Positions 1 to 64,000 of a DNA stretch of 64,000 nt are shown here, one piece after another. Under the pieces are notes generated by a model. That model worked only from the letters and a program-made list of their open reading frames with translations. It had not been told where the DNA came from and did no database searches. The DNA is taken from contig NEEC01000010.1 of assembly GCA_002189035.1 (NCBI GenBank), positions 2,790,001-2,854,000 of the forward strand, written 5' to 3'. The DNA is from Utricularia gibba. Taxonomy: Eukaryota; Plantae; Magnoliophyta. Positions within the stretch are counted from its first letter, which is position 1. Each line of letters starts with the position of its first letter. The position numbers were made by a program, and so were the translations under genes.

Positions 1-1729
1 AGGACACGATGATCGGCGGCGCATTCGTCCGGGAGTCTCCGGTGGGGAAAGGAAACGGGTGTGCATAGGAATGAGATACTGATAAACCCATCTCTGCTGC
101 TGCTGGATGAGCCGACATCAGGGCTGGATTCAACCATAGCTTTGAAGATAGTAGACACACTGCACGGCATAGCTGAGGTGTGTATTTGTCGAACCAGTTC
201 AACATAGCAGAGTTTTAGCTGAGGCAAGCTGCAATGGCAGGGCGGGAAAACAGTGATCACCACGATCCATCAGCCGTCGAGCCGCCTTTTCCTGAAGTTC
301 GATAAGCTGGTTCTTCTGGGAAGAGGGAGTTTGCTGTATTATGGGAAGACAACAGAGGCAATGGCTCACTTTTCATCCATAGGATGTTCTCCTCTTATTT
401 CAATGAATCCAGCAGACTTCATGCTTGATCTGGCTAATGGGAACTTGGTAGACATATCTGTGCCATCAGAGCTGGAAGACAAGGTTCAGTTGGGCCATCG
501 GGGATCAGGCGCTGGAGGGAAGAAACCTGCACTTTCACTTCTGATTCACGAGGTAACTGCATAAACTCATCGGCATACTGTGGAAGAACAGCAGGCTTTT
601 CTCATAAACATATTTGACTGAAGCAGTATCTGGTTGAGGCCTACGAGGCGAGGACTGCGGAGAGTGGAAAAAAGAGACATTTGGCACCGACACCTATTGA
701 GAAAGCCGCCAGGAGAGAATGGGGAACAAGCTGGTGGGAGCAGTATTCCATACTATTCTGTAGAGGACTTAAAGAGCGAAGGCATGACTACTTCAGCTGG
801 TTGAGGATCACCCAAGTTCTTGCTATTGCAGCAATCTTGGGAATGTTGTGGTGGCAATCCGGTAGTGATGACCCTGAGAAATTCCAAGAGCAGGTTAGGT
901 TTCAACACGTTACTTGTAATTTTCCAGACAAAAACCAGGCTAAACAGAAGGCCATTGCAGGCCGGATTGCTTTTCTTCATTGCAGTATTCTGGGGATTTG
1001 TTCCAGTCTTCACAGCAATATTTACATTCCCACAAGAAAGAGCCATGCTGAGCAAGGAAAGGGCAGCAGATATGTACAGGCTAAGTGCATATTTTGCAGC
1101 AAGAACTTCAAGTGACCTGCCACTCGACCTAATGTTGCCACTAGTTTTCCTTCTGGTAGTCTATTTCATGGCAGGCTTAAGAATGGAAGCAGGGTCCTTT
1201 TTCCTCACCATACTTACGGTTTTCCTCTGCATCATAGCTGCTCAGGTTCAACATGTTCCTTCATTCACAGAAATCTGAATCTGAAGGGTGACTTTCTACC
1301 TGACATATGAAAACAATGCAGGGCCTGGGGCTAGCTATTGGCGCTACATTGATGGAGTTGAAGAGGGCAACGACTCTGGCCTCGGTTACAGTCATGACCT
1401 TCATGCTGGCTGGAGGCTTCTTTGTTGAGGTGAACTTATGTTTCTTTGTACAGTTCAGTAAATCTGAAACAGGATACCAGAAAATGATCCATTTTAAATT
1501 GTTTCAGAAAATTCCAGTGTTCATCTCATGGATCCGGTATCTCTCCTTCAACTACCACACCTATAAACTACTTCTAAAAGTTCAGTATGGGCATTTAACA
1601 AAAGCAATAGGTGGGATCAAAATCGATGATGGTTATACAGATGTTGGAGCACTCGCAGCAATGGTTGTCTGCTACAGAATACTAGCTTACATTTCTTTAA
1701 GAAGGATGAAACTTCACCTTGTAGCTTAA
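1..1729 (+). CDS. ABC transporter G family half-transporter (ABCG22/27-like), 5'-truncated by window edge, multi-exon
   Basis: Signature [12 protein letters not shown] and Walker [12 protein letters not shown] at 30-130; [19 protein letters not shown]; ABC2 membrane domain ([11 protein letters not shown]...MYRLSAYF); stop TAA ending 1729. Two 1-bp homopolymer deletions near 32 and 70. Confidence 0.93.
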
Positions 1730-1789
1730 TCAAGAAACTCATACCTTCCAAAGTCTTCACCTTTCAAGACATATAACTTTGACAGTTTC

Positions 1790-4700
1790 TCATGCTAGTG
1801 TTCTCAGCCAGCGAAGTAGCCCAAGGAGAGATGCATCGAGTGCTTGGTTTTTCTTCTCCAATCCTGCTCAAACACAGAAAATCCCAAGTGAGAAGAGAAC
1901 ATCAAAAGTTTGATAGTGATGAGCTGAATCAATGTGTTGCATGTCGATGGATGATGAGCTTTGAAGTATTAAAAGAGCAACAACTAGCATCACACATCAC
2001 CTAAATCAGCCGCCACACGATGCGCGCACATGACCCCTGAAAAGGCCACAGCTATGACACCTTGCCCAGGAAAGCAACTATCTCCCACACAATACAGGCC
2101 ATTTACAGCCTACAAGTGCCACAGGAAAGGTAGCATCTTAAAATTATTAACTGAAAAAATAGCAAGAACAATGACAACCCTTGTTCCCACAAGGGAATGT
2201 TGAATAGCTTACAGTAGTGTTGAAAGGCATCCCTAACAATCCCTTGGGAATTGAATGAGGCATCGGACCATAAGTACCACTGTCACGAGCTAAGTATCGC
2301 CTGTGAGTTCTTGGTGTCCCAACCTAAAATACAAGTGGATTAAGAAATGAAAAATCCAGTTTCTGCTCAACAGAGCCAGGCATGGTTTTAACTATAGAAT
2401 GGCTCAACAGTATACCTCCTTGAAAACTATAGACGACTCCAGTCCAGGGAACAATTTCTGCTCAAGCCTGTGTATTATTCTTTTAGATAACAATTCCTTC
2501 TTCTCTTCATAATCTTTGCGTGAGAGGCCCTAGAGCAGAGTGGAAATCTGTATAACCATTCTTAAGAACATGAACAAGAAAATCAGCTTGTTATGTCACA
2601 AGTTCTTTCACCAAATGTTTCATTAGTTAAATTCAGATTCAGCTCAATGAACTACTCTGAAAAGCCTGCTATTAAAATAAGCCCAATGGAAAATTAGGAA
2701 ATATGAAATGCTTCGGCAAAAACAACATCCAGAAATAATACCTCCCAATCCTCTATAGGAGAGGTTGTGAATATGTGAAAAATGTGATTTCCCTCGGGAG
2801 CTAACGACTTGTCAAGAACTGTTGGAATGCTCAAAAAGATGCTCCCATACGATTTCTCAAGATGTTTCCAGTCATCCTGCATAGTTAACGAGAGTATAAA
2901 GTACGGCAGCAATCAGAAAACACAAACAGCGAAAAAAAAAGGGTTCACAAATGCAGAAGTTGGTGAATAACAATATGATCTGTCATGCCTCTAGAATGAA
3001 ATGATGGCAATCTGTATTCTCTGGCAAAACATCAGCTTTGACGCCCATGTGAATAGAGAGAAAAGATGGTGCTTTAACATATGCCTCCTGAAATCTTCGT
3101 TCTTCTTCAGGAGTATCCTTGCTTTTCAGGAGCTTCCCTAGGCAAATGGCCAGTGAAGATAAATATTCATATGTTGTTGCCTGTTGAGCCAAAAAGGGCA
3201 TCATACCAAAGGTATCCCATCTAGTAGCATTTGAAATAACTGTTTGAGCGTAGAATTGCCTTCCATCAGATAGCTTCACCCCAACCTATAAAAAAATAAA
3301 TAAGTTGTAAAGGACTTCACGGATCTCCAAGGAATGTAAAATTTTCTCAAAAACCATAATTTCCAGTGGTTAAACTCACAGCTTTTCCATCCTCTAAGAT
3401 AATGCTCGTCACATTTGCCTTGTAAAGTATCCTGCTTGCATGATTAACCAAACCCCTTGCCAAAGACTTGGGGATTTCTCCAACTCCACCCTCGGGGTAA
3501 TTGATCCCACCAAAATGCCTGTCACACAAAACCTGAAGGAAGGAAAAGGAAATACGGCACATCAAGCAATAGAAAAATATTCTGAGAACTAATGAAGTCA
3601 ATTACCATGCTTGCATTTATCATAGGTGTCTGTGTTGCATTCACTGTACTCACTATAAAACACTGGAGGAGAAAAGCAGAACTTTGAGAAATAGATGAGC
3701 GATAAAGGAAACCAAGAGAGTGAGATTCGCGTCTAGGTAAGTAGAAGTCCACCTCAGCATCAATAAAGGACAACAGTTCAGGATCTTTGATGTACTTCCT
3801 AGCTACATTTCCAGCATTCTGAGGCAGATAGTAAGCTGCGAAAGTTTTAAAATTGTACATAAGTTAAAGCAGGAAATAGAGGCATTTGATAGTAAGTGTT
3901 TAGTAGTCAATTTAGAGGAAAAGCGACAGGTAAGTTCAATTACCAAGAGTTAGGCACTCCAGTGGCTTCTTCAAAAACTGATCAAACAGGTAAAGGGGTT
4001 CCTCCAGAGATTTAACTTCCAACGAGTTCAAAGAATTGAATATCTGAAAAAATACCAAAGAATACATGAGTTGAATCCGAACACATGAGCATAATTGAGA
4101 TAATAACCTGAATCGAAACAGACCTTCCAGCAGTCACTGTAAAACTTCCGAATCCCATCTTCCTCGTGAGGAAATTTACCAACAAGTTCTGAGATGAATT
4201 TTTCGTAATCTCGATGCACTTGTACTGAGAGGCCATGAGGTAAATGGAAATGAACAGTAGTAGGGTCAGGTATCACCTGCAACTTACATCCCACTGCAGC
4301 TAATGCTTGAGTAATCAGATTCATATTCCCCTTCAAAGCAATAAAAACAGAAAAAATTTCAAAAAACGAATGAAAGTCATATTACATCCACGCCAGCAAG
4401 TGAGCTAAGTTTGATATCAAACTTACCTTATCACTGAATCCAAACATGACTGATGATCCAACATCAAATGTGAATCCATCCCTCTGGTAAAAGCCTGAAC
4501 TGCCACCAGGAATAACATACTTCTCAAGAACCAACACCTTCGCTCCTTTCACCGCCAGCTGCGTCGCTGCCACTAACCCTCCAATACCAGAACCTATTAC
4601 AATGGCATCATAACTAGACCTCTCCCCTTCATCTACTATGTTTTGAACATTCGTAACTTCGCCCACATCGACTGCTGATTTCACCCTCAAAAAGGTGCTT

Positions 4701-4879
4701 CTTTTCACAAGCTTGAATCTGCTAACGCCAGATTTCAAGCCATGGCTACGATAGCCAGTGGGGTTCCTAGAATTAAAAGGGACAAAACTACGTATTCCAT
4801 GGCGCTGTTTCCTCAAACCATTGCCGCAGTTACAGATCACAAACGGAGCAGACGAAAATCCATAACATAAAACATCCAT
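1790..4879 (-). CDS. CRTISO: Carotenoid isomerase (prolycopene isomerase), multi-exon
   Basis: Transit peptide, then FAD motif [32 protein letters not shown]; [11 protein letters not shown]; [12 protein letters not shown]; [32 protein letters not shown]; last exon [23 protein letters not shown] with stop at 1790-1792. Confidence 0.97.
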
Positions 4880-5642
4880 TTCGCCAACGTAATCAGCCAG
4901 AAATCAATCTCCCATCTAACCAAGTCCCAAAAATTACCCCAGAAAAAATGATTTTTTTGGAGCCCCAAATTGCCAATCAATATCACAAATCAGCTCAAAC
5001 CCAAACGTTGGGACGAAGCCAAACCGCAAATTGATTATTCCTAGCAGCTATCAGCGTTTACGGCTTTCTTGTTCTTGAAGCTTGAAGCTGGACTCCTGGT
5101 TGTTCCTTAATGGAAAAAAAAATACAGCAACTCCTTACTGAAGAGCAATCCAAATACGATTGACGACGTTCCCTGTCACTCGCTTTAATGGCTAGTGTTG
5201 GAACAAATCGCAATGTCCTAAAGGGGCCCTTTTAAAATGACTTTCGACTCAAAACCAAAAATGTGCCTGTTCTTCCGAAAGAGAAGCTACCACGTAGCGA
5301 GTTTCACCTGCTCTTGTAATCCAGACTCTTGTAATTTTTAACATCTTTCTGAATTTTTTGGTTTCTTTTGCTTCTCCGCTCGATTTTCATGAATTTCAAG
5401 TAAAAACTTCGTGGAGAAGAAGTTTCCTCCGTTGACATTCGAACAGTCAGTAAAAAAATTACAAAGTTGATCTCTTGCTTACTGGTCTGGATCAGAGGCT
5501 CCTCACTGAATCTACGCTATCTCATTTACATTACAAATAAGAAATCATCCTCTATAAGACTGAATTCCATCGAGTTCGGAATTACAACACTATCTGGTTT
5601 TCTATTTAAGCAGCATCTTACATTGTGTGCAGAACAGCGCCC

Positions 5643-7943
5643 TTATAAAATGTTCCCTTTGAGCATCATCCTCAGAAACTCATTGTAGTCTATTTGCCCA
5701 TCCTGCACAGTAGACCCAATAAAGTTAAAGCACTTTTCTTCAGTGATGGGATTTCGTTTGAAGTTCAAGGTGGTTTAAAAAGTGTTTACATTGTTCTGAT
5801 CTGCTTCCTGAATCATTTCTTTGATGTGGGTGACCCCTGCGCCAAACTCGTCACATGCTTTTTGGAGCTCATCCTGTGTGATGTAGCCACTCCCATCTAT
5901 GTCGAAGTATGAGAATGCTTTCAATAGATGATCTTCCTTGTGTATTTTGTCCGAATGCAGTGTCGCCGCTAAGAACTCGCCGTAGTCAATGGCACCATTG
6001 TTGTTGATGTCCGTCTGAAAAAAGGAGAAAAAAATATAAGGAAAACAGAGATAATGGGATGGTTCTTCACATCCCACAAGAGAAGTTTGCTCACAGCGTT
6101 CATCAAGTGAAAGATCTGAGATTCGTCGTGCTTAGCGCCTAATTGCTCAAGGCCTTCCTTGAGCTCTTCAAATGTGATGTAGCCACTATTGTCTCTGTCT
6201 ATTATCTTGAACATTTCTTTGAGCCCAGCTATTTCTTCTGCTGATAAACTTTCAGCTATAACCTGATGGCAGGATGCTTATCAGAGAATGAATTTCATGA
6301 CAGACTGCGAATGAAGAAGCTTTACAGTTTTTTGTTGTATATATACCATGAGAGCCATTTTCTTGAGATATTCCATGGCTGAAAACGCCGTCAACCGAGT
6401 TAAGATAGCCGAATCAAGAGGCTTGCCAGGGGCTTCACCTTCCACCTGGAGCCAAGGGTGACCTGCATAAAAACGGAAAACCTTCACATCTGGATTCCAG
6501 AGCTCCATGATGTTGGCTAACCAATACATGATATCTAGTATAGATCATAGCTCACATAGCACTTGATGGGCAGTTAGCCTCTGTCTTGGATCCCTTTTGA
6601 GCATCTTCTTGACTAAATCTTTTGCACTCTCAGAGATAGTTGGCCATGGATCTGAGGTGAAATCAATGACACTGTGTAGGATATCTTGAAATAATTCTTC
6701 TTCAGTCTCTGCAAAAAATGATGCTTCAGTGCTGGTTCTGAGTGCTGAATGATACAACTGTAAGACAGAGTGTGTAGATTTACCACCCCAAAATGGAGGT
6801 GTGCCACTGAGCATAATGTAAATCATCACTCCAGCACTCCAAATATCTGCCTCAGGCCCATAGTGTTGAGAGAGAACATCAGGAGCAACATAAAATGGGC
6901 TTCCAACAATGTCACTGAATACTTCTCCTGTATGATTCACAGTGAAACAACAGGTGATCAAATTGAAATATGATGAAAACTATGGTTTTTCATGAATTAT
7001 TTACCTGGTTTGAAGAAAGTGGACAGTCCAAAATCAATGGCTTTCATGGGAGAATCCTCCTCACCATTGACAAACAGAAAGTTTTCAGGCTTGAGATCCC
7101 GATGCATTACACCTAAAGAATGACAGGTTTCCACAACACCAACAATTGTTCTCGCCAGTTCAGAAGCCTTCTTCTCTGAGTAGTGACCACGTTTGACAAT
7201 CCTTTCAAAAAGATCACCACCGGTACAAAGCTCCATGACAGCATGAACAGCCACAGAATCCTCATATGCCCCCTTAATCGAGATCATATTTGGATTACCA
7301 GACAAGTGATGCATGATCTCTATTTCTCTCCTCACATCATCCACATCTTCCTGAGTTAATAATTTCCTCTTTGCAATAGATTTACAAGCATACTCTTTCC
7401 CTGTGCTCTTCTCAAAACAGAGGAATGTCTTCCCAAACTGACCCTGCCCAAGCTTCCTCCCCAAATTGAAGTGCTGTTTCAAATGCCCTGTTTCCGTTTT
7501 CAGCACAGACTTCACCTGGAGTCCTACGCTCATACTTCCTTTAGGTCTCTCGAGTTTCTGGGCTTCATTTCGTTCTGGCATTCCCTCATTCACTCTACAG
7601 ACCTCGTCATTCGCATAAGAAACTAATCTTGGTTTCGTTTCCTTTTCCTTGATCACCTTCTCCCATGCATCAGGCGCCGCCGGCTGTTTCTGCTCCAGTA
7701 CCCGTTCCACCACCGCTACAGATTCCTTCTCCGTCAACTTCAATATCCCCCAATCATCAATTTTCACCATTTCCGGGGTACAATCCCAGGAAACCGCACG
7801 CCCTCCACCGATGACATTCCGCCGACCCTTTCTCCGTGATCATCGCAAGAAATTACCTCTGTAGACTTTGGCGTCCATAATGAAATGGAAACCGTGAAAC
7901 AGGCATATCCAACACCCCCGCCATTGACACACGTGTTTCCCAT
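5643..7943 (-). CDS. CPK: Calcium-dependent protein kinase (long N-terminal variable domain), apparent 1-bp frameshift in N-terminal region
   Basis: MGNTCV myristoylation-type start at 7943; [27 protein letters not shown] kinase motifs; junction domain and four EF hands ([33 protein letters not shown]); stop 5643-5645. The start-codon frame stops at 7764 while the kinase frame is open only from ~7835. Confidence 0.92.
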
Positions 7944-9216
7944 TATCAGAAACCTCTTAAAACACCAAAACAATCAATCAAACCAACAACTTGAGGCAAC
8001 CCAGAAACCCCTGCATCATGCAGAGTTACAAAAGACCCCGCAAGCAGACAATCAGGATTCCTGGGGACTTCAGGGAATGAGGGCATTATAAGGGGAAGTT
8101 TATTGAATGAGATGAGATTTTAGAAAAAGACAGGTACACAGAAGAGACGACCGGAACTTTTTCCGTTGAACTAGAAACTTTCCATAGCAGGGGATGAGGA
8201 GCAGCTACTGCTGATTGGTCACAAATGCGCGTGGAATTATTCAAAATATATTTTTATACACATAATTTCATTACACTCCTTGATTTCATATTCAGGATTA
8301 TATCTCATTTAACTAATTTAAAATAATAATTTTATTTTTTATAAAATATTTTAAAATGCTTATCAAACTTTTTTTACTAAATTACCCTTGTAAAATTTAA
8401 TATAATAACAATATACGTTGATTTGGTCATTTCTTCTGACTTTTTGTCGGCATTTGAAGTTTTCGACACCCCACCTTATTAATATTAATAGTATTATTAT
8501 TAATTAAAAAAAGACTCAGCCACGAGAGTTGTTGAACGAATCAAGATGACGATGGGAGTAATTAAGCAGCTACTTAGATATTCCTAATAATCGGCCTTCA
8601 AAATTATTTCTTGATTTGGGTCCACACGCGCCTTGTAGGCGCGTATATTCCATCATAATGCAAACTAGGTGTAACTCATTTTTTGAATTATAAAAAAAAT
8701 AATAGTAAATTATCTCCTAGGAATTTAGATGAAGATACTTATTATTTAGTTTATTAATTTTAATTTCATTTCTTAGTATAGCATATCCTTTTCTAATGTG
8801 TACCAAGTCTTGAAAACTGAGGATGATTGACTTCATCTTGATTAGGGCAGATGTGTTGTGCCTGCTGAGTTCCAACATGTCTGTAATAATGTTTGATGAA
8901 TACCTTGGTTGTTTACTTGTGGGCTGAACCTGGAAGGAACAATGGATTGATTGGCTTTGGATGGAACTGGTTCATGAACAAAGGGATGGGGAGTAAAAAC
9001 TGAGATCAGTTCGGAGCATGAATCCATGGATTTTCAGTACAGTAATGGAGTGGATCACCAGACAAGTAAAGTGAATTGGCTTTTGATGTATGGCGGAGAA
9101 TAAGAATCAAAATTTCAGCACACTGTATGTAGCTGTAGAAAAGAGACCCGAGTCGAAACATGTGCTCTAAGCTCCTGGTGCAAACTCATAAAACACCATA
9201 GAAGTTGCTACAAATC

Positions 9217-10599
9217 CTAGGAGGAGGTCAAGGGTGTCGCATTGACAGGCCCGGGAAGCTGAATACCTGGTCTTGAGGTCCATTTTTTACGATCCCGGTA
9301 AGCTTCTACTGCTCGCAGACGAAGCCTTTCTTGGGATGCATTGTGAGTTGTCTTCAGTTGCTGCATATGGAAACAGGGAGGCAGATAAACAGAAGGACAC
9401 CTTGAAACACACATGTGAAGGGAAGGGAGTTTTTGAGAGGGAGAACCTTTGGAACGGTTAGCTTTGGAGGAGCCATCACAACGTCTCCAAATCTTACTTC
9501 TTCATGGCCAGGGAACTCCTCATCATCCTCTGTCTTTGATCTTTTATGCTTCTTCTTTCTTTCTTCCTGGCGCCTGCAAGCATTATCAGGAATGATAATT
9601 TGGGGACCCAGAAGCTTGATCAACCGTGAGAAAATAAGGTGAGTATAACTAGCCAAATGCCCAAATTACAGGAACTCCACAGGGCTCATGATCCTCAAAA
9701 AGATATACAAACTTACTGCTTTTTACGCTGTTTCCTCTGAGAGACACCAACATCAGATTCGGTTAAGGTGCCGAATCTGAAGTCAAGAGACTTTTTTTTA
9801 TCCTTCTTTCTCTTTTTCATGGCCTTCCGGGGGGTATCACTTTCATGCTTATTCTCTCTAGACTCAAGGATAACTACTTGATCATTTCTTTTTCTTTTTT
9901 TACCCGTAGAATGTGAATTGGCTCCTTCCCCTGAAGGATTTACCTGGACACGAGCAATAATAAGAACATTTACGCAGAGAACTCAGGCACCCAACAAACA
10001 AACGATTGTTCTTAGAAGACTAGAAATATCTTTCTCTGATTATTAGTGCTTTCTAAATCAATTTTCAGAACTGCAGCTAGCAATAGGGAAGAAAAATTTC
10101 ACCTTTGCAAGTCTCAAAACTGGAAAGCATAGGTTTTGAAAGGTAAAAAAAAAACTACAAGGTCATTACACATGCATAGCCAGGTCTAATATCAATGCAC
10201 CTTATCTTCTCCGCCGCCTGTGTTCTTCCCGGGACTAAAAGCTTTTCCCCCTGCTAGTGGGAACAACAATCAATTGAAGTACGCCCACAATAACATTAAC
10301 AAGAATTTTAACCAAGAACAAAGAAAAATTTTCACAGGCAAACAGAAATCCAGCGCGCGCGCATGAGAGAATTGTGAAATTATTTCGTATCCGATCAATC
10401 CAAGACAAAAATATGGAGAAATTTCACACAAAAACATGTAGAAAATTGGATCATAACCTGCAATTGACATGATTTTGCGGAGTTTAGAAGGTAAGGCATC
10501 GACAGAGTGAGGATCAGGGGGAGGCGGCAGCCTACTGTTCCCACCGCCGTGTGCCGCCTGGTAATTCTTCTCGCGCCTTCTTCTTCCCTTACCTCCCAT
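9217..10599 (-). CDS. Conserved basic protein, CCDC137-like
   Basis: MGGKGRRRREKNY.AAHGG..RLPPPP..VDALPSKLRKIMS first exon; EVRFGDVVMAPPKL; C-terminal RLRAVEAYRDRKKWTSRPGIQLP. Confidence 0.8.
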
Positions 10600-10812
10600 T
10601 CGCAACACGCCCAAGTGTGTGTGGCAGAGGGAAAAAGCTCTGGAATAATTGAAACCCTCGGAAAAAATATTCTAATTTTGAAATCCCCAAATATTATATA
10701 AGGAGTTTTTCTTCTTTTTAAACGCTTGGGCTAAAAGCGAAGGGGACCCTGGCTGCAATTTCTTTCTTTCAGGTAACGTCGTCTCGCCGGAGCAGGATCC
10801 TCGGAGAGGTTA

Positions 10813-11826
10813 ATGGAGGAGGTGGGATCTTCAGCATTCCTTCTTGTTGCGGCATATTTCCTCGTTACTGCATCGGCAGCCGCGACTGTTGGTTACACAA
10901 ACCACACCGTCGGAGGCGACGCCGGATGGTTCTTCGACACAGCCACCAACAAGAGCTCTGCAGATTACACCTCTTGGGCCAATAATCAGACCTTCAATCT
11001 TGGGGACTTTCTGAGTAAGTTTCAGAATGTTGATCTCACAACTGAAGGATTGATGTTGGTAATTGGATCGCATTGTTCAAGTATATGTTACGAGATGAAT
11101 CTCTTCCTTCGTTTATTTTGGATATGCCCAGGGTTCTTAAACTTGAAGTTGTATTGGTATCCAAGATTGGTTATGTTTCACAATGGTGCCTGTTCGAAAA
11201 AATGAGTGCTTTCAACGTCTTGGAGTATTGTGAGATTGTTGGTGTTGCTTGCATTTCCGCTTCTTTGGATTGTGAAAATGGGGATTTTTAGATGGAAGAT
11301 AGCTGCTGATCTGCAGCAAGTTTTGTGTGCGGTGTGCCACTCTCCCAGTGTCACTCACTACATATTCCTCATGTCTGCTCTTTCTTTTCTGCAGTATTCA
11401 ACACGAACACAAACCAAACGGTCTTCCAGACCTTCAACTCGACGACGTACGAGAGCTGCAGCACAGATGACTCATCAGACACTACATTCCAGTATGATGG
11501 AGGTGTTGATATCTTAGGTGAAGCCATTACAATTGCAGTGCCGCTGACCCTAAGGGTCCTCAGTATTACTTCTCAGATGCAAATGATGGTCTCCAATGCT
11601 TCCAAGGAATGGCCTTTGAGATCAACGTGAATCCTGGTCTTGGCCTCCCACCAAGCCTCAACCAACCACCTCCTCCCCTTACGCCCCACCGCCTGTGGAT
11701 GACGGGGAATCTCCACCAATTCCGGTGACTGGTACCTTGGGGAGTGGAGGTATGAAAGCCTCTCCAAGCTTGCAGCTGCTGTTTTTGGTTCTTTCTCCAA
11801 TCTTGTTAACAGCACAGTTATATTGA
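10813..11826 (+). CDS. Phytocyanin / early-nodulin-like cupredoxin with Pro-rich tail and GPI-signal-like C-terminus (2 exons; apparent 1-bp deletion ~11553)
   Basis: Signal peptide, NHTVGGDAGW, W..NQTFNLGDFL|.FNTNTNQTVFQT...TYESC; after a frame change YYFSDANDGLQCFQGMAFEI..GLGLPPSLNQPPPP and a hydrophobic tail to TGA 11824-11826. Confidence 0.88.
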
Positions 11827-12121
11827 TGGTTTTGTTAGCGTTCATGATTCACTACCATGTTTAAACCTCACAAGAGGCAAGAGTTTCTACCTTGCTTTAT
11901 GTTTTATAGTCAATACAAATCCCAGTTGCCCTTCTACCTGCTTTTTTTTTCCAGAGAAACACTGACAGCATGACAAAACTTGCAGTGGGTTTCAGAGCAC
12001 ATCCCCCTTTCTGATACATTTTTCTCTTCAGCTTCCTAATAAACGGCAGCATCGTCGGCTTCGCTTCCAGATATTTATTCCGGTTGAGAAGCTTTAAAGC
12101 AGGAGAACATTCTCAACATGC

Positions 12122-12390
12122 TTACCAGGCTCACGCTCTTTGATCCAGCAAATCCTCCAATCCTTTTCTAATCCCGATCAAAGCCGAAAGCACTACAGCA
12201 AGCGAGCGTTAAATTTCCTCTTCATATGATACAGAACTTACAGGTGAAGGGCTTCAAGAAACTTTGTCGTGCTCGAGCTCTGTCCAATCTCCTCTGGTCT
12301 TCCTGATGGTGTAGGCTTTCCGGATCTTCATGTTCAGACCATCCACAGTCGTGGGATGATCCTCCTCCACGCCCCAAAATGCCTGCCAGG
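12122..12390 (-). pseudogene. REVEILLE/LHY-CCA1-like single-MYB gene remnant
   Basis: Reverse strand reads KIRKAYTIRKTRGDWTELEHDK(F)LEALHL | GT..AG intron | FDRD*KRIGGFAGSKSV, matching the family motif KIRKPYTI.K.RE.WT..EHDKFLEAL.LFDRDWKKIE.FVGSKT. TAG replaces the conserved Trp (12168-12170) and there is a 1-bp insertion ~12263; no recognisable SHAQKYF exon follows. Confidence 0.75.
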
Positions 12391-13116
12391 AACCCAAACA
12401 ACTTGTGCAGTTAGTATAGCATTAGAACTGATAATCCCACACCACGGAGAATCTTGAAAAAAACAGAGGAAGCAACAGGACGAAAATTGCCTGAAACAAC
12501 CAGCAATGGAGCTCACAGAAAATCAATATGCCATCTCATGTGTGTGTTTGTGTGTAAGAGAGATTTATTATATAATATATACTTAATTTATTATCTATCT
12601 GGTTTTATTTTTTTAACAAAGTGATTCTAATAAAAAAAGTTAATTTTTTAAAATACATTTTTTGGTTTATTGTGCTATGAGATGTCTATCATAAATGTGG
12701 TCATCCTTCATAACATCGTGAGAAAATTGATCATACTTAATTAAAAAATTTTACCCAAATATGTAAAATATAATAAGATTATGATCATCACCTTTATAAA
12801 TGATGCAAGGATTCGGTATCTAGGGTTTCCATTTTGAGGTGTTTTTGTTTTGGAAATTCAAGTCAACTGAAAAGACAAAAACGTCCATGTGCCTCGACAT
12901 GCTTAGGTCATACTCAATCATACGGGTTATAATAATAATAATGTAAAAACATAATTATTTTAATTAATTCTGAAACGACAAAATCCTTAGTTCTTCCCCA
13001 ATAAATGAGTCCCACTGTTTCCAACTTTCCATTAATTGCTGCAGTTCAGCTCCCAACTCCATTTACCATCAAACCCCCGGGCCCCGTCAGATGGCACAGT
13101 TTCCTCTCCTTCGCCC

Positions 13117-13721
13117 ATGGACGCCGTTCCGCCGCCGCCGTCTCCGCCGCAGCTCCTGGCTTCCATGGCCGTCAACTCCTCCCCGTCTCTACTCCAGAAC
13201 CTGAGCTCCATCGGCCTCGGCTACGGCATCGCAATGGCCCTCGGGTTCCTCGTCCTATTCTCCACAATCCTCCTCGCTTCCTACATCTGTTTCCGATCCG
13301 CCGCCCTGCGTCGCCAGCAGGTTGCGAATCACGACCGCGGGGCTCCGATGAGAACAGCATTTATTTGCCTAGGGTAATTTTCGTTTCGGAGGAGGACGAA
13401 ATCGAGGCACGAAACGTCGTCGTTGGGCTCGATCAGGCAGTAATTAATTCGTATCCGAAGCTCGTCTTCTCCAAGAGGAATGGGAGACTCGGAAACGACA
13501 CGATTTGCTCCATTTGCTTGTGCGAGTACAGGGAATCGGAAGTCCTCCGGATGTTGCCGGATTGCAGGCATGTTTTTCACGTCATGTGTGTGGATGCGTG
13601 GCTGAAGTTAAACGCCTCGTGTCCGGTGTGCCGGAACTCGCCGCTGCCGACCCCAATGTCCACGCCGTTGAATGAGGTGGTCCCTCTTTCCCAGTATGCC
13701 GACGGCCGGAGACGGCGATGA
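13117..13721 (+). CDS. RING-H2 finger E3 ligase of the ATL family, intronless (apparent 1-bp indel ~13340)
   Basis: TM segment IGLGYGIAMALGFLVLFSTILLASYIC, GLD motif (GLDQAVINSYP), RING-H2 CSICLCEY...PDCRHVFH..CVDAWL..NASCPVCR; TM and RING lie in different frames joined at a G run. Confidence 0.92.
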
Positions 13722-14817
13722 CGGTATAGGGGTATTTCGGGGATACCATTAAAGATGCTCCCGTTGGTAGTTAGTTGGTAGCCTTTTCTAGGGTTGAATT
13801 GAAAGTAATTTTTTGTTTTCAACTGTTCATTCCCATTTTCAGCCTCGAAATAAACGAAAATTTGTAACATTTTTTTAAAAAAAATAATAATTGGAATACG
13901 TACACATTGGATTTATATCATCATTTAAAAAATTACATGGTCAAAATTCTAATTCATTCTGATTCATGTAAACATGTATTCTATAAATTCACAAATTCTA
14001 AATATATTCATATATAAAAATAAATTTGAATATTATTTATTAAAAAAATAAAAATAATGTTAAATTTGACTATTTTTTATCAAAATGATGGAAGAAAATT
14101 TAAAAACAAAAAAAACTTAGTCTTATAATAGTCAACGCATACTAAAAATCTATAAATAAATTTTCATTGATTTTTGAAAACCAATTAATCAAAGTAAATA
14201 TAAATAACATGTGGCAATGTTATTTGATGAACATTATTCCACAGATTATTAAAATTTAGTAAGGGATTATGCATAAGTATGCCACAAGACATCATTTTCC
14301 ATGTATTTTGAAATCGGCCCATGACACATCACCATCCATGATGCCATCCAGACGTCTCTTTATCTTGGTCTCATGTGTAGCGTTGCAATTATGTTAGTCA
14401 CAAGTAGGGTTTTGAGTGGAGAGAGGATGTGATGCATGATTAAGAATTCACATGTGATGGTGAGGATGTGTGGGTGCGGGCGGGTGCATGTGTAGGTGGT
14501 GTGGCCCGGGCAGCCACACACAACAGCGGGCAGCGGCAGTGGGGGTGGGGGCCCCACCGGGAGTTAGTGCAATTCAACTACTCGCGACGTATCGTGGCTT
14601 TCGTCCTTTTTTCCGGTAAACCGAAACCCCTAATTTACCCGAAACCGCGAGTTTCCCGGGGTTGCTTCTTCTCGACATCATCTCCTTCCCAACTGCCGCA
14701 CTTTCCTCTTGCTTGGCTTGAAATTTATCTGCGGCTCTGGCGTCGGATTAGCTTCTTCTTAATTGTTTTTCTTTTGTTTTAATGGTTTGATGGTTGCGGG
14801 ATTTAGCAGCGGGGGTT

Positions 14818-16503
14818 ATGGAGCCGGAGAAGGGTCGAGGGGAGGCTCGGGGTAGAAGGACGTTCGATGAATTGTCGATGGAGAGCAGCAAGAGCTTCGT
14901 GATGGCGTTGCAGGTGTGATTCTTGGTTGATTGTTCTTCCTGGGGATGGGCTTTTGTTGTGGTTCCTGAATTTGGGCGGGGTCGATTGGTTGGATGAGGA
15001 ATGAGCTGTTTGTATACGTATTTTGTTTTTGGGGTAGGGTTCTGGGTTCTGATCGATTAGCTTACGGTTGTCTCCATTGAATAGGAACTAAAGAACCTCC
15101 AGCCGCAATTATACTCGGCTGCTGAGTATTGCGAGAAGTCTTACTTCAACAGCGACGACAAACAACTGTAAGCCTCTGCTGAATTTTGTCGTTGACACTT
15201 GTTGAAACTGGTCCAAATGTTGTATTCCCTGTTGACTAGAGAAGAATTAAGGTTTCACTGATGTCACTGAGGTTCCGTGGGATTGATTTCTTGTTTTTTT
15301 TCTGGTATACTGTTGGATGAGTTCTACTTACTATCATCAACAGCCAATGAAGGCTCTGTCATATGCTCCTCTTCCCTTTTCTTTTCTGCTTCGGCGTTGA
15401 TCTTTTTTTCTTTTCCTCTTTCAGGGTTCTGGAGAACCTTAAGGATTATACGGTGCGGGCAGTAGTGAATGCAATTGACCATCTTGGTACTGTTGCTTTT
15501 AAGTTGGGCGATATTGTGGACCAACAGACAATGGAGATCTCATCCTTGGAGCTGAAAGTTACAAATATAAATCAGGTACCATTCAGTGATGTTGAACCAA
15601 AAATGAAACTTTGGAACCTGGCTGATTCTTTCCTTTTTCCTTGAACTTGATCCATGCTAGCAACTTTTAACGTGTCAAACATACACGGACAATGAAGGCC
15701 TTCGGCAACAGCAATTATTGGCTGTCATACCAAGACATCACAAGCGTTATATGCTGCCTAGTAAGTCAAAGACTAAGTTTCTGTAGGAGGGTATGTGTTA
15801 ATTTCAGTATTCTCAATTTCTTCTTCTTCTTCTCCTGCTCTATTGGTTAGACTCAGTGAATAAGAAGGTGCATTTTAGCCCCCATGTACAGACGGATCCT
15901 AGGCAGCCTGTACAAGCAAGAGGAAACGTATCTCACTCAGGTGGACATTTTGTAGATATATTGCTATGCAGAACAGTTGGCATTTTTTGCTAATTTGTCC
16001 ATCAAAATGCTCCAGGTGCCGCATCTTCAAAGAGTAGTTTATCATGGCACTTGGCGTCAGAATCAAAGTCATCCTCCAGAAGCTCTTCACACGAAAAGAC
16101 TTCCGGTGCATTTAACTTCTCAGGTATCACCCATCCCTCATAGTGACAAGTTTGAATAAGCATACACTGCTCCACCACCTGTGCTCAACTTCTCGATTTC
16201 CTTTCACCCTCCCAGAAGCTGAAGACGCCTGGATGAAGTCAGGATCACTTTCTTCTCTGCAGCAGCGAACACATGGAGGCTCCAACAAAAGAGTAATGCC
16301 CCAATACTCTCTACGACTTGCTGTGCACTTTTATGAACTTCTGCTCTGTCGCAGGAACTGCTCGAGTCCTCGAAACCTTTACCCGGAAACAGGACCTTCG
16401 TTCTCCCCACCGAACGGGAGGTCTCCTGCACACCTGTTCGAAGCAGGGTCTGCTTTCCGCCTTCTTTAAGCAGAAGACACACAAAGTGAAGACAAACATG
16501 TGA
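14818..16503 (+). CDS. ABIL1: ABI-like protein (SCAR/WAVE complex subunit), multi-exon
   Basis: TFDELSME.SKSFV.ALQ|ELKNL.PQLYSAAEYCEKSY; LENLKDYTVRAVVNAIDHLGTVA.KL; IPRHHKRY.LP; C-terminal PVRS.(G)LLSAFFKQK (needs +1 G at ~16446). Confidence 0.88.
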
Positions 16504-17087
16504 ACGAACGAATACTCACTCGGTGAACCCTTCTTGATTCAACCAATTGTTTCATTAGTTTTCAGTACAGCAGCATCCATGTATGTTGGTCGGCCGCCGC
16601 CCATCTTCATCTCCTGCCACGCCGTCTCTGCATTCAATCATTGGGTTGTTGATATTGTACAGAAGCAAAACATTTCATTTTATGCGTTTGAGCTTCAATA
16701 ACGAATGAACTCTACTTTCACAAAATATTCATGGGTGTTTCCTATGTTTGTTTACATGTTATATCTAAATATAAATGATTTGATATATTATTAGTTAAAT
16801 TATATGTAAAATGCATATAATTGGTGGTCTGACAGTGGGTATTTTTAAAAATGACCCTGTGTAAAATTGGTGGTCTGAGGCATACACGTGTCGGATGTCA
16901 GATGCGACGCGTGGCTACGAGTAGGACACGGGAGATAATCTGAAGTGGGCCTGAAGGAATGTAAGCCCAACCCAAATGGAATATATATTAAAGGAGGGGA
17001 TTTGCCGGGGTGTTGCTCATTTTGTGATAGGAAAAGCAAGTGTTGGAAGGTGTAATCTCGGAAGTAAAACTTTAATCGATCGTTCGG

Positions 17088-17798
17088 ATGCCGAAGAACA
17101 AGGGTAAGGGAGGTAAGAATCGGAAGAGGGGAAAGAACGAGGCCGATGACGAGAAGCGGGAGCTCGTATTCAAGGAAGACGGCCAGGAGTATGCCCAGGT
17201 TCTGCGTATGCTCGGTAACGGCCGCTGCGAAGCCATGTGCATCGATGGCGTCAAGCGTCTGTGTCACATCCGCGGAAAGATGCACAAGAAAGTTTGGATT
17301 GCTGCCGGCGATATCATCCTTGTTGGTCTCCGTGATTATCAAGTACGTTTTCATGGTTTTGCTGCGCGGATTTTTTTTCCCTAGGGTTTTGGTTAATTGG
17401 TTATTCGTCTAATTGGCTGCGTTGAATATGAATTCCGTTTCTGTGTCTTTATTCGTTGAACGTGAAAGATTACCTTTTTCGAGCATCTTTTCTTTTGCTT
17501 GTCGTCCGCGAGCTTGCTGGTGCGGAGTATGCAGATGTGTGTATGATCCTTGTTGGTTGGCGTTGAAACTTGTGCTCTGACCATCGCTCTCATTGCTGTC
17601 ATGACATGTTACCAGGATGATAAAGCCGATGTGATCTTGAAGTACATGCCAGATGAAGCTAGATTGTTGAAGGCATACTCAGAACTCCCCGAAAACACCA
17701 GGCTCAACGAGGGTATTGCCGGTGGACTTGATGAGGAAGACGAGGGCCCTGGTGATGATTACATTGAATTCGAGGATGAGGACATCAACAAGCTCTAG
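17088..17798 (+). CDS. eIF1A: Eukaryotic translation initiation factor 1A (exons 17088-17342, 17616-17798)
   Basis: [18 protein letters not shown]...[20 protein letters not shown]...[24 protein letters not shown]|[10 protein letters not shown]; acidic tail. Confidence 0.98.
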
Positions 17799-18202
17799 AG
17801 ATCAGCAGTTGATGGCCCTGAAATGGCTCTGATGTGATGGAGTTTGCTCTAGAGGATGATTAGCCCTCACTTGTTCCTTTCCAAATCAATGTCACCCTTG
17901 CCTTTCCTTTGATGCTCTCTTCACATAACCAAGTGGCTCATCATGGTATTGTGACGGTCTGTTTTACACATTGCCTGCTGCTCCTGGGTTGGGGTTTAAA
18001 CTTAAACTTCACGCAAGAGATGTTTAAAAGGAAACACTCCAACTTCTTCAATTCCATCGGCATATATATACCGTTTCTGAACTGCTAAACTAATGGAGAA
18101 TATATTGCAACAGACTAACTGAATCACCTCTTGCCACCCTTTCGTCTTCAAGCTTCTGTCTTCGCCATCGAGATCGCTTTCTGATCGTGCCCAGATGAAT
18201 TG

Positions 18203-19065
18203 ATGGGTCCTTGGCCACATTTCCTGATGATTTCTGTAACGATCCTGTTTTGGGTATCCATCGAGGATCATCATCATCATCATCAGATAGCCAGCAATCC
18301 AGAGATTCATTGGATTTCTTCATATACCATCACTGTCTCGAAAGACTGTCTCCTCATCCTCGTACGAGCAGACTCTACAGCGTTGATCTCCGGGGGAATT
18401 TCTCAGGGATCGGAGTCTCCTTCATTCGCCTCAGGGCCAGCACTTTGTGGAGAAAAGGAGCGAACCACAATCCCTTTCATGTCCCAAAACACACGCACGT
18501 GTGGCCATTTTCAAGAAGAGTGGATTTAGTGTACCAAAACCTTGGGAACTTGTCCTCGTTCTATTACCATGTCCCCGGTCACACCATCGTCTCCCCTGTG
18601 CTAGGACTCCTTGTGTACAATAACTCGAAGCCGGTGGAACTACGCGTGCCGGGCGGCGACGCCGATGACGAAGAACACCGTATAGTCATTCAGTTCCCAT
18701 CGGCAACAAGTGGGAAATGTGTGAGATTTGATCCAGATGGGAAGGTGGAGTTCCTGAATGTAGACAAGCAAAGCAGATGCATGGTGAGAAAACAGGGCCA
18801 TTTCTGCGTTGCTGTGAGAGACAAGGGGAATGAAGAAGAGAACAGGAAGGTGATCGGAATCGTGGCGGGAGCCGTTGGGATCTTGGTGATCTGCACGACC
18901 GGAGCCGTTCTCTGGAGGAAGTTCAGATGGAAGAAGGTGAAGAAAATGGAGACGCAGTCGGAGAGAAGCGAGAGCCTGGGAACCACTTGGGTCGGAAGCA
19001 GCAGAATGCCCTCCGCTCCCACAATCAGAACACAGCCTGCTATCGAAAACACTTGCGCTCCGTGA
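18203..19065 (+). CDS. DUF1191-family single-pass membrane protein (apparent 1-bp deletion ~18265)
   Basis: Signal peptide from ATG 18203; SGI.VS.IRLR..TLWRKG, LVYQNLGN.S..YY..PG...VSPVLGLL.Y, TM segment, C-terminal LGTTWVG.SRMP.A..IRTQP.IE. Confidence 0.85.
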
Positions 19066-19331
19066 TCCATATTTTTATATTAAATATATTAACTATTCTG
19101 ACTGGTAAAAAAACAAGTAATCAACTCAAGAAAAAAAAAAAGAAACATTAAAAAAGCAACTATATGGAACTTATCTTTCGAGAATTCATCTGGAGGTTAC
19201 AGTGGCGTCTCTTCCGAAAGGCATTTTATTCCACTACTGCGACAGAGCAGCTACGGAGTCAGGCGAAAAGACATATAGACAGCAAATGTTTCAATCATAA
19301 GCTGCATGAGGAGACGGTTGCCGCAGCTGCT

Positions 19332-21614
19332 TCAGTCAGAGATCCTGATGTCTACCCCATCAACTCCTTCATTTGTTCGTACGAAACGAAGGCAATGGCG
19401 ATGGAGGGAACAACCTGGACACGTGTGAACAGAGGGGAACTACTCAGGACTGATTAGGTTTAGTTGGTGGATGGGAGGAAACTGACCTTCACACAGTTAG
19501 GGATCAAGCCTTTGTACAATGCTCTGAGGCCCTCGTGCCTCACTGTCTTCCTGAAAGCGTCAACCATGCCGGTGTACTCTAAGGATGCTTGGCTTCTGCC
19601 ATCGCCAGTTACAACTGAAGAAGCATGAGCCCATCCAACCATCTGCATTCTTCGACGGATGACGTCGAGGGGTAGGAAACGGTTTGGCCAACGGTTCCTG
19701 CCACGGCTCCACATCCTAGTCGCATCACAACACTTAGTTCCTTGTTTTCAGCAAGATTGTAGGGATTGGATGTGACCAACCAGTCTTTGAGTGATTCATA
19801 GACTGCAAAGTTGAGACCCACGTACGGAATCTGCACATATGGATAAGAGATCAAATAGCACCCAAGATTCAAACAAAGCAAATGTTTTCAGCGGAGTTTA
19901 ATCAACAATATGCAGGAGACTAGCTATAATCATGTAGCAAACTCTAGATTGTGGATCTTCTTCATAAAAGAACACTGGATCACAGAGAAAAGCAACTTTG
20001 TTATTGTGCTCAGAATGAGTGGGGGATTTAATGGACGTATTTTCATCCTAGAGTGACTAACATGACTGTATGTGACGGCAAAGCTAAGTCATCTTAGAAC
20101 CATGTGCCGTGGTGGTTCTCCAAAACTGTTTAAAAACTTACAACTCCAATAACAGAGGGGAGCCAACCCTTGTACAGTGCACGGAAGCCTTCTTCTCGGA
20201 GTACAGTAGATAAGGCATGACACATCCCTCTATACTGATAAGGGGAACTCTCAGTCTGTAACAAAATGTATAAACACCATTACTACGAATGAATAAGTGT
20301 GCAAACAATGGAAACATTTTCACAACAGACCTGCACAGTGAGCCTGCCCCTAACCATGTCCATCGGGTAAGTAGCAGACATGGCTATTATTCCAGCACAA
20401 GCTCCAGCCGCAAGGCGGAGTACAGGAGTCAGCTGAGCATCATCTACAAGAAAGGGGTATATGGAATTCTCATCAATGCCCATTGTGGTACACTATATAT
20501 TGTTGTACCTACATTGTGACTGAATAAAGAACTTCGTAAAAAAGTCCTTGTAACCTACAATCCCTAGTTTTAGGTCAGTTTTTGGAAAAAAAAAAAAATA
20601 CGTTTCTTAAAATTATTTCACCTCTAATGACACCAAGACATACCATTTCCAGTTCTTTGCTGGTAGAGATACAATATGCCCCTGTAACACCACAGACAGG
20701 CATTTAGAATGAACGCTTCATCAAATATCTCAAAGGCTAGACCCTTCAAAAGTCCATCGGATAAGAAAAGAGTGGAAATGTTCAGTATATTTCTTATTTC
20801 TCATTCAAACTAAACAATTATGATGATTCAAAAAAAAAGAACAATATGAACATATCAAATGACACTCTTTTTCATGAATCACTAGAATTATGGATGGTCA
20901 TACTTGGATGCTTGCTCATAGCTGAAGAACTTTACTGCAGAATTTGGCACAATTCGAGCACAGTTTGTTCCATTACCCTTGAATAAACCACCGAACCCCT
21001 CGGTTCTCCATATGTACTTCAAGCCTTGGATAGTTCCATTGTATTTTATGCTATGAGGATTCTGAACCTGATAAACAATATTACAAGACCCATGTAGCAC
21101 GAGCGTAAAGAGCATTTCAAAAAGCCACGTACGTGATTAACACCACAAGCATGATCTAAGGCACAAATGCAGCAAAGATTCTTTCTAGCTCAGTAAACTA
21201 ACCTGCAAAAGGATTTTCAGACGCTCTAAAGGAGCTACAGCAGTCCTAGACCTGAAAAAAGCGCAAAAGCTCAACAACACGGGACCAGATAAGGGACCAA
21301 ACCATCATTTCATCTCCACGTCAAGAAATTCCATTTCCAAAAGTTGAAAGAATATGCCAGAAGACACAAATCAAAAGATTAAACAAAGCGAAAATGATAA
21401 CTTCTTCCATAAACGCGCACAGAATAAAAAATAGACGATTAACTATCGAAATCACTCACACTGCACCGGCAACACCCCCTGCTATGAGAGACTTGGTGAT
21501 TCTCAACAACTGATATTGGATAGGCTTGATTTCCTCCTTACTAAGTTTCGCCTCCTCCGCAAAATTAACAATCTGAGACACCGCCGATTCAGTCTTCACA
21601 TCCTCCGACGCCAT
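19332..21614 (-). CDS. ADNT1: Mitochondrial carrier family adenine nucleotide transporter, multi-exon
   Basis: MASEDVKT..SAVS.IVN.AEEAKL; KSL.AGGVAGA; GLFKGNGTNCARIVPNSAVKFFSYEQAS; YPMDMVRGRL; YP(L)DVIRRRMQM; VVPSIAIAFV.YE..K..G(V)DIRISD*. Two homopolymer deletions (~19672, ~19356). Confidence 0.93.
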
Positions 21615-22785
21615 AACACTACCGCCGCCCAAACTCAAAAACAAAGAACCAATCGCACACCGGATTTCCAAAAAAACAAACGAAACCTACAAAAACAATA
21701 TTAGACAGCTCTGTACTCGCCGAGCGGCGGTAGCGGCGTCGACAGAAACGCGGAGAAGCCAAGGATCGGGAAACCGAGACAAAGATTCCCGCAAGCAGTG
21801 ACTGTGTAGGAGCAACGTCTGCAGGTAAAGCTTTCCCCCAGGGTTTTTATATCGACGGCTGACTCAGCCACTTGCCCTTCCCAAAACTCCAGTAAACTCG
21901 TTAGGTAGACAAATGAGCTTGGCGTACTTGGAAAGCTATTTTTTCATCATTAATTATAATAATAGCTAATAATATCTCCATTTTAACTCCGCCCTTATTT
22001 TAATTTAATTTTAATTGGATAAGCCTAGTTTCTGTACCACATTTTTAAATTGGATGGATTTTCATTTTACAATCAATATACAGTTTAATCATTAATTTTC
22101 AAAATTATATTGTTGTCATTTCAACTTGTTTTTTTATAAATAATTTGATTTTAAATTTATGAAATTACATATTTAATTTTTACATTATCAAAACTAATCG
22201 ATTTTAGATCTTAATATTTTGCCCCAAAATTATAAACATTACGAGGTACAAACATGATATAACTTTAATATAGATATCACTCGATTCTTTGAACACGAAT
22301 TCAAAAAAATTTAACACAAAATTTTTTTGGATTCAAAATAAAAATATTATGAAGCCGTTCATTTTTTTACAAATTTTGAAAAACATTTAGATCTTCAATT
22401 GCAAATTTTTTACAACTTAAAATATTTTTTTGTAATTTTAAAATTTGAACATTAAATTCCTTATATTAACTGAAAATTGAGATATTTTTCTTATAATTTT
22501 TAGTTGATTATGTATCATTTGTTTATATGATTTATGAACGATTAACATATAAAGTTGCAATAAATTTATACGAATGAATAACTAATTTATTACATATTTT
22601 ATAAAATTATACACCACAAATATCACTTAATATATTATAAGTATTATTAAATATATCTGGTTATTTTATTATTATTTGTTTAAAAAAGTTATTGATCATT
22701 AAACCCTAAGCCCTGAATCACCAAACGAATGTCTTATTTATTCAAAAGAATGCCAAATGGTGATCCTTCTTCGGTGCTGGTTCCA

Positions 22786-25700
22786 TCAGCCAATACATTT
22801 ACGGTACATGGCTAGAGCCCAGATCGGGAATACATTCCGATAGAGTGGGTAGTGCAGAATGCAGTTTCTCAAGAAGGCTCCAGAAAGTTCCTGAAACTTC
22901 CATTCTCAGTTACTGGATCAAGAGTGCAGTAAACGTTGATTTAGTTACCTGCTGGGGGAAATCTCCATCCTCCAACTGGGCGTTGATCAGAAGCCTTGCT
23001 GCACGGTTGAGTGGGGTGATGTCTCTCTGTGCCTGGAATAAATAATACTTTTTTTAATTTAATATAACAACAAATGGACTGTTGGGTTGGGCTGATGATT
23101 GACCTGGCCCGAATGCATGAGGCCCAACATGGCCCATGAGGTTTGCACCAAGTTTGAGCGATCTCCTTCCAGTGCCACGTACTCCTGTTATTTAATAATT
23201 TTAATTAATTAAGCGTATGTATATATTATTTACATGTTTTCAGAGCTTACCTTCTTAGGGCAAGAAAGGTAGGATTCTCCCCAACCGCCGTCGTCCCTCT
23301 GCGTGCTTAAGAGAAAATTAACTCCTCGACGGATGGCGGAGCAATTCTGGTATGTATTGCCGGCGGCGGATAGTCCGGAGAGTGCGAACCAAGCGCCGTA
23401 GGTGAAGCAAACTGCCCAACTCCCGTACCTTGCAAAACAATATGCTATCGATGATGGTGATTGGGATCGTAAGTGTTGAAGTTCTTTTACCATGAGCCAT
23501 CGGGTCTTTGAATACTCTTGATGTATTCATCAGCTTTCTTGATGGCGATCTCGATTTCTTTATTAAGGTGGTGGGGGTGCAGTTTCTTGAACAGAACTAG
23601 GGCCTCGATTGATGCAGCTGTGCATTCCACGTACTCGTATTCCACGACGATACCTTCGTAAAACTCCGAAGGATTCAGCAACTGCAAAATGTGCTTTTTT
23701 TTTCGGATGAAGTTTAATCGGTTTGGAATGTGGATGTGGGAACCTACCTCAAGCCACTTTGATGCCCCTGCTGGCTCCCAAGCTGAAAAGCCACCATTTT
23801 TGCTCTGCAGTTGTAAACCGTGAGATGGGACAAAATGGAATGGATTATGCCCAACGCGTGTCTGTGAAAAAGTCTCACTTGCAAATACATGATCACATTG
23901 ACAGCATCGTGGAGTTTCACGTCTTTCATCTTGTCTCCAACGATTTCCGGTGACATCATGGAGAAGAGAAGGCAACACTGATAAACAGAAACTCAAAGGG
24001 ATGTCTTTTCCATCAAGAATCAAAATACCAATGGATTGCAAGCGTACCTTTAAACCCTCTGCGGTGCAATCGGAGACTGGCAATCCATGATCTTGATCAG
24101 AAAATGTCCATGATCCTCTAGAAATATGCCGGTACATACTCCGGAAATCACCTGAAGGATTATCCTTCACCTGCATGTGAGTAGCTATTGATATATCTGT
24201 TGATTTGCAGCGTGGCTAGAACATTTGTAATGAAGTAGCAACCTGAGATTTCTTTATGAACTCATGACCCCTCTTTAAGGTCTCTCCTATCTCATCAGTG
24301 AGATCACATTCCAATAATGCTTGTATGGCAGAACTTGCATCCCACAGCTGACTGCCAATACTCTGTTTATGAACCCATGATCAGTTATTGTCAGTTCTAG
24401 ATCATGGATTGTGAGCATTTTTGTTTATAATAACTGAATAAAGCATCGCACTGGTACATTACCTGCATCTTCATGCCATCCTCCGCTACCCACATGTAAT
24501 CGGGGATGCGGGCGAGGTGTTTCTTGACGTACTCCCCCTGAGGATCCTCAACCCAACAAGCCATCAAGCAAAGTGCCTTCTCTATGCAGCCTATGGTAAT
24601 GTATCTACTGTTTTCATCTTCATAATGAACGTGTTTCATGGTAACTTGCAGAGCTTTGTCCCTCAGCTTATAGAAAGGCCAGCGAGACAGTAGAGGCTCA
24701 GCAATTGCATAGCAAGCATCCCAAATGAAGTCCTGTACAAATCCATGCGCATAATACAGATCCTCCTGCCATAGCATACAGGTTTTCAGATCTTGCTCCT
24801 TCCTCTTCATTAAGTGTAATTCATTATCAATGACTAACCTTTGCGCATACTTTTCGCAGGCTTCTCCAATCAATCTTCTCGTAAGGCTCATCATATAACT
24901 CTTGTCTGAGTTCTAAGATCAGAGGAGTGATTGGAGCTACAAATCTCTTGCCATACAAGTAGGACATTGGCATGTAAACCGTACGACAATAACACATCAT
25001 TTTGCCTGCCATTTGAAATAAGATATATCATGTCAACCTGTGTCATGAAAAAGGAAAACAGACAGAAGAGGACCTGGATGCATTGGGAGATATGAAGGGA
25101 ACAACCAGAATTCAGGTGGCATCGGGTTAGTACCGGACCAATCGTACAACCCGATTATCTGAAAATAGGAACAATCATGTACATGTTTCACTAGTCTCAA
25201 TCTCTGAAAGTTTAGAGTTGAGAAAGAGTACCGATAGATAAGTCTTGCCCCAAGAAGGGATGGCCTTAACCGTTCCGTGGTCCATGATCCACTTCCTAGC
25301 TTTGATGCAGGAGGTATTGTTGCTGTCTACGCCCAGAATCCTCATGCAAATGTAACTTAGTGCAGTGCAGAACATCATGCTGTGACCTTCTACATGGAAC
25401 CCCCATCCTCCATCTTCATTCTATCATCAATTCTCAAGTATGTTGTACAGTTTTTTCTCTTGTGCTTAAATTGTTATCTCGTTCTAGTTCTTACCCAAAA
25501 TTGAGTTAGTTTACCTGATGGCAGTACAGATAACGAAGAATCTCTCTGCAGTGTTGGGGTGAGAAAACAGTATTGAGGCATCCCATCATGTACAAGGTCA
25601 TCACCTGCATGGCGTAAGTGGCAAGGTTGAAAAAATTGCAACGCTTTATTTCTAAAACAGGCAAAGGCGAATGCTTTACCAGTGGCGGTAGAAAGTACAG

Positions 25701-26135
25701 CGGGCCGGAGTTTTCTGCGGGCCAGTGGCCGTCGCTGGCTTGCAACGTCGCCAAAAAATGAACCCCACGCCGGAGAGCGGCGGTGGCTTTCTCATGACTC
25801 ACATCTTCATCATCACCCACCCTCACTTGCTGTATCCTTTGCCGAAAGTTACTCTCATGCAAATACTGCACAATTCAGCATGCTATGTAAGTTGGCAATA
25901 ATCACTTGTTCATAAAATTTTCGAACGCAAATACCTGCATCCGCCATAGGAGATCACCGTTTGCCTTCACACGGTGGCGATTCTCCCAAAAGTCACTTCG
26001 GGCCTTCTCCACTGCTTCCCGGAGCTCCGGTGTGCCGTAGTCCTCATCGAAAGTCCACGTCTGTCTTCCCACAAAGTTGTTAGTGGTGTAGAGGTAAGGA
26101 TTATTGTCTCCCTGAGCAACTTTGAGTCTCCACAT
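22786..26135 (-). CDS. Oxidosqualene cyclase OSC1 (non-sterol triterpene synthase type), about 16 exons, apparently intact
   Basis: MWRLKVA start; NFVGRQTW; [11 protein letters not shown]; MMCYCR; SDCTAE catalytic motif; QW repeats ([27 protein letters not shown]); last exon [26 protein letters not shown]; stop 22786-22788. Confidence 0.95.
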
Positions 26136-26813
26136 GACTGACTACTTGCTATGCTGCGAAGAAAAAATATGATGTCAATGATGGCTTTCTGAAATGCATG
26201 CATGTCGAAGTATTACATGAAAAAACCAAGGTTTGTTTGTCATTTGCAGGCTAGAGAGGAAGGGGGAGTATTCATGACTGGCAAACCTGAATGCCTTGGA
26301 GTTGCCACAAGTGACTCTGAGGAGAAAATGCCTGTGTATCTATAGTTCCATACTACAACAGTAGCTCTGCCTGCATCTTTTATGGGGAGGTAGGAGGTCT
26401 ACATTTACTGCAAGCACGGAGAAGGACATGCATTCAGGCAATTTTTTCTAAAAAACAAAGAATCAAGTTGGAGGGCTGGAGGTATGCAACGATCATCATG
26501 TAATAATTAATGATCCAATATAATTGCTTCACCGTGACCATCTTCCATTCCCTGGACTCTGACACTTTTCAAATCCTAAGGTTTTGCATCACACTCTCCT
26601 GTATTTTGGAGAAATAGGAAATTGTCCTAATCCATAAGCTACACAATTTTTTTACCTGATACGTGTTAAATGTGTGAGTTTTTTACCTATTTTGTTAGAA
26701 ACCATGTCAGACTATATATTTTATTATATTAATTATAAATTTTTTATAATTATAATTAAAAGTATGCATATTTTAATAAAAATATGTTTTATAGTAAAAT
26801 GTTATGTTAATAT

Positions 26814-27365
26814 CTGTGATTGTGACTCGGGTTTCAAAACCGGTTTGACCGGTCAAACTCTGAGTTTGACCGATCAATATATATTATATTAAAATTTATT
26901 TTATTATTATATAATAAAAGTACAAATATAATAACTTAAATCATTATTTGTCATATATAGATATAAAGATTGAGTTTTCATTAATATTATTATTAAATAT
27001 TAATAATAAAGATCATTAACTATTATTATTAAGTTTTCATTAACTCAAACATTGAGCATAAAAAAACAGAGAAATGCATTGATTTTGAATGTCATTTACA
27101 TACCATTGCAATAACAAAACAAGTATTGAAAAATTAGCAAAATTAAAAATTGATAGTGTGCAATATTTATTCAATAGCTATATATAGTACTAAAATCTAT
27201 AAATAAACAATTATTACCCTGCAATTTGATAAAAATAATGGCAGGACTGTTTTTAATAAAAAAATCTTAAAAAATAGGTACTTGATAGACCCTTTAACCG
27301 GTAAAACAAGATAAATCGATTAATCGGTTTGACTCGCCGGTTAACCGGTCGAGTCACAATCACAG
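26814..27365. mobile_element. Non-autonomous hAT-type element / MITE (552 bp) upstream of OSC1
   Basis: 16-bp TIR CTGTGATTGTGACTCG ... CGAGTCACAATCACAG; perfect 8-bp TSD GTTAATAT (26806-26813, 27366-27373); subterminal ACCGG motifs. Confidence 0.88.
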
Positions 27366-28914
27366 GTTAATATTTATATTTTAATAAATATGATTCATAA
27401 AACAGAAAATAAACATATATTAAAAATAATAAAATAATAAAAAACATACGTAATAATCATAAATAAATAATTTGATTACCAATGATTATAGTTGAATAAT
27501 GTAAAAATCTTCATAAATATTATTAATAGTGAAAATGATTATTTGTAATAAAAAATATTTTTTCTATATTTTGGATTTGAAATGCTTTAATTTAGTAATA
27601 CTTCATACAAAAATTTCATGTATATTATACATATGTGTTATATTTTTAGTTATATATATGTGAATAGAATAAAATTGTAAAAAATTCACACACTAAACAC
27701 GTAATAGCTAAAATAATTGTGAAGGTAGTGTACCAGTTGGGGGAGTTAATTGGCTGTATAGCTGTACGTATTTTGCAAACCTTGATGTTAAGCCTGGTTC
27801 GGTTTGCAAATGAATATTTCACTTGCATATTAATAGTAATATTAACATTAGTATTTTTAATGAAATTTCATATATTAATATTAATTTCATATGTATATAC
27901 AATAGATAATAAATAAATTATTTTTAAAATTAAAGATTATATGTACTTTCATATAGTATAATTATATAAAAAAATTATTATAACATCCTACAATACATAT
28001 ATTTCTTATAATTTTTCTTTAAAATACTTATATTTTAAAATATTTTTAATTTGTAAACTACACGTATGATTTTTTACAAATTCTTTGCAAAATATTTTGC
28101 AAATGGATTTGTGAAATTACATGGATAAACCCAAGGGGCACCAGTTGGGGGCTGGGATGCGAGACGACTTGTTCAAAATGGAGAGACTGGAAACCCCAGA
28201 CTGCATGAGGTGTTTCAGACCTCCAAATAGTCCTATTGATCCAGGGTGATTTAAAAAAGTGACCACCCTATGTGTAAAATTTTTGCCTCAGTGCGTGAGA
28301 GAGAAAGTGACAGTGGCCATTGATCCATTGCCTACCACCAGCACGGGTCCTTTAGTTTTCTACCCACTGCAATTTAATGGTATTTGAAAAGTACCCACTA
28401 TGTGTTACTATGTTAAAAAAGTACCCATCTTCTAAAAATTATTTTTTATTTTATACTATTTTATTCATTTTTTATTAAATAAAGATGCAGTCCCACTAGA
28501 TCACCGCGCATGGTCAAGCGATTGTGCGGCGGGAATGGCACTTCATGCGTGCCAGTCCATCACCCGCCCGCACATGGCACGAGCGTCTTGTGCGAGGCGC
28601 AACCCGCACACGCTACCCTGACGCCGCTCCCTTGCATGCGAGGGCCGGCGTGCGTGCATCGTGCGCGACTTGATGCAAGGTCGGGACGTGCAGGCGTCCT
28701 GCATGAGTAGCCACCCGTGCATGCTACCCCAATGCCGCTTGTGCACATGCCCACATCGCCGCGTATCCCACATGACCAATGTACGCTGGAGCAGGGTGTG
28801 CGCCTCCATGCAGCGAGGATGACGCCTCGTCGCGCGCAAGCACTTCACCCACTTTCCCGCTTATTTAATATAATCAATATATATGTAATACAAAAATAAA
28901 TAAATTTAACTATA

Positions 28915-29960
28915 TAATAATAACTTTTTATCATATAATAATAAAAATTTATTATGATGAAATAAATAACTGAATTATTTGATTATCATGTGATGTATTT
29001 GTCACTTGTATGTTATTATGGTTGGTCTTCATAATTCTTTATATAATTTAAGTAAAATCTATGATCACTCAACAAATGAGTACATAAAAATTAAAATTAA
29101 TACATTTACATAAGTTGATTGTATATACAATCATTATATATATAACTAATATAATTTCTGATGAAATAGATTTTAACATCATATTTTTTTATAAATATGT
29201 TTAAAGATATAATAATAACTTTTCGTTATTTAGTAATAAATTTAAATTATATTGAAATAAATTTATTTAAATGAATTATTTGATTCGCATGTGATGTGTT
29301 TGCCACTTCACATAATAAATGAATTATGGTTGGCCTTGATAATTGTTTATATAATTTAAGTAAAATTTATGGCCACTTAACGAATAAGTACATAATAATT
29401 AAAATTAATACATTTGCATAACTTGATTGTATATATACTCAATATATATGTAACTAAATATCATTTTTGATGAAATAGATTTTAACATCATTTTTCCTAT
29501 AAATATATTTAAAGATGTAATAATAACTTTTTGTTATTTAGTAATAAATTTGTATTATATTGAAATAAATTTATTTAAATGAATTCTTTGATTAGCATGT
29601 GATGTGTTTGCCACTTCACATAATAAATGAATTATGGTTGGTCTTCATAATTGTTTATATAATTTAAGTAAAATCTATAGCCACTTAACGAATTAGTACA
29701 TAAAAATTAAAATTAATACATTTACATAAGTTGATTGTATATATAATCATTATATATATAACTAATATAATTTCTAATGAAATAGATTTTAACATCAATT
29801 TTCCTATAAATATATTTAAAGATATAATAATAACACTTTATCATTTAGTAATAAATTTATATTATGTTGAAATAAATTTATTCAAATGAATTGTTTAATT
29901 ATTATGTGATGTGTTTGTCACTTACATCTACATGTTATTATGGTTGGACTCCATAATTAT
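28915..29960. repeat. AT-rich tandem repeat inside the MULE, ~300-bp period, ~3.4 copies
   Basis: Unit starts ATAATAATAAC at ~28915, 29211, 29519, 29825; shared CATGTGATGT.TTTG.CACTT and TTATGGTTGG blocks. Confidence 0.85.
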
Positions 29961-30095
29961 TTATTTTGCATGGGCAATCATTAGGTCCACAATCATTAAT
30001 TTTAGAGCTTATAAATAGCCACACTCTCATTCGAGAGGTTATGCACAATCTTTGAATCTTTCTTGATATCTCTTCATTTGTTCTTGCAAATCTCA

Positions 30096-32819
30096 ATGAG
30101 GAAGCTGGTGCGTGTGAGGATTTTTGCTGAAGGCAATATCATCAACTATGGAGATTTTACAACTTATGATACGCCACCGATAGAATTTACGGATTTTGAT
30201 ATAAATATTGAAATGAAGGATCTCATCAATCAATTGTTTGCATTTTGTGGAATCAACTCCAACGAATATACGCTTAATCTATCTGCCCATTACTATGATC
30301 AGGAAAGTAATACAACGCGATACATGCCTATTTATTCACAGATGGAACTTTCTTATATTTTTCATCCAAGTTATATTACTTTACCGGTGAATTTGTATGT
30401 TAGTTCCAGAAAATCTGTCACTCCCTCCTATTTAGGAGATCCCTCAACATATTTTAACAACTTTCCAAGTAGTTATATTAATGTTGAAGATAATGATGTT
30501 TCAGCAGCTTCAAGGGAAAGTGAAGAAGGTATGTTGCATAATTAATTTTATTAACTTTAGCATTTTATGATATATTATAATTTTAATGTATGATATGTAT
30601 TATGAATCTAATTCACATCTCATATATTAGAAGAGTATGCAAATTATGATTTTGGAGTGGCTCCAAATCCTGATGGTGATGCTTATTGGGATTATGACAA
30701 TGGACACCAAGTTCTAGGAGCAGAACTCCCACCTGAAACCAATGAGTCTGATGATGAAAATGATACAAATGATGAAAATATTATTGAACTCGAGGAAGAG
30801 GAATATGAATCTCCATTTACTATTGGTCAGCTATTTGCAGATAAAGAAGACTTTCATAATGCTGTGCGAAATCACATGATCAAAATTGGCAAGGAATATA
30901 TTGTGCATGATAGCGAGCCAAGAGTTCTAGATCTTCGTTACCCCATGTTTGGAGAACAACAGTGTAGATGGAGAATTCGTGCAGCACATTATAAAAAAAT
31001 CAATAGATGGAAGGTGAATAAACTGACTGAGCCTCATATTTGTCGGCGCCTTGGAGGAAGGTTTTTTAATCACAAGAATATCAATGTAACGTATATTGCA
31101 GAAAAGACCAAGCCGTATGTTCAAGCTGATATTGGGACAAAAGTATCTACAATTGTTACTAAAATCATACAGGAAACTGGTTATACTATACCATATCACA
31201 GAGCTTGGTTTGGAAGGCAAAGAGCATTTCAATTGCTCTATGGTTCTTGGGAGGAGTTAGTTCCGAAACTCCCTTCTTTTTTGCAGGAAGTAATGCTTCA
31301 AAATCAAGGAACAGTAATTGACTATAAACATCGGCAAGATGGCGAAACATTACATTATGTATTTTGGGCATTTGGACCGTGTATACGTGCATACCAGCAT
31401 ACACTCCCTGTTATCTCCGTCGATGCAACACATTTGTATTCCTCTTACAAGCATAAACTACTTATTGCAGTGACACTTACACCACTTCGGAAGATGTTGC
31501 CTCTTGCCTTTGCTGTTGTAGATGAGGAGACAGATGAATCTTGGCATTGGTTTTTACAACACATTGGTACTTATATTATATTGGATAAGCCAACATGTCT
31601 AATATCTGATTGATGTGGTTCAATAAGAAAGGGAGCACGACTTGTGTCTGCGTTTAGTGAAGAGCATGGAGGATGTCATTGATATTGCATTTGACATCTT
31701 CGAGCAAATCTTATGGATAAATTTAAAACTCCCGGAGTCAGAGATTGGTTCAACAAAGCGGCACATTCAAGTTACATTGATAAATTTGAAGAATACATGA
31801 ATAACATTAAACATCTTAATGTTAGGGCATGGGAATACCTGCATGCAATTCCTGCGCAAAAATGGACTTTGTCTTATGATGGTGGCAAGAGATATGGTAC
31901 TATGACAACCAATCAAGTAGAAGGAATAAACTGTGTGCTTTTGGGTGCACGACATCTTCCATTAACACCATTAGCTCAGGTATTATATTAACATCATTTT
32001 AAATAAAATATTTTAATCTAATATGTGTATACCTCCCGTAGGCAACATTCACACGGTGCAAAAAATATATGTATGAAGGTTTGGAAGAGGTTCTTAATAT
32101 GGAGCGTCAAAACAAAGTATTCAGCAAAGAAGCTGAACTCCTACTAAAGCGATGGGATAGACCAATCCCATATACAAATGTTGAGGTTTATGATCGTCGA
32201 CATAAGGTGGTTCGAGTCACAACTATTCGGAAGAATGGCTTGGAGAATGTGTGTTTCGTTAAAATCAAAGATCAAACTTGCACTTGTACCAAATGGCAAA
32301 ATTATGGTATACCGTGCTCTCATGCACAACAAGTAATTTCTCAAACCACAACTTGCTTTATATTTTTAAATACAATATTAATTATATACAAATTGTTTTG
32401 CATGAATAGGCTTGCAAGCTTCTTGGGATCGATCCACTAACATTAGTCAATCCAATCCACCTTCTACGCATCTATTGAATGCATATTGAAATCAATTTCA
32501 GCCACTCAGAACTGAGAAACATTGGCCCTCACCACTAGTGGTTCTTCGTGTTGATCCTGAACGTGCTAGACATGTTCGTCGTGGACGCCATCGTAGTACA
32601 CGCTTTCCAATGAACATGGATAGAGGAAGACATAGACATGTGAAAACGGGATATATGCATGTGGATGAAGACACAACTCCAAGTCATTCACAACCACATA
32701 GATCATCTGTGGATGTGCCATATGGACACAACTTCGAGCCGATTCCTCAACCGCCACGTGCCTCTATACAAGAACGTCCACAAAACCTGAACTTCGACCC
32801 ACCAGGACCATCGAATTAA
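30096..32819 (+). pseudogene. MuDR/MULE transposase with premature stops
   Basis: MuDR domain (GQLFADKEDF..AV; C.WRIRA), DDE motifs SVDATH, LISD, TTNQVEGIN; SWIM finger CTCTKWQNYGIPCSH; TGA at 31611, 31680, 31692. Confidence 0.9.
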
Positions 32820-33344
32820 CAACGACGTAAGAAAAATGCATTTCAAAGAATGTTTAATTTTTTTTCATAAAATGATGTAAACGCTGCAATTTATTATATA
32901 TGTTGGTTATATTGATCATATTTAATTATGTTATATTGAAATTTTTTTTGTATATTTAGCTTTATTTATAATAAATATGTTGTTAAATCTATTTCATAAG
33001 AAACTATATTTAATTACATATATATATATATATATATATTGATTATACATATAGTCAATTTTAAAAAGTGCATGTGTAGTTATATGATTTATAATGAAAT
33101 CAATATTACATATTTATTTATTTACATTTTTTATAAATATAATAGCTATTTTTGTTATAAAAAATACAATATCATATAATATGAATAAAAAACATGAATA
33201 CTTAACAAATTAATAAATCAAAAAAGAGCTAGTGTGATCACAATTCCAGAATTAGATATTTGACTAATAGATTTTTTAAAAGATTTATTTTATTAAAAAA
33301 ATTTGGTAATGAATAATGATATATATTTTATGATTACTAACTAG

Positions 33345-33487
33345 TAGGATGTTTGGGCGAAACTAAGTGGATGTCCGAACCGACTAATGTTGAAGAATTA
33401 GCGAATGAGTCGTGGTTGGGGGTGAAATGCCATTCAAACCTAGAACTAGCTGGTTCTCCCCAAAATGCGTTGGGTGCAGTAGTTTGA
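33345..33487 (+). other. rrn23 (fragment): Nuclear plastid DNA (NUPT): fragment of chloroplast 23S rRNA gene
   Basis: GAAACTAAGTGGA.GTCCGAACCGACT.ATGTTGAAGAAT.AGCG.ATGAG...TGGTT.GGGGTGAAATGCC....AACC.AGA.CTAGCTGGTTCTCCCC.AAATGCGTTG matches plastid 23S as recalled; differences are mostly C>T/G>A. Confidence 0.85.
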
Positions 33488-34437
33488 TTAAAGTGAAAAA
33501 TTAGTTATATTTTTAATGTTTTATAATTCTTTTTATATTTAATTATCATATATTTAGCATAAATTAATAATTTTCACATAATTTATCAAATTTACATAAT
33601 AAAATAAATAGAAAATAAAATTAAAACTCATGTCCGGTATCCGAGTAGATAAAATGAATATATAGGATTTTTGTTTAATAGAAATTGAGTAAAATAGAGT
33701 AGAATAAAAAATAATTTTTAGAAGATGGGTACTTTTTTAACATAGTAGCACATAGTGGGTACTTTTCAAATACCATTAAGTTACAGTGGGTAGAAAAGTA
33801 AAAAACTCCCACCAGCACCGACATTGAATGCTCTAGTGACAGTTCGACCGGGAGATGGATGCCTTGACCCCATCGTTATCCTTTTACCAGCATGCATTCT
33901 GAGATTAGCAGAGCCGCAGCTGGAGAAGTTAAAACAAAAAACAATCATTCACCAATTTGAGCCGGCCACCAATGTAAGAGGGGTGGTAGCCCATTAGGAT
34001 ATTGTGGCCCAAACAGGATATTCTGTTTCGCTTTATTTCTTGAAAAATTCATTGAAAAAATATTGTGAAAAATAAAGATAAATTTTTAAAAAATTAGTAT
34101 TTTTAATTACATTTTTTATAAATATTATTAAATTATATTTAATAGTAATATATTAGTATATATATAAGTATATTATAATTGAAAATGTTAATTATATATA
34201 AAATTTTAAGGTATAGATATAATTAACTTTATCTCATTTAGTCATATAAAACTGATATACATATATTAATTAATTTATTTATAATTTATACGTAAACTTA
34301 ATTATAAATTTTCTATACTATGATATCAAATATAATTTTGAAAAATTGCGATTCAAGGCTCGTAAACGGAGGAGATGAGAAATCTCAATGGAATGGCATA
34401 TTCCTTGCAGGGGCCGAAGGATGATGCCTCAACCCAC

Positions 34438-34850
34438 AGGATCGGAAAACGGGGACAAAGATTCCCGCAAGCAGTGACTGCAGCAGCAACGTCTCCAGGT
34501 AAAGCTTTCCGCCAGGGTTTTTATACCGACGGCTGACTCAGCCGCTTGCCTTTCCCAAAACTCGAGTAAACTATTTGACTGTATTTGATAGAAATTATAA
34601 ATTGAAATAATTAAATAGAACAAAAAACAATATATTTGGTACATAGGATAAATTATATTATTTATAAATATGAAATAAAATAATTCAAAAGTATAGAATA
34701 TAATAAAATTTTACTATCATATACATCATCTTTATATATTTTCTTATCTTTAATATAATTTTTATATATACCAAACATAATCGTTAGGTAGACAAATGAC
34801 CTTGGCGTACTTGGAAAGCTATTTTTTAATCATTAAATATAATAAAACTA
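34438..34850 (-). promoter_or_regulatory. Duplicated copy of the ADNT1 upstream region (21762-21960), including TATA box, interrupted by a ~210-bp AT-rich insertion
   Basis: Shared blocks ACAAAGATTCCCGCAAGCAGTGACTG, GGCTGACTCAGCC and CGTTAGGTAGACAAATGA.CTTGGCGTACTTGGAAAGCTATTTTTT; minus-strand TATAAAA at 21845-21851 and 34519-34525. Confidence 0.8.
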
Positions 34851-35216
34851 AACTATGTCCATTTCATTTCGACTGGAAATTCCAACTTTATATATTACAT
34901 TTAGATAAAAAAAATTTATACATAATGATCATTTAGTCATATAATCTATCAAACACAAAATATTATAAATATTTATTTATATTTAGATACAATGTTATAA
35001 AACACATATCCAATATAAATAACAAATATCTGTTTATCTAAACAATAATAATTTTAGTGAACAATAAATTAAACAATCGTATCAAACTAGACCTAAAGTT
35101 ATAATTAAATATATCTCATTATTTATTTTTTTAAAAAAAAACTTATTGAACACTTAACAAATGGCTTATTCATTTAAAAGGATGCCAAATGGTGAACCCT
35201 CATCAGTGATGTTCCA

Positions 35217-38200
35217 TCAGCCAATACATTTACGGTACATGGCAAGAGCCCAGATAGGGAACACATTCCGATAGAGTGGGTAGTGCAGAATGCAGTTTCT
35301 CATGAAGGCTCCAGAAAGTTCCTGAAACTTCCATTCTCAGTTACTGGATCAAGAGTGCAGTAAACGTTGATTTAGTTACCTGCTGGGGGAAATCTCCATC
35401 CTCCAACTGGGCGTTGATCAGAAGCCTTGCTGCACGGTTGAGTGGGGTGATGTCTCTCTGTGCCTGGAATAAATAATACTTTTTTTAATTTAATATAACA
35501 ACAAATGGACTGTTGGGTTGGGCTGATGATTGACCTGGCCCGAATGCATGAGGCCCAACATGGCCCATGATGTTTGGACCAAGTTTGAGCGATTTCCTTC
35601 CAGTGCCACGTACTCCTGTTATTTAATAATTTTAATTCATTAATCGTTTGAATATATTATTTATTTATTTATTTTCCAGAACTTACCTTCTTTGGGCAAG
35701 AAAGGTAGGATTCTCCCCAGCCGCCGTCGTCCCTCTGGGTGCTTAAGAGAAAATTAACTCCTCGACGGATGGCGGAGCAATTCTGATATGTATTGCCGGC
35801 GGCAGATAGTCCGGAGAGTGCGAACCATGCGCCGTAGGTGAAGCAAACTGCCCAACTCCCGTACCTTGCAAAACAATATGCCATCGATTATGGTGATTGG
35901 AATCGTAAGTGTCGAAGTTCTTTTACCATGAGCCATCGGGTCTTTGAATGATCTTGATGTATTCAACGGCTTTCTTGATGGATATCCCGATTTCTTTATT
36001 AAGGTGGTGGGGGTGCAGTTTCTTGAACAGAACTAGGGCCTGGATTGATGCAGCTGTGCATTCCACGCACTCGTGTTCCACAACGATATCTTCGTAAAAC
36101 TCCGAAGGATTCAGCAACTGCAAAATGTGTTCTTTTTTTTTTTCGGATGAAGTTTAATCGGCTTGGAATGTGGATGTACGAACCTACCTCAAGCCACTTT
36201 GATGCCCCTGCTGGCTCCCAAACCGGAACGCCGCCATTTTTGCTCTGCAGTTATCAACCGTGAGATGGGACAAAATCGAATGGATTATGCCCAAAGCGTG
36301 TTTGTTAAAAGTCTCACTTGCAAATACATGATCATATTGACAGCATCGTGGAGTTTCACGTCTTCTAGCTTGTCTCCAACGATTTCCGGTGACATCATGG
36401 AGAAGAGAAGGCAACACTGAGAAAGAGAAGATCAAATAGATGTCTTTTCCATCAAGAATCAAGATACCAATGGATTGCAAGTGTACCTTCAAACCCTCTG
36501 CGGTGCAATCGGAGACTCCCCATCCCTGATCTTGATCAGAAAATGTCCATGATCCTCTAGAAATATGCCGGTACATACTCCGGAAATCACCTGAAGGATT
36601 ATCCTTTACCTGCATGTGAGTAGCTATTGATATATCTGTTGATTTGCAGCGTGACTAGAACATTTGTAATGAAGTAGCAACCTGAGATTTCTTTATGAAC
36701 TCATGACCCCTCTTTAAGGTCTCTCCTATCTCACCAGTGAGATCACATTCCAATAATGCTTGTATGGCAAAAGATGCATCCCACAGTTGACTGCCAAAAG
36801 TCTGTTTATGAACACAAGATCAGTTATCTCAGTTCTAGATCATGGATTGTGAGCATCTTTGTTTATAATAACTGAATAAATCATCGCACTGGTACATTAC
36901 CTGCATCTTCATGCCATCCTCCGCTACCCACATGTAATCGGGGATGCGGGCGAGGTGTTTCTTCACGTACTCCCCCTGAGGATCCTCAACCCAACAAGCC
37001 ATCAAGCAAAGTGCCTTCTCTATGCAGCCTATGGTAATGTATCTACTGTTTTCATCTTCATAATGAACGTGTTTCATGGTAACTTGCAGAGCTTTGTCCC
37101 TCAACTTATTGAAAGGCCAGCGAGAAAGTAGAGGCTCTGCAATTACATAGCAAGCATCCCAAATGAAGTCCTGTACAAATCCATGCGCATAATACAGATC
37201 CTCCTGCCATAGCATACAGGTTTTCAGATCTTGCTCCTTCCTCTTCATTAAGTATAACTCATTATCAATGACTAACCTTTGCGCATACTTTTCGCAGGCT
37301 TCTCCAATCAATCTTTTCGTAAGGCTCATCATATAACTCTTGTCTGAGTTCTAAGATCAGAGGAGTGATTGGAGCTACAAATCTCTTGCCATACAAGTAG
37401 GACATCGGCATGTAAACCGTACGACAATAACACATCATTTTGGCTGTCATTTGAAATAAGATATATGATGTCAACCTGCATCATGAAAAAGGAAAACAGA
37501 CAGAAGAGGACCTGGATGCATTGGGAGATATGAAGGGAACAACCAGAATTCAGGTGGCATCGGGTTAGTACCGGACCAATCATACAACCCGATTATCTGA
37601 AAATAGGAACAATTATGTGCATGTTTCACTAGTCTCAATCTCTGAAAGTCTAGAGTTGAGAGAGAGTACCGATAGATAAGTCTTGCCCCAAGAAGGAATG
37701 GCCTTAACCGTTCCGTGGTCCATGATCCACTTCCTAGCTTTGACACAAGCGCTATTCTTGTTGTCTACGCCCAGAATCCTCATGCAAAGGTAACTTAGTG
37801 CAGTGCAGAACATCATGCTGTGACCTGCTACATGGAACCCCCATCCTCCATCTTCATTCTGTCATCAATTCTCAAGTATGTTTTTACTTTTTTTTCGCGT
37901 TTGCTCCAATTTTCATCTCATTTTAGTTGTTGCCCAAAATATTACTTAGTTTACCTGGTGGCAGTACAGATAACGAAGAATCTCTCTGCAGTGTTGGGGT
38001 GAGAAAACTGTGTTGAGGCATCCCATCATGTTCAAGGCCATCACCTGCATGGCTTAAGTGGCAAGGTTGAAAAAACTGGAACTCTTTATTTCTTAAACAG
38101 GCAAAGGCGAATGCTTTACCAGTGGCGGTAGAAAGTAGAGTGGACCGGCGTTTTCCGCGGGCCAGTGGCCGTCGCTGGCTTGCAACGCCGCCAAAAAATG

Positions 38201-38575
38201 AACCCCACGTCGGAGAGCGGCGGTGGCTTTCTCATGACTCACATCTTCATCGTCACCCACCCTCACTTGCTGTATCCTTTGCCGAAACTTTCTCTCATGC
38301 AAAGACTGCACAGTTCAGCATGCTATATAAGTTGGCAATGATCACCTGTTCAGAAAATTTTCCAACGCAATTACCTGCATCCGCCATAGGAGATCACTGT
38401 TGGCCTTCACACGGTGGCGATTCTCCCAAAAGTTACTTCTTGCCTTCTCCACTGCTTCCCGGAGCTCCGGTGTGCCGTAGTCCTCATCGAAAATCCACGT
38501 CTGTCTTCCTACAAAGTTGTTAGTTGTGTAGAGGTAAGGATTATTGTCTCCCTGAGCAACTTTGAGTCTCCACAT
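35217..38575 (-). CDS. Oxidosqualene cyclase OSC2, apparently intact
   Basis: Same exon structure as OSC1; [44 protein letters not shown]; stop 35217-35219. Confidence 0.94.
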
Positions 38576-39544
38576 GACTGACCACTTCTATGCTGCAAAG
38601 GAAGTATGATGTCAATGATAGCATGACTGACCACTTCGTCATTTGCAGGCTAGAGAGGAAGGGGAAGTAGTAGAGAATGGCAAACCTGACTGCCTTGGAG
38701 TTGACACAGGTGACTCTGAGGAGAAATCCCCTGCTTATCTAGTTCCATACTGCAAGAGTAGCTCTGCCTTCATCTTTTATGGTGAGGTAGGAGCTCTACA
38801 TTTACTGCATGCACGGAGAAGGGCACGCATGCAGGCAATTTTTCTAAAAATCTAAGAATCGAACAGGAGGGCTGGAGGGCCACGCATTGCAGACAGCTAG
38901 GTTGTTGTCCTTTTCAAGGTATGCAACGACGATCTTGTAACAATAAATGATCGAACATTTACACCCCGTGACCATCTTCCATTCCTTAGACTCTGAGACT
39001 TTTTAAATCCTTAGGTTTTCCATCACACTCCCTGGACTTTGGTCGGATTGTCCAAGAAGCCTCAGAATCAAGAAGCCCGCCCCCGGTTCCAATCAGATAC
39101 CGAGGCTCGATCCCAAAAAATGCACGCTGATCAAGATGCTGTACAACCTTCCTCCAAAGCATACGGTTTTCTGCCAAATCGCCCCAATCATCTGCTATTT
39201 GCATTTTACCCTACTAATAGAGTTTCTTTGCGTTTTACCTTACTAAAGACAAGATGAAAGTAGGGTAAAACACAAGTAAAATTTTAAAAGTAGGATATTT
39301 ACCCTATTTCCTCGATCTTCTTCTATATGAATCCTATGTGAGAATTGTTAACTGGGGGACAGAGCCAGACGACTTGTTCAAAATGGAGGGGCGGCTGGAA
39401 ACCCCAGACTGCATGCAGTGCATCAGACCTCCAGATGTTGATCCTATCACAACTACCCACACCGACATTGAATGCTCTACTGACAGTTCCACTGTGGGAT
39501 GAATGCCTGGCTCAGTCGACCTTGTACGGGTGTCAGACGGCTGC

Positions 39545-40085
39545 GATTTGCATTTTAGCTCTGCATTTTACCTTACTAACATTTATTTACTGTTTGCTTT
39601 TATTAAAAATAAATAAAATAACTTTATAATTTTATCAAATGGTGTATTAATTTTCCTTTTTTGAGAGGATTACAAAATATAATTATCAAAATAATAAAAT
39701 AAGATACATTATTTTTGACGAATTTTTTTAAATATTATATTAATGATAAAAAAACAAAATAGATTTCATGAAAAATATCAAACAATACAAATGTAAATTA
39801 AAATATTTTATTTATCAAAAAGTAAAAATATATTTTAATACTTTTTCATATTATTACATAATGATTGAAATAAACAAATTACTTATCAGAAAATATAATT
39901 AAAACAATACAAATGTATAATATATATATTATATAATATTGATTCTGTATGAATAAATTGTGTTGTTGAAAATTTTGGTAAAAGAAATGCATAATGCAAA
40001 ATAAATATGATACAAAAAAAATTATTTACTTTTGCATTTTAATTAAAATTTTTGTTCAATAGTAAGGTAAAATGCAAACCAAACA
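39545..40085. mobile_element. Probable MITE (AT-rich, GCATTTTACCTTACTA inverted termini), with related remnant at 39198-39315
   Basis: GCATTTTACCTTACTA at ~39564 vs TAGTAAGGTAAAATGC at ~40059; ~55-bp direct repeat at 39260-39315 and 40120-40170; absent from the paralogous region near 33860. No TSD identified. Confidence 0.5.
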
Positions 40086-41059
40086 AAAAAAGTAAGGTAA
40101 TTACTAATGACAAGATAAAAGGTAAAACACAAATCAAATTTTAAAATTAGGGTATTTACCCTATTTCCTCGATGAAGGCCTTTACCCCATCGTTATCCCT
40201 TTCCCGGCGTCATGCTGATGCATTGTGGGATGAATTAGGAAGGTGGCGTCTGTAAAAAAAAAAAAAAAAAAAAGAACACTGAATTTTTTTCTCTCAGAGA
40301 GAAATTGACAGTAACGAGAAGCACTTGGGCCGAACGTTTGGGCCAACCACAAATGCAAGAGGGGTGTTAGCCCATTGGCCCAGTTTATGTGACTGTTGTG
40401 GCCCATAATACATAGCAATGCTTCGCACAAACAAGATATTTCGTTTCGTTTTATTTCTTGAAAAATGCATGGACTCCAATTCATTGAAAAAAGAGTATGA
40501 AAAATAAATATAATTTTTGAAAATTAATATTTTTTTAAAATTTTCTTATAAAGATTATTGAATTAAATTTAAAAATTATGATTTAAGGGTACTAAGGGTA
40601 TGTTTTGTGTTATGAATTTCTTAAAGTAATTCAATTTAATTTTTGAAGATTTTAATTTTTAATTGTTTTATAGTAAAATCAGAAATTCGGATTCTATGAT
40701 TAACTTCATAAATTATTAAATTTCTTGAATCTCTATATCAGAGATTAAATAGACAAATTATATTATTCAAATTTTATCTATTCTAAAAATACTTTTATAT
40801 CATAAAATTAAATTATATAATAATTTAATATATTAAACTTTATAATATATATTTTACTTTATTAAATTTTATAATATTATATTATATTATCCCACAGTTT
40901 TATAATTTTAAATTGATTCTATTCATATAATTTTAAATTTAATTTTATTCGATATAATCTTGAGCAAACTTCAAATAGAGACGAGGCAATAAATGGATTG
41001 GATGAGAAATCTCACTGGAATGGCATATTCCTTGCAGGGGCCGAAGCATCTTCGGCATG

Positions 41060-41350
41060 CGATTCAGGTGGACTGAAGTGTCCCAGGAAACTGGAACAAC
41101 TTAGAGGTGAGTTTGAAAAGGGGATTGAACAAGTGGGAGGCAGCAAATCAGGTGGAGCGGCAGCAATACTGTGATGATGAAGAAAAAGATACTGGTTCTC
41201 AGGATCAAAGCCTGTGCTCATCTGATGTGATTCATGAAAACTTGCATTCCCTACAGTAAACGCCTCCATTTCAAGAACAGAAGCAGCAGCAGAAGTTTTC
41301 CTTAAGCATGCTCTTCAGCTTTTTCACCTTCCTTGGGTCCATTGACTTGA
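41060..41350 (-). pseudogene. Truncated duplicate of the 5' coding part of the bHLH at 48481-49759
   Basis: MEAFTVGNASFHES.QMSTGFD.EN.YLFL.HHSIAAAPPDLLPPTCSIPFSNSP matches 49470-49760; ends before the bHLH domain. Confidence 0.9.
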
Positions 41351-41929
41351 TGGTAAACGCTCCCTTTTTCCCTGCAAGCTTGGCATCATTTTAAGGAAGC
41401 GGTAACCTTAAAATGAGAATCAAAGCTTTATGTTTTTCGCTTTTCAACAAGTGATGTAACCGTTTTAACACAGGACAGAAACAGCAGAAGGGAAACGTGG
41501 AAAGAAACTGCATCAGAATGCCGTGCCATGGGAACCTACTCCACAGTCTTCTTGTTCATGGAATCATTGTAGTTTTTTCCTTGAAGCAATTCATGCGCAC
41601 CTGTAAAGACATTTACAAGAGAAGTTAATCAAATTGTCGACGAAACCGTTATTTATAGTTGAATATTCATGGTATATTGTTATGTTCCGATGCTCTGACA
41701 GGTCCATCCAACTGTCTCCCTGATACCAGATACTCTGCTAGAGTCTTTACCTGGGAAATGAAGAAAAAACAGGAGAAGAAGCCTTCTTTCATGTATCAAC
41801 ATGCATATGCATCCTACACTAACAGTGCCCCTGCCCATATAGTCAAGAAATTATGTCGATGATTCATGAACTATACAGCTTCGCTTAAGCTTTCAATTTC
41901 CAACTTCTGTACAGGCACACTTAATAAGA

Positions 41930-42520
41930 ACACAAATGGCATTCATCGCATGTACACTACTACATGGTACAGGCACAGCATTCGTGCACTACTAAAAAAC
42001 TTGATCGATCACCAGGGAGGAGCATCCATGGCATGCCCCATCAGAGCATCAACCCGACACCAACGATACCCAACCCCACCACGAAAACCACAGCATACTT
42101 ACCGATGCCACAACATCCACCAGATCTATGGTCGGGTTTTTTCCGGCTCGTATTGATCCTTGACCTCCTCCTCATTGGTTTCCAAGGTGGAAGTAATGGA
42201 GATCCTGGAAATGCTTGATGACCTTACTGCGTAGAGCCAGCAAATATGTATTGTTTTCCAGCTTCAAAAGTCGGAGCCACTGCTTATAGGCAAAGAGATG
42301 AGATGCTTGTCTCAGGAAAAGCTTGTTTTGCAATGTTATCGGACTCTCTGGCACGTGTTTGAGAATGATGCAGAGCATCTAGTATCCGTGAGGTATCTCC
42401 ATCCATCCTCCCAACGTCTCCAAGGGCAGAGCTATAAGCAGAAGAATGATAGAGAAATAAGGAAACCAAGCACAAGACATTTTTTAAGAAAGCTAGAGGT
42501 GCATGATTTTGTAATAGTTT
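41930..42520 (-). pseudogene. Orphan duplicate of the last exon of the gene at 50428-51900, with a 29-bp deletion
   Basis: Near-identical to 50340-50985; one ACAAGCTTG-flanked 29-bp segment (50752-50780) is lost; no upstream exon. Confidence 0.88.
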
Positions 42521-42609
42521 CACTAAACCCTAAGCCCTAAATCACCAAACGAATGTCTTATTTATTCAAAAGGATGCCAAATGGTGATCCTTCTTCGCTG
42601 CTGGTTCCA

Positions 42610-45600
42610 TCAGCCAATACATTTACGGTACACGGCAAGAGCCCAGATCGGGAATACATTCCGATAGAGTGGGTAGTGGGCAATGCAGTTTCTCATGAAG
42701 GCTCCAGTACGTTCCTGAAAATTCCATTCTCAATGACTCAGTAAGTTCCTGAAAATTCCATTCTCAAGCGTGCAGTAAACGTTGATTGAGTTACCTGCTG
42801 GGGAAATCTCCATCCTCCAACTGGGCGTTGATCAGAAGCCTTGCTGCACGGTTGAGTGGGGTGATGTCCCTCTGTGCCTGGAATAAATAATACTTTTTTT
42901 AATTTAATATAACAACAAATGGACTGTTGGGTTGGGCTGATGATTGACCTGGCCCGAATGCATGAGGCCCAACATGGCCCATGATGTTTGGACCAAGTTT
43001 GAGCGATTTCCTTCCAGTGCCACGTACTCCTGTTATTTAATAATTTTAATTCATTAATCGTTTGAATATATTATTTATTTATTTATTTTCCAGAACTTAC
43101 CTTCTTTGGGCAAGAAAGGTAGGATTCTCCCCAGCCGCCGTCGTCCCTCTGGGTGCTTAAGAGAAAATTAACTCCTCGACGGATGGCGGAGCAATTCTGA
43201 TATGTATTGCCGGCGGCAGATAGTCCGGAGAGTGCGAACCATGCTGTCAATATGATCATGTATTTGCAAGTGAGACTTTTTAACAAACACGCTTTGGGCA
43301 TAATCCATTCGATTTTGTCCCATCTCACGGTTGATAACTGCAGAGCAAAAATGGCGGCGTTCCGGTTTGGGAGCCAGCAGGGGCATCAAAGTGGCTTGAG
43401 GTAGGTTCGTACATCCACATTCAAGCCGATTAAACTTCATCCGAAAAAAAAAAGAACACATTTTGCAGTTGCTGAATCCTTCGGAGTTTTACGAAGATAT
43501 CGTTGTGGAACACGAGTGCGTGGAATGCACAGCTGCATCAATCCAGGCCCTAGTTCTGTTCAAGAAACTGCACCCCCACCACCTTAATAAAGAAATCGGG
43601 ATATCCATCAAGAAAGCCGTTGAATACATCAAGATCATTCAAAGACCCGATGGCTCATGGTAAAAAAACTTCGACACTTACGATTCCAATCACCATAATC
43701 GATGGCATATTGTTTTGCAAGGTACGGGAGTTGGGCAGTTTGCTTCACCTACGGCGCGGAGTTTCACGTCTTCCATCTTGTCTCCAACGATTTCCGGTGA
43801 CATCATGGAGAAGAGAAGGCAACACTGAGAAATAGAAACTCAAAGGGATGTCTTTTCCATCAAGAATCAAAATACCAATGGATTGCAAGTGTACCTTCAA
43901 ACCCTCTGCGGTGCAATCGGAGACTGGCCATCCATGATCTTGATCAGAAAATGTCCATGATCCTCTAGAAATATGCCGGTACATACTCCGGAAATCACCT
44001 GAAGGATTATCCTTCACCTGCATATGAGTAGCTATTGATATATCTATTGATTTGCAGCGTGGCTAGAACATTTGTAATGAAGTAGCAACCTGAGAGTTCT
44101 TTATGAACTCATGACCCCTCTTTAAGGTCTCTCCTATCTCACCAGTGAGATCACATTCCAATAATGCTTGTATGGCAAAAGATGCATCCCACAGTTGACT
44201 GCCAAAAGTCTGTTTATGAACACAAGATCAGTTATCTCAGTTCTAGATCATGGATTGTGAGCATCTTTGTTTATAATAACTGAATAAATCATCGCACTGG
44301 TACATTACCTGCATCTTCATGCCATCCTCCGCTACCCACATGTAATCGGGGATGCGGGCGAGGTGTTTCTTGACGTACTCCCCCTGAGGATCCTCAACCC
44401 AACAAGCCATCAAGCAAAGTGCCTTCTCTATGCAGCCTATGGTAATGTATCTACTGTTTTCATCTTCATAATGAATGTGTTTCATGGTAACTTGCAGAGC
44501 TTTGTCCCGTAGCTTAATGAAAGGCCAGCGAGACAGTAGAGGCTCAGCAATTAAATAGCAAGCATCCCAAATGAAGTCCTGTACAAATCCATGTGCATAA
44601 TACAAATCCTCCTGCCAGAGAATACAGGTTTTCAGATCTTGCTCCTTCCTCTTCATTAAGTATAACTCATTATCAATGACTAACCTTTGCGCATACTTTT
44701 CGCAGGCTTCTCCAATCAATCTTTCGTAAGGCTCATCATATAACTCTTGTCTGAGTTCTAAGATCAGAGGAGTGATTGGAGCTACAAATCTCTTGCCATA
44801 CAAGTAGGACATCGGCATGTACACCATACGACAATAAGGCATCATTTTGGCTGTCATTTGAAATAAGATCTATGATGTCAACCTGCATCATGAAAAAGGA
44901 AAACAGACAGAAGAGGACCTGGATGTATTGGGAGATATGAAGGGAACAACCAGAATTCAGGTGGCATCGGGTTAGTACCGGACCAATCGTACAACCCGAT
45001 TATCTGAAAATAGGAACAATCATGTATATGTTTAACCAGTCTCAATCTCTGAAAGTTTAGAGTTGAGAGAGAGTACAGACAGATAGATAAGTCTTGCCCC
45101 ACGAAGGGATGGCCTTAACCGTTCCGTGGTCCATGATCCACTTCCTAGCTTTGATGCAGGAGGTATTGTTGCTGTCTACGCCCAGAATCCTCATGCAAAG
45201 GTAACTTAGTGCAGTGCAGAACATCATGCTGTGACCTGCTACATGGAACCCCCATCCTCCATCTTCATTCTGTCATCAATTCTCAAGTATGTTTTTACTT
45301 TTTTTTCGCGTTTGCTCCAATTTTCATCTCATTTTAGTTGTTGCCCAAAATATTACTTAGTTTACCTGGTGGCAGTACAGATAACGAAGAATCTCTCTGC
45401 AGTGTTGGGGTGAGAAAACTGTGTTGAGGCATCCCATCATGTACAAGGCCATCACCTGCATGGCTTAAGTGGCAAGGTTGAAAAAATTGGAACGCTTTAT
45501 TTCTTAAACAGGCAAAGGCGAATGCTTTACCAGTGGCGGTAGAAAGTACAGCGGGCCGGCGTTTTCTGCGGGCCAGTGGCCGTCGCTGGCTTGCAACGCC

Positions 45601-45981
45601 GCGAAATAATGAACCCACGTCGTAGAGCGGCGGTGGCTTTCTCATGACTCACATCTTCATCGTCGCCCACCCTCACTTGCTGTATCCTTTGCCGAAAGTT
45701 ACTCTCGTGCAAATACTGCACAGTTCAGCATGGTATATAAGTTGGCATCTTGATCAGCATGCATTTTCCAACGCAAATACCTGCGTCCGCCATAGGAGAT
45801 CACCGTTTGCCTTCACAGTGTGGCGATTCTCCCAAAAGTCACTTCGGGCCTTCTCCACTGCTTCCCGGAGCTCCGGTGTGCCGTAGTCCTCATCGAAGGT
45901 CCACGTCTGTCTTCCCACAAAGTTGTTAGTTGTGTAGAGGTAAGGATTATTGTCTCCCTGAGCAACTCTGAGTCTCCACAT
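42610..45981 (-). pseudogene. Oxidosqualene cyclase OSC3, disrupted by an internal inversion
   Basis: All OSC exons present, but 43245-43755 is on the + strand ([20 protein letters not shown]...[14 protein letters not shown]); MMPYCR; additional 1-bp deletions at ~42800, ~44722, ~45615. Confidence 0.93.
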
Positions 45982-47009
45982 GACTGACCACTTTATGCTG
46001 CAAAGAAAGTATGATGTCAATGATGGCTTTCTGAAATGCATGCGTGTCGAAGTATTACATGAAAAAACCAAGGTTTGTTTGTCGTTTGCAGGCTAGAGAG
46101 GAAGGGGAAGTAGTAGAGAATGGCAAACCTGACTGCCTTGGAGTTGCCACAGGTGACTCTGAGGAGAGATCCCCTGCTTATCTAAAGTTCCATACTGCAA
46201 GAGTAGCTCTGTATGGTAGGAGGCCCACATTTTCTTCAAGCACGCAGAATGGCATGCATTCAGCCAATTTTTCTAAAAAACAAAGAATCAAGTTGGAGGG
46301 CTGGAGGGCCACGCATTGCAGACAGCAAAGTTGTCGTTTTCAAGGTACGCAAACACCGGCCGTTTTGTTAATATGCCTATAAAAAATATATCAAAATATA
46401 TGTTTTTTTTTATAACTTAAATGACTTTATTTTATTTTATTCTTTTACATAAATTTGTAAAAAAATCTGTTATTATAAAAAAATACCTGTGTTTTCCTAG
46501 AATATTTTTTTATTATGTTTTAGATGAATATGTAATTATAAAAAAATAGATGTAATTTTTTTAAAATTGAAAACAAATTTTAAGCATTTTCAATTTATTT
46601 TTATATTTAATCAATAGAAATTTATAAATTTAATTAAATATTGTAATTATACATTTTATATATGTTTGTTTATTTATTAATAAAAATATATTTGAAAAAA
46701 TATTCGAAATTTTGTAATATTTTCATGTTATTTATTTATTTTTTTAACATTTAAAAAATTTATGATACATGAATTGTTTACTAAATGTGATTTCGTTGGT
46801 TTTGAAATATCAGTTCAAAGGTTACAGTACTTGAATCCATGGCTCGCTACATAGATTTGGGATCCAGGCTCTATCAGAACTCGATTCTTTGTTTCTGCTT
46901 CTTTGTTTGGCCTTGTGTCAACAGTTGCCAAGCTACTCTTTGTGAGAATTTGGGACAAAGGGTTCGAAAGATTCACTATAATCTGCAAGTATATCGGGAT
47001 TTTACATAC

Positions 47010-48222
47010 CTAATTACTATCTGGAGGAGGATCAGCTGCTGCAGACTGCTGATCCACGGCTTCAATCAGTTTGTTGGCCAATGCGCTTGCATAAACAGTT
47101 GAAACTTCATAAATCTGCAACAAAAGGTCAGTCACACATTCTATTTTCTCTGGAAAGGTTGAACTGAAAAAATCTAGAAGTTTCCTACCACCTTTGAATT
47201 GAAGAAAAACGTGTAATAGTCTCCAATGAGTCCTCCAGCAACATGGTGCAGATCTAGCTGAAGCTCATGAAGAACCTTCGAAACAAACACAAGGCAATTG
47301 ATTCTCTTCTGTTGGACAATCTTCACTGTAACTTCATCATCGATGATCTTAACATCAATTATCGTGTTCTTGGATTTTCTCTGTAGCCAAGAGCATCTTA
47401 GGGAGCCATTCTCTTTGTTCACATCTCCAAGAATATTTGACTCCTCAGACTTGAGCATTTTTAGCCGTTCCTTTGTGAACCTCTTCTTCTCCACTAAAAC
47501 TTTCAGCTCAGTCACTGTCCTTTTGAGCTCGTCGATGTAGTCAATGGCGTTCCCTACCGTCGATGCTCTATCGCTCTGGGATCCATGACACGTAAGATAG
47601 TTCACTTATTGTTTTCATCGTGATAATGATGCTTTGTGAAATCAGTTACCTTAGTGGGATTTGGTACCAGTTTCCTCAAAGCTTCAAACTTGTCATTCAA
47701 GCGGACCCTCCTGTGCCTTTCTGTGACAAAGGGCTTGGTGCTTTTCCCTACTCCAGTGAACTCAAATACCCCATTCTCAAATAGAGATCCATTTCTTGGA
47801 GATCTAACAACTAAACCAGTGCTAGGTAAAGAATGAAACATGTCTCTCAGGAAAGGTGGTCGAGGTGGAGGTTGATTCAAAGTGGGGTGATCATTAACTA
47901 TGCTCCCTGTGGTTAGGGAAGCCAACAAGCTGGGAGAATTCTGAGCTGAGTTTAAAAAGTTAACTGAAGAATATGGCAACTCTGTGAGCAATCTTTGAGG
48001 GTGAACAGAAAAAGCAGAGGTGTGGTATTGAAGATACATAGTTTCGCAGTCAAACCCGCTTGTTCTTTGTAAATGAAAGTCAGTAGCAGCTTGTTGAACT
48101 TCGTTCTCATTGGCAACGTTGAAGAATTGATCATCTCCCACGTTGAATCCTTGCTGAAGCTCCATTTCCAGGGTAGCATCTTGCTGGGATAATGAGGTGT
48201 GGCTGAAAGCATTCTCCTCCAT
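47010..48222 (-). CDS. bHLH transcription factor, anther/tapetum subfamily II type (bHLH010/089/091, EAT1/TIP2-like), 3 exons
   Basis: TERHRRVRLNDKFEALRKLVPNPTK|SDRASTVGNAIDYIDELKR; ACT-like C-domain SWLQRKSK...IIDDEVTVK...LDLHHVAGG.IG; IYE.STVYASALANKLIE; stop 47010-47012. Confidence 0.92.
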
Positions 48223-48480
48223 GAAAAAGGGTACAGTGCCCCCTTTTAAAGTTTTCACGTACTAAGCAAAAAAGCTGTAACTGCAAGATCACATTTTTGA
48301 GAGCCTGTTCTTTGTATTTACACTTGTATGTTTGTAAGGGAGAAAAGGGAAGGAATGAAGTAGTTTTGAGAATAGCAGATCAAAGAAAGTCAGTTTAGTT
48401 TTGGTTGGAGTTTGGTGAAAAACTGGAATAGTATGATTTGATGATTGAACTATTCATTCTACTACAAGATAGCAGCACCA

Positions 48481-49759
48481 TCATAAGCTTGATGTTGCTG
48501 CTGCATATTGCAGATCCACAGCTTCAATCAGCTTGTTTGCCAGTGCAGTTGCATACACAATAGAACCTTCACAGATCTACAAAACAGCGAAGAAAATTGT
48601 TTCATTATGATGTCTATCTTTTCTGAAAACGTGAACACTAGTTTTACCTTTGAGTTGAACAAAAAGCTGTAATAATCACCTATGACGCCTCCAGCAACAT
48701 GATGAAGATCAAGGTGAAGCTCATCAAGAACCTTTGAAACATATACAAGGCTGTTGATTGCCCTCTGTTGCACAAGCTTCACAGTAACTTCATCATCTAT
48801 GATTCGAACATCAATCTCAGTGTTCTTAGATTTCCTCTGAAGCCATGAGGTTCTCATGGCACGTCCATCCTCTTGGCGAACATCATCAGTTTCAATCTTG
48901 GGACTCTTGATTCTCTTCTCTTTAGCACTTCTCTTCTTCTCAGCAAGGAGTTTGAGCTCAGCTACTGTCCTCTGTAGCTCATTTATGTAGTCAATAGCGT
49001 CCGCCAGAATGGTGGCTTGATCATTCTTGAATCCAAGTAAAAGAAAAAAAGAAGACGACGAAGAAGAAGAAATCATTAGTTACATATAGCCTTGTTTTGT
49101 GCCAACTTTTGAGTTGATTCCAGATACACAGCCTTGGCTATTAGTATTACCTTAGTGGGATTTGGTATCAGTTTACTCAAATCCTTGAACTTGTCATTCA
49201 TGGAGACTCTTCTCTGCTTTTCATTGCTTGAACATTTGGTCACTTTCCCATCTTTCATGTGACAGGGGCTACCTGTTTCTCCAGCAGTGAACTCGAAGAA
49301 CTCAAAATTTTGACTAGGATACAATGCTCCAGCACCAACACTGCCGTCCAGAAAACCAAACAAAGATTCAACCTTTGGTTCTCCTCCACAAGGAAACGGC
49401 TCCCTCAGCGAAGATGGTTGATTCAAAGACAGCAAAGAGTCATAGCCGACGTTACCCGGATCGTCGGTATGAGATTCAGGTGGGCTGAAGTGTCCCAGGA
49501 AACTGGAATAATTTAGAGGTGAGTTTGAAAAGGGGATTGAACAAGTGGGAGGCAGCAAATCAGGTGGAGCGGCTGCAATACTGTGGTGTTGAAGAAAAAG
49601 ATAATGGTTTTCAGCATCAAAGCCTGTGCTCATCTGATTTGACTCATGAAAACTTGCATTCCCTACGTTAAATGCCTCCATTTCAAGAGCAGAAGCAGCA
49701 GCAGCAGCAGAAGTTTCCTTAAGCATGCTCTTCAGCTTTTTCACCTTCCTTGGGTCCAT
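48481..49759 (-). CDS. Second subfamily II-type bHLH, tandem paralogue (start codon uncertain)
   Basis: EKQRRVSMNDKFKDLSKLIPNPTK|NDQATILADAIDYINELQR; same ACT-like domain; ICEGSIVYATALANKLIE; stop 48481-48483. Confidence 0.9.
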
Positions 49760-50427
49760 TGACTTGATGGGAAATGCCCCCTTTTTCACTGCAAGCTTAG
49801 CATCATTTTAAAGAAGCGGAAAGCTTAACTTCAAATACGAATCAAAACTTTCTGTTTTTCCCTTTTCAACAAGTGATGTAACCGTTTTTACACAGGACAG
49901 AAACAGCAGGTGGAAAACGTGGAAAGAAACTGTAACAGAATGCCGTGCCATGGGACCTACTCCATAGTCTTCTTGTCCATGGAATCATTGTAGTTTTTTC
50001 CTTGAAGCAAATCATGCGTATCTGTAAGATATTTACAAGGAAAGATAATCAAATTGTAGACGAAACCGTTATATATAGTTGAATATCCAAAGTATATTGT
50101 TATGGCCCGATGCTCGGACAGGTCCATCCATCTGTCTCCCTGGTACGGCTGCTCTGCTAAAGTCTTTACCTGGGAGATGAAGAAAAAAAAAAAAACAGGA
50201 GAAAAAGCCTTCTTTCATGTATCAACATGCATAAACATCCTACACTAACAGTTCCCCTGTCCATATAATCAAGAAATTATGTCAATGATTCATGAACTAT
50301 CCAGCTTCGCTTAAGCTTTCAATTTCCAACTTCTGTACAGGCACACTTGATAGGAACACAAATGGCATTCATCACATATACACTACTACATGGTACAGGC
50401 ACAGCATAGCATGTTGGACGTGCACTA

Positions 50428-51900
50428 TCACAAACTTGATCGATCACCAGGGAGGAGCATCCATGCCATGCCCCATCCAAGCATCAAGCCAACACCAACC
50501 AGACCCAACCCCACCACGAAAACCACAGCATACTTGCCAATGCCACAGCATCTGCCAGATCTATCGTCTGGCTTTCTCCGGCTCGTATTGATCCTTGACC
50601 TCCTCCTCATTGGTTTCCAAGGTGGAAGTAATGGAGATCCTGGAAATGCTTGCTGACCCTTACTGCGTAGAGCCAGCAAATATGTATTGTTCTCCAGCTG
50701 CAAAAGTCGGAGCCACTGCTTATAGGCAAAGAGATGAGATGCTTGTCTCAGCACAAGCTTGATAATGTGCTCTTTCTCCTCACAAGCTTGTTTTGCAATG
50801 TTATCTGACTCTCTGGCACGTGTTTGAGAATGATGCAGAGCATCCAGTATCTGTGAGGTATCTCCATCCATCCTCCCAACGTCTCCAAGGGCAGAGCTAT
50901 AAACAGAAGAATGATGGAGAAATAAGGAAACTAAGCACAACACAATTTTTAAAAAAGCTAAAGGTGCATGATTTTGTAATATAATGCATTAAAAGCATGA
51001 TGAATTAATTAGAAGATAAACAACATAGATTACAAGCTCGAAGATAACCAGATCATTTTACCAATATGCACTTTCTGATGGTGATCTCCGTGCTGGGTAG
51101 GCACTATGGCCAGCTACATCAGCCGTCAAAGGATCACTAAAACGCAAGTGGCTGGGAGACTGAACCAGATCTTGATGTCTTGACAGAGTGAAAGTTCTAT
51201 GACGGCAAGAAGAGATTGTTTCAGAACTTCGAGAAGTCTTTCCACAAGCAGTCAGAGGTGATGGGAGGTCACAGTTCTCAATCATGCCACGAGATCTTTG
51301 TGCAACTAAAAACGCCAGTTCTTCAGCACCTGCACTCTGCCACCATGGACCACTCTTTTCACAAGATTCTGGATCAAAGTAATTACCAAGAGTACTCTCG
51401 ACAACTTTAACTCCATCATGAGCTTTCTTCCCATCAATGCTGGTACCACAGGTGTCAAATGAATTGAATTTTTCTTCTTTAACTAAAAACTGGGAACTAA
51501 GGACAGATTCGGCAGAAGTCTGATCAACAATCACAAAGTCAGTTTCATTGACTAAAAAGTCTTGTGAAGCTTCTGTTAAATCGGAAGTTTCATCACCGTC
51601 ACTCATCACAGTAAGTTTCTCATCCATTAATCTGCTCTGGTGTCCATAACCTTGCTGCAGATGCATCCACCACTGCGACCTAGTTGATAAATTACAGTAC
51701 ACAGGTTCCGGATCCAACCGCGAAAAATCACCAGGAGGAATTTCTTGGCCACTGGCTGCATCTGCAGGCCTCAACTCAGGTTCTTGGAAAGGAGCAAGCG
51801 ACGAGCAGCATGCTAATTTTGGAGCTCTCTTTGCATCTTCTTGAACAAAGCACCTACTCGCGGCTCTCTGCCAAGCAGCTCTAGCTTCTGCTAGTGCCAT
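50428..51900 (-). CDS. Conserved uncharacterised plant protein with C-terminal TM segment (2 exons)
   Basis: N-terminal AEARAAWQR...RCFVQEDAKRAPKLACC; PWWQ......LAFLVAQRS...IENCDLP; ILDAL.HSQTRARE...KEH..KL..RQASHLFAYKQW..LLQLE; TM YAVVFVVGLGLVGVG.MLGW. Confidence 0.88.
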
Positions 51901-53079
51901 TTCTCCTCATTTCTCTCTGCAAATACCATCTAGATTTAGAAGCACAAACTTCTCAGATGCAGCCGACAAAAACACATCCACGCGAAATTCCAATAACATC
52001 AAAGAACAGTTATCTCAAGCAAACAAATACATATTTCACGTACGAAAAGCAAACAAAGAGAACAATAATCCCAATCTACAACCTAGGTGAAAGCAGATTC
52101 CAGATTCCAGTTTCCAATAAAAAAGAGAGCAGATTCTGAAGCAAACCGATTCCCCTCCCCATCCCAAACCCCCAAAACCCATATCAGCAACCCACCAATA
52201 CTTATCCCACAAAAAGGGAGGCGAAAATCGAACACCCATGTGAGCACAGCAGCCCATCACCAACGAACTCTGAATAACCTTCGTATTAGCAGTTTCCCCT
52301 TCTCAAAGTCCTAATCTTTGATCCCCGAGATCCCGGATCCCCGCTGATCCCGAACCGAAGGCCCCTGCTTTTACCTGCGGTTGCACTCATGCGTCTCCAT
52401 TCCAAGTCACGTGCGTGGACCACGTGTCATCATCACCCTCGTTAGTAATAAAACCTAAGGGCGGTAAAATAGTACACGTTATAAAATAAATTGGTATTAA
52501 TCAAAATTAATCATAGTGGCGGAGTGTGGGAGAGTGCAAGGTCGCTGTGGAAAACGACAGCGTTTCGACATTGAGTTGGATAAGTCTCGACGACTTGTGC
52601 TCGTGATTTTCAATATTAAAAAAAAATTGTCAATCATTTGTAAATTCAATTTTAATTTGTTTTAAATTTTGCAATTTATGATTCAAAATAATTTAATGAT
52701 TAATTTTTTAATTTTTTAAACCGACTACTACTCCTCAAACAGGCCATTTATAAATATATATATTATCACATTCTTTCACATACACCTAAGTAAAATATGT
52801 ATATATATATATATAACATGAACACCTATCTACTTTCAAAACCTGTATATACTCGACAACATTAAAAATTATTTACAAATGTGATGATACTCTCATTCTA
52901 TTTCATATTTTCAGACAAATTTTTTAGTTAAGGATGATCAGTAAGAAGGAATAACTATATTTCTAATAGACTTAGAGAACACTTCATCTTCTACACCTAC
53001 CTTCACATCAAGGAAATCCATCCATCTGTTTAGGACACTTTCAGATCAATGACTAACAAATGAGCAGAAGCATGGAATC

Positions 53080-54033
53080 TCAGCTTCGATTCTCAATCTC
53101 CCAGGAAGCCAGATCTTCCACATCTACCTGCACTACGTCGCTCCTGACGCCGATATCCGTTGCATATCGGCTCAGACAATACATCCCTGTAGAAACGGTG
53201 GCCACCGCAATCGGACTTGGCATCAGCCTTTTCAAAGGAGAAGAAAGCATGGCTGCTAGAGGTGCACCGATCAAGGTTGAAGCTTGCCCACTTGTGCCAA
53301 TGCCAGCACGTTCAGATATCAGCAGTCCGGTTTTGCAGTATAGTGCGAAGTCTTCGCAGTTGTTTTGGAAAATATGGTACTTGCCGAATCCATTTCGAAG
53401 CAAATACATGGCTCGATGAACAACTGTTTCGCCATCATCTGATGGGGCCATGGTGCATGTTCCTCCGCGAAGTTTTGCAATGAAAACTGGTGGGGCAACT
53501 CCGTATTCGAAGCGATAAAGAGATCCTTCATGGAGGAAGCAGTCTAGACAGGAAATGAGAACGCTGCTGTTTTGATGCTTGAATCCACAGTCTGGAAAAT
53601 ATGGGCATTCTGAAGGTTGATCACCGGTGGTGTTAAAAGTGTCGATTCGGGTGAAATGAACAACTTTGCCACCACCGACATAGATGCCTGCACAATGTGA
53701 GTGGAACAAGATTTTACTGGATAGATCTCCAAGCAGATCAACAAAGAAGGCAACTTGCAAACGGATCAGCCCTAATTGAGGACAAACACAGGAAAACTAG
53801 ACAGAAATAAGAGATGGGCACTAACATTTAACCTAAAGAGAGATACCCGCATACTTACATTCCTACACAGGGATGAAAATCAGAGAAGCACAGATCGCGA
53901 AGAAGAAAAAAAAAAGAAAATCTGAAAAACATCGCTAACCGTGATGTGAGTAGGCAATTACCGCCCTGTAAGTGTAGATATGATCTCCAGGCTTGATCTC
54001 ATTTCTCCCCAATTCGTTGGAGAGAAGACCCAT
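53080..54033 (-). CDS. LRAT / NC-domain (NlpC/P60-like) protein, 2 exons
   Basis: MGLLSN...[11 protein letters not shown]...YSHHG|[11 protein letters not shown]; [15 protein letters not shown] with catalytic His and Cys retained; [12 protein letters not shown]. Confidence 0.92.
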
Positions 54034-55618
54034 ACCTTTTCCGCTGAAGAGATTCACAAATCTCAGTTGAAAAACGGCGAAAAATGCAACGACCGACAAA
54101 TGCTTGAACTGGAAACAACCCCCAGGAAACACCCCAATACTTTTCTTGGATCCAAAGAAATGGATTAGCTCAACAACTGCAGAACTGGAATCAAACACTC
54201 GCAAACGAGGGCGACGCTTCGGCTCCCCTCTTCTTCTCCCTCCAGGCTTTTTATTTTTTTATTATATGTTAAATATTAACCATCCTGCTGACCCATTGTT
54301 TGATGGGGCCCCGTTTTGTTTTTATTAAAATATTCAACGTGTGATAATCTTATAAATAAGTTGAACTGACGTTTTAAAATATATAGTTGGACTCCAGAAT
54401 CAATTAGAATAAATTTAAAATTTTCAAATTTAATTATAATAAAAAATAAAATTTTACTTTTATCAATTTTATCCAATTAAAATTTATTTTAACATATGTA
54501 TCATAAGAAAAAATAACAAATTTTTTTATTAATTGAATCTAAACATATTTTTAATATTTCTGATTATTGAATCCATTTGGATTTTTCTTTAAAATTAATA
54601 AAACCAAAACTCATAAAACATAAGTTAGATCCACTTTTAAAAACAATTTTGACTTACTCAAAATTGTGGAAATAGACTACTCTATGTATGCTACAATAGA
54701 AATCGTAAGATATGATTAGCTAGTAAACTTAAACACATGGATCTAGTGAGGATATTTCATATTCTTTATGGACGGATAAGAGAGATGTGTTTAAATAAAA
54801 TAATATTTAATCTTATACAAAACATTTTTCCTAAAAGAGGATAATGTAAACTTATGAATTATATATGTTTTAAATAGATAATATTATATAAAGTCAATTA
54901 AAACTAATATGAAATATCGTCCTTTAATTCAGTCTAAACTTGTAACTAGGTACGAGTAGTGAATTTATTCATTTAAATAATAATTGATATATTTAAAAAA
55001 TTATTGAATATGATCAATTATTTAAAAAATAAAGTCAATTTCATAATTAAATTAAAAATAAATTTAACCAGTTTTTAAAATACTGAAGACCACTAGATGC
55101 ATGCCCTATAGTTTTAGGCGACTTCTATAAAAATGGACCACATGTAACTTGACCAATAAAGATTGAGAATACAATTTCCGAGTTGCTTCTGATCTATTTA
55201 CCGCGACCGTATCGTACAAGTCATGAAAGCTACTAATATTTTCATTTTTTAACGCCATAAAATACCAAAATATCATCACACGGGGTAAGTACTATTCATA
55301 GGAAGGTTCCAGGAAGGTTCTTAGCAACCTCGCCACCATCATCAACCATGTGTTGGAGGGTGGGTGAGTTGGCTTCCTTCCCCTGCACAGCATCAATCAC
55401 CACGCTGCCGTATCTAAGGCATGCGAGGAAGGTTCCGTTCACCTTCTTCATTCATACTGATGTAATTTCGCCATTTAAACTAGCTCCGTTGAAATCCATG
55501 GGCGACGCATGTCTCCCACGTATAAATAGAATACTACCCCATCCCCCACAAGAGCAAGGAGCAGGAACACAACGAACTAGTTGTATTGCCATCACTGCTA
55601 TTCTGTCAGCGTTTTCAC

Positions 55619-55990
55619 ATGGAACAAATGGAAGGAATGGAAGAAGTGTACGAGGACTTACTTCCGGTGATGGCGGAGAAGCTGGACGTGGAAGCCTTCA
55701 TGGAGGAGCTCTGCGCTGGGTTCCGGATGCTGGCGGATCCGAGGACAGGGCTTAGGCTCATCACATCCGCTAGTCTGCAGAGGAACTGCCAGCATCTGGG
55801 TCTGCAGGGGATGACCCATGAGGATGCTGTGGCGATGGTCGAAGAAGGGGATCTCGATGGCGATGGTGTGCTCAACGAGATGGAGTTCTGCGTCCTCATG
55901 ATCAGGTTGAGCCCAGAGATGATGGAGGATGCTGTAACTTGGCTTGAGAAGGCCATTCGGGAGGAGCTGGACGAGCAATATAAAGTTTAA
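55619..55990 (+). CDS. Small EF-hand calcium-binding protein, KIC/PBP1-like, intronless
   Basis: YEDLLPVMAEKL..E.FMEELC.GF..LADP..GLIT..SL; EF hand DLDGDGVLNEMEFCVLM.RLSPEMM. Confidence 0.92.
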   Translation: MEQMEGMEEVYEDLLPVMAEKLDVEAFMEELCAGFRMLADPRTGLRLITSASLQRNCQHLGLQGMTHEDAVAMVEEGDLDGDGVLNEMEFCVLMIRLSPEMMEDAVTWLEKAIREELDEQYKV

Positions 55991-56865
55991 TTCATGTACG
56001 GTGTGTAGTAACTAAGACATGATCATCCAAATGTTCCACCATTTCAGGATTGATGCAAACCCCAGGCGTCGGCGGCCCATGGCCTAATAAATCTTCTTAG
56101 GCTAACCAAAGAGTCTGAAACCTCAAACCAGAATCAATTTAAAGTCATAAAATTTCAATCCAAATTCAGCATTTCCCTCACACCCATGATCAGTAACAGC
56201 TTTATCTGGAGCAGAAGATCTCACATTGAGAAAAATACAGTCTGCAGAAACCTGATAATCATGATTCGTAGATCACTTCAGTTGACAACAGACAATCACC
56301 TTCCTCCATATTTCTTCCTTAACCCTGAACAACCGAATCAGCTCCTGGTAAATATCTCACCATTCACCTTCTATGCTGAATCTCTACTATATCATAACCT
56401 TCAGGAATTTCATCAAACACCTTCAGTGCACCCTTCCACCACAAGTTCGCGACAACAGTAATATTGCATTTGAATAATCAGGAACAATACGGAAACTTTC
56501 AACGGGCATCTTGAACAGCCTCTTGAAAAGAATCACACCCGTCGCCTGAGCCAGGGCATAAAGCCGATTCTCCCAAGGAACGAACCGATTCTTGGACTCC
56601 TTGGTAACTAACTACTTATGGGCCCATTAACCGCTTCTGTGAGCCCATGTTGAGGCGTTGGGTTAAAAATGCCAAACCCAATACAAGGCCCAATGAATTA
56701 TATAACATTTTAATTCTAAAAATAAATAACAAATATCAATGTACACACTACACAGGCCTATTAAAAAATAATAATAATAAGGTAAAAATAAAAAAGTGTG
56801 AATAAATGAACACAGCTTTGAAGTACCAACTGCTAAACAAGTATAGCAACCATTGAACATCTTTT

Positions 56866-58290
56866 TCACCGTACGATCGTCTCTGGCTCGACTATATCCG
56901 ACGGTTCAATTTTTGAGCAACTTTTCAAACCTAGACGATCGTACAGCTTACGGAACTGATCTTTCGGTGGAGTAGGATCTTTACCGCCGGTGATCTCGGC
57001 CGCCGTCGACGAACCGTGGGTGCTGCTGATCCTCGAGATAGATTTTCCGGAATTCCTGCTGTTCGATTGTAAAGCTAGGATCACAGATCTGAGTGCTCGG
57101 CTCGGTGAGTTCCGATTAACCAGCATCAATTCGCTGACCTCCGCAGCGCTTATGGTGGCGCCGCTCAGAAAGATCTCCTCGACCTGGGGGAACAATTTGT
57201 GCTCCTTTACGCCTAGATAATTGCTAGCCAGATTTTTGAAGGAATTGAAATCGCAGAGCGGAAAGCATATATGGACATCGATTCTCCCCGGCCGGAGCAA
57301 CGCCGAATCGATTCCGTCCTTCGAGTTCATCGTGAAGATCGTGATCTTCTCATCCTGTAAATTCAGTATACCATCCATGAAATTCAGTAGTCCGGAGAAC
57401 GAAATCCGTGGTTGACCCTTGAGATACAGATCTAAATCCTCGACGACGACCACCGATTTGCTTCTGGTTCGCAACAGAAGCGCGTAGAGATCAGCGTCAT
57501 CGGATACTTGCCACAAATTGAGATTATACAGGTCGTAATTGAGCTGCTTCGCCGTCGCGGCGACGAAGCTAGATTTTCCGGTACCAGGAGGGCCACATAG
57601 AAGGTAACTCCGCTTCCAAACGCGCCCTGATTTGTGGTAACTCTGCTCTGATTTCACAAACGTCTCAAGGTCGTTCTTGATTTTGGCCTTCACCTCAGGA
57701 TCAATAACAAGCGAATCGAAACTCGCGGGATGATTGAACGGCGCTGGTCTCCATTTCCCATCAAGGTTATTGTAAATCTTCAGCTGCTTCCCCCTCTGCT
57801 CGATATCCCCTGAAACCGAATGTATATGCTGGAGATACGCCTGCAAAATCCTCCGTCTATCCTTCTTCCTGATCCTGAGAACAAAGCTCCTTGAAACGAC
57901 GCAGTTTCTGTCGTCCCTGACGATCTGATTCACCCACGAAACGCGAGCTCCGAGGAAAACGTCGTCGATGGCCTGATTGCCCTCCGGCGATATAAGAATC
58001 TCATTTGACTTCTTCCCAGATTTCAGGTTCGCGTAGTCGGAGTCCTCCAGAGAATGGAGGGCGTTGAGGTAGAGGGAAACGATTCTGTACAGGTGATTCT
58101 CACGGCGATCGTCCTCGTCCTCGAACTCCGGGACTCTGAAGCGTTGGTGAACGTGCACGAAATCAAGGAGGCGTTCGCACCCTTTCTTGAGGACGTAGAT
58201 GAGGGCAGTGCGGTGGAGGAAGAGCCAAAACAGGTACGCGAATCCCGGTACCGATACGCAGCATATCAAAAAAACTCTGAAATCCCACAT
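56866..58290 (-). CDS. Plant BCS1-like AAA-ATPase, intronless (ATG at 58290; ORF track starts at TTG 58302)
   Basis: N-terminal TM; W....F.HPASFD.L; GRVWKRSYLL.GPPGTGKSS Walker A; VVVVEDLD Walker B; LLRPGRIDVHI. Confidence 0.95.
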   Translation of the reverse strand: MWDFRVFLICCVSVPGFAYLFWLFLHRTALIYVLKKGCERLLDFVHVHQRFRVPEFEDEDDRRENHLYRIVSLYLNALHSLEDSDYANLKSGKKSNEILISPEGNQAIDDVFLGARVSWVNQIVRDDRNCVVSRSFVLRIRKKDRRRILQAYLQHIHSVSGDIEQRGKQLKIYNNLDGKWRPAPFNHPASFDSLVIDPEVKAKIKNDLETFVKSEQSYHKSGRVWKRSYLLCGPPGTGKSSFVAATAKQLNYDLYNLNLWQVSDDADLYALLLRTRSKSVVVVEDLDLYLKGQPRISFSGLLNFMDGILNLQDEKITIFTMNSKDGIDSALLRPGRIDVHICFPLCDFNSFKNLASNYLGVKEHKLFPQVEEIFLSGATISAAEVSELMLVNRNSPSRALRSVILALQSNSRNSGKSISRISSTHGSSTAAEITGGKDPTPPKDQFRKLYDRLGLKSCSKIEPSDIVEPETIVR

Positions 58291-58986
58291 CAGAAATCCC
58301 AACCCCTCTCTCTCTCCGTTCCTCCGTGAGGATGTGGCAGAGGAAGCAGAGACGGGGTTTAGCGCTCGAACAGAGAACCAGGGAAGAAGACTACTACTAT
58401 AGCTTCTTCATTTCATTCTTTTTCTTTTTCTTTTTTTAATATCCCACATCTTAAACAGAATATCCCCGTTTAGCTTCCAACCGGAGCGGCTCTTTTCCGG
58501 TCCCTCGTCTTGATTATGATGACTTCGCCTGATGTTTTGATTATTAAATTATATTAAACATGAAATATAACTATTTCTATTTTAAAAAAATAGCTCCCAC
58601 TTACACGTAAAAAAAATATTTAAATTTATAATAACAAATAAAATTAGAATCCAAAAAGGAATCCCGGTGGCCGTCGGAGAAGCGAAGGAATCGGAAGTGG
58701 AAATCCAGTCTCCTTCCAACTCATGGGCATGACGAGCTCCTTTTGGCAATGAATGGGTTCCGGTTCATCCAACAGCGACCCGGAGTCCGCCTCACGCATC
58801 CACTCACCAATAACGTGGCAATTCAATGTCCCTAGGTACCCTATTATCCAATTCTTCACGATTTTACGTTATTTTATTTCATTTATCATGATCCATAGGT
58901 TTGAAGAAATTCACTTAATGAAGCTTTGAGTTCATAATATAATAAAAAACATGATATAGAATATGCTTTTCCATAATTAAAGATTC

Positions 58987-59130
58987 ATCGAACGAACGGG
59001 ATTAAAATTCAAATACATAATAAATGTGAATGATATTAAAAAGATTAAATCTAATCGAACGAACGGGATTATTTGTGGTGAAATTCAAATACATAATAAA
59101 TGTGAATGATATTAAAAAGATTAAATCTAA
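58987..59130. repeat. Short tandem duplication (2 copies, ~67-76 bp)
   Basis: ATCGAACGAACGGGATTA...AAATTCAAATACATAATAAATGTGAATGATATTAAAAAGATTAAATCTA at 58987 and 59054. Confidence 0.9.
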
Positions 59131-59579
59131 TTAATTATAAATGATTTTTTTTTTAAATAAGAAAATCTAAAAAATATTTTTTTTATTTTAATTGACACCG
59201 AAAAAAAATGGATGGTGACGGAGGAGTTGTGTGAAAGGATGATTGGACGATGATGAGGGGGCAGGGGGCGGAGCTTATTTGAGAGGAGTGCATTTGTTCG
59301 TAGGGTATACGTGTCAGGGCGTGGCTTTAAATGAGTCGCAGGAGTCGGCACCGTATCGGAAGCGAAATAATTATTTTATTACAATTGACGCCCCACTTTT
59401 ATTACATAGATTACGTCCCATGAAATAGTTTTTAAAAATAAGATATATTTGAAAAATGATTATTTTATTATGATTTATTTGGTCGCGGTTTGTAGTGGGC
59501 ACGTGTATCCAATCACGTGCGCCTCCGGGTCGTTTCAGATGTGTCCGGTGGAGCCGAGTGCGGATCGGGACACGTAATG

Positions 59580-60420
59580 GGACATGCGTCGCCGTTGGGA
59601 CGTAGGGTTGGGGGTGATTTCAGTCTTGTAAAATCGTTTATTCAGCGCCGCCGCAGTGTGGGTTGATAAGGCGCCGCCGCCGAATGGTGAATGTGCTCCT
59701 CCGCGGATGTCCTCGGTAACTGTGCCGCTTTGACAGAGTGTTGCGCCTGCCCCTCCGTGATTGCAACGCCGTATCCTAGGAGTAGTACAAGGCGTGGTCA
59801 CCTACAAGGTCTCCGATTTAACCTCCGCCGCTGACGGCCGGAACTCCATCCATATCACCGTTCACCACTTCATCTTCCTACATGCTCTCTGCCGCCGCCG
59901 TCCAACCCAATATTCATCTACTCCACCCCCAAAAAACGCAATCTACCAGCAGGAAGCCTAACGAGCAGCAACAATGTGGTGCCTGAAACTGAGCAGAAAA
60001 ACGTGCTGGTGCAACAGCCTACTCACATACCAATGGAAACCCTCAGAGTCACAGCAATGGCGAATCTTCTAATGGAAACAGGGATCACAAATCTATGGAC
60101 ACAGAAAACAACCCAGAAGAAATGGGAACGTGGGTGGTCGCAGTTGCAGGACATCACAAAGGAGCAGTAATGGCATTCGGCATCAGCAGCGCAAAAGGTC
60201 CTATTTTGGGAAACTCCGATGGTGATTAATCTGGTAAGCCAGTTCGGGCAAGGGTTGAAGAAGAAATCAGTGGCGATTCCGACTCCATTTACAGCCCTCT
60301 TAGCAGCAATCTTCACGGCCTAAAAAACTCAATCATGTATAAATGTTGTTTCAGAAATAACATCCTGGTATTCATCTTTCTCACAGAAGGTTCCCAAATG
60401 GCCGCCACGACTCCACGAAG
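59580..60420 (+). pseudogene. Decayed proline-rich plant gene (At2g46630-like family)
   Basis: Pro/Ser-rich frames broken by stops; VVAVAGHHKGAVM resembles the family motif VITLAGENKGA.M; SSNLHGLKNSIMY...HPGIHL resembles NSNVQGVNNSILY...DPGVHL. Several in-frame stops and frameshifts. Confidence 0.6.
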
Positions 60421-61373
60421 GTTAAGCAAAGCTGGAAACTTGACGTCCGTTTCCATCTCCCCTGTCATGATTTTTCATCCGAGCTTCTTCTACCTACGGC
60501 TAACTTCATGGAATACGAGACAAATAGAGATACATCATTACGGAAAATGTCTTATTACATTAAATCATGAAAGAGAAAGCAGTTGATAGGAATCAACCAC
60601 CCTCTGACCGGCGACTGGTCCCTTTGATTTAAATCGCATCTTTCTTATCATTATCCACTCATCACTCCAACAACCAATCAATCATTCTGTTATGGATTGC
60701 CTTCCCCAAGCTTTTCGCCTTCCTCATCTTCAATTTCCACAACTTTCTTTTCCCCCCTCTCAGTAACTGAATTAAATGCCAACATGCATCATTGCTGTTG
60801 ATGGATGGAGCAGTAAATGAAACTATATTTATTATTTTTTTCTGGGTCTTGTCTTTTTGCACCGATTCTCGTCTTTATAATGTAAGCCTCGGTTCGGGTT
60901 TCAGTTTCTTGTGTTCATTCATCAGTTCTCCTCTTCCCCTCGAGACGAGGGGCTTGAGTTTTTTGGGAAGGAGCTTGTGTTTTAGAGGGGAATGTTGTCT
61001 GGCTCGAGGATCTTGTGCTTCTTGAGCAGATCTGTCTTCGGACCAGGCTTCATTCCCCCAAATTCTAGCTCCAGTGTTGCACAAGCCCTGTAAGAACGGT
61101 AATCATCGCTTTATCATGGCAAAGTTTTCATTTTTTTTTTCTTGATTTTCATTTCTATATCCATGATTTCTACTCAGTTTTCGTCTTTCAGATCCAGCTT
61201 GCTTCTTTCTGTTTTTAGGTTGTGATGTTCTTCTTCCCCAGTAGTCGTGTAATACCCTAACCCCAGTATCTTCTTGTTCATTCTTCCTTGTTTGAAGTTA
61301 AACGTTCATGTACGGATTAACAAAGTACAGTCCAAGTTTTGGTTAGCATCAAACCATTCACCTCTGCTACCAA

Positions 61374-61836
61374 TATAAAACCCTAGTAACACGAGCTTGT
61401 TTTACAAGTTTCAAATGCCTGGCATTTCCAATCTGCACCTTCTCCTTGATAGCAGTTTATATCGATGTGTGAGGGTTGTAGAACAGATATTTTTTAATGT
61501 TATGCAAGAGTACACATATTTATAGTTCTTTAGCAACGGTCGCCTACTTCTAGGGATTAGCCGTTGCTCACTACGACTTCCAACAATATTGACTTCAGCA
61601 CGTTGGGCCATATCATCATGTTGGGCCATTTTCTTGAAGTGGATGAGTAGCAAGATCTTTGTTGGTGGCCCATCTTCTGATCTTGCTGTCCAGTATAATC
61701 AGTCCGAGTTGCTGACAGACCTTCTTCTTCTTCCTCCCGTTATCTCTCAACACATTCGTATTTTCCTGTTCTGGGTCCTCCACATTTCTCACAGTTTGCT
61801 GCTGGTTTATCTCATATTCGTCCTCACTCGACATCA
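61374..61836 (-). repeat. Putative LTR of the copia element (~460 bp)
   Basis: Begins TG after purine tract AAGGAGGAA (61837-61845, minus strand); CTATAAATA TATA box near 61520; followed by PBS-like TGGTAGCAGAG at 61362-61372. Confidence 0.65.
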
Positions 61837-64000
61837 TTCCTCCTTGAGGAAGAACATGAGATGAGGCAGCAGTAATCAAGGGATTTCTGCGCAGCCCTAA
61901 TAGCTCACGGATTTGAGAGAAATGACTTGGAAAGAGGGCTTTGGTGAGAATGTCTGCGGCTTGTCTTTCTGATGGTAAATACTCCAATTTTATGCTTCCT
62001 TCTTTGATGTATTCCCTAAGAACATGGTATTTGATTTTGATATGCTTCGTCTTCCCAAACATGACCGGATTTTGAGCTATACTTATGGCTGATTTGCTGT
62101 CAATTTTCAGAATGAGTGGCTTGTTAATCTTGATCTGTAAATCTTCACATAATTTCAGGAGCCATTGAGCGTGATTTGCAGCACAAGCTCCAGCCATGTA
62201 TTCTGCTTCGGCTGAGGATTGAGCTACTAAGGTCTGTTTTCTGCTGTTCCAAGCAAATGCAGCAGAGCCCAGAGTAAACAAATAACCAGTGGTGGATTTA
62301 AGATCAGATTCGTCACCTGCGAAATCAGAGTCTACGAACCCTTGAAGAGATAGGTCAGTATGCCTTTTGAAGTATAAACCCATAGTTTTTGTAGCATTCA
62401 GATATTTGAATATTTGTTTAGCTATTCTAAGGTGTAAAGCAAGAGGGTGATGCATAAACCTGGATAGAAACGTTACAGCGAATGTAATGTCCGGTCGAGT
62501 TGAGGTGAGGTATAGTAGGGCACCAACAGTCTTCTGATATTCTCGTATGTTCACTGAATTTTCTTGAGGATCTTGTGGCCCTGAATCGGCAGAATTTAAT
62601 TCTTTCAGATAGTTGTTTGCCTTGTTCTTCAGGTATGGAGTGAAAGGCGTAGTTGCTTCTTTTGCATTGTCCATCCCAAATTTTTTTAGTAAGTCTTCAG
62701 TGTATTTTTGCTGGCTGAGAAATATAAAATTGGGATCTTGTATTATCTCTAGTCCAAGAATATATCTTGCTGGCCCTAGATCAGTCAATTCGAACCGTTG
62801 TTTGAGCCTTGATTTTTGATCTGCTATCAATGTCTCGTTATTTCCTGTTAGTAAGATGTCATCAACGTATAAAGATATGATGACCTTTCCAGTTTGATTG
62901 TTGAGGGTGTATAGAGTAGGGTCGTTCTTGCTTCTGATATAACCCATTTGACCAAAGTATGAATCTATGGTTGAATACCATTCCTTGGGCGCTTGTTTAA
63001 GCCCGTAGAGAGCCTTTTGGAGTTTTAACACCTTATTTGAGCCATCCTTTAGTGTAAAACCGGGAGGATTTTCAACATATATGTCTTCTTTCAAGTCTCC
63101 ATTCAGAAACGCATTCTTTATGTCTAAATGGTGCAGGATCCAACCTTGACTGGCGGCTAATGCGATAATCAATTTTATTGTATCCAGACGAGCTACCGGT
63201 GCGAAAGTCTCCCAGTAGTCTATACCTTCCTTTTGAAGATATCCTTTTGCAACCAGCCTAGACTTTAACTTATTTACTGAGCCGTCTGGATTTAGCTTTG
63301 TGCGATAAATCCATTTTAATCCCAACGGTTTAATATTGAGAGGTTTATCCACCGCTGTCCACACTTGATGCTCTGCTATGGCCTGTAACTCATTATCCAT
63401 TGAGGTTTTCCATGCAGGATCATTGAGAGCTTCGAAGGGAGAGGTAGGTTCACAAATCATAAGCGATCTGTCATAGACTTCAGTAAGAGGACAGTAACCT
63501 CTAGCAGGCTCTTCATCTATGAGATGATCGGCTGACTGCAGCATAAAGTGATGTGTATAGGAATTGTAGTTGTTTGCTGAATCTTCTGAGATATTTTCTG
63601 TGTTATCATGTCTTTCAGATATAATTTGCTCAGAGTTTTGGAAGTGAGATGTATTTTCCTCCTGTTCTTGTAATGAAGAGAATTGATATTCTGATTCTCT
63701 GCTTTCTCCATGTTGAGGCTGTTGCGACGAAGTAGGATATGGCATATGATCATTACTTTGCATGTCTTGATTCCTTTCTGAGTGATGTCTGAAATAATTG
63801 TTGTCCTCTGTTTCTGCACCAACAAGATTGGAATTATTCGTAATAGTGGTATTAGTTTCAGGAAGTTCATTGACAAGATTCTCTTCGTGCATTTCAGTAA
63901 GATTTTCAGATGCATTGATAGGAAATAGGAGTTGCATGTCTCTGGAATATTCAGCTTCGTTTTCAGGAGTAGAAGAGATATTATGCCAGTCATAGGTCAG
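61616..64000 (-). mobile_element. Ty1/copia retrotransposon pol (IN-RT linker, RT, RNase H); continues beyond the window
   Basis: Frame open to the window edge; KSRLVAKGY.Q.EGIDY.ETFAPV, LDIKNAFLNG, LYGLKQAP, YVDD, RPDI.FAV, DSDFAG, SSAEAEY, KHI.IKYH, ADILTK. Confidence 0.97.

Follow-up and report, generated by a model that had tools for sequence, protein, structure and literature searches.

Oxidosqualene cyclases (OSCs) determine which carbon skeleton a plant triterpenoid has, without exception, and new scaffolds are being sought among those whose cavities are non-canonical. The 64-kb stretch of Utricularia gibba DNA analysed here (the window) contains two close paralogues, OSC1 and OSC2, in which the best-known product-steering residue of these enzymes has naturally changed from Trp to Met. 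Do such genes still encode beta-amyrin synthases (bAS), do they make other known pentacyclic triterpenes, or have they moved on to skeletons of their own, as was proposed when the locus was first annotated?

Two intact genes and a decaying third copy

With a full-length plant OSC as the guide, spliced alignment gives two minus-strand gene models of 16 exons and 752 aa each, and both genes have Pfam matches to SQHop_cyclase_N (PF13249, E ~1e-11) in exon 4 and SQHop_cyclase_C (PF13243, E ~4e-12) in exon 13. The coding region of OSC1 (22786..26135) runs from the ATG at 26135 to the stop at 22786, with exons at 26135-25935, 25865-25680, 25604-25515, 25420-25232, 25158-25074, 25005-24839, 24765-24463, 24362-24243, 24170-24048, 23977-23879, 23804-23748, 23681-23491, 23428-23251, 23184-23104, 23032-22949 and 22890-22786. 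That of OSC2 (35217..38575) runs from the ATG at 38575 to the stop at 35217, with exons at 38575-38375, 38305-38120, 38044-37955, 37858-37670, 37596-37512, 37443-37277, 37203-36901, 36801-36682, 36609-36487, 36416-36318, 36244-36188, 36117-35927, 35864-35687, 35615-35535, 35463-35380 and 35321-35217. All 15 introns in each gene are GT-AG (58-100 nt), and each 2259-nt CDS has a single stop, at its end. The two proteins are 94.3% identical, with 43 differences over 752 aa. The first-pass annotation reported two intact OSC genes with these same ends, and the open frames, canonical splicing and branch dN/dS values below 1 bear it out; its copy number was right for the intact genes, and a third tandem copy, the pseudogene OSC3 (42613..45981, minus strand), has to be added.

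A six-frame scan recovers all of the motifs quoted for the two genes, on the minus strand and at the positions originally reported. Apart from those taken up below, they comprise VEGHS in OSC1 (25379-25393) and VAGHS in OSC2 (37817-37831), a 12-residue motif that differs between the copies (OSC1 24327-24362; OSC2 36766-36801), GGFSAWEP (OSC1 23772-23795) and GGVPVWEP (OSC2 36212-36235), and GAFLRN (OSC1 22864-22881) and GAFMRN (OSC2 35295-35312).

In OSC3, MMCYCR is replaced by MMPYCR, and a 520-bp segment (43238..43757) that is 99% identical to OSC2 35829-36349 is inverted; the inversion junction is also present in a 1188-nt contig of run X1. When the inversion is computationally reversed, OSC3 still has frameshifts and an internal stop. 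The inverted segment belongs to a near-identity tract of ~1 kb between OSC2 and OSC3 (about 35430-36400 in OSC2), which also includes GGVPVWEP and EHECVECT. OSC3 exchanges sequence with OSC2, and some of the odd residues of OSC2 may derive from this decaying copy.

The RNA-like runs X7 and X12 contain spliced contigs with minus-strand GT..AG introns, and six of the modelled OSC2 CDS introns match CT..AC joints in such contigs. An X12 contig over exons 13-16 has OSC1-specific bases. A further CT..AC joint in an X12 contig, one not tied to a single paralogue, marks a 5' UTR intron at 38593..38685 (minus strand). In assembled Logan contigs, 32 of the 40 variant letters listed for the OSC2 region match OSC1 and/or OSC3. 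Gln475 of OSC2 is not fixed: an OSC2-type contig of run X12 has His at this position.

The open reading frames that reach 110 aa in the window are those of a kinase, a RING protein, a DUF1191 protein, a MULE transposase, two bHLH proteins, an AAA ATPase and a copia reverse transcriptase. At this length threshold, which genes with small exons could escape, there is no P450, glycosyltransferase or acyltransferase near the OSCs, and the combination of an OSC with tailoring genes that makes a triterpene biosynthetic gene cluster is not seen in the 64 kb.

Placement among beta-amyrin synthases

Relatives were gathered by way of exon 7 and then with the full-length matches P0011 and P0217. Each list is made up of the 120 proteins nearest to a canonical enzyme, and closer kin of OSC1 and OSC2 than the listed relatives may exist.

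Both proteins align over their full length with 152 OSCs. The catalytic Asp481 and its partner cysteines, Cys482 and Cys560, are present in each copy, and the DCTAE motif that contains Asp481 is intact (OSC1 24057..24071; OSC2 36496..36510, both minus strand); it lies within another 12-residue motif that differs between the two (OSC1 24057-24092; OSC2 36496-36531). There are four strict Q...G.W matches in both OSC1 and OSC2, the same in number and place as in the Perilla and Genlisea bAS. The aromatic cage (Trp216, Trp414, Phe470, Trp530, Trp608, Phe724 and Tyr732) is kept in both. At the fourth position of the MxCYCR motif, Tyr separates OSCs of the dammarenyl route from sterol-type enzymes, which have His (MWCHCR) (PMC4346913, PMC13657253); both copies have Tyr (Tyr256), the pentacyclic-type rather than the sterol-type state.

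In an IQ-TREE phylogeny calculated with the LG+C20 mixture model and rooted on the lupeol synthase clade, the pair is nested in a Lamiales bAS clade of 13 rows (SH-aLRT 100), where the Genlisea aurea bAS is its sister (SH-aLRT 90); its stem, which accounts for the greater part of the divergence, has a length of 0.32. FastTree, with 154 rows, gives the same placement. The phylogenetic check suggested in the first-pass annotation thus puts the pair inside the Lamiales bAS, on a long stem. OSC1 and OSC2 lack the marks of lupeol synthases: they fall outside the clade of the Bruguiera and Euphorbia enzymes and have Met rather than Leu at the steering residue. Nor do they have MWCYCR, the functional bAS signature, whose Trp stabilises the later cations; it reads MMCYCR in both copies. 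The two genes form a local, quickly diverged offshoot of the ordinary bAS family.

Residue changes and selection

The MMCYCR motif lies at 24983-25000 in OSC1 and at 37421-37438 in OSC2, and the codon for its second Met, Met254, at 24995..24997 and 37433..37435, respectively (all minus strand). By alignment, Met254 corresponds to Trp257 of the Euphorbia tirucalli bAS and to Trp230 of human lanosterol synthase (LSS). Among the 152 relatives this column has Trp in 108, Phe in 24 and Leu in 13; counted separately as a motif, MMCYCR occurs in three of the 152. A change from TGG (Trp) to ATG (Met) takes two steps, with TTG (Leu) and AGG (Arg) as the only one-step intermediates. MMCYCR had been presented as a special signature of this locus; in fact it is found in a Sesamum paralogue, in Corymbia and in all of the Capsicum cluster members read, with independent origins in the tree. 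A full-text literature search returned neither a match to MMCYCR, which is likewise absent from the supplements of a large OSC-mining paper, nor a characterised enzyme with Met at the second position of the motif.

Besides Trp to Met at 254, the copies share non-canonical cavity residues at positions 367 (Val to Ile) and 548 (Phe to Tyr). OSC1 has its own derived changes Phe409Ile (also F413I), Trp477Leu adjoining DCTAE, and Met725Leu (also M729L). Those of OSC2 are Ala529Val, directly before Trp530 (also Trp534), together with Tyr557Cys and His475Gln; the last two, and Tyr134Asn of the same copy, fall on columns with 93-96% agreement among the 152 relatives. OSC1 and OSC2 also deviate, by His302Lys and His699Asn, at two positions that are invariant in all 152 relatives compared. 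At 260 columns with a conservation of 95% or more, OSC1 departs 19 times and OSC2 18 times, against a median of 3.5. In support of the first-pass annotation, alignment and literature together put derived substitutions peculiar to each copy at positions where mutagenesis changes OSC products. By a hand count against what we take to be the list of cavity positions, ~6-10 of the 43 differences between the copies are at or adjoin the cavity, which is suggestive only.

One of the quoted differences has to be read anew. The change from EYEYVECT in OSC1 (23619-23642) to EHECVECT in OSC2 (36055-36078) was taken for the loss of the residue equivalent to human LSS Tyr503 and yeast Tyr510. This is wrong: in the alignment to human LSS (1W6K), the YVECT Tyr pairs with human Tyr530, and Tyr503 pairs with the GG..WEP Trp, a residue retained in OSC1 and OSC2 alike.

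The pairwise dN/dS between OSC1 and OSC2 is 0.265 (~0.27), at a synonymous divergence of ~0.10. Branch values from the three copies, which are approximate because the copies are gene-conversion mosaics, are 0.20 (p = 6e-6) and, for OSC2 with 17 non-synonymous and 17 synonymous changes, 0.27 (p = 2e-4), both significantly below 1; the value for the pseudogene OSC3 is 0.48. Conserved columns hold 28% of the OSC1-OSC2 differences, compared with a median of 17% and a 95th percentile of 36% in 73 control OSC pairs. The genes are under purifying selection, and there is no burst of positive selection; with a dN/dS of 0.27 and a conserved-column share under the control 95th percentile, the earlier description of the pair as a case of rapid neofunctionalisation is not supported. 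The Genlisea branch is also long, and Lentibulariaceae-type lineages evolve fast in general, so some of the divergence may be without functional meaning.

Expected products and known systems

The explanation we prefer, at a probability of about 0.55, is that OSC1 and OSC2 are functional recent duplicates of a Lamiales bAS offshoot that would make known pentacyclic triterpenes rather than pure beta-amyrin. In this reading, Met replaced the Trp of MWCYCR that stabilises the D/E rings on their shared stem, where Ile367 and Tyr548 also took over from Val and Phe; after the duplication each copy gained a few more cavity-zone changes (at 409, 477 and 725 in OSC1, and at 529, 557 and 475 in OSC2). 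Both enzymes would protonate 2,3-oxidosqualene and cyclise it via the dammarenyl cation, as bAS does, and the aliphatic Met254 is expected to act like the Leu of lupeol synthases, making it likelier that the reaction ends at the lupenyl cation or one close to it. We would therefore expect lupeol, germanicol or a mixed amyrin-type output, in ratios that probably differ between the two enzymes. According to Kushiro et al., as quoted in PMC9634032, changing the motif Trp to Leu makes a bAS mainly lupeol-forming, and the opposite holds for the reverse change. Among characterised enzymes, MWCYCR is found in 66 of 85 bAS and MLCYCR in 19 of 33 lupeol synthases (PMC13657253); the motif is a loose rule for predicting products, and this counts against our preferred explanation.

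Those same figures leave 19 of the 85 characterised bAS without MWCYCR (PMC13657253), in keeping with another account in which both copies are plain, redundant bAS and the deviant residues are drift tolerated in a fast lineage. The position of the pair within the bAS clade, next to a Genlisea enzyme that is canonical throughout, fits this account, as do the purifying selection on both genes and the Capsicum cluster members read, all of which are annotated as bAS and have MMCYCR; the Capsicum names, however, are automatic annotations rather than assays. Drift sits poorly with 19 and 18 departures at highly conserved columns, with Phe409Ile and Trp477Leu in OSC1, and with a shared Trp-to-Met change at a residue where aliphatic replacement redirects the product, and we consider it unlikely. 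Somewhat less probable again is that one or both copies, OSC2 being the likelier, have lost activity or are turning into pseudogenes, as OSC3 has already done. The substitutions of OSC2 at the 93-96% columns, its near-identical tract with the pseudogene and the unfixed Gln475 would suit such decay; against it are an open frame with canonical splice sites throughout, a branch omega of 0.27, significantly below neutrality, and an intact catalytic Asp, partner Cys and aromatic cage.

The view originally taken of the locus, that the genes have neofunctionalised and make different, rare or undescribed triterpene skeletons, now appears very improbable. It can draw on the non-canonical combinations of cavity residues, which differ between the copies, and on one study of mined non-canonical OSCs, in which three of six candidates yielded stereoisomers that were rare or new (PMC11951148). 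That Met254, Ile367 and Tyr548, joined by Ile409, Leu477 and Leu725 in OSC1 or by Val529 and Cys557 in OSC2, could reshape the cavity toward different rare or undescribed scaffolds or stereoisomers is a similarly long shot. Non-synonymous change is not in excess, the differences show no unusual concentration on conserved columns when set against other tandem OSC pairs, 73% identity to canonical bAS is kept along with the aromatic cage, MMCYCR recurs in several families, and the supposed loss of the Tyr503 equivalent, a key argument, came from a wrong alignment. Given purifying selection and an ordinary bAS family, an altered product is a reasonable expectation for the two genes, though as candidates they do not stand out. 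Since a natural Met variant is found here in two close backgrounds that differ at three or four other known tuning positions, the pair also makes a compact test set for residue interactions.

Known systems provide the frame for this reading. Canonical Lamiales bAS (Genlisea aurea EPS65499, Perilla, Sesamum and Erythranthe) have 72-73% full-length identity with OSC1 and OSC2 and share DCTAE, the QW repeats and the aromatic cage; they differ in carrying GVFMKN and further motif sequence (39 residues), from all of which the pair deviates. The same Trp-to-Met change within the bAS clade is seen in Sesamum indicum XP_011085901, the Capsicum 'beta-amyrin synthase' cluster and Corymbia citriodora KAF8037356. 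The Corymbia protein also has SIGSQ and the GAF.RN variant in common with OSC1 and OSC2, but the other changes of the pair are missing from these MMCYCR proteins, none of which was found to be characterised. MLCYCR lupeol synthases (for example olive OEW and Bruguiera LUPS) resemble the pair in having an aliphatic residue instead of the motif Trp; that residue is Leu rather than Met, and they form a separate clade. For friedelin synthases there is a solved plant OSC structure, TwOSC (PDB 8J5Z), which aligns over its full length with the canonical relative P0217. The product-tuning residues Gly533, Lys729 and Leu552 of MiFRS correspond to positions 529, 725 and 548 of OSC1 and OSC2, all of them varied; friedelin synthases have other residues at these positions and fall in another clade. 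The ordinary background for judging OSC1 and OSC2 is given by tandem OSC arrays of other plants, for example the bAS-like pairs of Vitis and Rosa used as controls, which are 92-97% identical, have up to 41% of their differences on conserved columns and show no difference from our pair that matters. Other plants, too, have young tandem OSC duplicates whose motifs are altered, so the pair described here comes as no surprise and is a routine candidate for screening by expression.

Gene models in a three-copy array

The window holds three tandem copies of an oxidosqualene cyclase (OSC) gene, not the two of the first-pass annotation. A blastn self-comparison places the copy unit of OSC1 at 22714-26609, that of OSC2 at 35147-39042 (91.4% identity to OSC1 over 3.9 kb) and that of OSC3 at 42548-46352 (93% identity to OSC2); no further OSC fragments were found within the window. 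In a six-frame motif scan, every peptide quoted in that annotation was recovered on the minus strand at the expected place, including MMCYCR at 24983-25000 in OSC1 and at 37421-37438 in OSC2. Gene models were built by a purpose-written splice-aware protein-to-genome alignment guided by P0011 (a full-length plant OSC of 759 aa, reached via an exon 7 search), with the last exon adjusted to the natural stop. OSC1 and OSC2 each have 16 exons, 15 of 15 introns GT-AG (58-100 nt) and a coding sequence (CDS) of 2259 nt, or 752 aa, whose single stop is terminal; thus, the two genes are intact, as had been claimed. The earlier observation is correct and complete except that it overlooked the third copy and equated one residue wrongly. 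The two proteins share 94.3% identity (43 differences), with 96.0% CDS identity and differences at 7.0% of aligned intron sites.

OSC3 is a pseudogene. Its motif reads MMPYCR, some of its parts align solely to the opposite strand, and with the inversion undone for analysis the frame is still broken in several exons and contains a stop. In the self-comparison, the inverted segment (43238-43757, 520 bp) is an inverted copy of OSC2 35829-36349 at 99% identity; the inversion is clean and lies inside a tract of about 1 kb with 99.5-100% identity to OSC2. In a contig of 1188 nt from X1, a DNA-like sequencing run, 35829-36221 (+) is fused to 36350-37144 (-), which recreates the inverted junction; therefore, the inversion is unlikely to be confined to this assembly.

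Sliding-window identity (35100-39100 against 22667-26667 and 42450-46500) gives a mosaic in which the closest pair switches between windows: identity between OSC2 and OSC3 reaches 99.5-100% across about 35430-36230 and in several shorter stretches, elsewhere the most similar pair is OSC1 and OSC3, and several 200-bp windows reach 100% identity between copies. This mosaic indicates repeated gene conversion, with the copies exchanging sequence. Since GGVPVWEP and EHECVECT of OSC2 fall in a tract common to OSC2 and OSC3, some odd OSC2 residues may have been acquired from, or donated to, the decaying copy.

The other ORFs in the window with a length of 110 aa or more code for a protein kinase, a RING protein, DUF1191, a MULE transposase, two bHLH proteins, an AAA ATPase and a copia reverse transcriptase. 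None of these ORFs codes for a P450, glycosyltransferase or acyltransferase, so the window gives no sign of a biosynthetic cluster. OSC1 and OSC2 are separated by an 8.5-kb spacer, which contains the MULE ORF (30657-31613, plus strand; MULE transposase and MuDR DNA-binding domains). Just beyond OSC3, two helix-loop-helix ORFs (47602-48258 and 49076-49789, minus strand) look like a tandem bHLH pair, although a regulatory link to the OSC array would be pure speculation. Further minus-strand ORFs encode the At3g28540/BCS1-like AAA ATPase (478 aa, 56866-58302) and the Ty1/copia reverse transcriptase (773 aa, 61616-63937).

Transcription of the array

The OSC family is transcribed and correctly spliced. 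Runs containing OSC2 words were identified, and the contigs of four (X1 and X5, apparently DNA-like; X7 and X12, apparently RNA-like) were mapped onto 35100-39100. X7 and X12 contigs skip 35321-35378, 35463-35533, 36610-36681, 36802-36900, 38045-38119 and 38306-38374, whose CT..AC plus-strand ends are GT..AG on the minus strand and which exactly match six modelled OSC2 introns; another RNA-like contig joint marks an extra intron in the 5' UTR (38593-38685). Contigs of X1 and X5 on 35100-39100 have no joints of this kind. Many contigs placed at 95-99% identity derive from paralogues rather than OSC2, because 32 of the 40 best-supported variant letters are the OSC1 and/or OSC3 base at the same site. 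Across exons 13-16, one X12 contig carries bases found in OSC1 only, and its X7 counterpart has the sequence type of OSC2 or OSC3; expression of OSC1 has reasonable support. Gln475 of OSC2 (36526, DQGWGV) is polymorphic, since an unspliced X12 contig (36391-36551) that otherwise follows OSC2 across intron 9 and as far as codon 478 has His at codon 475 and reads DHGWGV.

At three other RNA-like contig joints (35904-36004, 37216-37295 and 37875-37970), the skipped parts are bounded by GT..AG on the plus strand, which is antisense to the OSC genes; the one at 35904-36004, inside the tract inverted in OSC3, might reflect cryptic splicing in a transcript from OSC3. X7 and X12 contigs also both skip 71 nt within exon 7 (37034-37104), with non-canonical GT..AA plus-strand ends and an expected frame shift. 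Possible sources are a deleted paralogue at another genomic site, aberrant splicing and an artefact of assembly.

Selection and active-site residues

Rapid neofunctionalisation, as proposed in the first-pass annotation, is not borne out by the substitution pattern. OSC1 and OSC2 have a pairwise dN/dS of 0.265 (dN 0.027, dS 0.100; Nei-Gojobori). For branch counts, each change was assigned to the odd copy out of three, with the inverted segment excluded; because the copies exchange sequence, these estimates are only approximate: 14 non-synonymous and 19 synonymous changes for OSC1 (omega 0.20, p against neutrality 6e-6), 17 and 17 for OSC2 (0.27, 2e-4), and 18 and 10 for OSC3 (0.48, 0.07). Thus, both intact genes have been under purifying selection since their separation, with no sign of an adaptive burst in their pairwise or branch dN/dS. 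Columns at least 90% conserved hold 12 of the 43 differences (28%), which is on the high side yet inside the ordinary range of 73 control OSC pairs at 90-97% identity (median 17%, 95th percentile 36%, maximum 41%, the highest shares belonging to Vitis and Rosa paralogue pairs).

Residues (OSC1/OSC2 numbering) were mapped by aligning P0217, a canonical plant OSC, to human lanosterol synthase (LSS, 1W6K) and through a multiple alignment of OSCs. Met254 corresponds to human Trp230, Tyr256 to His232, Ile367 to Ile338, Asp481 to Asp455, Tyr548 to Phe521, Cys560 to Cys533 and Phe724 to Phe696. OSC2 had been said to lose the equivalent of human Tyr503 (yeast Tyr510); this is mistaken, because that column is Trp530 (the W of GG..WEP), conserved in both copies, and the YVECT Tyr (position 557) is human Tyr530. 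Also kept in both are Trp216, Tyr256, Tyr261, Trp414, Phe470, Val479, Asp481, Cys482, Cys560, Trp608, Phe724, Leu730 and Tyr732.

Copy-specific changes include positions with a mutational record in other OSCs. In OSC1, the Phe of SFGSQ, which is Phe413 in E. tirucalli, has become Ile; a Trp that lies four residues ahead of the catalytic Asp, and that 151 of 152 relatives share, has become Leu; and Met729 (position 725 here) is likewise replaced by Leu. OSC2 has Val directly before Trp534 (Trp530 here), the position of MiFRS Gly533, where a Gly-to-Ala change raised friedelin yield 1.8-fold (PMC13737970). Residues 314 and 370 (P0217 317 and 373) are Gly and Ala in both copies, and Pro and Val in beta-amyrin synthases (bAS). 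An Ilex asprella paper uses so-numbered positions to set apart mixed alpha/beta-amyrin synthases (T/S/G and S/P); the correspondence is uncertain, since, of the eleven positions that the paper lists, only five fit our numbering (254, 263, 317, 354, 373 and 375 were tested; 254 also matches).

Of 260 columns with at least 95% conservation across 152 relatives, 19 are changed in OSC1 and 18 in OSC2 (median 3.5), and two other sequences of the set are equally deviant. Shared departures include Trp220Tyr, Val367Ile and, at positions invariant in 152 of 152 relatives, His302Lys and His699Asn. MMCYCR is not the special signature it had seemed: it occurs in one Sesamum indicum paralogue (its sister copy has MWCYCR), in 12 of 12 read members of a Capsicum cluster from five species, and in Corymbia. 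These carriers sit in separate parts of the tree, so the Trp-to-Met change has arisen independently at least four times. Two steps separate TGG from ATG, and the possible codons one step away from both are limited to TTG (Leu) and AGG (Arg); a lupeol-synthase-like Leu stage is therefore plausible. A full-text literature search for MMCYCR found no mention of it. The MxCYCR rule itself is loose, being followed by 66 of 85 bAS and 19 of 33 lupeol synthases (PMC13657253); Trp/Leu swap experiments at the motif are summarised in PMC9634032.

Placement and likely products

In both genes, exons 4 and 13 match the Pfam squalene-hopene/oxidosqualene cyclase N and C domains, and the proteins have DCTAE and four strict QW matches, the same as canonical relatives. 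About 170 named plant OSCs were collected by two word-indexed searches seeded with full-length relatives. FastTree (154 rows) and IQ-TREE with a site-mixture model (41 rows) agree, and the phylogeny that the first-pass annotation had suggested nests the pair within the Lamiales bAS group (SH-aLRT 100), with the Genlisea enzyme as sister (SH-aLRT 90) and a long stem (0.32 changes per site). The plant probably belongs to Lentibulariaceae, and Utricularia gibba would be consistent with the run history.

Judged from sequence, the best reading of OSC1 and OSC2 is that they are functional and lineage-specific within the bAS clade, with altered product-steering residues. Because the motif Trp is replaced by an aliphatic Met, the product would more likely be lupeol-type or mixed than pure beta-amyrin, and the copy-specific changes make differing product ratios plausible. 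A new triterpene skeleton from either enzyme is possible but unsupported; the pair merits a routine expression assay.

Among the local BLASTP matches listed, the best is Genlisea aurea bAS (73%), followed by Perilla and Sesamum (72-73%). The Genlisea protein is canonical at every motif; thus, the unusual residues arose on the OSC1/OSC2 stem or later.
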